Assembly: GCA_002269645.1 (NCBI GenBank)
Contig: NIVC01001362.1
Location: forward strand, 1-64,000
DNA: 64,000 nucleotides
Source of the DNA: Macrostomum lignano
Taxonomy: Eukaryota
Direction: 5' to 3'
Positions 1 to 64,000 of the stretch are shown here, in pieces; position 1 is the first letter of the stretch; every line of letters starts with the position of its first letter. The notes under the pieces are model-generated. The model saw only the letters and a list, made by a program, of their open reading frames with translations, did not search any database and was not told where the DNA came from. Made by a program: the position numbers and the translations under genes.

Positions 1-694
1 ACCTACTGTACACTGGGACCTTATTGTGTTAGTTTATAGGCAGGGGCTGTGTGTACCCTGACGCACTTTAAGCGACATTGTCACACAACCGGCGAGAGTC
101 ATTACTGCCCATTTCGCCGATTCCCCTGAGCAGGCATACAAGCTCGCGATGCGCACGCAGTCATACGCACAGGCACACACTCACACAGGAGTGCACAGCA
201 GCCCTAACTTCATTTATTGTTAGGCATGTACACTTCACTATGCCTTGTGAGTTGGCCCTCAATGACGTTAATTACACGAGCAGAGCCAAGCCGAAATTCC
301 AATTTAGCTCCAAAAATGTGACTGCACTTGTGAATCGAGACTGGGCTGCTGGCACTGCCAGGACCTCAGCGCCAATGAAGCTGCTCAGCAAGTCCTCCGC
401 CATCACGCCAATCACGGAACAAAAAGATACCCTTTGAAGTGCGCCTTGCATAGTGAAAACAGGCGACAATGTCTCTTAAGCTATCATCCTGAAAGTGCAC
501 AAAGTGCATGACATTTGCAAGGGGTCTTGGATGCAACAGTCCCGGCCGTTAAATGTGTTAAATTGGGTTTCCAATTAGAAGGAGCAATGAACTGACCTAC
601 CAACTAGTGTCTCTTTGTTGTCAATATCGAAGTAATAGCCTATTAAAAGGACAATGATGCAACTGGGGATCGCACGTCCTTCTTTACTAACTCA

Positions 695-1414
695 TTCAAG
701 CAATCCCCAGACTAACCTTCAAGCAATCCCAGACTAACCTTCAAGCGATCCACAGACTAGCCTTCAAGCGATCCACAGACTAACCTTCAAGCGATCCCCA
801 GACTAACCTTCAAGCGAGCCCCAGACTAACTTTCAACCAATCCACAGACTATCAAGCGATCCCAGACTAACCTTCAAGCAATCCCCAGACTAACCTTCAA
901 GCGAGCCCCAGCCTAACCTTCAACCAATCCACAGACTAGCCTTCAAGCGATCCCCAGACTAACCTTCAAGCAATCCCCAGACTAACCTTCAAGCAATCCC
1001 CAGACTAACCTTCAAGCAATCCCCAGACTAACCTTCAAGCAATCCCCAGACTAACATTCAAGCGAGCCCCAGACTAACCTTCAAGCGATCCCCAGACTAA
1101 CCTTCAAGCAATCCCCAGACTAACCTTCAAGCAATCCCCAGACTAACCTTCAAGCAATCCCCAGACTAACCTTCAAGCAATCCCAGAATAACCTTCAAGC
1201 AATCCCAGACTAACCTTCAAGCGATCCCAGACTAACCTTCAAGTGATCCCCAGACTAGCCTTCAAGTGATCCCTACACTAACTAACCTTCAAGCGATCCA
1301 CAGACTAACCTTCAAGCGATCCCCAGACTAACCTTCAAGTGATCCCCAGACTAGCCTTCAAGTGATCCCTACACTAACTAACCTTCAAGCGATCCACAGA
1401 CTAACCTTCAAGCG
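695..1414. repeat. Minisatellite, ~23-bp unit TTCAAGCAATCCCCAGACTAACC
   Basis: About 30 directly repeated units with minor variants (gcgatc/gcaatc/gtgatc) read directly from the sequence. Confidence 0.95.
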
Positions 1415-4029
1415 AATCGGAGTTGATTAAACGCTCATAAGAGCAAAGCGTGACTATGTCAGGGGCAGATGAAAGCTGGTACATGTAGCTCGTAGATGCA
1501 GCTATATCAAGTATCACAAAGTCAAAGGTTAGTGTTGGCGCCAGCGTTCTTGATAGCTATAGCTTTTAAACTTCGTTTTACAACCTAAATCTGACAAATC
1601 TGACAATAAATTAATCGGTGGTAATTACGACATATGAAATTTTAAATTTACCGTCCTGCTGTCTTACAGTCTTTAAACCAACTGTTTTTACGATTGAACG
1701 ATGCTAAAACTTTGTTTTAGATTGTTTTCGCTATCAACCCGTTTGTATTGCTAAAGTCTATGCATTTGCCAGCAAGGATAGAGCCTGTGTCAGTTCGGAA
1801 TTTCAACCTTTGCCAACCGGTTTGTTGTCAGCCTTCTCTCATGACACAAAAAACTGCAGAAATTTTTCTCTCTTCGACTGGATACTATCCGAAAAATAGT
1901 TGCATACTAGATGACAAAAAGAGTTTAGAAGAAAGCATCTATGCTTCCTAACCCTCGTTTTGCAGTATGTTAATAAAAAAGTGTTCTGAAAACGCCACTA
2001 GCTGTACGATATTATGAAGCAGAATGTATGCGCACGAGCTGTACAGACACAAGAAACGGCTGAAAGTTCCTTTTTGTTTTTTATTTAAATCTACCCTGTC
2101 TGCAGGGTACTGGCAGACTGGCCAGTACCCTAGGAAGGAAACTGGCAGGGGGTATACTCGTATTATACTGCAATTGTCTCTTAGACTGCACCGTCTATAT
2201 ATAATTTTCAACCATTATAGAACTAGCATAATAAGAATATGTAATTACATGTACTTGTATTCGGTTTGGCTCTTCTCCAACTGCTGCATGAACTCGATAT
2301 GCATGTAAAATCTGAGATGGAGTTTAAATCTGACCTGCTAAATTCAAGCCTGATATTGTAATGGACATTATGTATCCTGTGCGACAATATGATCACAATA
2401 TAAGTTAATTTAGTGCTTCAATTATGCTAGCACGACTCAGCGGGTATGATGTTGCCCCAGGCGTCAGGTCACTTGCGCGGGTGATAAGCATGCAGCTAAT
2501 AATCAAACGAAGCTTGCTTTCTGGTTTACAAGGACAGGTAGTGCTGCTGGAAGAAGACTTCAGCCTCATCAGGCATTGTGGTGAAGGGCGTTGTCCGCGC
2601 AGAATAGGGAATCTAGCTACTGCTTCAGATACTCTAACGGCCTCGTTGCTCCCTGGATGTGTGCAAATGTATTTAGTACATGTTGAAGGCCCAAGTTCTC
2701 TCTGTGAAGTGTCTGTATTGTTCTCTGTTGATGAACATTGCAGCTTGAGATCCAGGCTCTATGTACGAGTTGGGCATAGCCAACAAGAAGATTCAAGTCC
2801 ATTTAGACTTAACTTGTACATGTACGTCATTTTCGCGTGACACCACGGCATGATTGTACATATTTTCATCAAGTTGGATCTCGTTAGGATTTCGTTTTGG
2901 GTTATAGGGTTAGGGTATTAGAGTTAGGGTTCATAGGATAGAGTTTAGGCTGAGCGCTCGTAAGCTAGGGGTTTGGTTTGACAGTCAATTCGCTTGCATG
3001 ACTGCAATTTATCGGTAGTCAATTGTCGAAGACTCCAATGGAGGGAGTGGTTCGATGCTTCAAACGCATTGTAGAAGCTTAATTCAGTCGATGTCATTAA
3101 GGTTTACTCTTGATTCCGAAAGTAAGTAGGCCACGATTTATCGTTCAATATCTGTTATGTTTATTAGCTAAATACAGCTTTTCATAGTCTTCTATTGGCT
3201 ATCGAATGTAGATCTGCATCTGCGCCAGAAATATTTAATGACGCTAGCTACAAACTGTTCGATTGTTGACCTGCCCGAGACCTACTGAGCTGTTTTTGCC
3301 ATCGCTCAGGCTGCAGCTATTTTTTGCGTAGAACGCTTGTTTTTTCAGGAAATTATCTACGGTACAGTAAGAGCAGTAATTGTGCGTTCATATTCAAGCA
3401 GGGTTTTTTTAAGACAAGCCTGTCCTCCGCAGGCACGCAATGACTGTACAGTTCCGTGCATGCACAAGAGAGATTAATAGCTAGTGTCTGTCGTGATGTG
3501 CTCAGGTGTGCTCAGGTTTATTATATAGGCTCTCCAACGCATTGCTACGCATACTTAATGATAAATATATGCAGGAAAGCGAAAAATAAATTCTGCAATA
3601 AGTATCTGCTATACGAGTAATTAACTTTTTCCAGGTAAGTACGAGTATTTTTGTCTGAAACGTTTGGATAGATAAGCGAACAGAAAAATATTTAATCTTG
3701 AAACATGCCTCGTTTAGTGTTTTCCTTAGGATGATGCAGCTATGCAAATTTTCAAGTCAAGAATCTTCCCGCTTGGTTATTACTTATTATCCATATGCTG
3801 ACGGCTTTTGATGGTTAGTGAAACGGTTTTTGCAAGCTCAAAATTTGAAATCGTCGAAAAAGTGTTGCTAAGCTAGCTCCAGGATTCGAGACTTCGATGT
3901 TGTTTCTTCGATTTGATGTTTCGATATTGTCAAAAATTTTGTCTGGAATGATGAGAAATTCATGTCTACCCGACAATTGACTGCCACAGATTGACTGCCA
4001 ACCCTAATTTAAAAGCAAGCCAAAATTGG

Positions 4030-4148
4030 CACTGGCAGCCAAATGTCACTGACAGTCAAGTGTAACTGACAGTCAAATGTCACTGACAGTCAAATGTCAC
4101 TGACAGTCAAATGTCACTGGCAGTCAAATGTCACTGACAGTCAAATGA
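4030..4148. repeat. Short tandem array, 17-bp unit GTCACTGACAGTCAAAT
   Basis: About 6-7 units; preceded at ~3971 by CGACAATTGACTGCC, which also occurs inverted at ~3014 (GGTAGTCAATTGTCG), suggesting a small non-autonomous element family. Confidence 0.8.
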
Positions 4149-5924
4149 CGATATTCCGTGAAATTTCCAGCTTGTGAAAGATTCCAAATTCTTGTGATTC
4201 CGAAACTTGTGTGGAGGGCAAAACATCGAGATAACTTTACTTTATGCGACTTAAGCTTGAATGAAAACATTTAATAAAAATGAAACATATAATTTTAATA
4301 CTGTTAACAATGACCACTGTAGTAGACGGACTCGGCACTCACGAACCATGGAAAAAGTTTTGAAGGCTGATTTTTTAAGTTTGATGCTGTCTCTTCAGAA
4401 ACAGATATTAAGATGATGAGTTTGCATCCCTACTGCTCATTTGTCTGCCTGTTGCTTTCTTCTGTGATGCATTTTGAGTTCGCAGTAGGCGATTAACTAT
4501 TTCAAGGTGAATATTAGAGCAGCAGGTACTTAGCCCCCATAACACAGTATCCATATCTGCACATACTGCCTGTACAGATGTTACAGACATACGCGTGGTA
4601 AATTTTGAAAAATCATTAAGGTATAAGCGAATTTTAAAACAATTATGGCATTGTACGAGATGGATGTCTCGTAGTTGAAAAGTCTTACGTTTAATTAGTC
4701 TGTGGTACTGGGTAGCCATTTATTGGAAATAAGTATACTAGAAAAAATTGACAATAAAATGCATGAAAATGAGCAAAGCAGAAATAAAAGGCAAAATGTG
4801 AGATCAGTAGAAACTTGGTATCAAAAATGTGACATTCTGGGAAACAAAAATAAATTGACTGAACTCTGAAACAATGCAGAAAAGGTAACTGTAAGGCTAT
4901 TTATAACTAATACGGTAACACAATAATCATCTTTCTAAATCTGACTAAATTGCTAAATTAGGAATTGCACACCAACAAATAGATTGTGGCTGTACTGACA
5001 CGGTGTGGAATTTCATTTTACTGGTGCGGAAGCCAGTGAGGAGGGGAGTGAGGGGATGGTGGGAAGGAAGGTTGAGAGTAGTAGTGTAGAGTGAGGGGAT
5101 AGTTAGGAGGGAAAATGTTACCTGACTGAGCGCATGCAACTATGTTGATGAAATGAAAACAGGTCGAACGGACCAAACTAATAAATAAATAATAATAAAT
5201 GGATTAAGAGCTCAGCTTACCATCAAACTCAAATTCCTTCAATCTGTAGTGCATAGATACAGTCTACAGATACAGCAAATCTAAGTACTATGTTTATACA
5301 ATTTTCACAGAATATTATAATGAGTTGTAAATATTTCCTATCACTATATATAGGCCCTAGTTGTGTTGAACTGCAATTGTTTAGGCTAGGCTATGTTTAG
5401 TTGAGAGAACTAGGACTACAATCATTACAATCAACACAACTTATTAAACCATTAATTTCCAATAAGCAATAAACTGAAGAGATACAAGTTATTTATAAAG
5501 CAAAATTGCATTATACTTAGTGATCTAGGTCAATTAGTAGAGTATTCTAAGCTAACATCTGGCTGATTATAGTTCTGGTTTCATTCTGACAAATCAAAAC
5601 ATTAGTTTTGTTGGTACTAAGCATTAACATTCAATACACGATTATTACAATGCTGTGAAATATAATTAAACCCTCAAAACGCATACAAAGTTTGAATATG
5701 GCTACATATTATTGGCTTAGTGAAGAAAGCGAGTAGCAGAGAATTAAAAAATATGGTCGCACAAACAGACACAAAGCGTACGGAAAATCAGCCTTCAATT
5801 TTTTTCCGTGGTTCGTGAGTGCCGAGTCCTTCTACTACAGTGGTCCTTGATCAAAAACACACAAAAAATGACTGTTAACTTCTCCTTCGATTTACAATAC
5901 CTTGTCATAGTACACAGCCAAGCG

Positions 5925-7235
5925 ATGCAAGCACCGACAGAAAGTCTCATACTGCTACTGGCGTGCACTCTGACGGCGCTCCTGCCGGCTGCTGCAGCTG
6001 CTCAGCCTCAGTTGGATGACGATCTGAACAAATACATTATACTGCCGAAAAACTTCAGTCTAACGCACGAGTGCTGCTGCGAGAACATGATGAACTCGCC
6101 CAGGTTTGACTACTTCTGCCAGGTGTCTGAAAAACCCTACCCGAATGCCAGCTGCATGACTGGTTGGGTAGACTGCTCCGATCTGCCGGGCAGAATCGTG
6201 TACAGCTTGACGATAAACTGTACATCTTACCCATCTGTGACTGTCAATCTGCGAGCTCTCACCGTGGCTCACAACTCAAGCAGCATCGAGAACGAAATCA
6301 GCTATCCGCCACAACTGGTACATCTAGTGAACTGCAACGTAAACGGTTTCGAAGTTGGAATCCTTGAGCTGCCAGCTGAAAATGTCTCCCTCGATTACGG
6401 CATGGAAGTTGCACCGTTTGGAAGTCCGGATAGGCCGGGCGTTGGCGGTTACTACACTGTTAACGTCACTTATCCGCGTGAATTCCGCCAGGCTGACTGT
6501 TGGATGGTGGAATTGAACATTGAAAATGCAAGCACTCTTTGGTATCTGCCGTCCTACCTGTGTCACAAGTGCAACTCTCTCAAGAACATCTTCATATCTA
6601 ATTCTCCAATCGAATGGATCTCGATTCGCGATGTTCTCTCTTTGCATAACGTACGAAGTTTTTCTCTGACCCACAGCCGCCTAAAGTACTTTGCAAGCGA
6701 CGCTCTGAGCACAGCTATCAAGCTATTAGATAGATACCTGGAAGCTGGAGTGCAAACCGGCTGCATCAATGACACTGAAGCCGCGATCAAAGCTCTAAAC
6801 TCAATACGCAGCCGCACAGGACGGTTGAGTAGCCCCACCCAGCTATACGACACGATGGGCACCGCCAATATCGACTTCACCCTGCTATTTGGCTACAGAT
6901 TGAGAAGCGCTTTCTCGGGCAATAAAACCGAGCCCGCCTGCGACATGCCTGGCAAGATGGCCCTGACCGATCTCGATTTGTCTTTCAACGCTTTGACGGA
7001 TATACCTTTCTCAATTAGCATGTTCGATCAGCTGAACCGGGTCAATCTTAGCCACAACAGAATCCGCAGCTTGTACCACGGCTGGATGTGCTGGTATCCG
7101 CCAGTTCCCGAAAACCAGAAGAACACTTCAAACCGGCACTGCTATTGGTTCAGAGCGGCTCGAGCTAGTCTGAAGGTCCTGGACTTGTCATTTAACGAAA
7201 TCAATATGATCGGAGAGATACAGCCTTGGCACCAG
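5925..7235 (+). CDS. Toll-like receptor, exon 1 (signal peptide, N-terminal Cys cluster, first LRRs)
   Basis: ATG 5925 gives MQAPTESLILLLACTLTALLPAAAAA (signal peptide); LRR motifs LTDLDLSFNALTDIP, LNRVNLSHNRIRSL, LKVLDLSFNEINMI; ends at CAG|GTGAG donor (7236), phase 0. Confidence 0.9.
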
Positions 7236-8114
7236 GTGAGCTAATTATTAATACTAAATTGTTGGTTATCATTATACAAAGCAATTGAAAGGGAGTCATT
7301 GAAGTTTGTGTTGGTTGTGGCCGTTTCAAGACCCCGGATTCGTAAAGTGTTGGAACACGATGACACTGATATCGCTCACTCTGCGATCCTATCGATATGA
7401 GTAATAGTCGAACCGGTCGATAAATTGAACCTTCGCAGTAATCAGACACCGTTTTATGGCTCAATTATCTTTTCATTTAGCTCTTAGCTGACTACGTAAA
7501 AAATTGTTACAGAATGATCAAACAGATTTTTAGAAACCCATGAGTCGGGCTGTGTCATTTTAATGGTTTTGAGCAAATACTCATTTAAGTAAAAAAAGAT
7601 ATAAGCAAAATAGTTTTTGTCTCGAAAAAAGGAAAAACGTGCTTCTCCCTACTTTTTTCGGTTAATTCTGCCGTCTAATATTTTCAAAGAAACGCAATTT
7701 CTTCCCCACACTTGGCTGGGCCGTGTCTGTCTACGGTTAAATGCTTTTTCATTTCCTTGGCCAGGCCAAAGAAATGATTGGCTAGGCCAAAGAAATGAGC
7801 TCTCAGCTGGAGAATTCGGCCCAGAGAAGGGAAGAAGCGGAAAGTAAAGCTCTAAACCAAACTGACTGCAATCGATAGCTTTTCGGGCCGGTGGACTAGA
7901 AACGCCGAGACATCTTATCCAGGTCTTTTCATGGGGCTTCCAGTTGATAAAATGAGGATTTCAGGTTAACATAAGTCTCTAGAATGAAGCTTTGCTGTGG
8001 GCTCCAATCATATGCATGTTTAACTTGAAAAAAATCAATGAGTTAAGTGTCTCATAGAATTTTAATATGATTTTTCAGAAATATTGTTCTCTAAAATTCA
8101 CCTCTCCGCTTCAG

Positions 8115-10362
8115 GTGGCGTTGTCGTATCTCATTCTCCGCGGCAACAGAATAATGAGCGTCAACCCGGATGCGTTCGCTTACTCGCCATTAGCCACGAG
8201 CTTGCTGAATTTATATCTGGATGAAAATCTTTTGTCGTATTTTCACCTGGAATGCCTGACCCGACTGGAAGTCCTGAGTCTCGAGGGCTGTCGAATCGCG
8301 AATATCGAGCAGGAATCGCTGCCCAAGTCGAAATCGCTCAGGGAAATCAATCTCGATAGCAACAGAATTTTCGCCATCGCTCCGGGCGTTTTTGAACAGC
8401 TTGAAAAGCTTGAGTTTGTTCGGCTACATCATAACAGGCTGATGCACTTTTATGCGAACAGTTTCAAAACGCCCCCAAGATCGACCTTGGCGTCCAGAGT
8501 CATCATACACATTGCCAACCAGAGCGATATACCCATATGCGACTGCAGCCACGTATATAAGAAGATACTGCAGGATGAGGAGTTTGGAAATCCCCAAAAA
8601 AGCTACGTTTATCCGAGGATTTTGCCAGAAGATATGTCCACCGAGTGCCAGTTCTTCTCCAGATTCAGCTCAACCAGAGTGGTAAAGAAACTAAGCGAAT
8701 CAAATCAAAGTGAGTTTCTATGTGAATTCCAGGACAATCAAAAGCACAAGCTGCCCTGGAATTACTGTAACGAAAACGTCACTATTATGGGTCGAGAAAA
8801 GTGCTTTGTGAAGTGCATCTACGGCTGCCGGTGTTACCACGATGACGGATGGGATATTTCTGACCTGGACTGCACCCCGGGCAATTCCACAGTCACCACC
8901 GACCTGGTTAAGATGCGATTCGAATTCCCAATCAAGTACATGTTCATGGCCGGACTTAAGGACTCGGAGTTCTTCCGGCACGTCTCCAAGGGATCATTTA
9001 AATGGTTGAACGAAAGCGATTCAAATGAATTACTGTTCTTGCAGCTGAATAATAGCAACGTCAAATATGTTGAGAAAGATGCGTTCGCAAATTTTGAGAA
9101 CATAGTTGTTATTTACCTGCACGACAACAATATTACCAGCATTAATCCGAGCCCTTTTATTGGAAACTGCTTTTTAAATAAAAATCTAAACCAGATCACG
9201 CTGCATAACAACAGAATGAACTACATCGACCCGGCAATAATTAATGGAACGTGTCCTGTGGGCCTTTCAGGTGTGAGCTTAAGCGGCAATCCGTGGCACT
9301 GCTCCTGCCATGGAAAATGGATCGAGCTCCACAAAACACTCATCCAGGACTCTAGAAAAACACAAACAGTATCGGACTTCCGAAATATGTATTGCACAAT
9401 TGACGCGTCTATAGTTGGTGCATGCACGGAGAACCGTGAAAATCTGCAATGGAGTGACGTATGCCAAAATGCAAATGATACGGCTAATTACCCAGTTGCC
9501 GACGAAGGCAGACTTGTCAAAGTTTGCGAGCTCATAGCGGACTCGGCAGTGCAGCAGCGAAGGCAGATCGTCCGGATGATTCTAACCTCAGTATTCGGTC
9601 TCGCGCTGCTCGGTGTCGCGATGCTCGCCGTCCGCCGTCGACACCGACTGCTGGCCGTGGTTCGAGTCCTTATCCTCCTCAAGTACCAGAGCAGTCGGCG
9701 ACTGCAGCAGCAGGCATCTCGGGACTCGCTGCCGTACGACGCGATGCTGTGGGCGTCGGACAGAGACCAGGACTGTCTGGTCGACGTGCTGAACTGCGTG
9801 CGCAGCGCCTCGGGCGGAGACGAGCTCGAGCTGTGCGTTCCGGAGAGCTTCCTCTACTCGGACCTGTGCTCCTGTCCGCTCACCTACTTTGACTGTCCGG
9901 CTGAGGGAGCCAAGTTCAGCGGCAAGGTGGTGGTGGCTTTGTCCGAGAGGTTTCTCGACACCCAGTACCTGGCTCTGTGTCAGGTGATTCGAGAGCTCGA
10001 CAGCTTAGGTCGGAATCCGTTCAAGGACATCGTGTTTCTGCGCCTGAGCTCGCGCAGAGTGTCGCTTCAGCGCCAGAGACAGCTCGGACCTGAGGACGTG
10101 GAGGCGTTCCACACTCTGCAGAGAATCCTCGCAGAGAGCGACATCGAATACAAGTCCGTGGACTGGGAGTACAGACTCATCGAGCGCATTCGGAACCGAG
10201 ATCCGGCCGCTGTTCTCCTGTTGGACCGAACAGCGGAACTGGAGTTACCGACGGCAGCTGCTGGCGGTTCGGAAAGACCAGCCGCTACAGCAACTGCGGA
10301 GCTTCCTGATCTTCCTGACGATGAGCAGGCGCTGATTGTCGACGTTGAGCAGCCAGTTACGA
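8115..10362 (+). CDS. Toll-like receptor, exon 2 (LRRs, internal LRRCT/LRRNT Cys clusters, juxtamembrane LRRCT, TM helix, first TIR-like domain)
   Basis: Acceptor CCGCTTCAG| at 8114, phase 0 matches exon 1; LRRs LSYLILRGNRI, LEVLSLEGCRI, LREINLDSNRI; PICDCS and CIYGCRC clusters; LSGNPWHCSC LRRCT; TM ILTSVFGLALLGVAMLAV followed by RRRHR; TIR-like YDAMLWAS..D...LELCV...KVVVALSERFL...IVFL. Donor GA|GTAAGT at 10363 (phase 1); without splicing the frame stops at 10389-10391. Confidence 0.88.
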
Positions 10363-10585
10363 GTAAGTATAACTGCCAGAGCTTTTTGTAGTCTCACTTG
10401 CCCCTTTAGTTGTTAATTTCGTTCCGAAAATTAAACTCTGATACGCAACTCTAGAGTACTACACGTAGCTCGTACATTGAGTTGAATTAGACATTTTCTT
10501 ATCTCGAGAAACTCATGATGCATCTAAAGAAACAATTTTTATTTGTAAAGCTCCAAGCTAACGTTTTAATCAACATATTCAAAAG

Positions 10586-11004
10586 TTCGAGCCGCCGCCG
10601 CTCCCGGTGCGGCTGTCAGTGACTGGCCACCGTTCCACTCGGACAAAGTGCCGGAGGTCTTCATCCTGTCTGCTCCTGAGTCCGCCTCTGACTCGGAGTC
10701 CCGAGCCGACCCAGATTCGAGCTCACACACCGTCGTCGAGCTCATCGTTCGTCGCCTCCAAGGCGTTCGGCTCGGCACCAATGACGCGGCCCTGGCTGCT
10801 CGCTGGCCTGACAACTTCGAGGGCGCCTCGCCAGCCGGCCGCATCAACAGCTTCCTGATGAAGCGAACTCGCCAGTTCGTGCTGCTGCTCAGCAACGGCC
10901 TGCTCAGTTGGCTCAGAGACGAGGCCGAGCTGCAGTGCGAGTTCCAAGCCTTCCTCGCTGCGAACTCGTTCAGACGCCGCCTGCTGGTAGTTCAGGTTGG
11001 ACAG
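10586..11004 (+). CDS. Toll-like receptor, exon 3 (second TIR-like domain)
   Basis: Branch-like GCTAAC ~10557, acceptor AAAAG| 10585, phase 1 matches the 10363 donor (A+TT=Ile); encodes VFILSA...VELIVRRL...RTRQFVLLLS...LQCEFQAF...RRRLLVVQVG (TIR beta/alpha pattern); donor CAG|GTGAGA at 11005. Confidence 0.75.
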
Positions 11005-11043
11005 GTGAGACTGAGTGAGCAGGTGTGAGTTTTGAGTAGCTTT

Positions 11044-11216
11044 GCCTCACTGCTGTGTGAGTGAGACAGCTCTCCCTCACTGCTGTGTGTGAGTGAGACA
11101 GCTCTCCCTCCCTGCTGTGTGAGTGAGACAGCTCTCTCTCACTGCTTTGTGAGTGAGACAGCTCTCCCTCACTGCTGTGTGAGTGAGACAGCTCTCCCTC
11201 ACTGCTGTTTGAGTGA
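11044..11216. repeat. Intronic minisatellite, 30-32-bp unit GTGAGTGAGACAGCTCTCCCTCACTGCTGT(GT), ~5 units
   Basis: Direct reading; lies in TLR intron 3; same unit as the much longer array at 20686-21750. Confidence 0.9.
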
Positions 11217-11240
11217 GTATCGATCTTTATTCACTCGCAG

Positions 11241-11414
11241 GTGGACAGCCGGTCGAGAGCTCGCTACCGGGCGCTGGCGAATCAGCGATTGGACGGCGGG
11301 GAGTCCGGGTCGGCGACGAACTGGTACGACATGAGCGCCGAGGACTGCGACGTCGAGGCGCTGGGGTTGTGGCTGGACGGAGTGCTGTACAAAAAGGCTG
11401 ATTTACGTAAATAA
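11241..11414 (+). CDS. Toll-like receptor, exon 4 (end of second TIR, stop)
   Basis: Acceptor TTCACTCGCAG| 11240, phase 0; VDSRSRARYRALANQRL...WYDMSAEDCDVEALGLWLDGVLYKKADLRK*; the four exons total 4152 nt = 1383 aa + stop. Confidence 0.75.
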   Translation: MDSRSRARYRALANQRLDGGESGSATNWYDMSAEDCDVEALGLWLDGVLYKKADLRK

Positions 11415-11999
11415 TATTTAATTTTAAATTGGACATCCATGGCACATTTTGACTTGAATAGCTCGTACACTCTAAGAAACTAGAAAACGTAGACTTAAAT
11501 TCTGAAGTGTCATATAGACTATTTACATGTACTTATCCGTATATGGTATACGTACTTTAGTTGTTGAGGATTCAAACCTAGGCTACTATTAGTAGCTAGT
11601 AGAAATCTTCTCCACGAAGAAATAGAAGAATTTATGCATTGAATCTGTGCCATAGACCTATTTTTCGTATTTTGTACTTTATTTCCAGCTTTTTGACAAC
11701 GGTATCTGGCAGACGTATCCGGAAGACGTTTGTCTTACTGTTTGTTTGGTCGTGAGCTTTTTTGTCTTTTCTATTTATTCATCGTGCGCCTATTTTTGTT
11801 TCGGAAAAATCTTTAATCTTTTTTTTTAGTTTTAATGCCTTTAGGTTGTTGCTGTCTTATTGTAGAGATCATCACTCGAAAACTTTTATAGCGAGCGTGT
11901 GAATTGGTTATAATTTTCTGGTAACTATGCCATTTTTCTATTTTTCTTAGCTAAAGTACTAATCTTAGTTAGCTAAAAAATATGTACTTCCCTAAACTT

Positions 12000-14430
12000 T
12001 TAAATATCTGTATTAACAGAGTGTTTTTCATCGTTATATATCGACAAATTATCCAAAAAGGTCGTGAGAACTTTTAACTTACGCCTGTGTACTTCTGAAT
12101 GATACATGCAGCATATGAAGGAAGGTCTCAGTAGTCTATGGCTCTGAGCTGGCAGAGGTTCTCGGACCTGAAAACGTCGGAGAGGTCCGCGTTTGGGCCG
12201 AGGTAGGTGAGCCTGTCCGTAGGTGAGCCTGGGGCGTTCACAGATGAAGTGCTCCGCATTCTCAACACCGGAGGGGCAGAATGGGCATTCCTCATTGCAG
12301 ATTTTCCTCTTGAGGTAACAACCGTGACCCGAGAGAGTCATGGTCACCGCCCTGATGTCCCTGCGGTTGAGTCCAAGTAGGGCCCCTCGAAGGGCGGTGG
12401 TAAGACAGGGGACAGCCGCAGGGATTGCCGGTAGTCTGTGGCGTTAGAGGCATGCAATAGTGGGCTCAGCACCAGGCTTACGAGCTACGGTCTGCGATCC
12501 TAAACACCTGCACCCCCTCTATTCTGGTGCAGGAATGGCAGGAGAACTCTCTCCAAGCTGACTCACAAGCCGACTCAGGGGTTCACGTTCCGCATGTGTT
12601 CAAGGCAGCTCTAGGGCTGCTGGACTGACTGGGCTCCGGCGGTGGCAACCCATCCGTGGGCTTGGCCGCTTTGGGTACGGGCTCCGCCCGGAAGTGAACC
12701 TGTGCGTATCAGGTACCTCTGGCCACGGCTCTGAGGAACAGGTATCACCCTCTGACTTTAACAGGGTATGCGGCTAGCCCGCAGGCTCCGGGGACAGCTT
12801 TTTGTAGCACCTTGCTGATGGACCTTTGGTTCGGCCTCTGGTTTCTCGAAGCCGGGCTCTTAACCGGGGAGTTTCTCGGTTGCTAGTGAGCCGGTAAGGG
12901 TAGCCCACCCCCCGATCGCTACCTCTTGGCCTGGCTGTTGGGTTTGGGTTGCGGCGCAGCGTCTTCTCATCTCTAGCCCCCACTCGCCTTTCAGCGACTC
13001 ATGGAGTATTCATTTACCTCCGCCACGTCCGAGGCTGCTGGAGCACCAAACAAGGTTGGTACCGCGGCTTAGCCGGACATTCGCAACACCGGAACCTTGG
13101 GTGACTCTTAGTCAGCCCCTACCGCCACTCAGGACAATACCGAAGTAGCTGGACAACAGGACGGCGGACCTCAGACCTCTCGAGCCCTTAGAATTGCTCG
13201 CTACAAAGCTTTTCTCCAGCCCAAAGTGGAGGAACGGAGGAGTGCAAAAGCCGCCCCTCCGGCCGCCTCTGAGGAGGGTGCCGGTAACTCTGCGAATCTC
13301 GGAGAGTGGAGCCGACATCCGACAAGGCCCCTCCCGTGGTGGGACCTCTGCCCGTGTGGAAACTCCCACGGCCGCGGAGAGATCCAAAGCGGGGGACGCT
13401 GGCCAACTCTCCGGAGGAGCACCTCTCCGGTGCTTTGATGCCACGCACAGGTTGATCCGAGTCGTGACAACGGGGGCCACAGACAGGGGACCAGTAAAAG
13501 AACCGGTCGAGCCAGCCTTGGCCAGGCGATCGGCCAACTTGTTGTCGGGGAGGCCCGAGTATCCCGGGATCCACCTTAGGGACACATTGTAGGAGGCGCT
13601 GAAGAGGTTAGGCTGCGCGATGCAGTCTAGGACTGTACGCAAGCAGGTGGTGGTACGTTCAAGTGGATCGTCGCTTGACTGTCTGAGTGGAGGATAATCT
13701 CCTTCCCCCGAACACGCTGATTGTACGGCTCCATGGCGCAGGAGCTGATGTCGAGAACTTCGTTCTGGAACAAAACGGTAGAGCAGGTGCCGATTTGCTG
13801 GGAGAAGGTCTTCGCGGTTCTCCCTCCAGACACGATGCAGTAGCCGTAGCCAGAGGCGGAGTTGATCTGGGACCCGTCAGTGAAGCAATGAGTTTCACGG
13901 GCTTTCCAGTTGTCTCTTGCTTCGTGACGTGGTGGAATGCTGGTTTTCAATTTGAGCGAAGGACAGAGCGAGAACGGGATTGCATCCGAGAGGGTCGACA
14001 GGCCTCCCACTGCTTTAATGTACGGCCGGAGGTTCCGCTTTCTGAAGGCGAGCAGACGGCGGGTGGTCTTCATTGCCTCCCTTCTGACAAAGAGGTCATG
14101 GGGGAAGGTCCAGGAAGGTACTCATGCCAGATAAGGGCGTCATGATAGCTCGACAAGCCCGGCCCTGCACCCTGTTAAGAGCTTCATGAACCCCTTTCAC
14201 CTTCAGGGCACTGTTCGAATGAAGCTGGCAAAAGAGATGCCGGTCTCATAATGGAAGTGTACATCCACCAGAGGCGGCGGGGTGAAGCCACAGCTATAGC
14301 GCCGAGCAAACCCAGGAAGACTTTGAGCCGGCGAAGTACTGCAAGATTTGCCCTCGCAATTTTCACCTCCATTACTTCATTGAAGCATCGGGTGGATATC
14401 AATGCATAGGCAATAAGAGAAGCGAGTTGC
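12000..14430 (-). mobile_element. Degenerate non-LTR retrotransposon (RT C-terminus + RNase H + C-terminal Cys/His motif; R1/LOA/I-like)
   Basis: Minus-strand fragments: WMYTSIMRP (RT thumb region), FTDGS..FQNE..HSDSQA and WIPGYSG..NKLADRLAK (RNase H), LSGHG and CPFCPSGVENAEHFIC; broken by frameshifts and stops. Confidence 0.85.
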
Positions 14431-15827
14431 TGTCAAGGAGGTGTCTGAAGCCTGGAGTGGTTCTATCCATCTTCCAGAACTCTCCTACCTACTTTTTATC
14501 TGAAAAGAAGGCACCGCGAGCAACGACAGTGACATCCTGTACGTACGCATCTCAGACGTACTCAGACATGAGCATGGAGAGAGAGAGAGAGCAGAGAGAG
14601 AGAGAGAGAGAGACGGAAGAAAGGATTAATGTCTTTCTGGAAGATTACTTTATTGCTGTGACGGACCTTCAGGAGATTCGGCGCAAACTGAGCAGGAAGT
14701 GACCAAGCTAACTGAAGTTCAGACGGCTATCCAGGACCAAAAGCTCTGCGTCTTTATGCTATAGAGATCAGCATAAAATTAACATAGAATCCTAATTCTT
14801 TAAACGAAAAGCTTTACAAATATCGATAGAGCAATAAGACAGGCACAGCATATCAAAAGATGAACACTGGATCTGCCTCCTATCAAAAGCAATAACAATT
14901 TTTGTGCTGAAAAAAAGAAAACTTCCTATCTCCGTAGTGTATTTTTTCGTGAAAAACCTGCCTCCAAAAATTTTCTAAGAAACGAGGTCCTTATACTTAA
15001 GTCGTCCTTGCACGTCGAGTGGGCTCAGTTAGCATTACTTTATTAACATTTCTGTATCCTCAACGAGACTTAAAAAGAAGCAGTGCTTGGACTGTGAAGC
15101 CTACATTGTTTCGCATATTCGTACAAAACGCGTACATTTGTTAGGGCTTGGCCATTCCTTCTTTGGTCAGCTCGAGCGCTGCGTCAGAGCGTAAATTTAT
15201 AAGCTATTTAGTTGCTGCCTAGCAGAACTCCAGCCACCAATACTATCTTCATTTTGAGAGCTCGCTATTCGAGCAAAATAGCATTTCAAATTTGGAGTTG
15301 TCTATCTATCTCGGCTCAAGAGAGTCGTTATCTAACTTGGGTAGTTATATAGCTAGAGCTATATACTACACTGCACAGATATGTGCGCTGGCACACGCCA
15401 TTTACGCTTCGGGCTATTTGCTAATTTGTAAATATGTACGCGCTTGAAATGCTCGCAATTGTTCAATAGAGAGAGGGAGAGACCAGGTGGGGAGAGACGT
15501 AGAGAAGAGATCAGCATAGTTACGCTGTATGTAATTCGCAGGGCGTTGAGGCGGGTGGACAACCATTCCGCAGCGCGATGGTTTATAATAATAAAATGCA
15601 TACAAGTCATTTATAGAACCCCTGTTTTCTTTTTGAATGCATTGGGTCTGCGCCCTCTGCGTGCGGCTGTGTGCGCGATATCAGAGAGTACTCACTCTGC
15701 AATAGCGAGAAGAGGGGACTCTTTCGTGCGGCTATTTCCACAACTATTTTCTACTGCGCATATTTACCGTATACGTTGCTTTGCTGCGTCTGTTGCGGCA
15801 AAATCTTATTAAACTGCTACGCCAGAC

Positions 15828-17171
15828 TTGCCCTTGATGTTCAAATCGTTTCGACAGCGGATGTCGCAGTCAGGCGGCTCCCGACATAGCGTCATAGACG
15901 ATGCGACCACCGAACGAAGTCGTGTCAACTCAGTGGAACTCGGCGACGGCCTGGACAGTTTGGAGGGCGACAGCGACGATCCGTTCGACTCCAGCCTGGA
16001 CCGACGGACCAGGAGTCATTGGCGATCGTCCAGCGAAGAACGAAGCAAAGTTCGCCGACTTCACAGCGCCTCATCGGCTGTCACAGTTGACAGAATGGAC
16101 CCGGCGACGGCCAGCAACACCGCGGCCTCAGGCCAGCCGCTCGGTTTGAAGCAGCGCGCCAAAAATTTTCTCTTCCGTCGACGATCCTTCAGCTCGCTGG
16201 ACACGCACAAGATCGACGGCAGGCCGGCCCGCATCGACCCCAAGCTGGTGAGCAACTACGCCAAAAGGCATCACAGCGACGACTGCATGCTGGACGCCGG
16301 AGATCGCGAACCGGACAGCCGGACAGGACAGAGTGGCAGCGCAACTGGCGGCGAAGGCGGGCTCGGCCTAGACAGCAGCGCGTCGGCCGGAAAGAAGAAA
16401 AGCAAATTCAGCCGGTCATTGAATTTGTTCACCTCAATGCGGCATCGATCCAGGTCGCGCGATGCGACGCATCGAAAACCTGAGAGCGGCAGAGTATCCA
16501 CTAGCGGCGGCTCCTCGGACGGTGGCTGGACTGACGCCAGCGGGCCAGTCGACAGCGGCAGCGCCATCGGCAGCGAAGGCCCCGGACAAAGTGCAACTCT
16601 TGGACGGCGCGGACACCGCAACAGCGAGCAGTACATGGCGCCACCCCTACGCAGCAAAGGCAGCAGAGGCAGCCGCAGAGGCCCTACCAGCCGCCGTATC
16701 CGCCATACCAGCAACGTCAGGTAAGCAGTGCGAGCGCCCTGGCAACTAATCTGGATGAAATTAGCGGCTTCTGTCTAGAGAGGCACCAGCTGAGAAGTCG
16801 CGTTGGCGAGGTGCTGGCGAGCTGGCCAGTCGTGCCGCTGGAGGCCGTGTCGCCTTGGCTGGTTGGCGGCAGCGGCCGCGGCGGTGGTGGCAAGAGTAAA
16901 CGCCTGTCCATGGCCTTCAAAAAGGGATCGATCTTTGCATCGGCATCGCCGTCTTCCTCATCCGGCCCGTCAACACCGTCGGGCTCGTTATCGTCCGCAG
17001 TGTTCAGCGGCGGCACTGGCGGCAGCAACTTGTCAAGCGTGAGCCAGTTCTCTGGCAGCACGGCGGAGCAGCTCAACCTGCTGTGCCAGCAGTTCAATCA
17101 AGCTGTAACACTGCGCAAGAGCTACCGCGGCAAGGATCATCTTGCGGCGCGTCTTCCTCGACGGTCTAGCG
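15828..17171 (+). CDS. Uncharacterised Ser/Gly/Arg-rich protein, exon 1 (contains an apparent 1-nt frameshift near 16643-16647)
   Basis: Open frame 15828-16640 continues, after one extra base in the CCCC run, as QQRQQRQPQRPYQPPY...LATNLDEISGFCLERHQLRSRVGEVLASWP... to donor G|GTGAGC at 17172. No family recognised. Confidence 0.55.
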
Positions 17172-17720
17172 GTGAGCTAACGATTTTTTGTTATAACACA
17201 GGCTCATCAACATTAAAAAGTCGCCACCTTGGAGAGTGCGCAGTAAACTCCAGCTCAGCATTGACTTTTCAGTGACTCAACTTGCGCTACGCAACGCAGA
17301 GTTGGGCTGGGTGAGAAGGGATTGGGAAGAGCGGAGAGGGAAGATTGGATGGATTGAAGCTTCCACCCGGTTTTCATTGTTTTTTCAAGCATTTTTAAAT
17401 ATCAAAATGGCTGGCCAGGTGATAGACGCTGGTCGAAAGACACTGCTCACTGGGGCAAAGGGTGGCGACTTTTCAATGTTGCTGAGTATAGATTTGCATG
17501 TACATAGCATTTTACATGCTAGTTAGTAATTGCGTGCATTCGTCAGATTAAGTCTAGAGAAAAGACGTCAATGAAGATTTGGAAGAAAAAAATTCGCTGA
17601 AGTTTACTGGATTACCTGTCACAGCTGGTGTTGGATATATGCCACCTTGTGATTTAAACTTGCAATGTCCTTAAACTTCTTTGTTGGCTATAACATTCAA
17701 TCTGTTGCTCCATTTCAAAG

Positions 17721-17835
17721 GCCACTGGAGCAGTTCCTCCGGATCGAGCAGTCGAACAACAGCGGAATCAAGGTCTTTCACCAAGCAGGCGTCGAGCTCT
17801 ACCACTGCATCAAAGGATTCCGCGTTGGAGTTAAA
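17721..17835 (+). CDS. Uncharacterised protein, internal exon
   Basis: Acceptor CATTTCAAAG|, donor AAA|GTGAGT at 17836; entering in phase 1 gives GHWSSSSGSSSRTTAESRSFTKQASSSTTASKDSALELK and exits in phase 2, matching the last exon. Confidence 0.5.
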
Positions 17836-17926
17836 GTGAGTCACTACTCCGCTCTCCTATCGATAAATTTCTACCGCCAGTTCTAACTAATTTACTGCCA
17901 ATAATGCTGCACTATAAACTCTTCAG

Positions 17927-18226
17927 CAACAACAAATTCAGGTTCGATGAGCCGGGCGGAAACAGTCGCCGACAGAGTCCTTCGCAAGCCTCGTCGTCGC
18001 CAAATGAGGCATTCAGCCATCAGCATCAGCATCAGCAGCAGCAGCATCATCAACCTCATCAGCATCCAGACTATGCGGCGCACCATCGCTTCAACAATAA
18101 TCGTCATCATCAGCAGCAGACGTCATCTCCTCAGTCACCCAGCTTTCTCTTTCCACCATCCGGACTGAGTTCTCAAACTTCTGAAGGTCAACAAAACTTG
18201 GCACAGTACCAGGTGAACCGTTCACT

Positions 18227-18278
<52 letters not shown>

Positions 18279-19238
18279 CAACAAGCAACCGCTGGATCAT
18301 CAACTGCGCATGGATACGAGAACATTCCGCCAAATTTTTCCCTCGTCGGCGTCTCAAATGAACCACACGATGAAGTTCCCGCACCGATGCCACCCAGACG
18401 ATCAACAAGTCTTCGTCAGAGCAACGAATCCATCAACAGGCTCGCGGTGCCGCCAACTGCCGCTGACGTGGCGCAGATTTCGCCCACCTACCTGAACCAC
18501 ATGGTGCTGAGCGGCCCGCCCTCGTCAATGCCAGCAGCCTCTTCTTCGGCCTCCTCTCAGCCGATGACGACATCAATGACGGGTTCGGTGACCGGAGCAA
18601 AGCCGCAGTTAGACCAGATCTCGGAGTCTCCCGATGACGAAGCGGCCGAGGCGACTGTTCCGTCAGAGTCGTCACCGCCGATGCCGCCGCCTCAGCTGCC
18701 GGCGCGGACCTCCCTGAGGCTGCCCTACAGCAGACTGCCTCGACCAGCGTCCATTTCTGGCGACGCTCAGCAGCAGCCCGACAGCCCCGGCAACGGCAGC
18801 TATCAAGTGTGGCGCGGGGCCCTGCCCTATTCTACCCAGTCGCCGTCGTCCTCCTCGTCCTCGCTGGCGCAGACCTCATCGGCGGCGCCGCCCCGGCCTC
18901 GGCCGCCGCTGCTGCCAACCGCCGACAGCGCCAAGATTGTGCGCGAGGCGCGCGCCAAGCTGAGCCAGCTGAATCGGCTCAGCGCCGAGCTGGCCAAGCG
19001 GCAACAGCTGCCGGCGCCGCCGCCGGCCGTCTGTCCGTTCGACGCCCTGTCGATGGGCCAGGTCTCGTCGGCGGTCCCAAGTGCAGCGGTGAGGTCGTCC
19101 CAGTCCGACGCAAATGGAGCAGCGAATGGCGGAGACGCGGCTGCGGCGAGCTGGCGGAACAGTCTGCTTCTGCAAGACGAGCTGGCAGTGCGGGAGTACC
19201 TGAAGGGTCTGACCACGGCTTGCTCTACTGACTACTAG
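17927..19238 (+). CDS. Uncharacterised Q/S/P-rich disordered protein, terminal exon
   Basis: 444-aa ORF with poly-Q, YENI motif, PPxPP proline motifs; phase-2 acceptors at 17926 or 17941; stop TAG 19236-19238. Confidence 0.65.
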
Positions 19239-19377
19239 ACAAGTAGCTCAATACGCGTGGCTGAATATTTATATCACTATCAGTTTTAGAATAGAAAATC
19301 TAATCCTTAAGTTTAGATGCTGTATTATAAACATAGCTTTGGATGTCTACTTAACAATCAAATTACTAGACTCTTAG

Positions 19378-19572
19378 CTACAGGGAACTCTGGGCGTTCG
19401 GCTGCACCGTGTGGAGGCGTCACTGCCCATTCCACTAAGCCCTGGCGATCAAGGGAACCAAATTCTGCGGTGTCCGCAGCGACTGTCGCCCCTCGGAGAA
19501 TCCAAGAGGTGAACGAACGGTCGCTACCCCGGTAGCTGCTTGCCGTTCTGGTAGCGGACGAGCTGGTACACA
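19378..19572 (-). mobile_element. Probable non-LTR retrotransposon 3' UTR fragment
   Basis: GC-rich island in AT-rich DNA; minus-strand CAGGGCTTAGTGGAATGGGC resembles CAGGAATTAGCGGAATGGGC in the TSD-flanked insert at 34888-35171. Confidence 0.35.
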
Positions 19573-20474
19573 AAGATTCTCGAGTCTTTTTAGTGATTTT
19601 ATCCATTTTGAAAAAAATCAATGAGCGGGGGGACCTTTAAGAAAATTGTTTTTCCAGTGAAAAAGTCATTTAGCTATCTTGAAAATTATAGCGAAGGGTC
19701 AAAAGTTCGTATTGCAGGTCCTCTGCTTCAATTCTAATTCTATGGGTAGCTATTTGCTTTTAATTGCTTTTACTTCAAATCAGCAAGCAGCTATATTTGC
19801 CTGTCAATGTGCCTCTTCTGCGTAGAAATCAAGATCTAATCTTTTAGCATTGTGCGGCAAATAGTCATTCAGTTTCTTAAAAAAAGTACCCGTGCACTGC
19901 ACTGACACTTAAACTGTATTTCCTAGAAATAAATGATATACTTGTCATTGAAATTAATGACAGTTCAAGCAATCATGTCAAAGTTAAACAACATTAAAAA
20001 ACCAGAGAAAACTCAGAGAATCATAGTGAAACGCAAAGTCGTGAATTTAAAATAGCTATAGCTGTTTCGTTTTAATTAGTAATACATATCTTTTCTACTA
20101 TCTAAATTTTACATTTTCAACTGTTGTCTCGCATGCAAACAATGCTGAATTTGCTCAACTATTTGTCCAAAAGCTTTCTGTGCATGTCAAAAAAACATGA
20201 TTCCAGAATTCCAATTCTGCCATTAGTTTTTATACCGATTTGCTTGGCTACGCTGTACAGATCGCTTGCTTGTCTGTAGAAAATAAATTCCTTTTTTTTA
20301 CTTTCTTCCAAGGATCAAGACTGAAAATTGTCAACTTTATATTTTAGCCACTGTTATTGAGTACGTGTTTTCATTTAAAATTTTAGACATTAGCTTTGTA
20401 ATTATAGCTGGGTGTTCTTGGTAGAAAGTTAGCTGCTGCTCATTGCGGAAACAAAACCCGGTAAATTGGAATAT

Positions 20475-20657
20475 CTAGCTGGAATTAGAATTGGAACAAA
20501 TGTAACTCAAATGTAGCTTTCTTGTACAGCGCGCGTCCAGCCACAACCCCAGCGCCTCGACGTCGCAATCCTCGGCGCTCATGTCGAACCCGCACTCCCC
20601 ACTTTCTAGTCGCTGATTCGCCAGCGCCCGGTAGCGAGATCTCGACCGGCTGTCCAA
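20475..20657 (-). CDS. Inverted duplicate of TLR exon 4 (C-terminus of TIR-only copy)
   Basis: Acceptor TTCACTCGCAG| conserved; LDSRSRSRYRALANQRLESGECGFDMSAEDCDVEALGLWLD matches exon 4, then a 1-nt indel gives a new tail ARCTRKLHLSYICSNSNSS*. Confidence 0.7.
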   Translation of the reverse strand: MDSRSRSRYRALANQRLESGECGFDMSAEDCDVEALGLWLDARCTRKLHLSYICSNSNSS

Positions 20658-20685
20658 CTGCGAGTGAATAAAGATCGATATTGTA

Positions 20686-21750
20686 TGTCTCACTCACACA
20701 CAGCAGTGAGGGAGAGCTGTCTCACTCACACACAGCAGTGAGGGAGAGCTGTCTCACTCACACACAGCAGTGAGGGAGAGCTGTCTCACTCACACACAGC
20801 AGTGAGGGAGAGCTGTCTCACTCACACACAGCAGTGAGGGAGAGCTGTCTCACTCACACACAGCAGTGAGGGAGAGCTGTCTCACTCACACACAGCAGTG
20901 AGGGAGAGCTGTCTCACTCACACACAGCAGTGAGGTACAGCTGTCTCACTCACACAGCAGTAAGGGAGAGCCGTCTCACTCACACACAGCAGTGAGGGAG
21001 AGCTGTCTCACTCACACACAGCAGTGAGGGAGAGCTATCTCACTCACACAGCAGTGAGGTAGAGCTGTCTCACTCACACACAGCAGTGAGGGAGAGCTGT
21101 CTCACTCACACACAGCAGTGAGGGAGAGCTGTCTCACTCACACACAGCAGTGAGGGAGAGCTGTCTCACTCACACACAGCAGTGAGGGAGAGCTGTCTCA
21201 CTCACACACAGCAGTGAGGTACAGCTGTCTCACTCACACAGCAGTAAGGGAGAGCCGTCTCACTCACACACAGCAGTGAGGGAGAGCTGTCTCACTCACA
21301 CACAGCAGTGAGGGAGAGCCGTCTCACTCACACAGCAGTGAGGGAGAGCTGTCTCACTCACACACAGCAGTGAGGGAGAGCCGTCTCACTCACACACAGC
21401 AGTGAGGTACAGCTGTCTCACTCACACAGCAGTAAGGGAGAGCCGTCTCACTCACACACAGCAGTGAGGGAGAGCTGTCTCACTCACACACAGCAGTGAG
21501 GGAGAGCTGTCTCACTCACACACAGCAGTGAGGGAGAGCTATCTCACTCACACAGCAGTGAGGGAGAGCTGTCTCACTCACACACAGCAGTGAGGGAGAG
21601 CTGTCTCACTCACACACAGCAGTGAGGCAGAGCTGTCTCACTCACACAGAGCAGTGAGGGAGAGCTGTCTCACTCACACAGCAGTGAGGGAGAGCTGTCT
21701 CACTCACACAGCAGTGAGTTACAGCTGTCTCACTCACACAGCAGTGAGGC
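20686..21750. repeat. Expanded intronic minisatellite (30-32-bp unit CTCACTCACACACAGCAGTGAGGGAGAGCTGT), ~34 units
   Basis: Reverse complement of the 11044-11216 unit; fills the intron of the inverted TIR copy. Confidence 0.95.
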
Positions 21751-21802
21751 AAAGCTACTCAAAACTCACACCTGCTCACTCAGCTGATTGCGAGAGTCTC
21801 AC

Positions 21803-22207
21803 CTGTCCAACCTGAACTACCAGCAGGCGGCGTCTGAACGAGTTCGCAGCGAGGAAGGCTTGGAACTCGCACTGCAGCTCGGCCTCGTCTCTGAGCCAGC
21901 AGAGCAGGCCGTTGCTGAGCAGCAGCACGAACTGGCGAGTTCGCTTCATCAGGAAGCTGTTGATGCGGCTGGCTGGCGAGGCGCCCTCAAAGTTGTCAGG
22001 CCAGCGAGCAGCCAGGACCGCGTCGTTGGTGCCGAGCCGAACGCCTGAGAGGCGACGAACGATGAGCTCGACGACGGTGTTTGAGCTCGAATCTGGGTCG
22101 GCTCGGGACTCGGAGTCAGAGGCGGACTCAGGAGCAGACAGGATGAAGACCTCCGGCACTTTGTCCGAGTGGAACGGCGGCCAGTCCCGAATCGCGCTCA
22201 GGATGGC
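21803..22207 (-). CDS. Inverted duplicate of TLR exon 3 (second TIR domain); possible TIR-only gene or gene fragment
   Basis: From DWPPFHSDK to VVQVGQ differs from exon 3 at only 5 residues (H>N, Q>S, A>V, G>S, S>C); donor CAG|GTGAGA conserved; homology stops upstream of DWPP; candidate acceptors ATAAAG| (22208) and TTGCAG| (22271), both phase 0. Confidence 0.7.
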
Positions 22208-22695
22208 CTTTATAATGCTTAATGTTATAAATTTCGAGCTTGTCGTTTTATGATCTGTTTCACAACAGTGCTGCAATAATTTGTGTACTTACTTTGTGTA
22301 GAAACAATAACAGCGACATTTAAAAAGACAAAAACAGTTGGAAACGACAGAACCTTAAGAAAATTAGTTACTCAGAAGTAGTATTTAAAGCATCCTCAGC
22401 ATGCATACTTCTAGTAGTATGCTTAGATTGATATTCTTAGTCTATACACTATAAGTAATACATGTTTAGCCACAAACTAAGGACTTTGTTAAAATCAACT
22501 TATTATGTAATATGTCATTTTTAAACCACCTGACAAGGCACCGCTAATCCTGCATCCTTTGTATTTACTCAGCTTTGAGGCCTTTCTCATAAGCTCCGTC
22601 ATTATAAGACTTTACAAACAGCGCCTGCATGGGGTTATTTTAAAGCCAGAGTTGCCAACTCAACTTGCTTTTACAGTGCAAACATAACTATTGGC

Positions 22696-23517
<822 letters not shown>

Positions 23518-24124
23518 GTGCATTAATCACATGCAGTTATTACAGGTGTACATCTGAGTCTTTGAGTTTCTCCCTTAGAAGTCCTCACTTCCCGTTATTA
23601 TCCATCCTCAAGAGCCAGCCAGACCAGACAACTGACGAAGTTCTCCATCCATTCTTCCCAGAACATCCGTCAGAGATGCTAATGAGCCGAAAAATTGAGC
23701 TCAAGAAAGCTCCACGCTCTGCCTGGAGGCAAAGTGATTTCCCATCTTTTTCCCTTTATCTCTATTTTTATAGATTTTGCCTGTCGAAGTCTCAAGCTTA
23801 GCATGCACTTTTACGGCCGAGCAAAATCGCCTGCTGCAGTGGACTCAGACAGATGGAGCTCTGGGAGATTTTTCTCCATCGTTGCTCTCCACTTGCTTCG
23901 ATTGTCAAAGCAGTTTTTGCCTGAGCAATAATAATCCCCCAATCACTGATCCTCTCACTCGAAGGGATTCGCTAAATTCCGGACCTAGTTAGTAATAGAA
24001 AAAATATATAATATAACAATAGTATTTAGTGTCAAGCTCTGCTCAGAAAAAGTACACAATTTTATACTTTCATTAAACATCACACTTTTTATCACATGCA
24101 CTTTTTATCAAATGCTGTATGACA

Positions 24125-24545
24125 TCTTTATGACTACTATGACTATTCTATGGCCATTTTATGACTAATCTATGACTAGATTATGACGACTACATGACTA
24201 CTATATGACTACCCAATGACTACTCCGTGATTAACCATTGATTAATCTAGGATCAGTCAATTACTCATCTATGACATATCTATGACTTGTCTATGACTCA
24301 TCTATGACTGCTCCATGACACATCTATGACTGCTCCATGACTTATCTATGACTGTTCTATGACTCAATCTATGACTGCTCCATGACTTATCTATGACTGC
24401 TCCATGACTTATCTATGACTGCTCCATGACTTATCTATGACTGCTCCATGACTTATCTATGACTCAATCTATATGACTGCTCCATGACTTATCTATGACT
24501 CAATCTATGACTGCTTCATGACTTATCTATGATATCTATGATAAG
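24125..24545. repeat. Degenerate ATGACT-based minisatellite (core CTATGACTGCTCCATGACTTAT)
   Basis: Direct reading. Confidence 0.85.
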
Positions 24546-25164
24546 GTATTACTAATCTACATAAAATTGACTAGTAATGTGTATTTTATGACTATAATAA
24601 AAATCAAATTTCTAACTATTTAATATTACCATACGATATGAAAGCCGGTCCATTTATAAAAAGTACTTTTGCATGAACTTGTTTTGCACTTTTAAGAACG
24701 AAAGCGCTCACCGACTGAACTAACAAACTAAGCAAATTAGTTATGCTTTATGCAGCCCAGATGTTTTATCGAATACCGAATACTGCCTCCAGCTTTAATA
24801 TCCCCTGTCTCCCCCTTGCCTCTCTGCCGCCTGCCGCTAAATGCTTTCCAGTGTGCTGAGGCAAATTTCCATTAAGAGATCGAATTCCTTGAGAATATGC
24901 GATTCCATGCACTCAGCAGCAACCCATTCTCCCTAACTCCCTCTCTCTCATCTCCTCCATCTCCTTCGCCTCAGCTCTTCCCAGCTGAAAAGTCAGTCTC
25001 GCACAGATCAGTAGCTCGAAGGAGGTAGCTTAGGGCACCCATGCATGCCCGGATGGCTTGAGAATTATATAGACTGCATGATTCATGCACTTGTTTAGCC
25101 TAGATGTATGAAGCAGTGAAATCTTCGCTTGTCTCGATTGAGCTGCTCTGTGACACCTGTATCT

Positions 25165-26213
25165 GCCTCTCCGCTGTCCCCTCAGAATCCTTGAATCTGC
25201 CTCTCCGCTGTCCCTCAGGATCCTTGAATCTGCCTCTCCGCTGTCCCCCAAAGTCCTTGAATCTGCCTCTCCGCTGTCCCTCAGGATCCTTGAATCTGCC
25301 TCTCCGCTGTTCCTCAGGATCCTTGAATCTGCCTCTCCGCTGTCCCCCCAGGGTCCTTGAATCTGCCTCTCCGCTGTCCCCTCAGAATCCTTGAATCTGC
25401 CTCTCCGCTCTCCCTCAGGATCCTTGAATCTGCCTCTCCGCTGTCCCCCCAGGGTCCTTGAATCTGCCTCTCCGCTGTCCCCCCAAGGTCCTTGAATCTG
25501 CCTCTCCGCTGTCCCCCAGAGTCCTTGAATCTGCCTCTCCGCTGTCCCCTCAGAATCCTTGAATCTGCCTCTCCGCTGTCCCCCCAGGGTCCTTGAATCT
25601 GCCTCTCCGCTGTCCCCTCAGAATCCTTGAATCTGCCTCTCCGCTGTCCCTCAGGATCCTTGAATCTGCCTCTCCGCTGTCCCCCCAAGGTCCTTGAATC
25701 TGCCTCTCCGCTGTCCCTCCAGGGTCCTTGAATCTGCCTCTCCGCTGTCCCCTCAGGGTCCTTGAATCTGCCTCTCCGCTGTCCCCCCAGGGTCCTTGAA
25801 TCTGCCTCTCCGCTGTCCCCCCAGGGTCCTTGAATCTGCCTCTCCGCTGTCCCTCAGGATCCTCGAATCTGCCTCTCCGCTCTCCCTCAGGATCCTTGAA
25901 TCTGCCTCTCCGCTCTCCCTCAGGATCCTTGAATCTGCCTCTCCGCTGTCCCCCTAGGGTCCTTGAATCTGCCTCTCCACTGTCCCCCTAGGGTCCTTGA
26001 ATCTGCCTCTCCGCTGTCCCCCCAGGGTCCTTGAATCTGCCTCTCCGCCGTCCCCTCAGGATCCTTGAATCTGCCTCTCCGCCGTCCCCTCAGGGTCCTT
26101 GAATCTGCCTCTCCGCTGTCCCCCCAGGGTCCTTGAATCTGCCTCTCCGCCGTCCCCTCAGGATCCTTGAATCTGCCTCTCCGCCGTCCCCTCAGGGTCC
26201 TTGAATCTGCCTC
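25165..26213. repeat. Minisatellite, 33-34-bp unit CCTTGAATCTGCCTCTCCGCTGTCCCCTCAGGAT
   Basis: About 30 units; explains the DSGEADSR/GTAERQIQG ORFs. Confidence 0.95.
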
Positions 26214-27194
26214 TAAGAGCATCGGCGCCTTGCAGGAAAATTGAATGCGATGAGCGTTGTACACGCCTCTGAGTGAGGTTTTACCATAGAACGGGGTGGA
26301 AATAGCATTTCAGGAAATAACTTCACCAATTTGGTGGGAATACGTATCCCATGGACCTTGTGAGGGCAGAACAAAGGAGAATCCAAAGGCTGTGAACTTC
26401 TTCTCAAACGAACTCTATGCTAATAACCAAATAAAATTTAATAAGATTAAAGCGGAGCGGCTCAAGGAAGTTCCTTCCTTCTGATAGGAATATTGAGGTC
26501 GCCCTGTTTACCACCTTCAATACCTTGCACTTAAGTGGCATGGCTGCTACGGAATAATGAAATCAATGACGGCATGCCTGGTGAGTGAGCCATGTGACCT
26601 TGCGTATTTAATGCACGCATTTCTTAAGCGCGAAATGTCTCAACACTTGCATTTTTGAGCATCGTCTTTGTACATAATTCTAGCCAGAACTAGACAGCAC
26701 ATTGACGAGAAAACGTGGTTTTTCCAGAGAGGTAGGTGGATTAAAGAAATCGGCTTCAAATTTTCGTCTGTATTGGCAATATTCTGTACAAGACATATCC
26801 TACTAATTAAAAAACTATCTGGTAGTTACTATATTTCTTCAGGCAAAGTAAACCTATAAAAATTACTTAAGTGTAGTACACATAATTATTAGTTTTCATT
26901 GCCAGTCTGAGTGAACGCAGTCTAAAAATAGATTTTGTAAACCCCACCAAGCGAGTCTGTCCCATCATTTTTCATCGATCTTCGCCACGAACGAACTGTC
27001 TCGATCCACAGATAAACATGAGCAGTAATTACATGCACGTAGTTCGTATTAAGAGTTAAGAGATGCACGAGTAAGCCCTGACTTGTGATTGTCATAACAG
27101 GTGTCCCAAACGATGCTGCCTCATATTAGTTTGAGTTGTGGGCTGGCGGAAGTGGCTGAAAAGAGTCAGACAATGTGAAGCTTCAAAACTGAGA

Positions 27195-27274
27195 GATCAA
27201 AACCTACATGTAGTTTATTCAAAACATTTTATTCCAGTCTTTGTTGCGTCCCCAACGGGGGCGCTGATTGCTAG
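27195..27274 (+). mobile_element. Helitron-like 3' terminus (GC hairpin + CTAG)
   Basis: GCGTCCCC-AAC-GGGGGCGC hairpin, 6 nt, CTAG followed by T; ~80 bp shared with the inverted copy at 32872-32950. Confidence 0.6.
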
Positions 27275-27758
27275 TCCACTATACTATAACCTATATTACT
27301 ACGTGCATGGTGGGACGCAGCTCATTTCAACAGCTCAACAAGGTTTTGGAGATTAAAAAGTGAGAAAGTGACAGGAAGCGAATGAAAAACAAGGCTCACA
27401 GGCCTCATAAAAGTGCACTTGCACTCAATCGCTGATTGGTCTAGCAGCTATGCAGCGAGCGAACCGCTCTTCACACCCGACCGTACAGAGAGAATCTCCT
27501 TAGTCCCGAAATTGGCAATGATATATAATACACGTATACGGGTCTGAGAGAGAAGGGGAGAGAAAGCCAAGAGGGAGTATAGCTATAAGTAGACACCCAA
27601 CTCAAAAAGTTCCCGCTGAGAGGAGAAAGTGAAAATCGTAGGACAGGCGCAGACTCCATGCAGCCCTTGTAGTCGAGCCATGCCGGCTCTTCAAACTTGA
27701 ACAAGTTCCGCTTTGAACTTTCTTTCAAAAAGTCTATCTTCATCCAGCCATTCACGCG

Positions 27759-28938
27759 ATGGGCAGCGCCATGGCTCGTCTGCTGGCAGTTTGTGCCACT
27801 TCAAAGTGCCGCCATAGTGTCCATCCACGTCAGACACATCCTGTACAGCCGCTAAATCCGCTTCCAAGACAGCATTGGAAGCTGCAGAATCGTCGTCATC
27901 AAAATCAGCATCACCGAGCTCCTCTGGCCCCGATACCGTTGGAGAACTGGCGATTGACTCCGCCGCTGAGACAGTCGCTGCGTCAACGCAGGCAGGAGCC
28001 GCCACCTCATCAGCGTTCTCAAGAAGCTGCTTCTGCAGATTCTTCATCAACATTATCCAGCTTCGCAATCCGGCTGAGTCCCAACGGGGAGGATGACGGC
28101 TCTGACTTTGCGGCATCGTAAGTGCCGTCAGAAGTCTAGAGATCGGCGACAACGCAGTCTAGCAAGCGCGGTTGCGGGAGAGCTCAGCAACAGCAGCAGC
28201 AGCGGAGGCAACCAATGCCGAGTGAGATTGAAGCGAGCCACCGCTTCAGCTGACGGGCCAGCTCAGGTGATTGGCAAAGGGTTTGATTCTGTGCATGGAC
28301 GCATTTATTTGGGGCTTTTATTAGGGTTGTCGTACGATTCAGAACCCAATGCACAGAGAGTGTACATGCCTGTACACGCTTGACGATTAGAAAGTCAGGG
28401 CACCTGTTCACCCTGTGTGAGCGTGTGCACGAGTGCGCGCTTGCGTGTGCTCAGGAGTCAGGAGTACTGCGGGACGATGTCGTCAAATTCGTTGCGTCAG
28501 TATGCTCACGACTCTTCAACGAATATCTTTTTTGATTTACAGGTGATTGACAGCTGGCCTCAGGTGCAACTGAGACTGCGTCACAAGCAACATGAGGAGC
28601 TGCTCAGTCAGCATCAACATCGACCAGATCAACGAGGCAACGGTGCAGCAGCTTCAGCAACAAGGCAGCAGAAGCTGCACGCATTTTGTTGCCTGCCAGT
28701 CAGCCGATGGACCGTCGACTGTCTGCGACGAAGTGCGGATAAAATTGCAGCTCTGGCGACCCGGTTCGACTGTTTGCTGAACGAGCCGGCGGCTTCAGTC
28801 GCGGACGACGCAGGAGAGTCAAGCGAATCGGGCTGCTGCCTGGAAATCTGGGGACCGAATGTGAGCAGAGTGAGGCAGTTTCACGATCGGCTGCTCATGC
28901 TGGCCGCTAGTGAGAATTGCCCCGGCATTAGATTTTGA
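27759..28938 (+). CDS. Probable exons of an unidentified multi-exon gene (terminal exon 28543-28938)
   Basis: Donor ATC|GTAAGT at 28118, acceptor TTTTGATTTACAG| at 28542, protein-like terminal ORF ending LEIWGPNVSRVRQFHDRLLMLAASENCPGIRF*; full structure not resolved. Confidence 0.35.
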
Positions 28939-29019
28939 GAGCAAGTAATAAACAGCTGCATGGACTATTTAGGATACGCTCGTACTGGTCGGTTCCCTAT
29001 TAGAGCTAAATGCATGTGT

Positions 29020-29610
29020 CTACCCCATCTATCTCATCTACCCCATCTACCCCATCTACCCCATCTATCTCATCATCTACCCATCTACCCCATCTACCCC
29101 ATCTACCCCATCTATCTCATCTACCCCATCTACCCCATCTACCCCATCTATCTCATCTACCCCATCTACCCCATCTACCCCATCTATCTCATCATCTACC
29201 CATCTACCCCATCTACCCCATCTACCCCATCTGTCTCATCTACCCCATCTACCCCATCTACCCCATCTATCTCATCTACCCCATCTACCCCATCTACCCC
29301 ATCTATCTCATCATCTACCCATCTACCCCATCTACCCCATCTATCTCATCTACCCCATCTACCTCATCTACCCCATCGACCCTAATCCACCCATCTACCC
29401 CATCTACCCTATCTACCCTATCTACCCCATCCACCCCATCAACCCCATCTACCCCATCTACTCTATCTACCCCATCTACCCCATCAACCCCATCTACCCA
29501 ATCTACTCTATCTACCCCATCAACCCCATCAACCCCATCTACCCTATCTACCCTATCTACCCTATCTACTCCATCAACCCCATCTACCCCATCTACTCTA
29601 TCTACCCAAG
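29020..29610. repeat. 9-bp CATCTACCC tandem array
   Basis: Direct reading; explains STP/PIY/HLP ORFs. Confidence 0.95.
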
Positions 29611-29614
29611 CTAC

Positions 29615-29881
29615 CAGGGGCGTTGCCATGGATTTAATGTGGGGGACAAAGCTACGAATTCTACACGTACATGTGCATTATTTTCAGAGTCGGTGTTGTC
29701 AGCTGCTCATTTTTGCGCCGCAGGCACTCATTTTGGTGCCACAGACGCTATGTTTTGTCGCCCTGAAGCAAAATTATTGATTTCCATAACGCGTAACAAG
29801 GTTGGGTGAGGGGGGACAAAGCATTGGCATGCCACCCCACAGCTTTTACTGGGGGGGGGGAATATGGGTGGCGACGCCCCC
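29615..29881 (+). mobile_element. Small non-autonomous element with imperfect terminal inverted repeats (CAGGGGCGTTGCCA ... TGGCGACGCCCC)
   Basis: Terminal inverted match; internal GCGCCGCAGGCACTCATTTT motif and AGCTTTTACTGGGGGGGGGG end recur inverted at 37682-37955. Confidence 0.55.
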
Positions 29882-31854
29882 ACAATCTACCCTATCTACC
29901 CTATCTACATGTACCCTACCTACCCAGTCTACCATATCTAAGTCTAGATAGATATAAAACGATTAAGTAGTCTATGTCAGATTACAAATAATTAATCTGC
30001 AAACTAGGAGGATCACCTAGCTATAAAAATTCAGCTGATTTTTGCGTACAATCTATCTTTATAGCTGTAAAGCGGTAAAACCCATGTGCAAGTGATTATC
30101 TTCGAGTTTTGTCTTCTTGCGCAACCCACAGCAATCAATGCAGCTCTATCAATCAGTTTTTTTGTATTCTTATTTGAATCATTTTGATTACTTGATTTTT
30201 TGTAGGCGTAAGTAAAACGAACATTTTGATAACAAACTAATAAGATTGAATTTATTTTTTTCTTGGAGCAAACGAGGTTTTCTATTTGTTTTAACACGAA
30301 TTTTTTTCTTAGAAAAAAACATGCGAAGCTCTTATACGGTAGCAATAATGTATCCAGAAAAATACTTTGCCATTCGAAACACGATATCTACGCATTCGCA
30401 GTTTGGTTCTGTGCCACCTGCATTTTTTATCCAGTCAGGCAATATTGTAATATTATATGGGTAGTTCAGAGTGGATCTTCAACTTTGCAAGGTCTTTTCA
30501 CACGTACGTACCTGACACCAAATTAATTATTAGCTATAAAAAATTCCAGAAAAATATTTTGTCTCAATTTATATTCAACATGCAATCAATGAAAGATCAG
30601 AAAGTTTGTTTAAAATTATCAATTTTCGGAACTAATTTTTAATTAGTTATTCTTCAGATATCGAACTCCAGTGCAGAGAATAAATTAAGCCTTTTATAAC
30701 TCGATTCGATTATTTAATTAGCTCATTTGCATAATCTCACCCTCGAAGCTGCTGCAGAATGAAAAGTACAACCCATGCAGTCGGTACCAGCTTGTGTCAG
30801 GTTGGAAACAAAGTACACGGTTAAAAGACTGTAATCTAACAGGGTTTGGAGGCTCAGCGCTGGTTTGTCAGACGATGTCGCCCAAGGCGTTGCGTCAGGG
30901 TGTCTGCAGCAACCCTCCTGCAAATATTTAATGAATTTAGCCACACGGTATATATTGACATTAACTACAGTCTCTTAATGAATTTTCCTAAAGAGAAATG
31001 TACTGCATTCCTATCCGTCAGTAAATTTTTGCAATATTATTTTCAATTATTTTCGGTTCACTGATTCGAGTTGCTCGTCGAAAAGTACAAGCCAAGTAGA
31101 TTAATTATGAAACTCGAAGGCACCGCTCGTACACGAGGGACCAATATTTAATTAGCGCACCCGTATACGCAACTACTGACTGATTATACTAAGTATAGAA
31201 CTATACTTAATAATAACACTGAATGTTTATACAATCACGGATTGCTCGAAAGTTATTAGAAATACTAAACTATATTTCAGATTCTGTGTATCTAGAAGAA
31301 GTCTTTGATCGAGAGCTCCAAGGAGTTCATCCCCGAAGCCCCCGGCCAAAGGGCTTCGGTTTTTGGTTTTGCGCAGTCGGACACTGATTGGTAAAGCAGA
31401 GACGCACAGATAGAGCAAGTAAAAGACGTTTAAATTAACAAGCTCGCGTCAATTCAGCCGTGCCTTCTGTGCTCATCCAGCGTCCCGTCCCGAGACTTAA
31501 TCTGCCTTGTCAGCTTTGGCTTTTTAAGCCACGTTCGGTAGCTTGAGATGGATTAGAGCTAAAGCCAGTAGGGATTAGGGATTAGCGCGATGCAGAGTCG
31601 ACTGACTGCACCCGCCAGGAGGCTGCAGAAGCAGATGCAAAGCTCTGGAGCTGTTTGGCTCTCTTTTTGTTGTTGCATTTTATCGGCAGGAAATTTATAT
31701 AAGACGAGTTTATTAACAACCCGAGACGAGAGACTGTAGAAATAGTAGAACTATTTAAACAAAAATATTGCCAAAAAACTTGTTCATACGTCAGCAATTG
31801 AAGTTGCAAAATCTATAATGATAATATAGATATTTGCATATTCTACAGTACTCT

Positions 31855-32790
31855 GAGATTTGGATAATCTACTCTGAGATTTGGATAATCTACTCCTGAG
31901 ATTTGGATAATCTATTCTGAGATTAGGATAATCTACTCTGAGATTTGGATAATCTACTCTGAGATTTGGATAATCCACTCTGAGATTTGGATAATCTACT
32001 CTGAGATTTTGATAATCCACTCTGAGATTTGGATAATCTACTCTGAGATTTGGATAATCTACTCTGAGATTTGGATAATCTATTCTGAGATTAGGATAAT
32101 CTACTCTGATATTTGGATAATCTACTCTGATATTTGGATAATCTACTCTGAGATTTGGATAATCTATTCAGAGATTTGGATAATCTACTCTGATATTTGG
32201 ATAATCTACTCAAAGATTTAAATAATCAACTCTGAGATTTTGATAATCGAAATTGAGACTTGGATAACCTACTCTGATATTTGGATAATCTATTCTGAGA
32301 TTTGGATAATCTATTCTGAGATTTGGATAATCTACTCTGATATTTGGATAATCTATTCTAAGATTTGGATAATCTATTCTGAGATTTGGATAATCTACTC
32401 TGAGATTTAGATAATCTACTCAAAGATTTAAATAATCAACTCTGAGATTTTGACAATCGAAATTGAGACTTGGATAACCTACTCTGATATTTGGATAATC
32501 TATTCTGAGATTTGGATAATCTATTCTGAGATTTTGATAATCTATTCTGAGATTTGGATAATCTACTCTGATATTTGGATAATCTATTCTAAGATTTGGA
32601 TAATCTATTCTGAGATTTGGATAATCTACTCTGAGATTTAGATAATCTACTCTGAAATTTTGATAATCTACTCTGAGATTTGGATAATCTATTCTGAGAT
32701 TTGGATAATCTACTCTGATATTTGGATAATCTACTCTGAGATTTCGATAATCTACTCTGACAGTTGGAAAATTTACTCTGAGATTTGGAT
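31855..32790. repeat. Minisatellite, 21-bp unit CTGAGATTTGGATAATCTACT
   Basis: Direct reading; explains IIYSEIW ORFs. Confidence 0.95.
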
Positions 32791-32871
32791 AAACTGTATT
32801 ATTAGCATCACCTTCACTGAACTAATATGTATTTTTTATATTAAATTGGCTACGAACATAAAATTATATTA

Positions 32872-33400
32872 CTAGCAATCAGCGCCCCCCGTTGGGGAGC
32901 CAAAAAAATGGAATACTAATTTTTGAATAAACTACATGTAGCTTTTGACCTTAGCCTTGACGTCTCAGCAATTCCCCCCGTAAGCCTTGACATCTCAGCA
33001 ATTCCCCCCGTAAGCCTTGACATCTCAGCAATTCCCCCGTAAGCCTTGACATCTCAACGATTCCCCCTGTAAGCCTTGACATCTCAGCAATTCCCCCGTA
33101 AGCCTTGACATCTCAACGATTCCCCCCGTAAGCCTTGACATCTCAACGATTCCCCCCGTAAGCCTTGACATCTCACAAATTCCCCCTGTAAGCCTTGACA
33201 TCTCAATAATTCCCCCCGTAAGCCTTGACATCTCAACAATTCCCCCTGTAAGCCTTGACATCTCACCAATTCCCCCCGTAAGCCTTGACATCTCAACAAT
33301 TCCCCCCGTAAGCCTTGACATCTCAACGATTCCCCCTGTAAGCCTTGACATCTCAGCAATGCCCCCCGTCAACATTAACATATCAGCAATTCTCCGCAAG
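32872..33400 (-). mobile_element. Helitron-like non-autonomous element carrying an internal 30-bp minisatellite (AAGCCTTGACATCTCAGCAATTCCCCCCGT, 32960-33390)
   Basis: Minus-strand end ...GCTCCCCAACGGGGGGCGCTGATTGCTAG|T matches 27246-27275; the tandem array starts immediately inside the shared subterminal segment. Confidence 0.6.
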
Positions 33401-34591
33401 ACGCTTCTTTTATGTTTGACATGACGCTTCTTTTATTATTTTCAAGTTGACAGAAAATTTCTTAAACTTCGACACTAGTACTTTTTTATGAAAGTAGTAG
33501 CATTCAAACTTTTTGTTTTTGTAGAAGAAAAATTCACAAATAATTTGATTGACATTTGAAAAATTCGGCTACAGCTTGGCTAGCATATTTTGGGAGTCTT
33601 CAGAGTAGCAAAGCGGCTTATCAGAAGCTCTTAACATCTGTAATTATCTTCTCGTAGCATATCAGTGCTCAGCCAATAATGAGCAGCAATCTATAAGAAA
33701 ATCAGTTCGTGCTATATAAGCCACTTCAAAAGCACACCATTTACAATTGCACCACTTCAATTGTAGCAATAGTGAGACTACTTGAGCATTAAACTGTTGT
33801 GCAGTATTTCAAACAGTTAGACATATTCTGCCTGCCAAACAGCACAATGGATTACATAAGTGGCCAATTTTACATTGCAGACCACTTGTCTCGGTTCACT
33901 GCGTTGCATACAGCAATTGAACAGCTACTGTTGAAATTTTGGTTGGAGATGGTAAAAATTGCATAAAGACATTGCCCGCAATACCAGCAAAGAAACACAT
34001 GTATAAAAAAGCAGGCAGAAAACTAGCGTGTTCCTTTGTTTGTACATAGTCAGTTTTTACTGTTAAAATTCTTGGTGATGACACGTGTACGACCATAGCT
34101 ACACATGAATCTTCTATTAGAAATATCACGACCGTTGCGTCATGACACATAAAAAATTTTAACCATTTGACTCATTAAAATTTTTAAGCTATTTAAGGAA
34201 AAAATCGATTTTTATAACGTTTTCAGAGTATCTCAATATTTTTTTTTCATTTTGGTCGGATAGTGGTTTATTTGAAAGTTAGATATCAAACAATATAATA
34301 CGAACTATAGACGTCAGTAACGCTACAAACTTATGAAAAATACTTAAAAGGCACAGATTTCTGAGGTTTGCTAATCGAAAAACCCCATTCAGCGCTACAC
34401 GGGTTCTCTAAGAACGACAAATACGCGTTCCTTACCGACCTCCAGATCAATTCTAAGAAAATCGAGTGGCAGCGTTCTTTTACTGAAGTTGGTATATGTG
34501 CAGTGCTTGATTGTGAGGATAATTCAATTGTCATACGTTCTCTTACTATATCTGCTGATTTTAAGCTGCCTGCGAAGCACCCTAAAAACCT

Positions 34592-34788
34592 TCAAGATTG
34601 AGTCCGGTCGCTGTGCACTCTGGAGTGCTTACGCAACGATGACGGATGGCTGTAGGACTTGCCGCAGTTGGCCACCTGACAGCGATAGCCCTTGGCGCTG
34701 GCGTGCACCTGCGCGTGCTTCTTCCGATCCGAACTGTTGGCGAAGCGCCTGTCGCAGCCGGGGAAGTCGCAGGCGAAAGGTTTCTCAC
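34592..34788 (-). CDS. ZIC: Zic C2H2 transcription factor, exon 3 (ZF4, ZF5)
   Basis: Acceptor TTGCAG|GT GAG AAA; [25 protein letters not shown]...[14 protein letters not shown]: [10 protein letters not shown] and HPSSLRKH are diagnostic for Zic; stop TGA 34594-34592. Confidence 0.95.
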
Positions 34789-34887
34789 CTGCAATGCCCA
34801 GGTTGACGAATTCAAGACACTTAACAAGGGGCTAAGTTAGGAATTTTTTATGGGAATTTCACATCTTTGAAGAGGCTTTTGACATGT

Positions 34888-35171
34888 CTTTGACTTGGCT
34901 GCAGGGCGATCCGAAGACGCAGCGACGAGGCGAACGTCGCCCATTCCGCTAATTCCTGATAAGCCGCATTGGCTAGGGCGCTGGACCGGCAGGGAGGTCC
35001 GCCGGACCTGTCTGCAGCGTTGTCTTCGGTGGGGAAGAAAGGAGGCTCGTTTGGTAGCCCGGAGGAATCGGATAAGACATGGAATGTTCTCGGGCCGGCA
35101 AGCGTCGTCCAGGGACGGGTTGGGCCCCGAGGTAGTGGAGCCGGTCTCAGTTGAAGGCCGGACTGCTAGCA
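34888..35171 (-). mobile_element. 5'-truncated non-LTR retrotransposon insertion with 13-bp target-site duplication
   Basis: GCTTTTGACATGT at 34875-34887 and 35172-35184; minus strand encodes ...DDACRPENIPCLIRFLRATKR, resembling the C-terminal end of the 12.1-12.3 kb element. Confidence 0.75.
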
Positions 35172-35421
35172 GCTTTTGACATGTACTTAAACCAATTTTG
35201 AAGGAAGAGTTCGTTAATCAATCCTAATACATGTTATTAAAGACTACCAATTTGAAAGAATCCACCATGCAACTACAGTAAGTTCAAAGCATTGTCTTTC
35301 AAACTTATCAAACTTTGTCGGTTATATTGTCTAAAATTCTTGTGCTTTTGAAAAGGTTGCTTCATTCAAAACACAAGAGGCCATTATGGTTGCTCTTAAA
35401 AATGATTTACAACATCTTTAC

Positions 35422-35637
35422 CTGTATGAATTCTTAGATGAATCTTCAAGTTCTCTGCCCTAGCGAATCGACGCCCGCAGTTGACGAAGTTGCATCGAAA
35501 CGGTCGCTCTCCGGTGTGAACCCGGATGTGATTCACCAGCTTGTAGCGAGCGGTGAATGGCATAAGCTGACGGGGACAATTCAGCCAGTGACATACGTGA
35601 CGGTCTTTTCGTTCGTCAGCCTCATGACTGTCGTTTG
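35422..35637 (-). CDS. ZIC: Zic, exon 2 (ZF2, ZF3)
   Basis: [58 protein letters not shown]; acceptor CCCCAG| and donor G|GTAAAG, both phase 1. Confidence 0.95.
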
Positions 35638-36173
35638 CTGGGGGGGGGGGACAGCAAACAATATTGATCTTATCAGCCCTTAAGTTGCACGTCGATACAC
35701 CCAAAAATAGCAGCAATAATAGTAATAATATTAACAATAGTAGTCGCAACAGTTAAAAAGGCGTTTTGGAACCTAAATACAACGCAACTGTGCTACATCA
35801 TCCCAGCAGGACTGAGGCAATTCTTCTCATTCAGCAGACTCCTGAACGCATACAAGCGAGCCAATACTGTACTCACGCACTCATGCACCCACTCACCAGG
35901 GTGCACAGCGGCTCTGACTTTCTAAACGTCCAGCATGTTTGCTCTCTGAGCCTTTGGGGCTGGCCCTCATGGGTTCGAATCGCAGGACAACCCACGGGAT
36001 ATTTTTTACAAAAGACCTCAAATTAGATCGCGCAAATGAAATCGAATCCAGGACTCGTGGACTGCTATAAGCTACTCTGCCCCGGCACGCAACCGAAGGT
36101 GACTATTTCAGTTTTACACAAAATTACATGCAGAAGTAAATATAATCCATGGTTACTCGGTGTCAGCACTTAC

Positions 36174-36681
36174 TGGAAGACTTTAGATGATCGCTGGTCA
36201 CATGCTGCACAATATCGCTCACTCTATGAAAGAGTCGACCGCAGTAGCTTTGGTCTGATTCATCGTCGGTACAACTCAGCCACAGGCATCGCAATTCAGA
36301 TGAAGAGGAGGCTGTAGTGACGTTCTGTTCCGACGACGCTTTTGTAGACTTAGACAGTTGGGATTGATGCTGCTGCTGATGCTGCAGTTCTTCTAGCATG
36401 CAGGAAGACACATTAAACGCCGGTTTCTGCTGCTGCTGCTGTTGTTGATGATGATAATAATGATGATAGTGATGGTGCTGAAAGTGATACGACTCAGCAG
36501 CAGGTTGAGTCAGCAGGGTGAGCTGTTGCTGCCGATAGCAGAGACAACAGCAGCAGTACTGACCGTGATGAGTCTGGTACTGCTGGTAATAGCACGAAGG
36601 CTGGTAAGGCACGTAACAGCATAGCGCTTGAGCTCCGGCGCTGTAGTACGGAGCAACCGCAGGCTCTGGTCCAATGAACAT
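36174..36681 (-). CDS. ZIC: Zic, exon 1 (low-complexity N-terminus, ZF1)
   Basis: ATG 36681; CLWLSC...CGRLFHRVSDIVQHVTSDHL (Zic-type ZF1); donor A|GTAAGT phase 1; three exons total 921 nt = 306 aa + stop. Confidence 0.85.
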
Positions 36682-37681
36682 TCCGCTGCGATATTAACTG
36701 ATATAGTTGTGGGGTCGAATGACTTCTTGCAGAGCCGGACGGTAGGGTTCGATCTCTGCGGGAGGCTACTCAACGGAAGGTTTTATTATTGGAATTCGAT
36801 GTTACGCTGGCCTCTGTTCAACACACTTACGCTATTATTCTTCTTCAATTGTGTCTCCGTCCCCACCCGCTGGCCTATCTGCATCAATCCTGGCAGGGGG
36901 TCCGCTAGCGCCATTTACTGGTATTCGACAATTACAATTGTGTAACTGGCATGTTGTCGAATCTTGAGCCTGTATTGCAGGGCCAATCATAGCTGATCAT
37001 AGCTGTATTAGCACATTTTTACCATAAAGTCTGTAAGTTAAATTTCTAATAATATTTACCTCACAGCAATTAAAATAAACTGTCTGTATGATTGGAAAAC
37101 AGTATGAAAGCAGCAGTTCGTGTACGTGTACATTTAACAGTACGTACAATAACGTTATCATGATTACATGTACTTAAAGTCGTGCAGCTATAGATTATAA
37201 ATAATTTTTATACGATTACCAATTAGATACATGCAGGATTAAATTTCATCACTAACAAATATATGCCGGCGGACATCGGAATGATCGAGCGCCCTTTCAA
37301 GATCGACATATCTCGAGTGTGCATGAGTGCATGCTTAACTGACTGCCAGCAGGGCCATCAGCTGTGATCTTTAATCCATTATTCTTACTCGCGTGAATGT
37401 TTTGAATCAGCTGGCAAATAATTGAAGACGGCAGATTTTTGCCTAAATTGTCTACATTAGTTTGGCACCGATTAGAATTCGGGCTCGAGATTCGTCATGG
37501 CTACTCGTACACATGTTATATGCATGCTTATATGCATGGGAGATCATATTACATGCATCTTGTACAGGAAATTCCCACCCCCTCCCTTAAATCCACCCGA
37601 GGGTTCTGGTTGGTGAAAATCCGATAGTTCATCCAAGGACTACTCAAGTGATGTTGAAGGATGGAAAACTACGTTTCTTAG

Positions 37682-37955
37682 CAGGCGCGTCGCCACCGGG
37701 GGATGTCCCCCCCCCCCAGTAAAAGCTCTGGGGGGGGGGGCATGCTGCGCCAAAATGAGTGTCTGCGGCGCCAAAATGAGTGCCTGCGGCGCAAAAAATG
37801 AGTGCCTGCGGCGCCAAAATGAGTGCCTGCGGCGCCAATGCAAAATGAGTGCCTGCGGCGCGAAAAAATGTGTGCCTGCGGCGCAAAAAATGAGTGCCTG
37901 CGGCGCCAAAATGAGTGCCTGCGGCGCCAAAATGAGTGCCTGCGGCGCCAAAATA
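37682..37955 (-). mobile_element. Second copy of the 29615-29881 element with expanded ~21-bp internal repeat (GCGGCGCCAAAATGAGTGCCT)
   Basis: GCGTCGCCACC...CCCCCCCCCCAGTAAAAGCT is the reverse complement of the 29840-29880 end; internal tandem copies of the shared motif. Confidence 0.55.
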
Positions 37956-38253
37956 ATTTTTATAAAGCTTTTCGGTCAGAAAATTAAGATTAAATGTAAT
38001 TAACTTCTTTTTTACGTAATTGCATATCCTGCCTAAAAAACCATTAGAATTGCACGTCTCGGTTCATTGGTTTTATGAATCTATTTAGCTGACTATTTAA
38101 CAATATGTGTAGCAGCAGAAACGTAGTTTTCCGTCCTTCTAATTGAGTCGTCTTTGATCGAGTTCCTCTCGACCAGTTGTCGACAAATACAGTGGTGTCT
38201 CGAAATTTGGCTTCTGTATTAATTTAATGAGATTAATGAGATTAGTTTCTCAG

Positions 38254-38296
38254 GGGCCTGGAGCAAGCAGAAACAGTTTCTGCTTGCTCCAGGCCC
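38254..38296. repeat. Perfect 21-bp inverted repeat with 1-nt spacer
   Basis: GGGCCTGGAGCAAGCAGAAAC-A-GTTTCTGCTTGCTCCAGGCCC. Confidence 0.95.
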
Positions 38297-40934
38297 TTTC
38301 TATCGCGAGTTTAAGAACTCTAGATATCAAAAAGTACAGCTGTGTTTTTAAGTTTGCTGGTTTATGCGAATTTGCACATGTTTGAAACTGCAGTTGTACA
38401 ACAGATGTTGTATTGAAGCAAACGAAAAGCTGCAGGAAATCTCATTATAACAATGATAACAAATTTTTTTATCAAGTTATACAATTTAAAGAAAGCAGTA
38501 AATTAAAAAACTTTAAATTTGCTTTTCTGTTTTATTTAATTAGAGGAAGTACTACGTAGGCTACGTAGAGAATGCAGATTTTTTGAAAAATCGTTTTGCG
38601 GGAATTTCGTAGAAACGTGCCATATTATAGTTTGGGTGGCAGTTGCTATATTATTATATCTGATAAGTGATAATCATTTTTTCATTTTGGATAATATCGA
38701 CTATCTTGCAAAATTTGCTAAAGCAACAACCAATCTGTAGGGCAAGCCATAGTTGTAAAAATCCAGTTTTCATCTTTGTCTTTATATCGCTTGTTGACTA
38801 GGCTAGGCCTAGAGTCTAGGTAGGCCCTAACCTAACTTGCTAATTATAAATAGGCCTAACTGATTCACTGATTGTTTAAGTTACATTTAATTATGCTGAA
38901 TCCTGGATCTTATGTTGTATGATATCGAAACTAGGCCTATCGGCCAAGTACATTGTTTGACATACATTGTTAGGCCTACTGTAGCCGTGTAGGGCCCAGT
39001 AGGGGGTAGGCCTAAATTATGAAATTAAATCAACACAATGTATTTCAAAACTATATTGCTGGCCTACATGCGCTTGACACATTCTTGAGTGTCAGTGTAA
39101 CTATTAGGGTATAACATTATACATTAACAATTGGATCCTAGCCTAACAATAGTTCTTGGTTCAAGATACTTCAACTAGGATCTAGACTATAGAAAGCTAG
39201 TAAATAGGCCTAGGCCTATTCAAAGCAGCAAAAATACAAAAAATGCTAGCAGTAGGCCTAGCAGACAAAAAAAGCAGCAGATGTAATGCCTGCACACTTT
39301 GTTTTGCATTATTTTAAATAAGTTAGTTGCTAAAACTGGAAATTTATTTCTTTAGGCCTATATATATATAGCTTCTAAGATACTAAGTTATAGATAGTGT
39401 TCCGCCATAGCTGTAGCCCATTTTGTGGATGGTATGGTGTATGCCTAAAAATTCTGGCATATACTTGATTTCCGTGGCATACACCAGCATACATTTCTTA
39501 CCTGTGTACAGTACAGTGTGGCATACAGTGTGGTGTATGGCGACTGGCGTAGAAATTAATATAAAGGATTTTTTCATGCTTTTTTCTGTGTTAAGTTATT
39601 TCAAAAACCATTTTTTCTGCTACTATTTTCTCATTTACCAATCATTTTAATTACCGGAATTGTCACGACAATTGTCATATTGTTATAAATTTTTATAGTT
39701 TAAATTTAAATTAAAATATTTGTTTATTTTTTTACTGTTTTTTATGTTGGCATACATTTAAAATCTGTTGGCGTACAATTGAAAATTCAATAAAAATGTG
39801 TCCGGCGTACACAGAAAACCTTCTGCAATATGGGTTGTAGCTATGGCTATGGTGCCTATGGCACCTAAGTAAAATAGGTGCCTATGGCAGCTATGGATAC
39901 GCCTACGATAGCTAGCTGCTCTTATGGCTACGACTACGGAAATATAGTAGTTGTTGTCACATTCTGTAGATTCCCATAACCATAGTTATTAATGTTAAAA
40001 ATTAACAAAATATTAGAAACAGGTAAAGTAAAACAAAGATACTTTTAGTAAACTGTATTATCAACTTAGAAACATGTAAAATATACCTAAAAAGTACATT
40101 AAAACACTAGCAAATTCTAATTTTTATTAATGTGAAAAAGTTCAGCATTAGTACTTTCAATAACAATTAAGTATTGTTGCTTTGAAAAAAAGACGAAATA
40201 TAATCTTACAAAGGCAATCAAGTATTTCTTTTATTTTCTAACTTAATTTGCAGTTGTTTAAGCACCAGGTTATCTTCTTGATTCAAAATATTTTGTTTTC
40301 TAGACCTTTTGTTAAAACTATGGCTATAGCTATGGGAACTATGGGAATATAGTAATATTGGGGTCCCTACGGCTACAGAATATGGAGAATTAGAATAAGC
40401 CATAGTTTTGCTTACGGCTACAGCTATGGTACATGGACCCTCCTTACAGTGGAACACTAGTTATAAATATACTATTATTTTGCTTTATTTATATAGAATA
40501 GGTCAATGGGCTCAATATCATAATGGGTTATACCAAATTTGTCAATAGTTAAAACAAGCTAAGCAAATTCATTTACAACAAGACAAGACTTATTTAAAGT
40601 TATTTCTTAATGCAATAATGTAACTTTTTGTAATTCAATAATTAAACTATTGCTAAAGACTTTAACATGATTTCATGAATGTATAATTCTAGATGCTACT
40701 GTATATTATATGACTCAAAATTGAACAAATTGGGCAATCAATACTATGTATACTACACTCCAGATCATGTAGTATATGCCCAAAAATTTGGGCGTGCATT
40801 GGCCTTGCATGCCAAAATTAGGCATGCAGAGTTGGCATGCATCACTCCCAAGAAAATAGTATATGTGCACACCTGGCATACACTTTATAAAATCACGCGT
40901 AAGAGTTATTGTAAAATAGAAAAAATAAAATCTT

Positions 40935-43910
40935 CATTTTAAGTGTAAATTTCAAGCTTTCCAGTTTTTTTAAGCTTGTAAAAATATTTAAACTAATATT
41001 TGTGTGTATCAATTTTCTGCTATAAATGAAATTGCCAAAAAAGCATAAAAATTAACCAAATTAGTTGCTAATAAGGGTCTATTATGCAGTTTAAAACAAT
41101 CATTTATTGTTGCAATGTAAAAAAGGTCATGGGCATATTTTTGAGAATGGGCATGCAAAAAATTTTTTTGGCATGCATTTGTTATTATTCAATTTTTGTT
41201 TGGGCGTGCACCCATCATGATCTAGACTATGGTATGTATATAATACCATATTGTACAAAGGCCTAGTTAAGTTTCCTAATGCAAGTATATCAAGAGTTAG
41301 TCTATCGGGGTATATTAGTTTTTTTGCTGCATAGGCCTATGCTTTATTATACTTTATTGCATCTTCGACTGAAGCAGGTCATTTTAATTCAAATTTAATT
41401 TCAATTTTTGTTTATCTCCTTAACCATTAACAAGGTTTTGTTGGAGTTTGACTTTAAGTTTCAAAATGTATACAAAAATAGTTCCAGTAAATTTATTTGC
41501 GGGTTAAAAATCTATGGGTTTTAACAGCTTATAAAAAATAAAAATAAAATAATAACTATTCACCTTTATAATTGTATATGTATCTAGTATATTATCAGGT
41601 AACCAAATTTGTCAATAATGCATAGTAAGATAAACCATGAAATTAGATGTTGACAAATTTGGTGGCACTTATTATAACAGTCTATGGCCTATGGGCTTCT
41701 ATATTTATAATATATTGGATAAAACAGGCATTTCTAGCAGTTTTTGAAGCCTTCTATGAAATAAAGTAATTGAAGTATTATATAATGGTACTATAGCAAT
41801 GTGGCTAAAACTTAAATTTAGGTTGCTCTAAATTATTCAAAGGTCTTTTTATACCTCTGCATACATGGCTCCCTATTGCAGCCAATGGCCATTTTCGTGG
41901 ACGGCGTCCGGCGCGGATTTTGGCCTGGCGGCGGCGCGGCGGCGGCGCGGCGCGTGGCGGTGGCACGCGGTGGCGTGGCGTGTGGCGGCGGCGCGCGGCG
42001 GCGTGGCGCGGGGGCATGGGAGAGGGGTGTGGGGGCACACGTGAGGAGGGGCACAGAGGGTTATATTGAAGCAAATCACTGATCCTGGGGACTGGCCCTG
42101 GCGCGGTACGAGTAGATGTCTGGCGCAGGAAAGGGGGGCGTCCGGCGCGGTTCAGACCTTGGCTGCAATAGGGACATGGCTTTTAGAAATTCTATAGTTT
42201 TATCCAAGTTTTATCTTTTCTGTTTCACCCAATATACTATCTTTGTCTTATTTATATATAGGGATGCTTATATTAATAGAATAGGCCTAAAATTTAAAAA
42301 GTATTGTGTTTATCTAATATCAATAATAAAAAATCCTATCAAATGATAGCAAAAATATTGAAAATATTGGTATCCTATATATATAAGTACACAATAATAA
42401 AACACAAGTTTTCTAACAAAGCTAGGCCTATAACATGATAAATTTTATTTTATTTTATTTAAACTATATTTTATTAACTTTTAAATACAAAATAGCAAAG
42501 TATATTAATTAGTTTATTTACTAAAATGCTTATTAGAAATATAGTTTGAAAAGCTAATTTGAATGCTAGTTTTATTTGTATTTGTCTTTTTTGTTAGCTT
42601 TCTTATTGGATTTACTATTTGTAATTTTCAACTAAATCATTTTTGGCCTTAACCTATTTGACCTACCCTGAATTATCATTTTATAGAAAAGAAAAGAAAG
42701 AGAATATCAAAATTTATTTAAGCAAAATATTGCTGCACATTTATACGTGTATAATTGCTTATAAAAATTGAAATATAAAAAAAATATTTATTTAAAAATT
42801 GAAATATATACAGAATGAAAAAGTTGCTGTAGTTTCTGTAGTTGCTATATATTTAGTTCTAAAGTAGGAACTACTTTTAGATCTCTAGGCTCTTGGTCCA
42901 TTTAAAAATCAGCATATATTTGAATGACTATTTGCCTTTTAAAGGTAATTTGTGTTTTAATTTAATAAAATTGATAAACAAATATATAGATTCCTATAGA
43001 ATATTTATATCTATTATTATAACTTATGAGTATATTAGCTTATATTTTGCTCTACCTTGTCCCAAAAAGGCTTTTAATCAGTCAGTTTAATTGAAGTACA
43101 TTTACTATGACTATGTAAAAAAGTGTTTATAACTCAAAAATAAAATAAAATGTAGGCATTGAAATAGGAGCATAAATGTTGATATTACTAATATAAACAA
43201 AATAAATGACAATATACATCAATATTATGGATCTATAGATAAAATTAGCAAGAAATGCATTAGTTACAAGTTTTACAACAATTCTATAGTTTTCCAACTG
43301 ATTTCAACAGTTATTAAAAGCAAGGAGGCTCTGTAAATTTCATTGTCATGACTATAAAAAATATTTAGAAGCTTGATTTGTGTTGTAGCTTTTCAATTTT
43401 TTGGCTACCTTTTTTGTATGCCATACTTGTAATAGGTGAAAAGGAAGGACCAATAGGATTGAGTTGGAGAAGATGGTTGTCAACCTTAATTTTCATACTG
43501 GGCAATTTGTCAATCCCTGCAGCTTCTAATCTTCTTCCCTTAGTTTGACTTTGGTAATATTTTGAACTTGTTCAATAGCAAAAGTGACAAAATTTTCAAT
43601 TGAGTTGTTAGAAGTGAGAAACCATAGTCTGGATCATGCTGGGTCTATGCCCAAACAAAATTGAATAATTAGAAATGCATGCTAAAAAATGGAGTGCATG
43701 CCTTATTCTCAAAACTACGCTGGTGTTGCAACAATAAATGACCTTTTATAAATTGCATAATGGACTGTTTTTGGCAGATAATTTGGTTAATTTTTCTGCT
43801 TATTCCACAATACTATTCACAATGGAAAATCGATACACAAAAAAATTGTTTCAATGCTTTATTGCAAGCTTATAAAACCTAGAAAACTTGAAATGCTTAA
43901 AAATGCTTAC
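40935..43910. repeat. Pair of diverged ~240-bp inverted arms (40935-41180 and 43672-43910)
   Basis: Shared motifs in opposite orientation, e.g. AAAAATTAACCAAATT, TCATTTATTGTTGCAA, TTTTGAGAAT..GGCATGCA. Confidence 0.6.
41871..42173. mobile_element. GC-rich MITE, 303 bp, 15-bp perfect TIR, 8-bp TSD
   Basis: TIR CCCTATTGCAGCCAA (41871-41885) / TTGGCTGCAATAGGG (42159-42173); TSD ACATGGCT at 41863-41870 and 42174-42181. Confidence 0.85.
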
Positions 43911-44356
43911 AAGCGTGTATAGCTATTCTCACTGATCATTGCTCTATCTGCTTCATTTACCAAATATTCTCTTCATCATTAAACTGTTACAGACTGTCTA
44001 AAATTGTGCTAACAGATAGCAAATAGTTTAAGCTTTTATTTAAGTCATCACATTTAAACTAATCTTTTAAACAATCATATAAAACTATAAAAGACCCTAT
44101 TATCTTAATTGGAAGACAAATTTTGATTTTTGTAACTAGGCATGTTGAAAATGTTTTTACCTGTGCTTAATTCTTGAATCTTAATCCCAATCATAAAAGA
44201 CAAGTCTTTAGCATAAATAATGTTTCTACATTTTGTCATAAGTCATTCTAGTCATTTTAGTTGTCTTATTTTTAATAGAAAACAGTCAGTACTTTACAAA
44301 CTTGTCTGCTTTCTACTCTAGTATTTTCTAACTTGCACTTTGTTGAATTTTTTCAG

Positions 44357-44606
44357 GAGGCGCAAAATAATCAAGTAGATTTTGCTGATCTACTAGACTC
44401 CAATGCCTCCAAAGGGTCCATTGCTGTAGCCTGCCTTAATTCAGAATCGGCTGCTTATCCAATTGACCTGCTGCTCCAGTTGAAAAATCGGATTGCTTAT
44501 TTGGCTCTGGTTGATGGAGCCTGCAATCTGTTCTATGATAATCAGATGCTATGCAAAGAATTTGAGCCTCAGTTGGTTACTGGAGACTTTGATTCAGTTA
44601 GGCCTG
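44357..44606 (+). CDS. TPK1: Thiamine pyrophosphokinase, first coding exon (no ATG inside)
   Basis: Acceptor AATTTTTTCAG|GAG GCG; ...IAVACLN...VDGACNLFYD...LVTGDFDSVRP (TPK DGGAN and GDFDS motifs); donor G|GTGAGG phase 1. Confidence 0.85.
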
Positions 44607-44699
44607 GTGAGGGTTTGGTTGGCTTTTCTTGACTAATTCTAACTATCCAAAGGTCTGGTAGGAATAGGATTAAGCTGCATATTGAAAATTTATAATTTA

Positions 44700-45550
44700 A
44701 TTAGAAACATACCCTGAAGTTCCTGAAAATTTGACTGAAAAGGTGACTGGTTACTTGAAGCTTTGATTGAGGTGACTGAAATCCCTGAAAATTTGACTGA
44801 AAGAATACCTGAACTACCTGAAGATTGAGTAGGAAAATACCTGAACTTCCCAGAGATTTAACTGTGAAAATTCTTTGAACTGCCTGATGAACTGACTATG
44901 AAAATGCCTGATCCAACTGCAAATTTGACTTTGAAAATACCTAAACTACCTAAAGATTTGATTATAAAATACCTAATAAGCTACCTAAAGATTTTATTGT
45001 GAAAATACCTGAACTACCTGAAGATTTGATTGTGAAAATACCTGAACTACCTAAAGATTTTATTATGAAAATACCTAAACTACCTAAAGATTTGATTATA
45101 AAATACCTAATAAGCTACCTAAAGATTTTATTGTGAAAATACCTGAACTACCTGAAGATTTGATTGTGAAAATACCTGAACTACCTAAAGATTTTATTAT
45201 GAAAATACCTAAACTACCTAAAGATTTGATTATAAAATACCTAATAAGCTACCTAAAGATTTTATTGTGAAAATACCTGAACTACCTGAAGATTTGATTG
45301 TGAAAATACCTGAACTACCTAAAGATTTTATTATGAAAATACCTAAACTACCTAAAGATTTGATTATAAAAATACCTAATAAGCTACCTGAAGATTTTAT
45401 TATGAAAATACCTGAAATACCTAAAGATTTGATTATGAAATCGCCTGAACTACCCGAAGATTTGAATGTGAAAATACCTGAACTACTTAAATATTTGATT
45501 ATGAAATTACCTGAACTGCCCGAAGAGTTGACCACAAAATACCTGAAGTT
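44700..45550. repeat. Intronic minisatellite, ~33-bp unit AAAATACCTGAACTACCTGAAGATTTGATTGTG
   Basis: Fills the TPK1 intron; explains the KIPELPEDL ORF. Confidence 0.9.
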
Positions 45551-45572
45551 ATTTCAATCGCGTCACCCGCAG

Positions 45573-46087
45573 AAGTGCTGCAGTATTATAAAGACCTACC
45601 CAGCACAGAAGTGATCCCAACGCCAGATCAGGACAGAACAGACTTTGACAAGTGTCTCTCCTGTCTCCTGGATTCTCAACGTTTGAATTTAAACAAAGAA
45701 ATTGCCTGCATATTGGTGCTTGGCGGCCTAGGCGGCAGGGTAGATCACACGTTCGGCAATTTGCACACACTTGTGAAATGGTCTAGCCAGTGCAAGCCTA
45801 GGATCTACTTTGCTACTCAGCATGATCTGTGGGTATGCCTGCCGCCGTGTCAAGAGTCTGTTGAGTGCCGCCTGTTGCGGCCGAGGCAGGGCAAATACGC
45901 CGGTCTGATCCCGTTAGATCAGCCTTGTCTGAACGTTCACACTAGCGGGTTGAAATGGAATCTTACTGGCGACACTCTCAGCTTCACTGGTTTAGTATCA
46001 ACGTCTAACGAAGCTGTTGACGAGTTAATAATAGCTAGATGGAGTGGCGGTCACCTGTTGATTACGGTTACTTATGAGTTGACCTAG
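45573..46087 (+). CDS. TPK1: Thiamine pyrophosphokinase, last exon
   Basis: Acceptor CCCGCAG|; E-VLQYY..TPDQDRTDFDKC..LGGLGGRVDHTFGN..LIPL..TSGLKWNL..LVSTSNE are canonical TPK motifs; stop TAG. Confidence 0.93.
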
Positions 46088-46339
46088 TTTTAGTTATTGT
46101 TTATTACAATTTACAGAGGAAGATATGTTTTGGAAACAAATATATATGTTGCGAACATATAGTTGGATAGAAAGTCGGTAGAATAAGACTTGTTCTTTAG
46201 CCCATACCGTTGATCTGCACTTTCAACACAAAAATATTTTTCACTTCTCACAAGTTCCTCGTTAATTTTGCTGATGTCTTGCATATTTGCTGTGGTTAGT
46301 TTTTTTAGAATACTTATACTTTTACTTAGTCTTAGACAT

Positions 46340-46915
46340 ATAACAGGAATACCCCTGGATACAGACTCTGGAATACCCCTGGATACAGACTCTAGAATAC
46401 CCCTGGTTACAGACTCTAGAATACCCCTGGTTACAGACTCTAGAATACCCCTAATTACAGAGTCTTGAATACCCCTAATTACAGAGTCTGGAATACTCCT
46501 AGTTACAGACTCTGGAATACCCCTGGTTACAGACTCTGGAATACCCCTGGTTACAGAGTCTGGAATACCCCTAATTACAGAGTCTTGAATACCCCTAATT
46601 ACAGAGTCTGGAATACTCCTAGTTACAGACTCTGGAATACCCCTGGTTACAGACTCTGGAATACCCCTGGTTACAGAGTCTGGAATACCCCTAATTACAG
46701 ACTCTGGAATACCCCTGGTTACAGAGTCTGGAATACCCCTAATTACAGACTCTGGAATACCCCTAGTTACAGAGTCTGGAATACCCCTAATTACAGACTC
46801 TGGAATACCCCTAGTTACAGACTCTGGAATACCCCTGGTTACAGACTCTGGAATACCCCTGGTTACAGAGTCTGGAATACCCCTAATTACAGACTCTGGA
46901 ATACTCCTGGTTACC
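46340..46915. repeat. Minisatellite, 24-bp unit GGAATACCCCTGGTTACAGACTCT
   Basis: Direct reading; explains NTPGYRLW ORF. Confidence 0.95.
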
Positions 46916-47519
46916 CTAGTTAGAGTTTTTTTTAGAGATTTTTAACCTTTGCAAAAAACTTAAAAAAATATTTTTAAGTTATTCAGTGTTTAAAAACCAG
47001 TTAGAAATTTTAACAGTCTTTAGATTTTTGACTAACTCATGGAATAGTTTTTTGCGAGTATATGTTTTACTTCTATTTGCACCAGTTGCCACTCTAAGTA
47101 GTGTAGTTGAGATTTGCGTTTAGAAATTCGATATTACTTTTATTCGCAATCAGCTCTAGATTATCGTCTCTATCGATGTCTTACTTTGATATGGATTATT
47201 TTCCACGTTGTCGCTCAGCTAATTGTAGGAACATGACAAAATATGCGTTATTTTGTTAGTTATTTTTTCCACATTTTGTTTCTATATTTTAGTAGTCTTT
47301 GATTCCTTTTTAAAGGCGTTGTCTTTGAATTTCGCAATTTCGCTAACTTTTATAATATCAATGTGAAGCATTCAATATAGTAGTATCCTTTTAATTACAA
47401 GCTATAGTATTATTTGTTCTGTATTTGTACCGGTACAGAAGTGCGGTGAACCTACATGTACAGTAAAACATTTTTTATGCTTTTTACATTTAGACCGAGT
47501 TTTTACGCAAATGTTAGCA

Positions 47520-47735
47520 GATACAGATAGATACAAGCATGAATACATAGATAGACATAACACACAGACAGACAGAAACACACAGGCAGACAGAAACACG
47601 CAGACAGGCAGACAGACAGACAGACAAACAGAAACACACAGGCAGACAGAAACACGCAGACAGACAGACAGACAGACAGAAAGACAGACACAGACAGAGA
47701 GACAGACAGACAAACAGACAGACAAAAAGACAGAC

Positions 47736-47834
<99 letters not shown>

Positions 47835-47873
47835 AAGACAGACAGACACAGACAGACAGACAGAAAGACAGAC

Positions 47874-47944
<71 letters not shown>

Positions 47945-48017
47945 AAGACAGACACAGACAGACAGACAGACAGACAGACACAGACAGACAGACAGACAGA
48001 CAGACAGAAAGACAGAC

Positions 48018-48086
<69 letters not shown>

Positions 48087-48190
48087 AAGACAGACAGACA
48101 GACAGACAGACAGAAAGACAGACACAGACAGACAGACAGACAGACACAGACAAACAGACAGACGGACACAGACGGACAGACAGACAGACT
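47520..48190. repeat. (GACA)n microsatellite
   Basis: Direct reading. Confidence 0.97.
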
Positions 48191-48284
48191 CACTCTCCGC
48201 CCCGCTCTCCCGCAGCTCCTGCAGGCCAGCACTCGCTAAGCACAGGAATCCAACAGAAAGCCTCATCAGCAGCCTCAGCCGGCC

Positions 48285-49670
48285 ATGTCCCGCCAAACGA
48301 TGCCGCCTCCCACCGGCTCCCTGCCGCTGCTCACCGCCTACGATGATGACGAAGAAGAGGATGAAGAAACTCAAGCGGAGGCTGCAGCAGCAGAATCTCC
48401 ACAGGCTACTGCCAGTAGTGATGACAACAATTTCAACGATGATGCAATGGGAGAAGGTGAGGTCGGACCCGAACAGCGGGTGGGAAATTCTCCCTCAGCT
48501 GTCATCAAAGAAGCAGCGGACGAAGACGACGCTCAGATCTGGAGCGGGCCGCAGCCAAAACGGCAGCGCTCCAGCAGCAGCGGCCGCGGAGACGGCGGCG
48601 CCGGCGGGATGACCTTCGACATCTCCGACGATGAGGGCGGCGGAGCTCACAACGATGATGAAGAAGGCGACAGCAGCCAAGATGCTGATGCTGCTCCTCC
48701 GCTTTCGGCTCCATCAGTCAAATCGGATTTGAAAAGTTCTCAAGACCAGCCGCGATTAGCTAAAGTGAGCAGTTTGGTCAACTACGGCTTGGGGCCGAAT
48801 GAGAGCGACTCGGAGAAGGAGGAAAATGATGAAGGTGGCAGTGATGCCGATCGGGATGCTTCTGATGATGAGGCTGAGGCGCCAGTCGATGCAGAGGATG
48901 CCGAGGTTGCTAATGACAATCCCGACGCAAAACAGACTGGCTTGTCGACTCCGCCGGAGACATCCACAGCCGCTGAAGTCGGAGTTGCCGACAGGAAAAT
49001 TTCCGACAATGTTGACGTTGACGACATGGCCCGAGCCAATGCCAGGGCTAAAGCCGACGAGCTGCTGCAGTCGCTTGACGCTTCTTCCTCATCGTCGGCA
49101 ACTCCGCTCGTGCAGTCCTCGCCGCTGAGTCTGCCTCCGCCGCCGAAGGAGCCGCCAAATCGTGAGGTGCAGGAGAAGGTGAACAAGCTGCTGCAGATGA
49201 AGCGTCAGGGCGTCGGTATCAGCATGATGAACCGCATCACAAACAATAAGAAGTATAGAAATCCGTGCATGTACGAGAAGTTTATTATCTACCAGGGTAT
49301 TGACGATAAAGGCACCAACTTCCATCCCAGCGTGTTCGATCCCTACATCTGGGACAAGCACAGCTATTACGATGCGCTGCTTCAAGCGCAGGTGGAAGCG
49401 GAATCCAAGCGGGTACGGGCGACAGGCAATCGGGATCAGCAGCAGCAGCAGCAGCAGCAGCCTCCGCCATTGATGCAGATGGCTTCCAGGCGGCCCGCAG
49501 CTGCCGCTGGTGACGCGGCTTCGGTGGCAGCCGCGATGCTGGCCAGACGGTCCAGCAAGTGGGACAGCGGTGGGGGCGGAGGTGGAAGCGCACCCACTGG
49601 AGCCGCCGGGGCAGCTGCGAATCCTTCATCGTCCACTGGTGTGGGAGCATTTATTCGTAGGAAGCCTTGA
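48285..49670 (+). CDS. SAP30BP: SAP30-binding protein (HCNGP family), single exon
   Basis: Acidic N-terminus, then PPPP.EPP..EVQEKVNKLL...KKYRNPCMYEKFI...IDDKGTNFHPSVFDP..WDKHSYYDAL (HCNGP domain) and C-terminal RRSSKWD. Confidence 0.9.
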   Translation: MSRQTMPPPTGSLPLLTAYDDDEEEDEETQAEAAAAESPQATASSDDNNFNDDAMGEGEVGPEQRVGNSPSAVIKEAADEDDAQIWSGPQPKRQRSSSSGRGDGGAGGMTFDISDDEGGGAHNDDEEGDSSQDADAAPPLSAPSVKSDLKSSQDQPRLAKVSSLVNYGLGPNESDSEKEENDEGGSDADRDASDDEAEAPVDAEDAEVANDNPDAKQTGLSTPPETSTAAEVGVADRKISDNVDVDDMARANARAKADELLQSLDASSSSSATPLVQSSPLSLPPPPKEPPNREVQEKVNKLLQMKRQGVGISMMNRITNNKKYRNPCMYEKFIIYQGIDDKGTNFHPSVFDPYIWDKHSYYDALLQAQVEAESKRVRATGNRDQQQQQQQQPPPLMQMASRRPAAAAGDAASVAAAMLARRSSKWDSGGGGGGSAPTGAAGAAANPSSSTGVGAFIRRKP

Positions 49671-49829
49671 ACTTGTCAAAGGGCTTGTTGACAGCTCTAT
49701 TTGTATTGATATCGTTATCAGATTAAAGTGCATTAATGCTTTCACTTTTTTGCTGGGGGATACCCGAGTCCTGATTTAAAATCTTTGTCTCTGAAATAAT
49801 ATTCAAATCCTAAGCCATCGGTTTTATTT

Positions 49830-50570
49830 GTATTTATTTATATCCGAATCCCATCCTACAGACAGGGGATATTCATATCCGAATCCCATCCTACAGATAG
49901 GTGATATTCAGATCCCATTCCCATCCTACAGACAGGGGATATTCAGATCCCATTCCCATCCTACAGACAGGGGATATTCAGATCCCCATCCCATCCTACA
50001 GACAGGGGATATTCAGATCCCATTCCCATCCTACAGACAGGGGATATTCAGATCCCATTCCCATCCTACAGACAGGGGATATTCAGATCCCCATCCCATC
50101 CTACAGACAGGGGATATTCAGATCCCCATCCCATCCTACAGACAGGGGATATTCAGATCCCCATCCCATCCTACAGACAGGGGATATTCAGATCCCATTC
50201 CCATCCTACAGACAGGGGATATTCAGATCCCCATCCCATCCTACAGACAGGGGATATTCAGATCCCATTCCCATCCTACAGACAGGGGATATTCAGATCC
50301 CATTCCCATCCTACAGACAGGGGATATTCAGATCCCATTCCCATCCTACAGACAGGGGATATTCAGATCCCAATCCCATCCTACAGACAGGGGATATTCA
50401 GATCCCAATCCCATCCTACAGATAGGTAATATTTATCCCATCCTACAGACAGGGAATATTTATCCCAATCCCATCCTACAGACAGGGGATATTCAGATCC
50501 CAATCCCATCCTACAGACAGGGGATATTCAGATCCCAATCCCATCCTACACAAGGGATATTTATCCCATT
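49830..50570. repeat. Minisatellite, ~35-bp unit ATCCCATTCCCATCCTACAGACAGGGGATATTCAG
   Basis: Direct reading; same family as 51800-52725. Confidence 0.95.
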
Positions 50571-50989
50571 CCCATATGTTTCTTCCTTATGAAAATGATG
50601 TGCAAATATTAAGGCTTTTCTCAAATTTTCAGTAGTAAGTAGTTCAAATGTTTGTAAGCTTTCTGACGATGTACATTTGACTGCTTTTATACTAATGGCC
50701 TGTTGTTAGTAATAAATATTCCTAAGTACTTGTTATCCTCGTAAATAAAAATATCCCATGTCTAAATACCATTGTGTGCTAAATAAACAATTAAAACTTT
50801 GTCCGCTTAAGTGTTTATTGAGGTTTGCGTTTAGTGCTGAAATTTGCAATGCTTTTCCATGCCTTTCCATGTCAGTTGTCTCATGCTTCTAATGATAGTT
50901 AATTAGATATTAGCGGTGATCAGAATGGTTATTCCATTTACACGATTACTAATCATATATAATTAATATTTGATTAAACCTGTCTTAAT

Positions 50990-51256
50990 GGCTTGATGTG
51001 CAACCGACAGCTCAGCCGCAGCTATTGCGCGGCGCATCTGAAAGCTGCGTACGGCTGTTCAGTCCAAGGACTGGGGGGGGGGGGTCGCCACACACACCCT
51101 CAATTACCCCAGCTAATGCTGGCACCCATTTTACAGCTGGGTGAACTGAAGCAATGCAGAGTTAAGTGTCTTGCTCAAGGACACAAATTGTTCTGAGTAG
51201 TTCTAAAATCGAACCCCGACCTTTAGTCGAAAGTCCAACGCTCTAACCACTAGGCT
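50990..51256 (-). mobile_element. tRNA-headed CORE (MIR-like) SINE
   Basis: Minus strand starts with A-box-like GCCTAGTGGTTAGAGC and B-box GGTTCGATT; plus strand CCCATTTTACAGCTGGGTGAACTGAAGCAATGCAGAGTTAAGTGTCTTGCTCAAGGACACA closely follows the antisense MIR/CORE consensus pattern. Confidence 0.75.
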
Positions 51257-51271
51257 TTCTATACGATTAGA

Positions 51272-51440
51272 TAAATCATCATTAGCAATTAGTGGATTAG
51301 AGAAATCGACATTAGCAATTAGTGGATTAGAGAAATCGACATTAGCAATTAGTGGATTAGAGAAATCGACATTAGCAATTAGTGGATTAGAGAAATCGAC
51401 ATTAGAAATTAGGAAATTAGAGAAATGAAGATTAGCAGTT
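51272..51440. repeat. 30-bp tandem repeat GACATTAGCAATTAGTGGATTAGAGAAATC, ~5 units
   Basis: Direct reading. Confidence 0.85.
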
Positions 51441-51530
51441 AGACTTTATTTAAAAAATCTCTGATATTCGACAATTACTCGTCTGGTTTCTCACGATTTC
51501 CTGACCAATAAATCAGTCAATCAATAAATC

Positions 51531-51754
51531 ATGTTCCGTCGAGCGGTCCGCAGTCGGGCATTCCGGCGCCTCTGCTACCTGGCCGCAGGGGCGGCGCCCT
51601 CGCCGTGGCCACCCTGCAAGGCGTGCCCTGGGCGCTGGAAGCCTACAACCTGCGCCGCAACTATGTGCCCCGAGCAAGACAGATCCTCACCTGATTGAGC
51701 TGATGGACGCTAAGCTGCCCACTAGGCAGGAACAGCTGGATAGCCTGTCTACTG
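51531..51754 (+). CDS. GPD2: Mitochondrial glycerol-3-phosphate dehydrogenase, exon 1 (targeting peptide; two apparent 1-nt homopolymer deletions)
   Basis: MFRRAVRSRAFRRLCYLAAG (Arg-rich presequence); adding one G at GGGG (~51588) and one C at CCCC (~51668) gives ...GGALAVATLQ...VPPSKTDPHLIELMDAKLPTRQEQLDSLST; donor G|GTGAGT phase 1. Confidence 0.7.
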
Positions 51755-51799
51755 GTGAGTGTAAAAGTACATTTTTCGGAGTTTTAACACCTACTTATC

Positions 51800-52725
51800 C
51801 ATCCTATCGACAGGGGATATTCAGATCCCAATCCCATCCTACAGACAGGGGATATTCAGATCCCATTCTTATCCTACAGACAGGGGATATTCAGATCCCA
51901 TTCTTATCCTACAGACAGGGGATATTCAGATCCCAATCCCATCCTACAGACAGGGGATATTCAGATCCCGATCCCATCCTACAGACAGGGGATATTCAGA
52001 TCCCATCCTACAGACAGGGGATATTCAGATCCCATCCTACAGACAGGGGATATTCAGATCCCAATCCCATCCTACAGACAGGGGATATTCAGATCTCATT
52101 CCCATCCTACAGACAGGGGATATTCAGATCCCATCCTACAGACAGGGGATATTCAGATCCCATCCTACAGACAGGGGATATTCAGATCCCATCCTACAGA
52201 CAGGGGATATTCAGATCCCAATCCCATCCTACAGACAGGGGATATTCAGATCTCATTCCCATCCTACAGACAGGGGATATTCAGATCCCATCCTACAGAC
52301 AGGGGATATTCAGATCCCATCCTACAGACAGGGGATATTCAGATCCCATCCTACAGACAGGGGATATTCAGATCCCAATCCCATCCTACAGACAGGGGAT
52401 ATTCAGATCCCATTCCCATCCTACAGACAGGGGATATTCAGATCCCAATCCCATCCTACAGACAGGGGATATTCAGATCCCAATCCCATCCTACAGATAG
52501 GTAATATTTATCCCATCCTACAGACAGGGAATATTTATCCCAATCCCATCCTACAGACAGGGGATATTCAGATCCCAATCCCATCCTACAGGCAGGGGAT
52601 ATTCAGATCCCATTCCCATCCTACAGACAGGGGATATTCAGATCCCATTCCCATCCTACAGACAGGGGATATTCAGATCCCATCCTACAGACAGGGGATA
52701 TTCGGATCCCAATCCCATCCTACGT
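51800..52725. repeat. Intronic minisatellite (29/35-bp units), same family as 49830-50570
   Basis: Direct reading; GPD2 intron 1. Confidence 0.95.
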
Positions 52726-52854
52726 GGGATATTTAAATTCCGATCCCGTGAGCGGGCCCAGGATTTAGCGGAATGGACTTACCTATAAAAACCAGCCAAG
52801 AAACTAACACCAAAGGTCATTCTAATGCACCTGCCTTCTCTTGAATGCCTTCAG

Positions 52855-53060
52855 AGGAGTTCGACGTGCTCATTATCGGTGGGGGCGCCACGGGCTGCGG
52901 CTGCGCGCTGGACGCAGTCAGTCGCGGCCTGCGGACCGCACTGGTTGAGAAATTCGACTTCGCCAGCGGCACCTCCAGCCGCAGCACAAAATTGATTCAT
53001 GGCGGGGTGCGGTACCTGCAGAAGGCTGTGTTTAACCTGGACATTGAGCAGTACCGCATG
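52855..53060 (+). CDS. GPD2: GPD2 exon 2 (FAD-binding)
   Basis: [12 protein letters not shown]...[16 protein letters not shown]; acceptor CCTTCAG|, donor ATG|GTGAGT. Confidence 0.95.
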
Positions 53061-53069
53061 GTGAGTACC

Positions 53070-53430
53070 GGCCTCCCAGATCCTCAGTTGTTGGGCCAGC
53101 TTTCCAGATCTTCAGTTGCTGGGCCTGCCTCCCAGATCCTCAGCTGCTGGGCCTGCCTCCCAGATCCTCAGCTGCTGAACCAGCGTCCCAGATCCTCAGC
53201 TGCTGGGCTAGCCTCCCAAATCCTCAGCTGCTGGGCCAGCCTCCCAGATTCTCAGTTGCTGGGCCAGCCTGTCAAAGTGTCAGTTGCTGGGCCAGCTTTC
53301 CAGATCCTCAGTTGCTGGGCCACCAGCCTCCCAGATCCTCAGTTTCTAGGCCAGCCTCCCAGATCCTCAGTTGCTGGGCCTGCTTCCCAGATCCTCAGCT
53401 TCTGGGCCAGTCTCCCAGATCCCCAGTTGC
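53070..53430. repeat. Degenerate ~30-bp intronic repeat (CTGGGCCTGCCTCCCAGATCCTCAGTTG)
   Basis: Fills GPD2 intron 2. Confidence 0.85.
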
Positions 53431-53457
53431 TGATGCATCTCACACCAAACTCCGCAG

Positions 53458-53710
53458 GTGAAGGAGGCCTTAAGCGAGCGGGCAAACCTGCTGCAGATTG
53501 CGCCTCATCTGAGCTACCCTCTGCCAATCATGCTGCCAATTTATCACCTGTGGCAGCTGCCCTACTTTTGGGCAGGCATAAAGATGTACGATTTGGTGTC
53601 TGGCACGCAGATTTTAAAGCCTTCGTTCTATTTGAGCAAGTCCAGAGCTCTGGAATATTTCCCTATGCTGCAGAAGGACGCTTTAAAGGGTGCTTTAGTG
53701 TACTACGATG
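53458..53710 (+). CDS. GPD2: GPD2 exon 3
   Basis: [27 protein letters not shown]...GALVYYDG; acceptor CCGCAG|, donor G|GTGAGT. Confidence 0.95.
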
Positions 53711-53829
53711 GTGAGTGTTAGTTTATTTTCTTTATTTCATTTGGCGAATACGGATGCTTCCCTTACCCCTATATTTTCGATTTCCATTGTCCACACAGCC
53801 AAGCAACTTAGATATTAATCCCATGACCC

Positions 53830-54900
53830 ATAATGAAGCTCCAGTGACCCACCTACGAATCTAAACCCCCCTGACTCACGAATCAAAATCCCCTTGACCC
53901 ATGAATATAAATCACTTTGACCCACGAATCAAAATCCCCTTGACATACGAATCTGAATCCCCTTGATCTACGAATCTAAATCCCCCCTGACCCATGAATT
54001 TAAATTCCTTTGACCCATGAATATAAATGACCTTGACCCACGAATCAAAATCCCCTTGACTTCCGAATCTAAATGCGCCTTGACCCACGAATCAAATCCC
54101 CTTGACTTCCGAATCTAAATGCGCCTTGACCCACGAATCAAATCCCCTTGACTTCCGAATCTAAATGCGCCTTGACCCACGAATCAAATCCCCTTGACTT
54201 CCGAATCTAAATGCGCCTTGACCCACGAATCAAATCCCCTTGACTTCCAAATCTAAATGCGCCTTGACCCACGAATTTAAATCCCCTTGACCCAGGAGTT
54301 TAAATCCCCTTGACCTACGAATCTAAATCCCCTGACCCATGAATTTAAATTCCTTTGACCCATGGGCCATGAATATAAATGACCTTGACCCACGAATCAA
54401 AATCCCCTTGACTTCCGAATCTAAATGCGCCTTGACCCACGAATCAAAATCCCCTTGACTTCCGAATCTAAATGCGCCTTGACCCACGAATCAAATCCCC
54501 TTGACTTCCAAATCTAAATGCGCCTTGACCCACGAATTTAAATCCCCTTGACCCAGGAGTTTAAATCCCCTTGACCTACGAATCTAAATCCCCTGACCCA
54601 TGAATTTAAATTCCTTTGACCCATGGGCCATGAATATAAATGACCTTGACCCACGAATCAAAATCCCCTTGACTTCCGGATCTAAATGCGCCTTGACCCA
54701 CGAATCAAAATCCCCTTGACTTCCGAATCTAAATGCGCCTTGACCCACGAATCAAAATCCCCTTGACTTCCGAATCTAAATGCGCCTTGACCCACGAATC
54801 AAAATCCCCTTGACTTCCGAATCTAAATGCGCCTTGACCCACGAATTTAAATCCCCTTGACCTACGAATCTAAATCCCCTGACCCACAAATAGAAGTTCC
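53830..54900. repeat. Intronic 22-23-bp repeat with higher-order dimers (CCCCTTGACCCACGAATCTAAAT)
   Basis: Fills GPD2 intron 3. Confidence 0.9.
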
Positions 54901-55053
54901 GTGACTCACTAATGTAAATCCTCTGGTTCTTCAAGCCGAATCCCCTGACCCACGTGTCCTTATCACCCGACCTAGCGATCTCAGCTTCCTCAGCCTGAGC
55001 CGCATATTAAAATCCCAGTGCAGACTCACCCGCGACCCGCCTTCAACCCTCAG

Positions 55054-55590
55054 GCCAGCACGAGGACGCCCGCATGTGCCTGTCAATCGGTCTGACGGCT
55101 GCTAAGCTGGGCGCCAGTATAGCCAACTATTGCGAAGTTGTCGAGATACTGAAATCTACAGATCCAACCACCAACAAAGAGGTGGTGTCCGGGGCTCGAG
55201 TCCTGGACCGCACTACTGGCAAAGAGTTCGCTATCAAAGCCAAGTGCATAGTGAACGCTACCGGGCCCTATTCGGACACCATCCGGCAGAAGGAGAATCC
55301 TCAGAAAGCAAAGATTGTCGCCCCCAGCGCCGGGATTCACATCACCCTGCCCGACTACTACAGTCCCGAGAGGATGGGCCTGCTGGACCCCGCCACAGCC
55401 GACGGCCGGGTGATTTTCTTTTTACCCTGGCAGAACTGCACCATAGCCGGTACGACTGACACTCCCTGTGAGCTGACAGACAATCCGCACCCAACTGAAG
55501 ACGATGTTAAATTCATTCTCAAAGAGATTAAGCACTATTTGTCGCCTGATATTGATATTCGGCGTGGCGACGTGCTCAGCGCTTGGGCCG
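55054..55590 (+). CDS. GPD2: GPD2 exon 4
   Basis: GQHEDARM...IVNATGPYSD...GLLDPATADGRVIFFLPW...IAGTTD...DVLSAWAG; splice phases consistent. Confidence 0.95.
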
Positions 55591-55639
55591 GTGAGTAGTG
55601 AAATGAAATCTGTTTTTGAGGCTTCAGCAGTGCCCTTCT

Positions 55640-58600
55640 GATCCCCAGGCTAGGCTACCCCACTGTCTCCCAGATCCCCAGACTCAGCTACCCCACTGTC
55701 TCCCAGATCCTCAGACTCAGCTACCCCACTGTCTCCCAGATCCTCAGACTCAGCTACCCCACTGTCTCCCGGGTCCCCAGACTCAGCTACCCCACTGTCT
55801 CCTAGATCCCCAGACTCAGCTACCCCACTGTCTCCCAGATCATCAGACTCAGCTACCCCACTGTCTCCCAGATCCCCAGACTCAGCTACCCCACTGTCTC
55901 CCAGATCCCCAGACTCAGCTACCCCACTGTCTCCCAGATCCTCAGACTCAGCTACCCCACTGTCTCCCAGATCCTCAGACTCAGCTACCCCACTGTCTCC
56001 CGGGTCCCCAGACTCAGCTACCCCACTGTCTCCCAGATCCTCAGACTCAGCTACCCCACTGTCTCCCAGATCCCCAGACTCAGCTACCCCACTGTCTCCC
56101 AGATCCCCAGACTCAGCTACCCCACTGTCTCCCAGATCCTCAGACTCAGCTACCCCACTGTCTCCCAGATCCTCAGACTCAGCTACCCCACTGTCTCCCA
56201 GATCCCCAGACTCAGCTACCCCACTGTCTCCCAGATCCTCAGACTCAGCTACCCCACTGTCTCCCAGATCCCCAGACTCAGCTACCCCACTGTCTCCCAG
56301 ATCCCCAGACTCAGCTACCCCACTGTCTCCCAGATCCCCAGACTCAGCTACCCCACTGTCTCCCAGATCCCCAGACTCAGCTACCCCACTGTCTCCCAGA
56401 TCCTCAGACTCAGCTACCCCACTGTCTCCCAGATCCCCAGACTCAGCTACCCCACTGTCTCCCAGATCCTCAGACTCAGCTACCCCACTGTCTCCCAGAT
56501 CCCCAGACTCAGCTACCCCACTGTCTCCCAGATCCCCAGACTCAGCTACCCCACTGTCTCCCAGATCCTCAGACTCAGCTACCCCACTGTCTCCCAGATC
56601 CCCAGACTCAGCTACCCCACTGTCTCCCAGATCCCCAGACTCAGCTACCCCACTGTCTCCCAGATCCTCAGACTCAGCTACCCCACTGTCTCCCAGATCC
56701 TCAGACTCAGCTACCCCACTGTCTCCCGGGTCCCCAGACTCAGCTACCCCACTGTCTCCTAGATCCCCAGACTCAGCTACCCCACTGTCTCCCAGATCAT
56801 CAGACTCAGCTACCCCACTGTCTCCCAGATCCCCAGACTCAGCTACCCCACTGTCTCCCAGATCCCCAGACTCAGCTACCCCACTGTCTCCCAGATCCTC
56901 AGACTCAGCTACCCCACTGTCTCCCAGATCCTCAGACTCAGCTACCCCACTGTCTCCCGGGTCCCCAGACTCAGCTACCCCACTGTCTCCCAGATCCTCA
57001 GACTCAGCTACCCCACTGTCTCCCAGATCCCCAGACTCAGCTACCCCACTGTCTCCCAGATCCCCAGACTCAGCTACCCCACTGTCTCCCAGATCCTCAG
57101 ACTCAGCTACCCCACTGTCTCCCAGATCCTCAGACTCAGCTACCCCACTGTCTCCCAGATCCCCAGACTCAGCTACCCCACTGTCTCCCAGATCCTCAGA
57201 CTCAGCTACCCCACTGTCTCCCAGATCCCCAGACTCAGCTACCCCACTGTCTCCCAGATCCCCAGACTCAGCTACCCCACTGTCTCCCAGATCCCCAGAC
57301 TCAGCTACCCCACTGTCTCCCAGATCCCCAGACTCAGCTACCCCACTGTCTCCCAGATCCTCAGACTCAGCTACCCCACTGTCTCCCAGATCCCCAGACT
57401 CAGCTACCCCACTGTCTCCCAGATCCTCAGACTCAGCTACCCCACTGTCTCCCAGATCCCCAGACTCAGCTACCCCACTGTCTCCCAGATCCCCAGACTC
57501 AGCTACCCCACTGTCTCCCAGATCCTCAGACTCAGCTACCCCACTGTCTCCCAGATCCCCAGACTCAGCTACCCCACTGTCTCCCAGATCCCCAGACTCA
57601 GCTACCCCACTGTCTCCCAGATCCCCAGACTCAGCTACCCCACTGTCTCCCAGATCCCCAGACTCAGCTACCCCACTGTCTCCCAGATCCTCAGACTCAG
57701 CTACCCCACTGTCTCCCAGATCCCCAGACTCAGCTACCCCACTGTCTCCCAGATCCTCAGACTCAGCTACCCCACTGTCTCCCAGATCCCCAGACTCAGC
57801 TACCCCACTGTCTCCCAGATCCTCAGACTCAGCTACCCCACTGTCTCCCAGATCCTCAGACTCAGCTACCCCACTGTCTCCCAGATCCCCAGACTCAGCT
57901 ACCCCACTGTCTCCCAGATCCCCAGACTCAGCTACCCCACTGTCTCCCAGATCCCCAGACTCAGCTACCCCACTGTCTCCCAGATCCCCAGACTCAGCTA
58001 CCCCACTGTCTCCCGGGTCCCCAGACTCAGCTACCCCACTGTCTCCCAGGTCCCCAGACTCAGCCACCCCACTGTCTCCCAGGTCCCCAGACTCAGCTAC
58101 CCCACTGTCTCCCAGATCCCCAGACTCAGCTACCCCACTGTCTCCCAGATCCCCAGACTCAGCTACCCCACTGTCTCCCAGATCCCCAGACTCAGCTACC
58201 CCACTGTCTCCCAGATCCCCAGACTCAGCTACCCCACTGTCTCCCAGATCCCCAGACTCAGCCACCCCACTGTCTCCCAGGTCCCCAGACTCAGCCACCC
58301 CACTGTCTCCCAGGTCCCCAGACTCAGCTACCCCACTGTCTCCCGGTCCCCAGACTCAGCTACCCCACTGTCTCCCAGGTCCCCAGACTCAGCTACCCCA
58401 CTGTCTCCCAGATCCCCAGACTCAGCTACCCCACTGTCTCCCGGGTCCCCAGACTCAGCTACCCCACTGTCTCCCAGGTCCCCAGACTCAGCTACCCCAC
58501 TGTCTCCCGGGTCCCCAGACTCAGCTACCCCACTGTCTCCCAGATCCCCAGACTCAGCTACCCCACTGTCTCCCAGATCCCCAGACTCAGCTACCCCACT

Positions 58601-58740
58601 GTCTCCCAGGTCCCCAGACTCAGCTACCCCACTGTCTCCCAGGTCCCCAGACTCAGCTACCCCACTGTCTCCCAGGTCCCCAGACTCAGCTACCCCACTG
58701 TCTCCCAGATCCCCAGACTCAGCTACCCCACTGTCTCCCA
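55640..58740. repeat. Intronic minisatellite, 33-bp unit CTCCCAGATCCCCAGACTCAGCTACCCCACTGT, ~94 units
   Basis: Fills GPD2 intron 4; explains the 1092-aa and 882-aa repeat ORFs. Confidence 0.98.
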
Positions 58741-58770
58741 AATCCTCAAGTTGAGATTATCCTCTCGCAG

Positions 58771-59096
58771 GCATTCGGCCGCTGGTGACGGACCCGAACA
58801 AGTCGGACACGCAGAGCATCGCCAGGAATCACATCATCGAAGTGTCGGACAGCAGAATGGTGACCATTGCGGGCGGCAAGTGGACCACTTATAGGCAGAT
58901 GAGCGAGGAGACTATTGATAAAGTTATCGAAGTGGCCAATCTGCAAGCCAAAGGTCCGTGCAAGACTAAAGGCCTGCTGCTGGATGGCGCCTATCACTGG
59001 GGCCCGAATCTGTTTATTCGGCTGGTGCAGGAGTACGGAGTGGAGCCCTCCGTGGCTCAGCACCTGGCCAATGTCTATGGCGACAAGTCTTTGGAG
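58771..59096 (+). CDS. GPD2: GPD2 exon 5
   Basis: GIRPLV...SIARNH...IAGGKWTTYRQM; acceptor CTCGCAG|, donor GAG|GTAGGT. Confidence 0.95.
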
Positions 59097-59129
59097 GTAG
59101 GTTGTATGCTGAGTTATATATGCGGCTTA

Positions 59130-59420
59130 CATAGTACATGAAACATGTCTTATACAGTACATTTATTATGTATGTATTATAGTACATAAAGCATGTATTA
59201 TACAGTACATTAAGCATGTATTATACAGTACATAAAGCATGTATTATACAGTACATAAAGCATGTATTATACAGTACATAAAGCATGTATTATACAGTAC
59301 ATAAAGCATGTATTATACAGTACATAAAGCATGTATTATAGAGTACATAAAGCATGTATTATACAGTACATAAGCATGTATTATACAGTACATAAAGCAT
59401 GTATTATACAGTAAATTAAG
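59130..59420. repeat. Intronic 23-bp repeat ATAAAGCATGTATTATACAGTAC
   Basis: Fills GPD2 intron 5. Confidence 0.9.
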
Positions 59421-59475
59421 CATGTCCATCATAGTTCACATGCACCACATGTAAATCCCGTCCAACGCCGACCAG

Positions 59476-59910
59476 ATCATCAAGCTGGAATCCCTGAGCG
59501 GACAGCGCTGGCCGGTGGTAGGCAAGCGACTGCACCCGAACTATCCCTACCTGGAGTCTGAGGTGCGCTGGGCCACCAGAGAGTACGCCTGCCGTGCGGT
59601 GGACATCCTGGCTCGTCGAACTCGCCTGGCCTTCGCCAACGTGCACGCCGCTGTGGAGGCCCTGCCCCGAGTGGTGCAGATCATGGGCGAGGAGCTGGGC
59701 TGGTCCGAAACCAAGCGTCAGGAAGAGCTGGCGCATTGCAAAGGGTTTCTCCGGTTTGAGATGGGCTACAATTTGAAACTGCAGGAACGGCTGCAGCATC
59801 CCATCAATCTGTCCTCTGAGGAGATTGCCGATTTGATGTCGAAATTCCGCAAAATGGACGCCGATAACAAAGGTTTTATTACCCTTAACGATTTGGAAAG
59901 ATACTTCAAG
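59476..59910 (+). CDS. GPD2: GPD2 exon 6 (includes first EF-hand)
   Basis: WPVVGKRLHPNYPYLESEV...DILARRTRLAF...DADNKGFITLND; acceptor GACCAG|, donor AAG|GTGAGC. Confidence 0.93.
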
Positions 59911-59959
59911 GTGAGCGCGCAGGTTATGTGTCTTTTGGTGGAGTTTCGATTGATTTGGC

Positions 59960-60500
59960 TAGGTTTATGAGAAGATTTATGAGTAGATTTATGAGTAGAT
60001 TTTGGTAGGTTTATGAGTAGATTTGGCTAGGTTTATGTGTAGATTCTGGTAGGTTTATGAGTAGATTTTGGTAGGTTTATGAGTAGATTTTGGTAGGTTT
60101 ATGTGTAGATTTTGGTAGGTTTATGTGTAGATTTGGCTAGGTTTATGTGTAGATTTGGCTAGGTTTATGTGTAGATTCTGGTAGGTATATGAGTAGATTT
60201 TGGTAGGTTTATGAGTAGATTTTGGTAGGTTTATGTGTAGATTTGGCTAGGTTTATGTGTAGATTCTGGTAGGTATATGAGTAGATTTTGGTAGGTTTAT
60301 GAGTAGATTTTGGTAGGTTTATGAGAAGATAATTTTGTAGGTTAATGAGAAGAATTTTGTAGGTTTATAAGTAAATTTTTGTAGGCTTTTGAGTAGATTT
60401 TGCTAGGCTTATGTGTAGATATGTGTAGGCTTTACTTTTTTTAGTAAAGTTTGATAGGTTTGTGTAAATTTTAGTATGTTTATGAGTAGATTTTGTAGGT
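59960..60500. repeat. Intronic ~22-bp repeat GTAGATTTTGGTAGGTTTATGA
   Basis: Direct reading; GPD2 intron 6. Confidence 0.9.
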
Positions 60501-61039
60501 TTATAAATATTTTTATGAGTAGATAAAACTATTCATAGGTTTATTTATAGGTAGGTTTATTTATGAGTACATGTAGATAAGTCGATAAAATCATATTTTA
60601 GGTGTGGATAAATGCGAATACATTTGTTAATAAATAGAAGTACTTACAGTACTTATTAATTTACTGTTTATTAGTACTTTTTTACTTTTATTTTCGTTTG
60701 CTCTTCCGCTCCGCTGTAGAACCACGCGGCTCCTATGCTTGTACGGACAATTTCTAATACTGGTTTACTGTATGCCATACTATTGAGAATATTAAAACAT
60801 TGTTTGCACGTGAATATACGCTGCATAGTCTGTTTTGTGGCTGACTGATATCCAATATTATATCAATAATTAAAATTTAAGTTTGTGCGCCTTTAATTCC
60901 TGGATAAATTGCTTGTGCGGGTTTTGTGTTTGCGCTTTTATTATATAGTTGATTGTGCTTATTTTATTTTTTCTTGATTTTATGACCCGCATATTAGACT
61001 ATTTGACCCGCATATTTTCAATTTTTAGTTGAAAATAGA

Positions 61040-61405
61040 TCATAGACTATTAGTCTAGTTGATAAATCGGCCATAGACTATTAGTCTAGTTGATAAATAG
61101 GCCATAGACTATTAGTTTAGTTGATAAATAGGCCATAGACTATTAGTCTAGTTGATAAATAGGCCATAGACTATTAGTCTAGTTGATAAATAGGTCATAG
61201 ACTATTAGTCTAGTTGATAAATCGGCCATAGACTATTAGTCTAGTTGATAAATAGGCCATAGACTATTAGTCTAGTTGATAAATAGGCCATAGACTATTA
61301 GTCTAGTTGATAAATAGGTCATAGACTATTAGTCTAGTTGATAAATAGGTCATAGACTATTAGTCTAGTTGATAAATAGGCCATAGACTATTAGTCTAGT
61401 TGATA
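61040..61405. repeat. Intronic 31-bp repeat CCATAGACTATTAGTCTAGTTGATAAATAGG
   Basis: Direct reading; GPD2 intron 6. Confidence 0.93.
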
Positions 61406-61837
61406 TATAGGTCACATACTTCCGTATAGTTGGTAAATTGGTAATAAAATACGATCTATAAATAATAATAATGACAAATCATATATAACTCTTCTTTTAT
61501 GGTCCTTTTTAGAAATGGGCATACAATATAAATTTATGAGTCCAATTAAACCTAATTAACCTAAAATAAACCTAAAAAACTATAATTGTTACAATAACAA
61601 ATAAAACAACACAAATTTCGATGCTTGATCCACAATTTTTGTCCCTACAAGTAGTGAATGGCCAATATTGCTTCCATCTAATAATTTTGTCGTCCGAAAC
61701 TCGGCCGCGATTGATTTGTACGCAACGCTGCTATAGAATTCGATAATAATGTCTACTAAAATTATGCATGTACAGAATGATCTTTATTACTAATCATTTA
61801 TCGATTTTAGTGTTGCATTATAGATGTAGCATCATAT

Positions 61838-62419
<582 letters not shown>

Positions 62420-62626
62420 GAATTACATTCGCTTGTTCAGTTAATGAGGGCAACACTGTAAAGTCCATGGCTCATGCTTTATTTTTACTTGGTGATGGCC
62501 CATAAAACTGAGTAGAGCATAAATCAAAATGAAAGTTATAACCTGCTTTACCGGTAATTAGTACCTGTGCTTTGCCAGAGCCAGCTTCCAGCTTTTCACT
62601 TATCCCCATTTCGTGGCATTTCGCAG

Positions 62627-62725
62627 GGCACCAACCACAGCATGGAGGCGGCCCAGATCATGGACATGATCGACGAGGTGGATCTCAACAGGAATGGGCG
62701 CATTGAAATGTCGGAATTCCTTCAG
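62627..62725 (+). CDS. GPD2: GPD2 exon 7 (second EF-hand); gene continues beyond the window
   Basis: GTNHSMEAAQIMDMIDEVDLNRNGRIEMSEFLQ; acceptor TTCGCAG|, donor CAG|GTTTGT. Confidence 0.9.
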
Positions 62726-62889
62726 GTTTGTTTGTTACTGGCTCTTAGAGCTGTTGCTGACAGACTGATCTTTATATCTAGTTAGACAATTGTCTAACAA
62801 GCGAATGTCAATTGTGTTTACTTTTGGTCTCAGTCACCTGATCTTGCCTGGCGCTATGCTAGCTCACCTGGATTTCTCCCTCTATGTTT

Positions 62890-63960
62890 GCTCTCTCTAC
62901 CCTCTGCATACCCTCTCCCCACCCTCTTCCCACCCTCTGCCTACCGTCTCCCCACCCTCTGCCTACCCTCTGCCTACCCTCTGCCTACCCTCTGCCTACC
63001 CTCTGCCTACCCTCTGCCTACTCTCTGCATAACCTATCCCCACCCTCTGCCTACCGTCTCCCCACCCTCTGCCTACCCTCTGCCTACCCTCTGCCCACCC
63101 TCTGCCTACCCTCTGCCTACCCTCTGCCTACCCTCTGCCTACTCTCTGCATAACCTATCCCCACCCTCTGCCTACCGTCTCCCCACCCTCTGCCTACCCT
63201 CTGCCTACCCTCTGCCCACCCTCTGCCTACCCTCTGCCCACCCTCTGCCTACCCTCTGCCTACCCTCTGCCTACCCTCTGTATACTCTCTGCATAACCTA
63301 TCCCCACCCTCTGCCTACCGTCTCCCCACCCTCTGCCTACCCTCTGCCTACCCTCTGCCCACCCTCTGCCTACCCTCTGCCTACCCTCTGCCTACCCTCT
63401 GCCCACCATCTGCCTACCCTCTCCCCACCCTCTGCCTACCGTCTCCCCACCCTCTGCCTACCCTCTGCCTACCCTCTGCCCACCCTCTGCCTACCCTCTG
63501 CCCACCATCTGCCTACCCTCTCCCCACCCTCTGCCTACCGTCTCCCCACCCTCTGCCTACCCTCTGCCTACCCTCTGCCCACCCTCTGCCTACCCTCTGC
63601 CCACCATCTGCCTACCCTCTCCCCACCCTCTGCCTACCGTCTCCCCACCCTCTGCCTACCCTCTGCCTACCCTCTGCCCACCCTCTGCCTACCCTCTGCC
63701 CACCATCTGCCTACCCTCTCCCCACCCTCTGCCTACCCTCTGCCTACCCTCTGCTTACCCTCTCACCACCCTCTCCCCACCCTCTACACTCTCCCTACAC
63801 CCTCTCCCACCCTCTACACTCTCCCTACACCCTCTCCCACCCTCTACACTCTCCCTACACCCTCTCCCTACCCTTAACACTCCCTACATCCTCTCCCCAC
63901 CCTCTCCTCACTCTCTCTCTTCACCCTCTACACTCCCTCACTCTACACCCACTGCGCCTC
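62890..63960. repeat. 11-bp CCCTCTGCCTA tandem array grading into C/T-rich low complexity
   Basis: Direct reading; GPD2 intron 7. Confidence 0.95.
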
Positions 63961-64000
63961 ATCCCCACTCTGCACCCTCTTCAATGGTCTCCCTCTCTGC

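Follow-up and report, generated by a model that had tools for sequence, protein, structure and literature searches.

A probable Toll-like receptor gene of the multiple-cysteine-cluster type in the flatworm Macrostomum lignano, with a diverged TIR domain and a conserved C-terminal module

The first 64 kb of Macrostomum lignano contig NIVC01001362.1 (the window, meaning the whole stretch of DNA analysed) carries a locus that we read, with a probability of roughly 0.75, as an expressed and intact gene for a P-type (multiple-cysteine-cluster, mcc) Toll-like receptor (TLR), in which a diverged TIR domain is followed by a conserved C-terminal module. Published surveys report no TLRs in Platyhelminthes, M. 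lignano by name included, and infer an early loss (PMC8609888, PMC10279657, PMC7958881); the count given for M. lignano is 0 (PMC8609888). The original prediction was correct on this scarcity or absence, and its view that a flatworm host would make the receptor noteworthy is supported.

The coding sequence, 4152 nt in four exons from an ATG at 5925, encodes 1383 amino acids. Every exon border is GT..AG (donors GTGAGC, GTAAGT and GTGAGA) with compatible exon phases; the phase 1 left by the donor at 10363 is completed at the acceptor 10585/10586. The translation is a 100% match to GenBank PAA68921.1 (UniProt A0A267F586, BOX15_Mlig017824g1), which is already on deposit as a hypothetical protein and which GenBank calls at exactly 5925-11414 on NIVC01001362.1; the source of the M. 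lignano GenBank annotation is StringTie/TACO RNA-seq assemblies with TransDecoder (PMC5730564). The splice borders and this identity confirm the four-exon, 1383-aa model and the donor-acceptor phase as originally predicted. The features are as follows.

5925..7235, + strand: exon 1 (aa 1-437), with start codon, signal peptide, N-terminal cysteine-rich cap and first LRRs; placed by reading frame, donor CAG|GTGAGC, Pfam LRR_4/LRR_8, hydropathy and identity to P0001
About 5925-6002, + strand: signal peptide, hydropathy peak at aa 7-27
7236..8114, + strand: intron 1, 879 bp, phase 0, GT..AG
8115..10362, + strand: exon 2 (aa 438-1186), with LRRs, internal LRRCT-like and LRRNT-like cysteine clusters, further LRRs, LRRCT, transmembrane (TM) segment, module 1 and the start of the linker
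9567..9635, + strand: TM segment (aa 922-944, IVRMILTSVFGLALLGVAMLAV), holding the top Kyte-Doolittle 19-residue windows (aa 922-926)
9732..10199, + strand: module 1, divergent TIR (about aa 977-1132), from hhalign, shuffles and profile search
10363..10585, + strand: intron 2, 223 bp, phase 1, GTAAGT donor
10586..11004, + strand: exon 3 (aa 1187-1326), with the linker end and, starting at DWPPFHSDK (10621), the greater part of module 2
11005..11240, + strand: intron 3, 236 bp, phase 0, GT..AG, containing a 30-bp minisatellite (11038-11217, 5.9 copies)
11241..11414, + strand: exon 4 (aa 1327-1383 and TAA stop), helices at the C-terminal end of module 2 with a box-3-like GLWLDGVL, aligned to the P0077 C terminus
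20515..22294, - strand: inverted partial duplicate of the stretch from intron 2 to exon 4

The protein runs from a signal peptide through LRRs, an internal LRRCT/LRRNT cluster, further LRRs and an LRRCT to a single TM segment, behind which lie two modules in the cytoplasm. Pfam finds LRR_8 in five stretches (E 3.3e-26) as well as LRR_4, LRR_1 and LRR_5; its LRRCT and LRRNT models gave no report at E<=1 for the receptor. Read from the sequence, the internal cluster is CDC...C...C followed by C..C...C.CYHDDGW....DC, and the membrane-proximal LRRCT is NPWHCSC...C...C. The second internal pattern fits C..C.CYYD.SW....DC of insect Tolls, whose LRRNT is also matched by the motif CIYGCRCYHDDGWDISDLDC; with more than one LRRCT, and an LRRNT between two LRR blocks, the protein has the layout that defines an mcc TLR. 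Hydropathy has only two peaks along the chain, one signal-peptide-like (aa 7-27) and one at the TM segment, directly after which comes a basic RRRHR stop-transfer sequence. Searches with phmmer return single collinear alignments with insect Toll-6/7/Tollo-type proteins that start near aa 460, end at aa 1056-1078 and span the LRRCT-LRRNT junction, TM and TIR, and low-coverage LRR-only matches aside the best matches outside Macrostomum are insect Tollo/18w/Toll-7. LRR matches, hydropathy, cysteine clusters and collinear alignments all uphold the multi-cysteine-cluster layout of the original prediction.

The TLR definition used is LRR plus TM plus TIR (PMC8609888), and profile comparison identifies module 1 as a TIR homologue, strongly diverged. 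Against 14 insect Toll TIRs, hhalign gives Prob 92% (E 6e-7, 119 columns); the score of 45.2 compares with 12.8 +/- 2.4 for column shuffles (z about 13), none of 200 reaching it, and the matches of a module-1 profile are almost exclusively TIR regions of insect Tolls. The domain has a box 1 (YDAMLWAS), a βC strand (VVVALSERFL) and a box-3-like DWEYRL; its box 2/BB loop is degenerate and not conserved, so signalling competence is uncertain. The Pfam models TIR (PF01582) and TIR_2 (PF13676) recognize neither of the two cytoplasmic segments put forward as TIR-like, with no match at E<=10 for either module of the window protein, and module 1 of the divergent paralog P0077 scores E 0.12 (12.6 bits; cut-off 21.3). 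PDB sequence searches with either module gave no match. UniProt attaches the automatic name 'TIR domain-containing protein' to module-1-only models and not to the ectodomain-only model. A poor AF2 model of module 1 (pLDDT 56.8, pTM 0.57) has β-α alternation; Foldseek with it against the PDB gave nothing at E<=0.001, with plant TIRs at ranks 27-42.

The missed Pfam thresholds, the degenerate box 2 and the absence of M. lignano TLRs from the surveys would together suit a protein that is no TLR homologue, but an LRR transmembrane protein with a TIR-mimicking cytoplasmic region. We consider this very improbable in view of the profile-profile probability and its distance from the shuffles, and of alignments to insect Tolls that are collinear over the full length. 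The published surveys applied a TIR HMM as first filter and would miss the window gene, since its module 1 TIR is too diverged to pass.

Module 2 belongs to the same open reading frame as the receptor and is under strong purifying selection. It is a conserved C-terminal module of roughly 185 aa encoded by exons 3 and 4, behind a low-complexity, Ala/Pro/Glu-rich linker of roughly 60 aa. It is present in 6/6 GenBank models extending to the 3′ end, its exons being joined at six loci in these RNA-seq-based models, and is kept in three paralog groups, down to about 30% identity, with a same-phase intron ahead. Paralogs with the same architecture, module 2 included, are BOX15_Mlig015932g1/g2 (P0077, P0081) and the tandem neighbour Mlig012993/Mlig004240 (P0003, P0073, P0074), which share with the window gene both intron 1 and the phase-1 intron between the modules. 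P0077, at a separate locus, is about 30% identical to the window protein with both modules in the same order: its first exon stops at the corresponding ...PWFE|V... position, likewise in phase 0, its phase-1 intron lies 12-14 aa upstream of the shared WPP motif, and its module 2 is 31% identical with motifs conserved. It differs in an additional intron within the TIR and in a module 2 encoded by one exon, without intron 3. The tandem neighbours have tails 92-97% identical (DNA) to that of the window gene and an ectodomain about 45-54% identical; one copy has a stop codon ahead of the TM. Exon 3 differs from its tandem paralog copy by 7 synonymous and 1 non-synonymous changes (pN/pS 0.05). The RNA-seq-based model, the two further paralog groups and the conserved phase-1 intron bear out the original assignment of exons 3 and 4 to the receptor's coding sequence.

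Were exons 3 and 4 instead a separate transcript or gene, the 1383-aa model would be a read-through or assembly chimera and the receptor would end at ...QPVTSKYNCQSFL* after 1195 aa, as do the older UniProt-only models P0002, P0071 and P0072. These short single-module models are what retention of intron 2 would give, the frame then stopping after nine more codons (...SKYNCQSFL*), and given such models ending within intron 2 a single-module isoform may accompany the full protein. The exon 3-4 block has also been converted or duplicated apart from the linker, and the orphan inverted copy shows that it can duplicate alone. That copy is nearest to the tandem paralog's, keeps the acceptor AG and is without its own start codon; its minisatellite (20686-21756) has grown to 34 copies, the part resembling exon 4 has a deletion and, at the C-terminal end, a frameshift, the copy's pN/pS against the window gene is about 0.41, and the GenBank annotation up to 21414 calls no gene there. 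A separate transcript must also contend with an exon 3 that has no start codon ahead of the domain and whose phase-1 start complements the GTAAGT donor exactly, with the exons joined at six loci, and with a paralog at about 30% identity that retains both fusion and intron phase. An exhaustive phmmer search of 1.84 billion representatives found the C-terminal tail in M. lignano proteins only and no stand-alone module-2 protein, the only other carrier (P0076) being a chimeric artefact. We therefore give a separate transcript hardly any credence, and treat module 2 as part of the receptor.

The TIR identity of module 2 is unproven. Against the Toll TIR profile, hhalign returns a weak match (Prob 5.8%, P 0.0065; 1/200 shuffles reach the score) that is local, βC-αC-βD-like, covers about 50-85 columns and is in the correct register. 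Pfam, PADLOC, NCBIfam and PDB sequence searches found no match for module 2, and that of P0077, taken on its own, does not match the TIR HMM. Aligned with module 1, module 2 scores 14.7 (Prob 0.3%), the level of the shuffle background. AF2 yields an unusable model (pLDDT 37.7); its low-confidence secondary-structure order, E-H-H-E-H-E-H, is compatible with the C-terminal half of a TIR. Foldseek with it gave nothing at E<=0.001, the matches being generic three-layer α/β folds (small GTPases, CheY-like domains). A W-L-R-D-E motif places a Glu at the TIR αC Glu position, where module 1 has none, in an alignment too weak to carry an NADase reading. Our best guess, at roughly even odds, is that module 2 is an extremely diverged second TIR-like domain (flavodoxin-like α/β), and otherwise a lineage-specific one.

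A genuine second TIR, which would make the receptor the flatworm equivalent of SPP-2TIR mccTLRs in bivalves and give it an adaptor or platform in cis, has in our estimate just short of an even chance. The profile match lies over background, ...FVLLLSNGLLSWLRDEAEL recalls the TIR βC-αC signature hhhLS..h..(S/E)W...E(L), the C-terminal LW...L recalls box 3, and two-TIR mccTLRs in bivalves set a precedent (PMC4929906, PMC10279657). Against these stand the low hhalign probability, the empty library searches, the lack of significance for the P0077 module, the unusable model and the background-level score between modules 1 and 2, where bivalve twin TIRs cluster as duplicates (PMC10279657). The domain may alternatively be a non-TIR α/β or mixed one gained in the Macrostomum lineage, its TIR-like signal a chance Rossmann-like β-α-β resemblance; this is possible, at odds somewhat below even. 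The restriction of the tail to M. lignano, the silence of every family library searched and the generic Foldseek neighbours favour such a gain, while a match over so many columns in the right order, reached by one shuffle in 200, and a site immediately behind the TIR of a TLR do not; given that site, a TIR origin would be the most economical. As for the original prediction of two tandem TIRs, the first is supported by profile-profile comparison, whereas the second yields only a marginal local signal and neither reaches Pfam; its 'very different' second TIR is indeed without detectable similarity to module 1, the TIR identity itself being unestablished.

Reasoning from the receptor family, ligand bound at the LRR ectodomain would bring two receptors together, and on the cytoplasmic side module 1 would engage in homotypic contacts of the TIR type; module 2, on its flexible linker, might offer a further surface for docking or signalling, particular to the Macrostomum receptor family. 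Ligand-induced dimerisation, signalling competence and the module 2 fold are what we infer, and a built-in adaptor or effector role of the second module is speculation. We think it rather unlikely, if conceivable, that the early-branching Macrostomum kept bona fide Tolls, with no TLR loss at the base of Platyhelminthes, and that a second TIR-derived module in cis may stand in for an adaptor that is missing or has diverged. A complete LRR-TM-TIR arrangement, collinear with insect Tolls and with a TIR too diverged for the HMM filter of the surveys, occurs in the window gene and in no fewer than two other paralog groups, in contrast to the published absence of flatworm TLRs. If this is accepted, the inferred loss shifts to a later flatworm branch, and M. 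lignano, with RNAi and transgenesis, becomes a flatworm system for testing Toll function. Whatever its fold, the C-terminal module adds a conserved new element to TLR cytoplasmic tails, and the case illustrates that presence/absence calls from TIR HMM thresholds can overlook diverged receptors.

That canonical animal TLRs have one TIR, as stated originally, needs a qualifier, since two-TIR mccTLRs have been described in bivalves (PMC4929906, PMC10279657) and a two-TIR receptor is thus not unprecedented. The bivalve SPP-2TIR or 'Toll-2' mccTLRs resemble the window protein in joining an mcc ectodomain to two tandem globular cytoplasmic modules after the TM. Both of their TIRs are recognizable and cluster as duplicates (PMC10279657), whereas module 2 of M. 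lignano is neither recognizable as a TIR nor like module 1, and there is no sign that the two-module state was inherited from a common ancestor. Insect Tolls, the best full-length matches outside Macrostomum, are only 21-25% identical, although collinear from LRRs to TIR; compared with them, the window protein has a TIR that Pfam does not call, a lost box 2 and the extra C-terminal module behind its linker, and its family is so far confined to M. lignano. In overall plan it nonetheless follows the insect P-type/mcc Tolls (Toll-6/7/8 'Tollo', 18-wheeler), with a signal peptide, two LRR blocks around an LRRCT-LRRNT junction, a membrane-proximal LRRCT, a single TM segment and a TIR.

The window DNA is eukaryotic, and translation of 5500–12000 in the three forward frames reveals four coding blocks, the first opening with an ATG at 5925, that join as follows:

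5925–7235 / 8115–10362 / 10586–11004 / 11241–11414, plus strand: coding sequence of 4152 nt, 1383 codons, no internal stop

All three introns have GT..AG borders (CAG/GTGAGC, CGA/GTAAGT and CAG/GTGAGA). One base of a codon precedes the donor at 10363 and the other two follow the acceptor at 10585/10586; retention of intron 2 would bring a stop nine codons on (...QPVTSKYNCQSFL, then stop). Searching for homologs with exons 1–2 recovered a protein of 1383 aa at 100% identity, deposited as 'hypothetical protein BOX15_Mlig017824g1 [Macrostomum lignano]' (PAA68921.1; UniProt A0A267F586, named 'TIR domain-containing protein'). GenBank places its gene at 5925–11414 of contig NIVC01001362.1, assembly GCA_002269645.1, and the window therefore corresponds to the contig's first 64 kb; the same record identifies the organism, which the original prediction had left to be established, as M. 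lignano, a flatworm. The predicted four-exon model is accurate to the base, as its ATG, open coding sequence, intron borders and complementary donor and acceptor phases all agree, and its product equals PAA68921.1 residue for residue. The gene and its structure are thus real and already deposited, under the name 'hypothetical protein' only. Because the GCA_002269645.1 annotation was made from RNA-seq (STAR, StringTie, TACO, a de novo transcriptome, TBONE boundaries and TransDecoder ORFs; PMC5730564), the 10362/10586 and 11004/11241 junctions rest on transcript assemblies, as distinct from individual reads. Short forms that continue into intron 2 (P0002, P0071 and P0072; 1068–1195 aa) belong to an alternative set with UniProt-only accessions (A0A1I8...).

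Pfam finds LRR families only in the protein, all in the ectodomain (LRR_8, E 3e-26). Two hydropathy peaks mark a signal-peptide-like N terminus (aa 7–27) and a single transmembrane (TM) segment (aa 922–944), the latter followed by RRRHR. The two LRR blocks are separated by a C-x-C...C...C cluster and, after it, CIYGCRCYHDDGWDISDLDC, in agreement with insect Toll LRRNT, and a second LRRCT (NPWHCSC...) sits N-terminal to the TM. Setting aside LRR-only proteins that cover <20% of the query, the best matches outside Macrostomum are insect Tollo, 18-wheeler and Toll-7; phmmer aligns ~aa 460 to aa 1056–1078 of the window protein with aa 560–1140 of these in single collinear alignments, spanning the LRRCT–LRRNT junction, the second LRR block and the TM and continuing into the TIR. 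The protein thus has the layout of a P-type / mcc TLR.

The cytoplasmic segment that follows (module 1, aa ~977–1132, exon 2) is unrecognized by Pfam (E≤10), PADLOC and PDB sequence searches. A profile of three Macrostomum proteins nevertheless aligns by hhalign with a profile built on 14 insect Toll TIRs among the homolog-search matches, at 92% probability (E 6e-7, 119 columns), with an observed score of 45.2 against 12.8 ± 2.4 for 200 column shuffles. In the reverse search TIR regions, with a 2.4% share of the residues covered, account for 8 of the 10 best domain matches to the module-1 profile. Box 1 (YDAMLWAS), a βC motif (VVVALSERFL) and a box-3-like DWEYRL are present in module 1; box 2 / BB loop shows no conservation there. 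Module 1 of P0077, a divergent M. lignano paralog, matches Pfam TIR at E 0.12. The automatic UniProt name 'TIR domain-containing protein' is attached to models carrying module 1 only and is absent from the ectodomain-only P0073; presumably it reflects a PROSITE-type profile match. AlphaFold2 on a three-row alignment gave pLDDT 56.8 and pTM 0.57, and Foldseek with this low-confidence model returned no PDB match at E≤0.001, so the fold lacks structural confirmation. From the profile comparisons we conclude that module 1 is, in all likelihood, a strongly diverged TIR.

Exons 3–4 encode a second segment (module 2, aa ~1198–1383). With the 430-aa tail as query, an exhaustive phmmer search of 1.84 billion representatives returned M. 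lignano proteins only, among them P0077 (BOX15_Mlig015932g1, 1357 aa, contig NIVC01001489.1), whose locus is unrelated to that of the window gene. Its match extends over both modules (query 14–419, 28% identity, E 7e-16), which keep their order and follow an LRR ectodomain and TM. The P0077 gene also has four exons, with intron 1 at a position homologous to that of the window gene and an inter-module intron that, as in the window gene, is phase 1 and lies 12–14 residues upstream of a conserved WPP motif; its module 2 is encoded by a single exon. If exons 3–4 were a separate transcript, this fusion at an unrelated locus would be hard to explain, as would the fact that module 2 is present in every one of the six GenBank models extending to the 3' end (P0001, the window protein, and P0068, P0070, P0074, P0077 and P0081). 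Exon 3 differs from its counterpart in a tandem paralog by 7 synonymous and 1 non-synonymous changes (pN/pS 0.05), and two ancient module-2 lineages have in common the blocks WPP, PD.FE...GAS, TRQFV(L/I)LL, RR(L/I)LV and YR.LA. Module 2 is thus a constrained part of the protein; together these observations make a separate transcript very unlikely and bear out the original assignment of exons 3–4 to the receptor.

Whether module 2 is itself a TIR is a more finely balanced matter. It matches nothing in Pfam, PADLOC, NCBIfam or PDB searches, and for both modules PDB searches by sequence and profile yielded chance-level matches only (E 0.2–1.7). Against the Toll TIR profile, hhalign gives module 2 a probability of 5.8% (P 0.0065, 85 columns, order correct), a score reached by 1 of 200 shuffles (z ~4); this weak alignment places RQFVLLLSNGLL--SW on the βC–αC stretch and RRRLLVVQVG on βD. 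Six of the 15 best domain matches of the module-2 profile, each individually insignificant, map to that same region of TIR domains. Compared with module 1 by hhalign with a shuffle control, module 2 scores at background level. The AlphaFold2 model, again from a three-row alignment, is unusable (pLDDT 37.7), with a strand–helix order that would fit a TIR's C-terminal half, and in Foldseek it returned generic α/β folds and no PDB match at E≤0.001; for both modules the structural test failed because alignment depth was too small. A Death domain or SEFIR has no Pfam support and was rejected, the Death fold being all-helical and at odds with the β strands predicted in the low-confidence model. The evidence falls short of establishing the predicted pair of tandem TIR domains: the first is in all likelihood a TIR, and for the second a TIR-like origin is plausible, at roughly even odds.

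The locus has several relatives. A near-identical copy on contig NIVC01002037.1 (9501–15989 of the stretch examined, against 5425–11914 of the window) differs by 7 substitutions over ~6.5 kb, four of them in exon 3, two in exon 2 and one in intron 1; this is too few to inform on selection. It is either assembly redundancy, known in the DV1 assembly (PMC5730564) and fitting this copy, or a very recent duplication in the DV1 line. The tandem paralog lies ~8.3 kb upstream of it (1–3721 of that stretch, compared with window 9489–11396). Its ectodomain has 45–54% protein identity to the window gene, and its ectodomain, linker and intron 2 lack blastn similarity, whereas the DNA of the TM–TIR block is 95.7% and that of the module-2 block, including intron 3, 92–97% identical; this contrast suggests patchy gene conversion, or a recent block transfer, affecting the cytoplasmic blocks. 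A TAG stop directly precedes its TM, which is why GenBank ends this paralog at 914 aa (P0073). The window itself holds a further partial copy, and a minisatellite recurs at these loci:

20515–22294, minus strand: inverted orphan partial duplicate (intron 2, exon 3, intron 3, exon 4)
11038–11217: 30–32-bp minisatellite AGCTCTCCCTCACTGCTGTGTGAGTGAGAC, intron 3 of the window gene, 5.9 copies
20686–21756: 30–32-bp minisatellite AGCTCTCCCTCACTGCTGTGTGAGTGAGAC, inverted orphan copy, expanded to 34 copies

The same repeat occurs in intron 3 of the tandem paralog (~3072–3537 of its stretch), to whose copy the inverted duplicate is nearest (~90% DNA identity). This duplicate keeps the acceptor AG and lacks an ATG (pN/pS ~0.41 against the window gene), and its exon-4-like part carries a deletion and a terminal frameshift that damage the C terminus.

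One UniProt model, P0076 (A0A1I8HAL1, 2297 aa, 'C2H2-type domain-containing protein'), runs on the minus strand from 59799 down to 9591 and strings together the inverted module-2 copy, a genuine C2H2 zinc-finger gene, ORFs within microsatellites and TLR exons translated antisense. This chimeric model is an annotation artefact, and as evidence for a stand-alone module-2 gene it was rejected, since it spans most of the window and includes antisense TLR exons. Its putative junction from the inverted copy to an ORF at 27691–28152 uses a weak GTTTGA donor, and this ORF has its own stop. The remaining features of the window, with gene identities by Pfam, are:

27691–28152, minus strand: 153-aa ORF, own ATG and stop, no Pfam match
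52845–53069 and 55074–55598, plus strand: FAD-dependent (DAO) glycerol-3-phosphate-dehydrogenase-like
45575–46087, plus strand: thiamin pyrophosphokinase
48285–49670, plus strand: HCNGP / SAP30BP-like
34610–35638, minus strand: C2H2 zinc-finger
13112–13642, minus strand: RNase H retroelement remnant
22665–23801, 29010–29780, 47402–48374, 49828–52500, 55616–58894, 61818–62468 and 62888–63877: very long micro-/minisatellite arrays

In several frames on both strands these arrays produce spurious ORFs, the longest 1092 aa, and one array, of ~3.3 kb, lies directly 3' of the second glycerol-3-phosphate-dehydrogenase-like exon.

The most fitting description of the protein is a flatworm Toll-like receptor, P-type and diverged, that carries a further conserved C-terminal module. 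Orus-Alcalde et al. 2021 (PMC8609888) count 0 TLRs in M. lignano and place TLR loss probably early in platyhelminth evolution; Platyhelminthes also lack TLRs in Saco et al. 2023 (PMC10279657), as do flatworms in a planarian review (PMC7958881), so what the original prediction said of such surveys was right. The first step of the Orus-Alcalde pipeline selects proteins by a TIR HMM (PMC8609888), and a gene whose TIR fails that HMM would therefore be dropped or counted as 'LRR-only TLR-like'. The main consequence, which outweighs a possible second TIR, is that a phylum reported as TLR-less has a small TLR family in an early-branching member. TLRs with two TIRs are themselves known from bivalves, as mccTLRs of SPP-2TIR / Toll-2 type (PMC10279657, PMC4929906). 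There the tandem TIRs cluster together as duplicates (PMC10279657); the M. lignano tail differs from these twin TIRs in that module 2 is unrelated in sequence to module 1.
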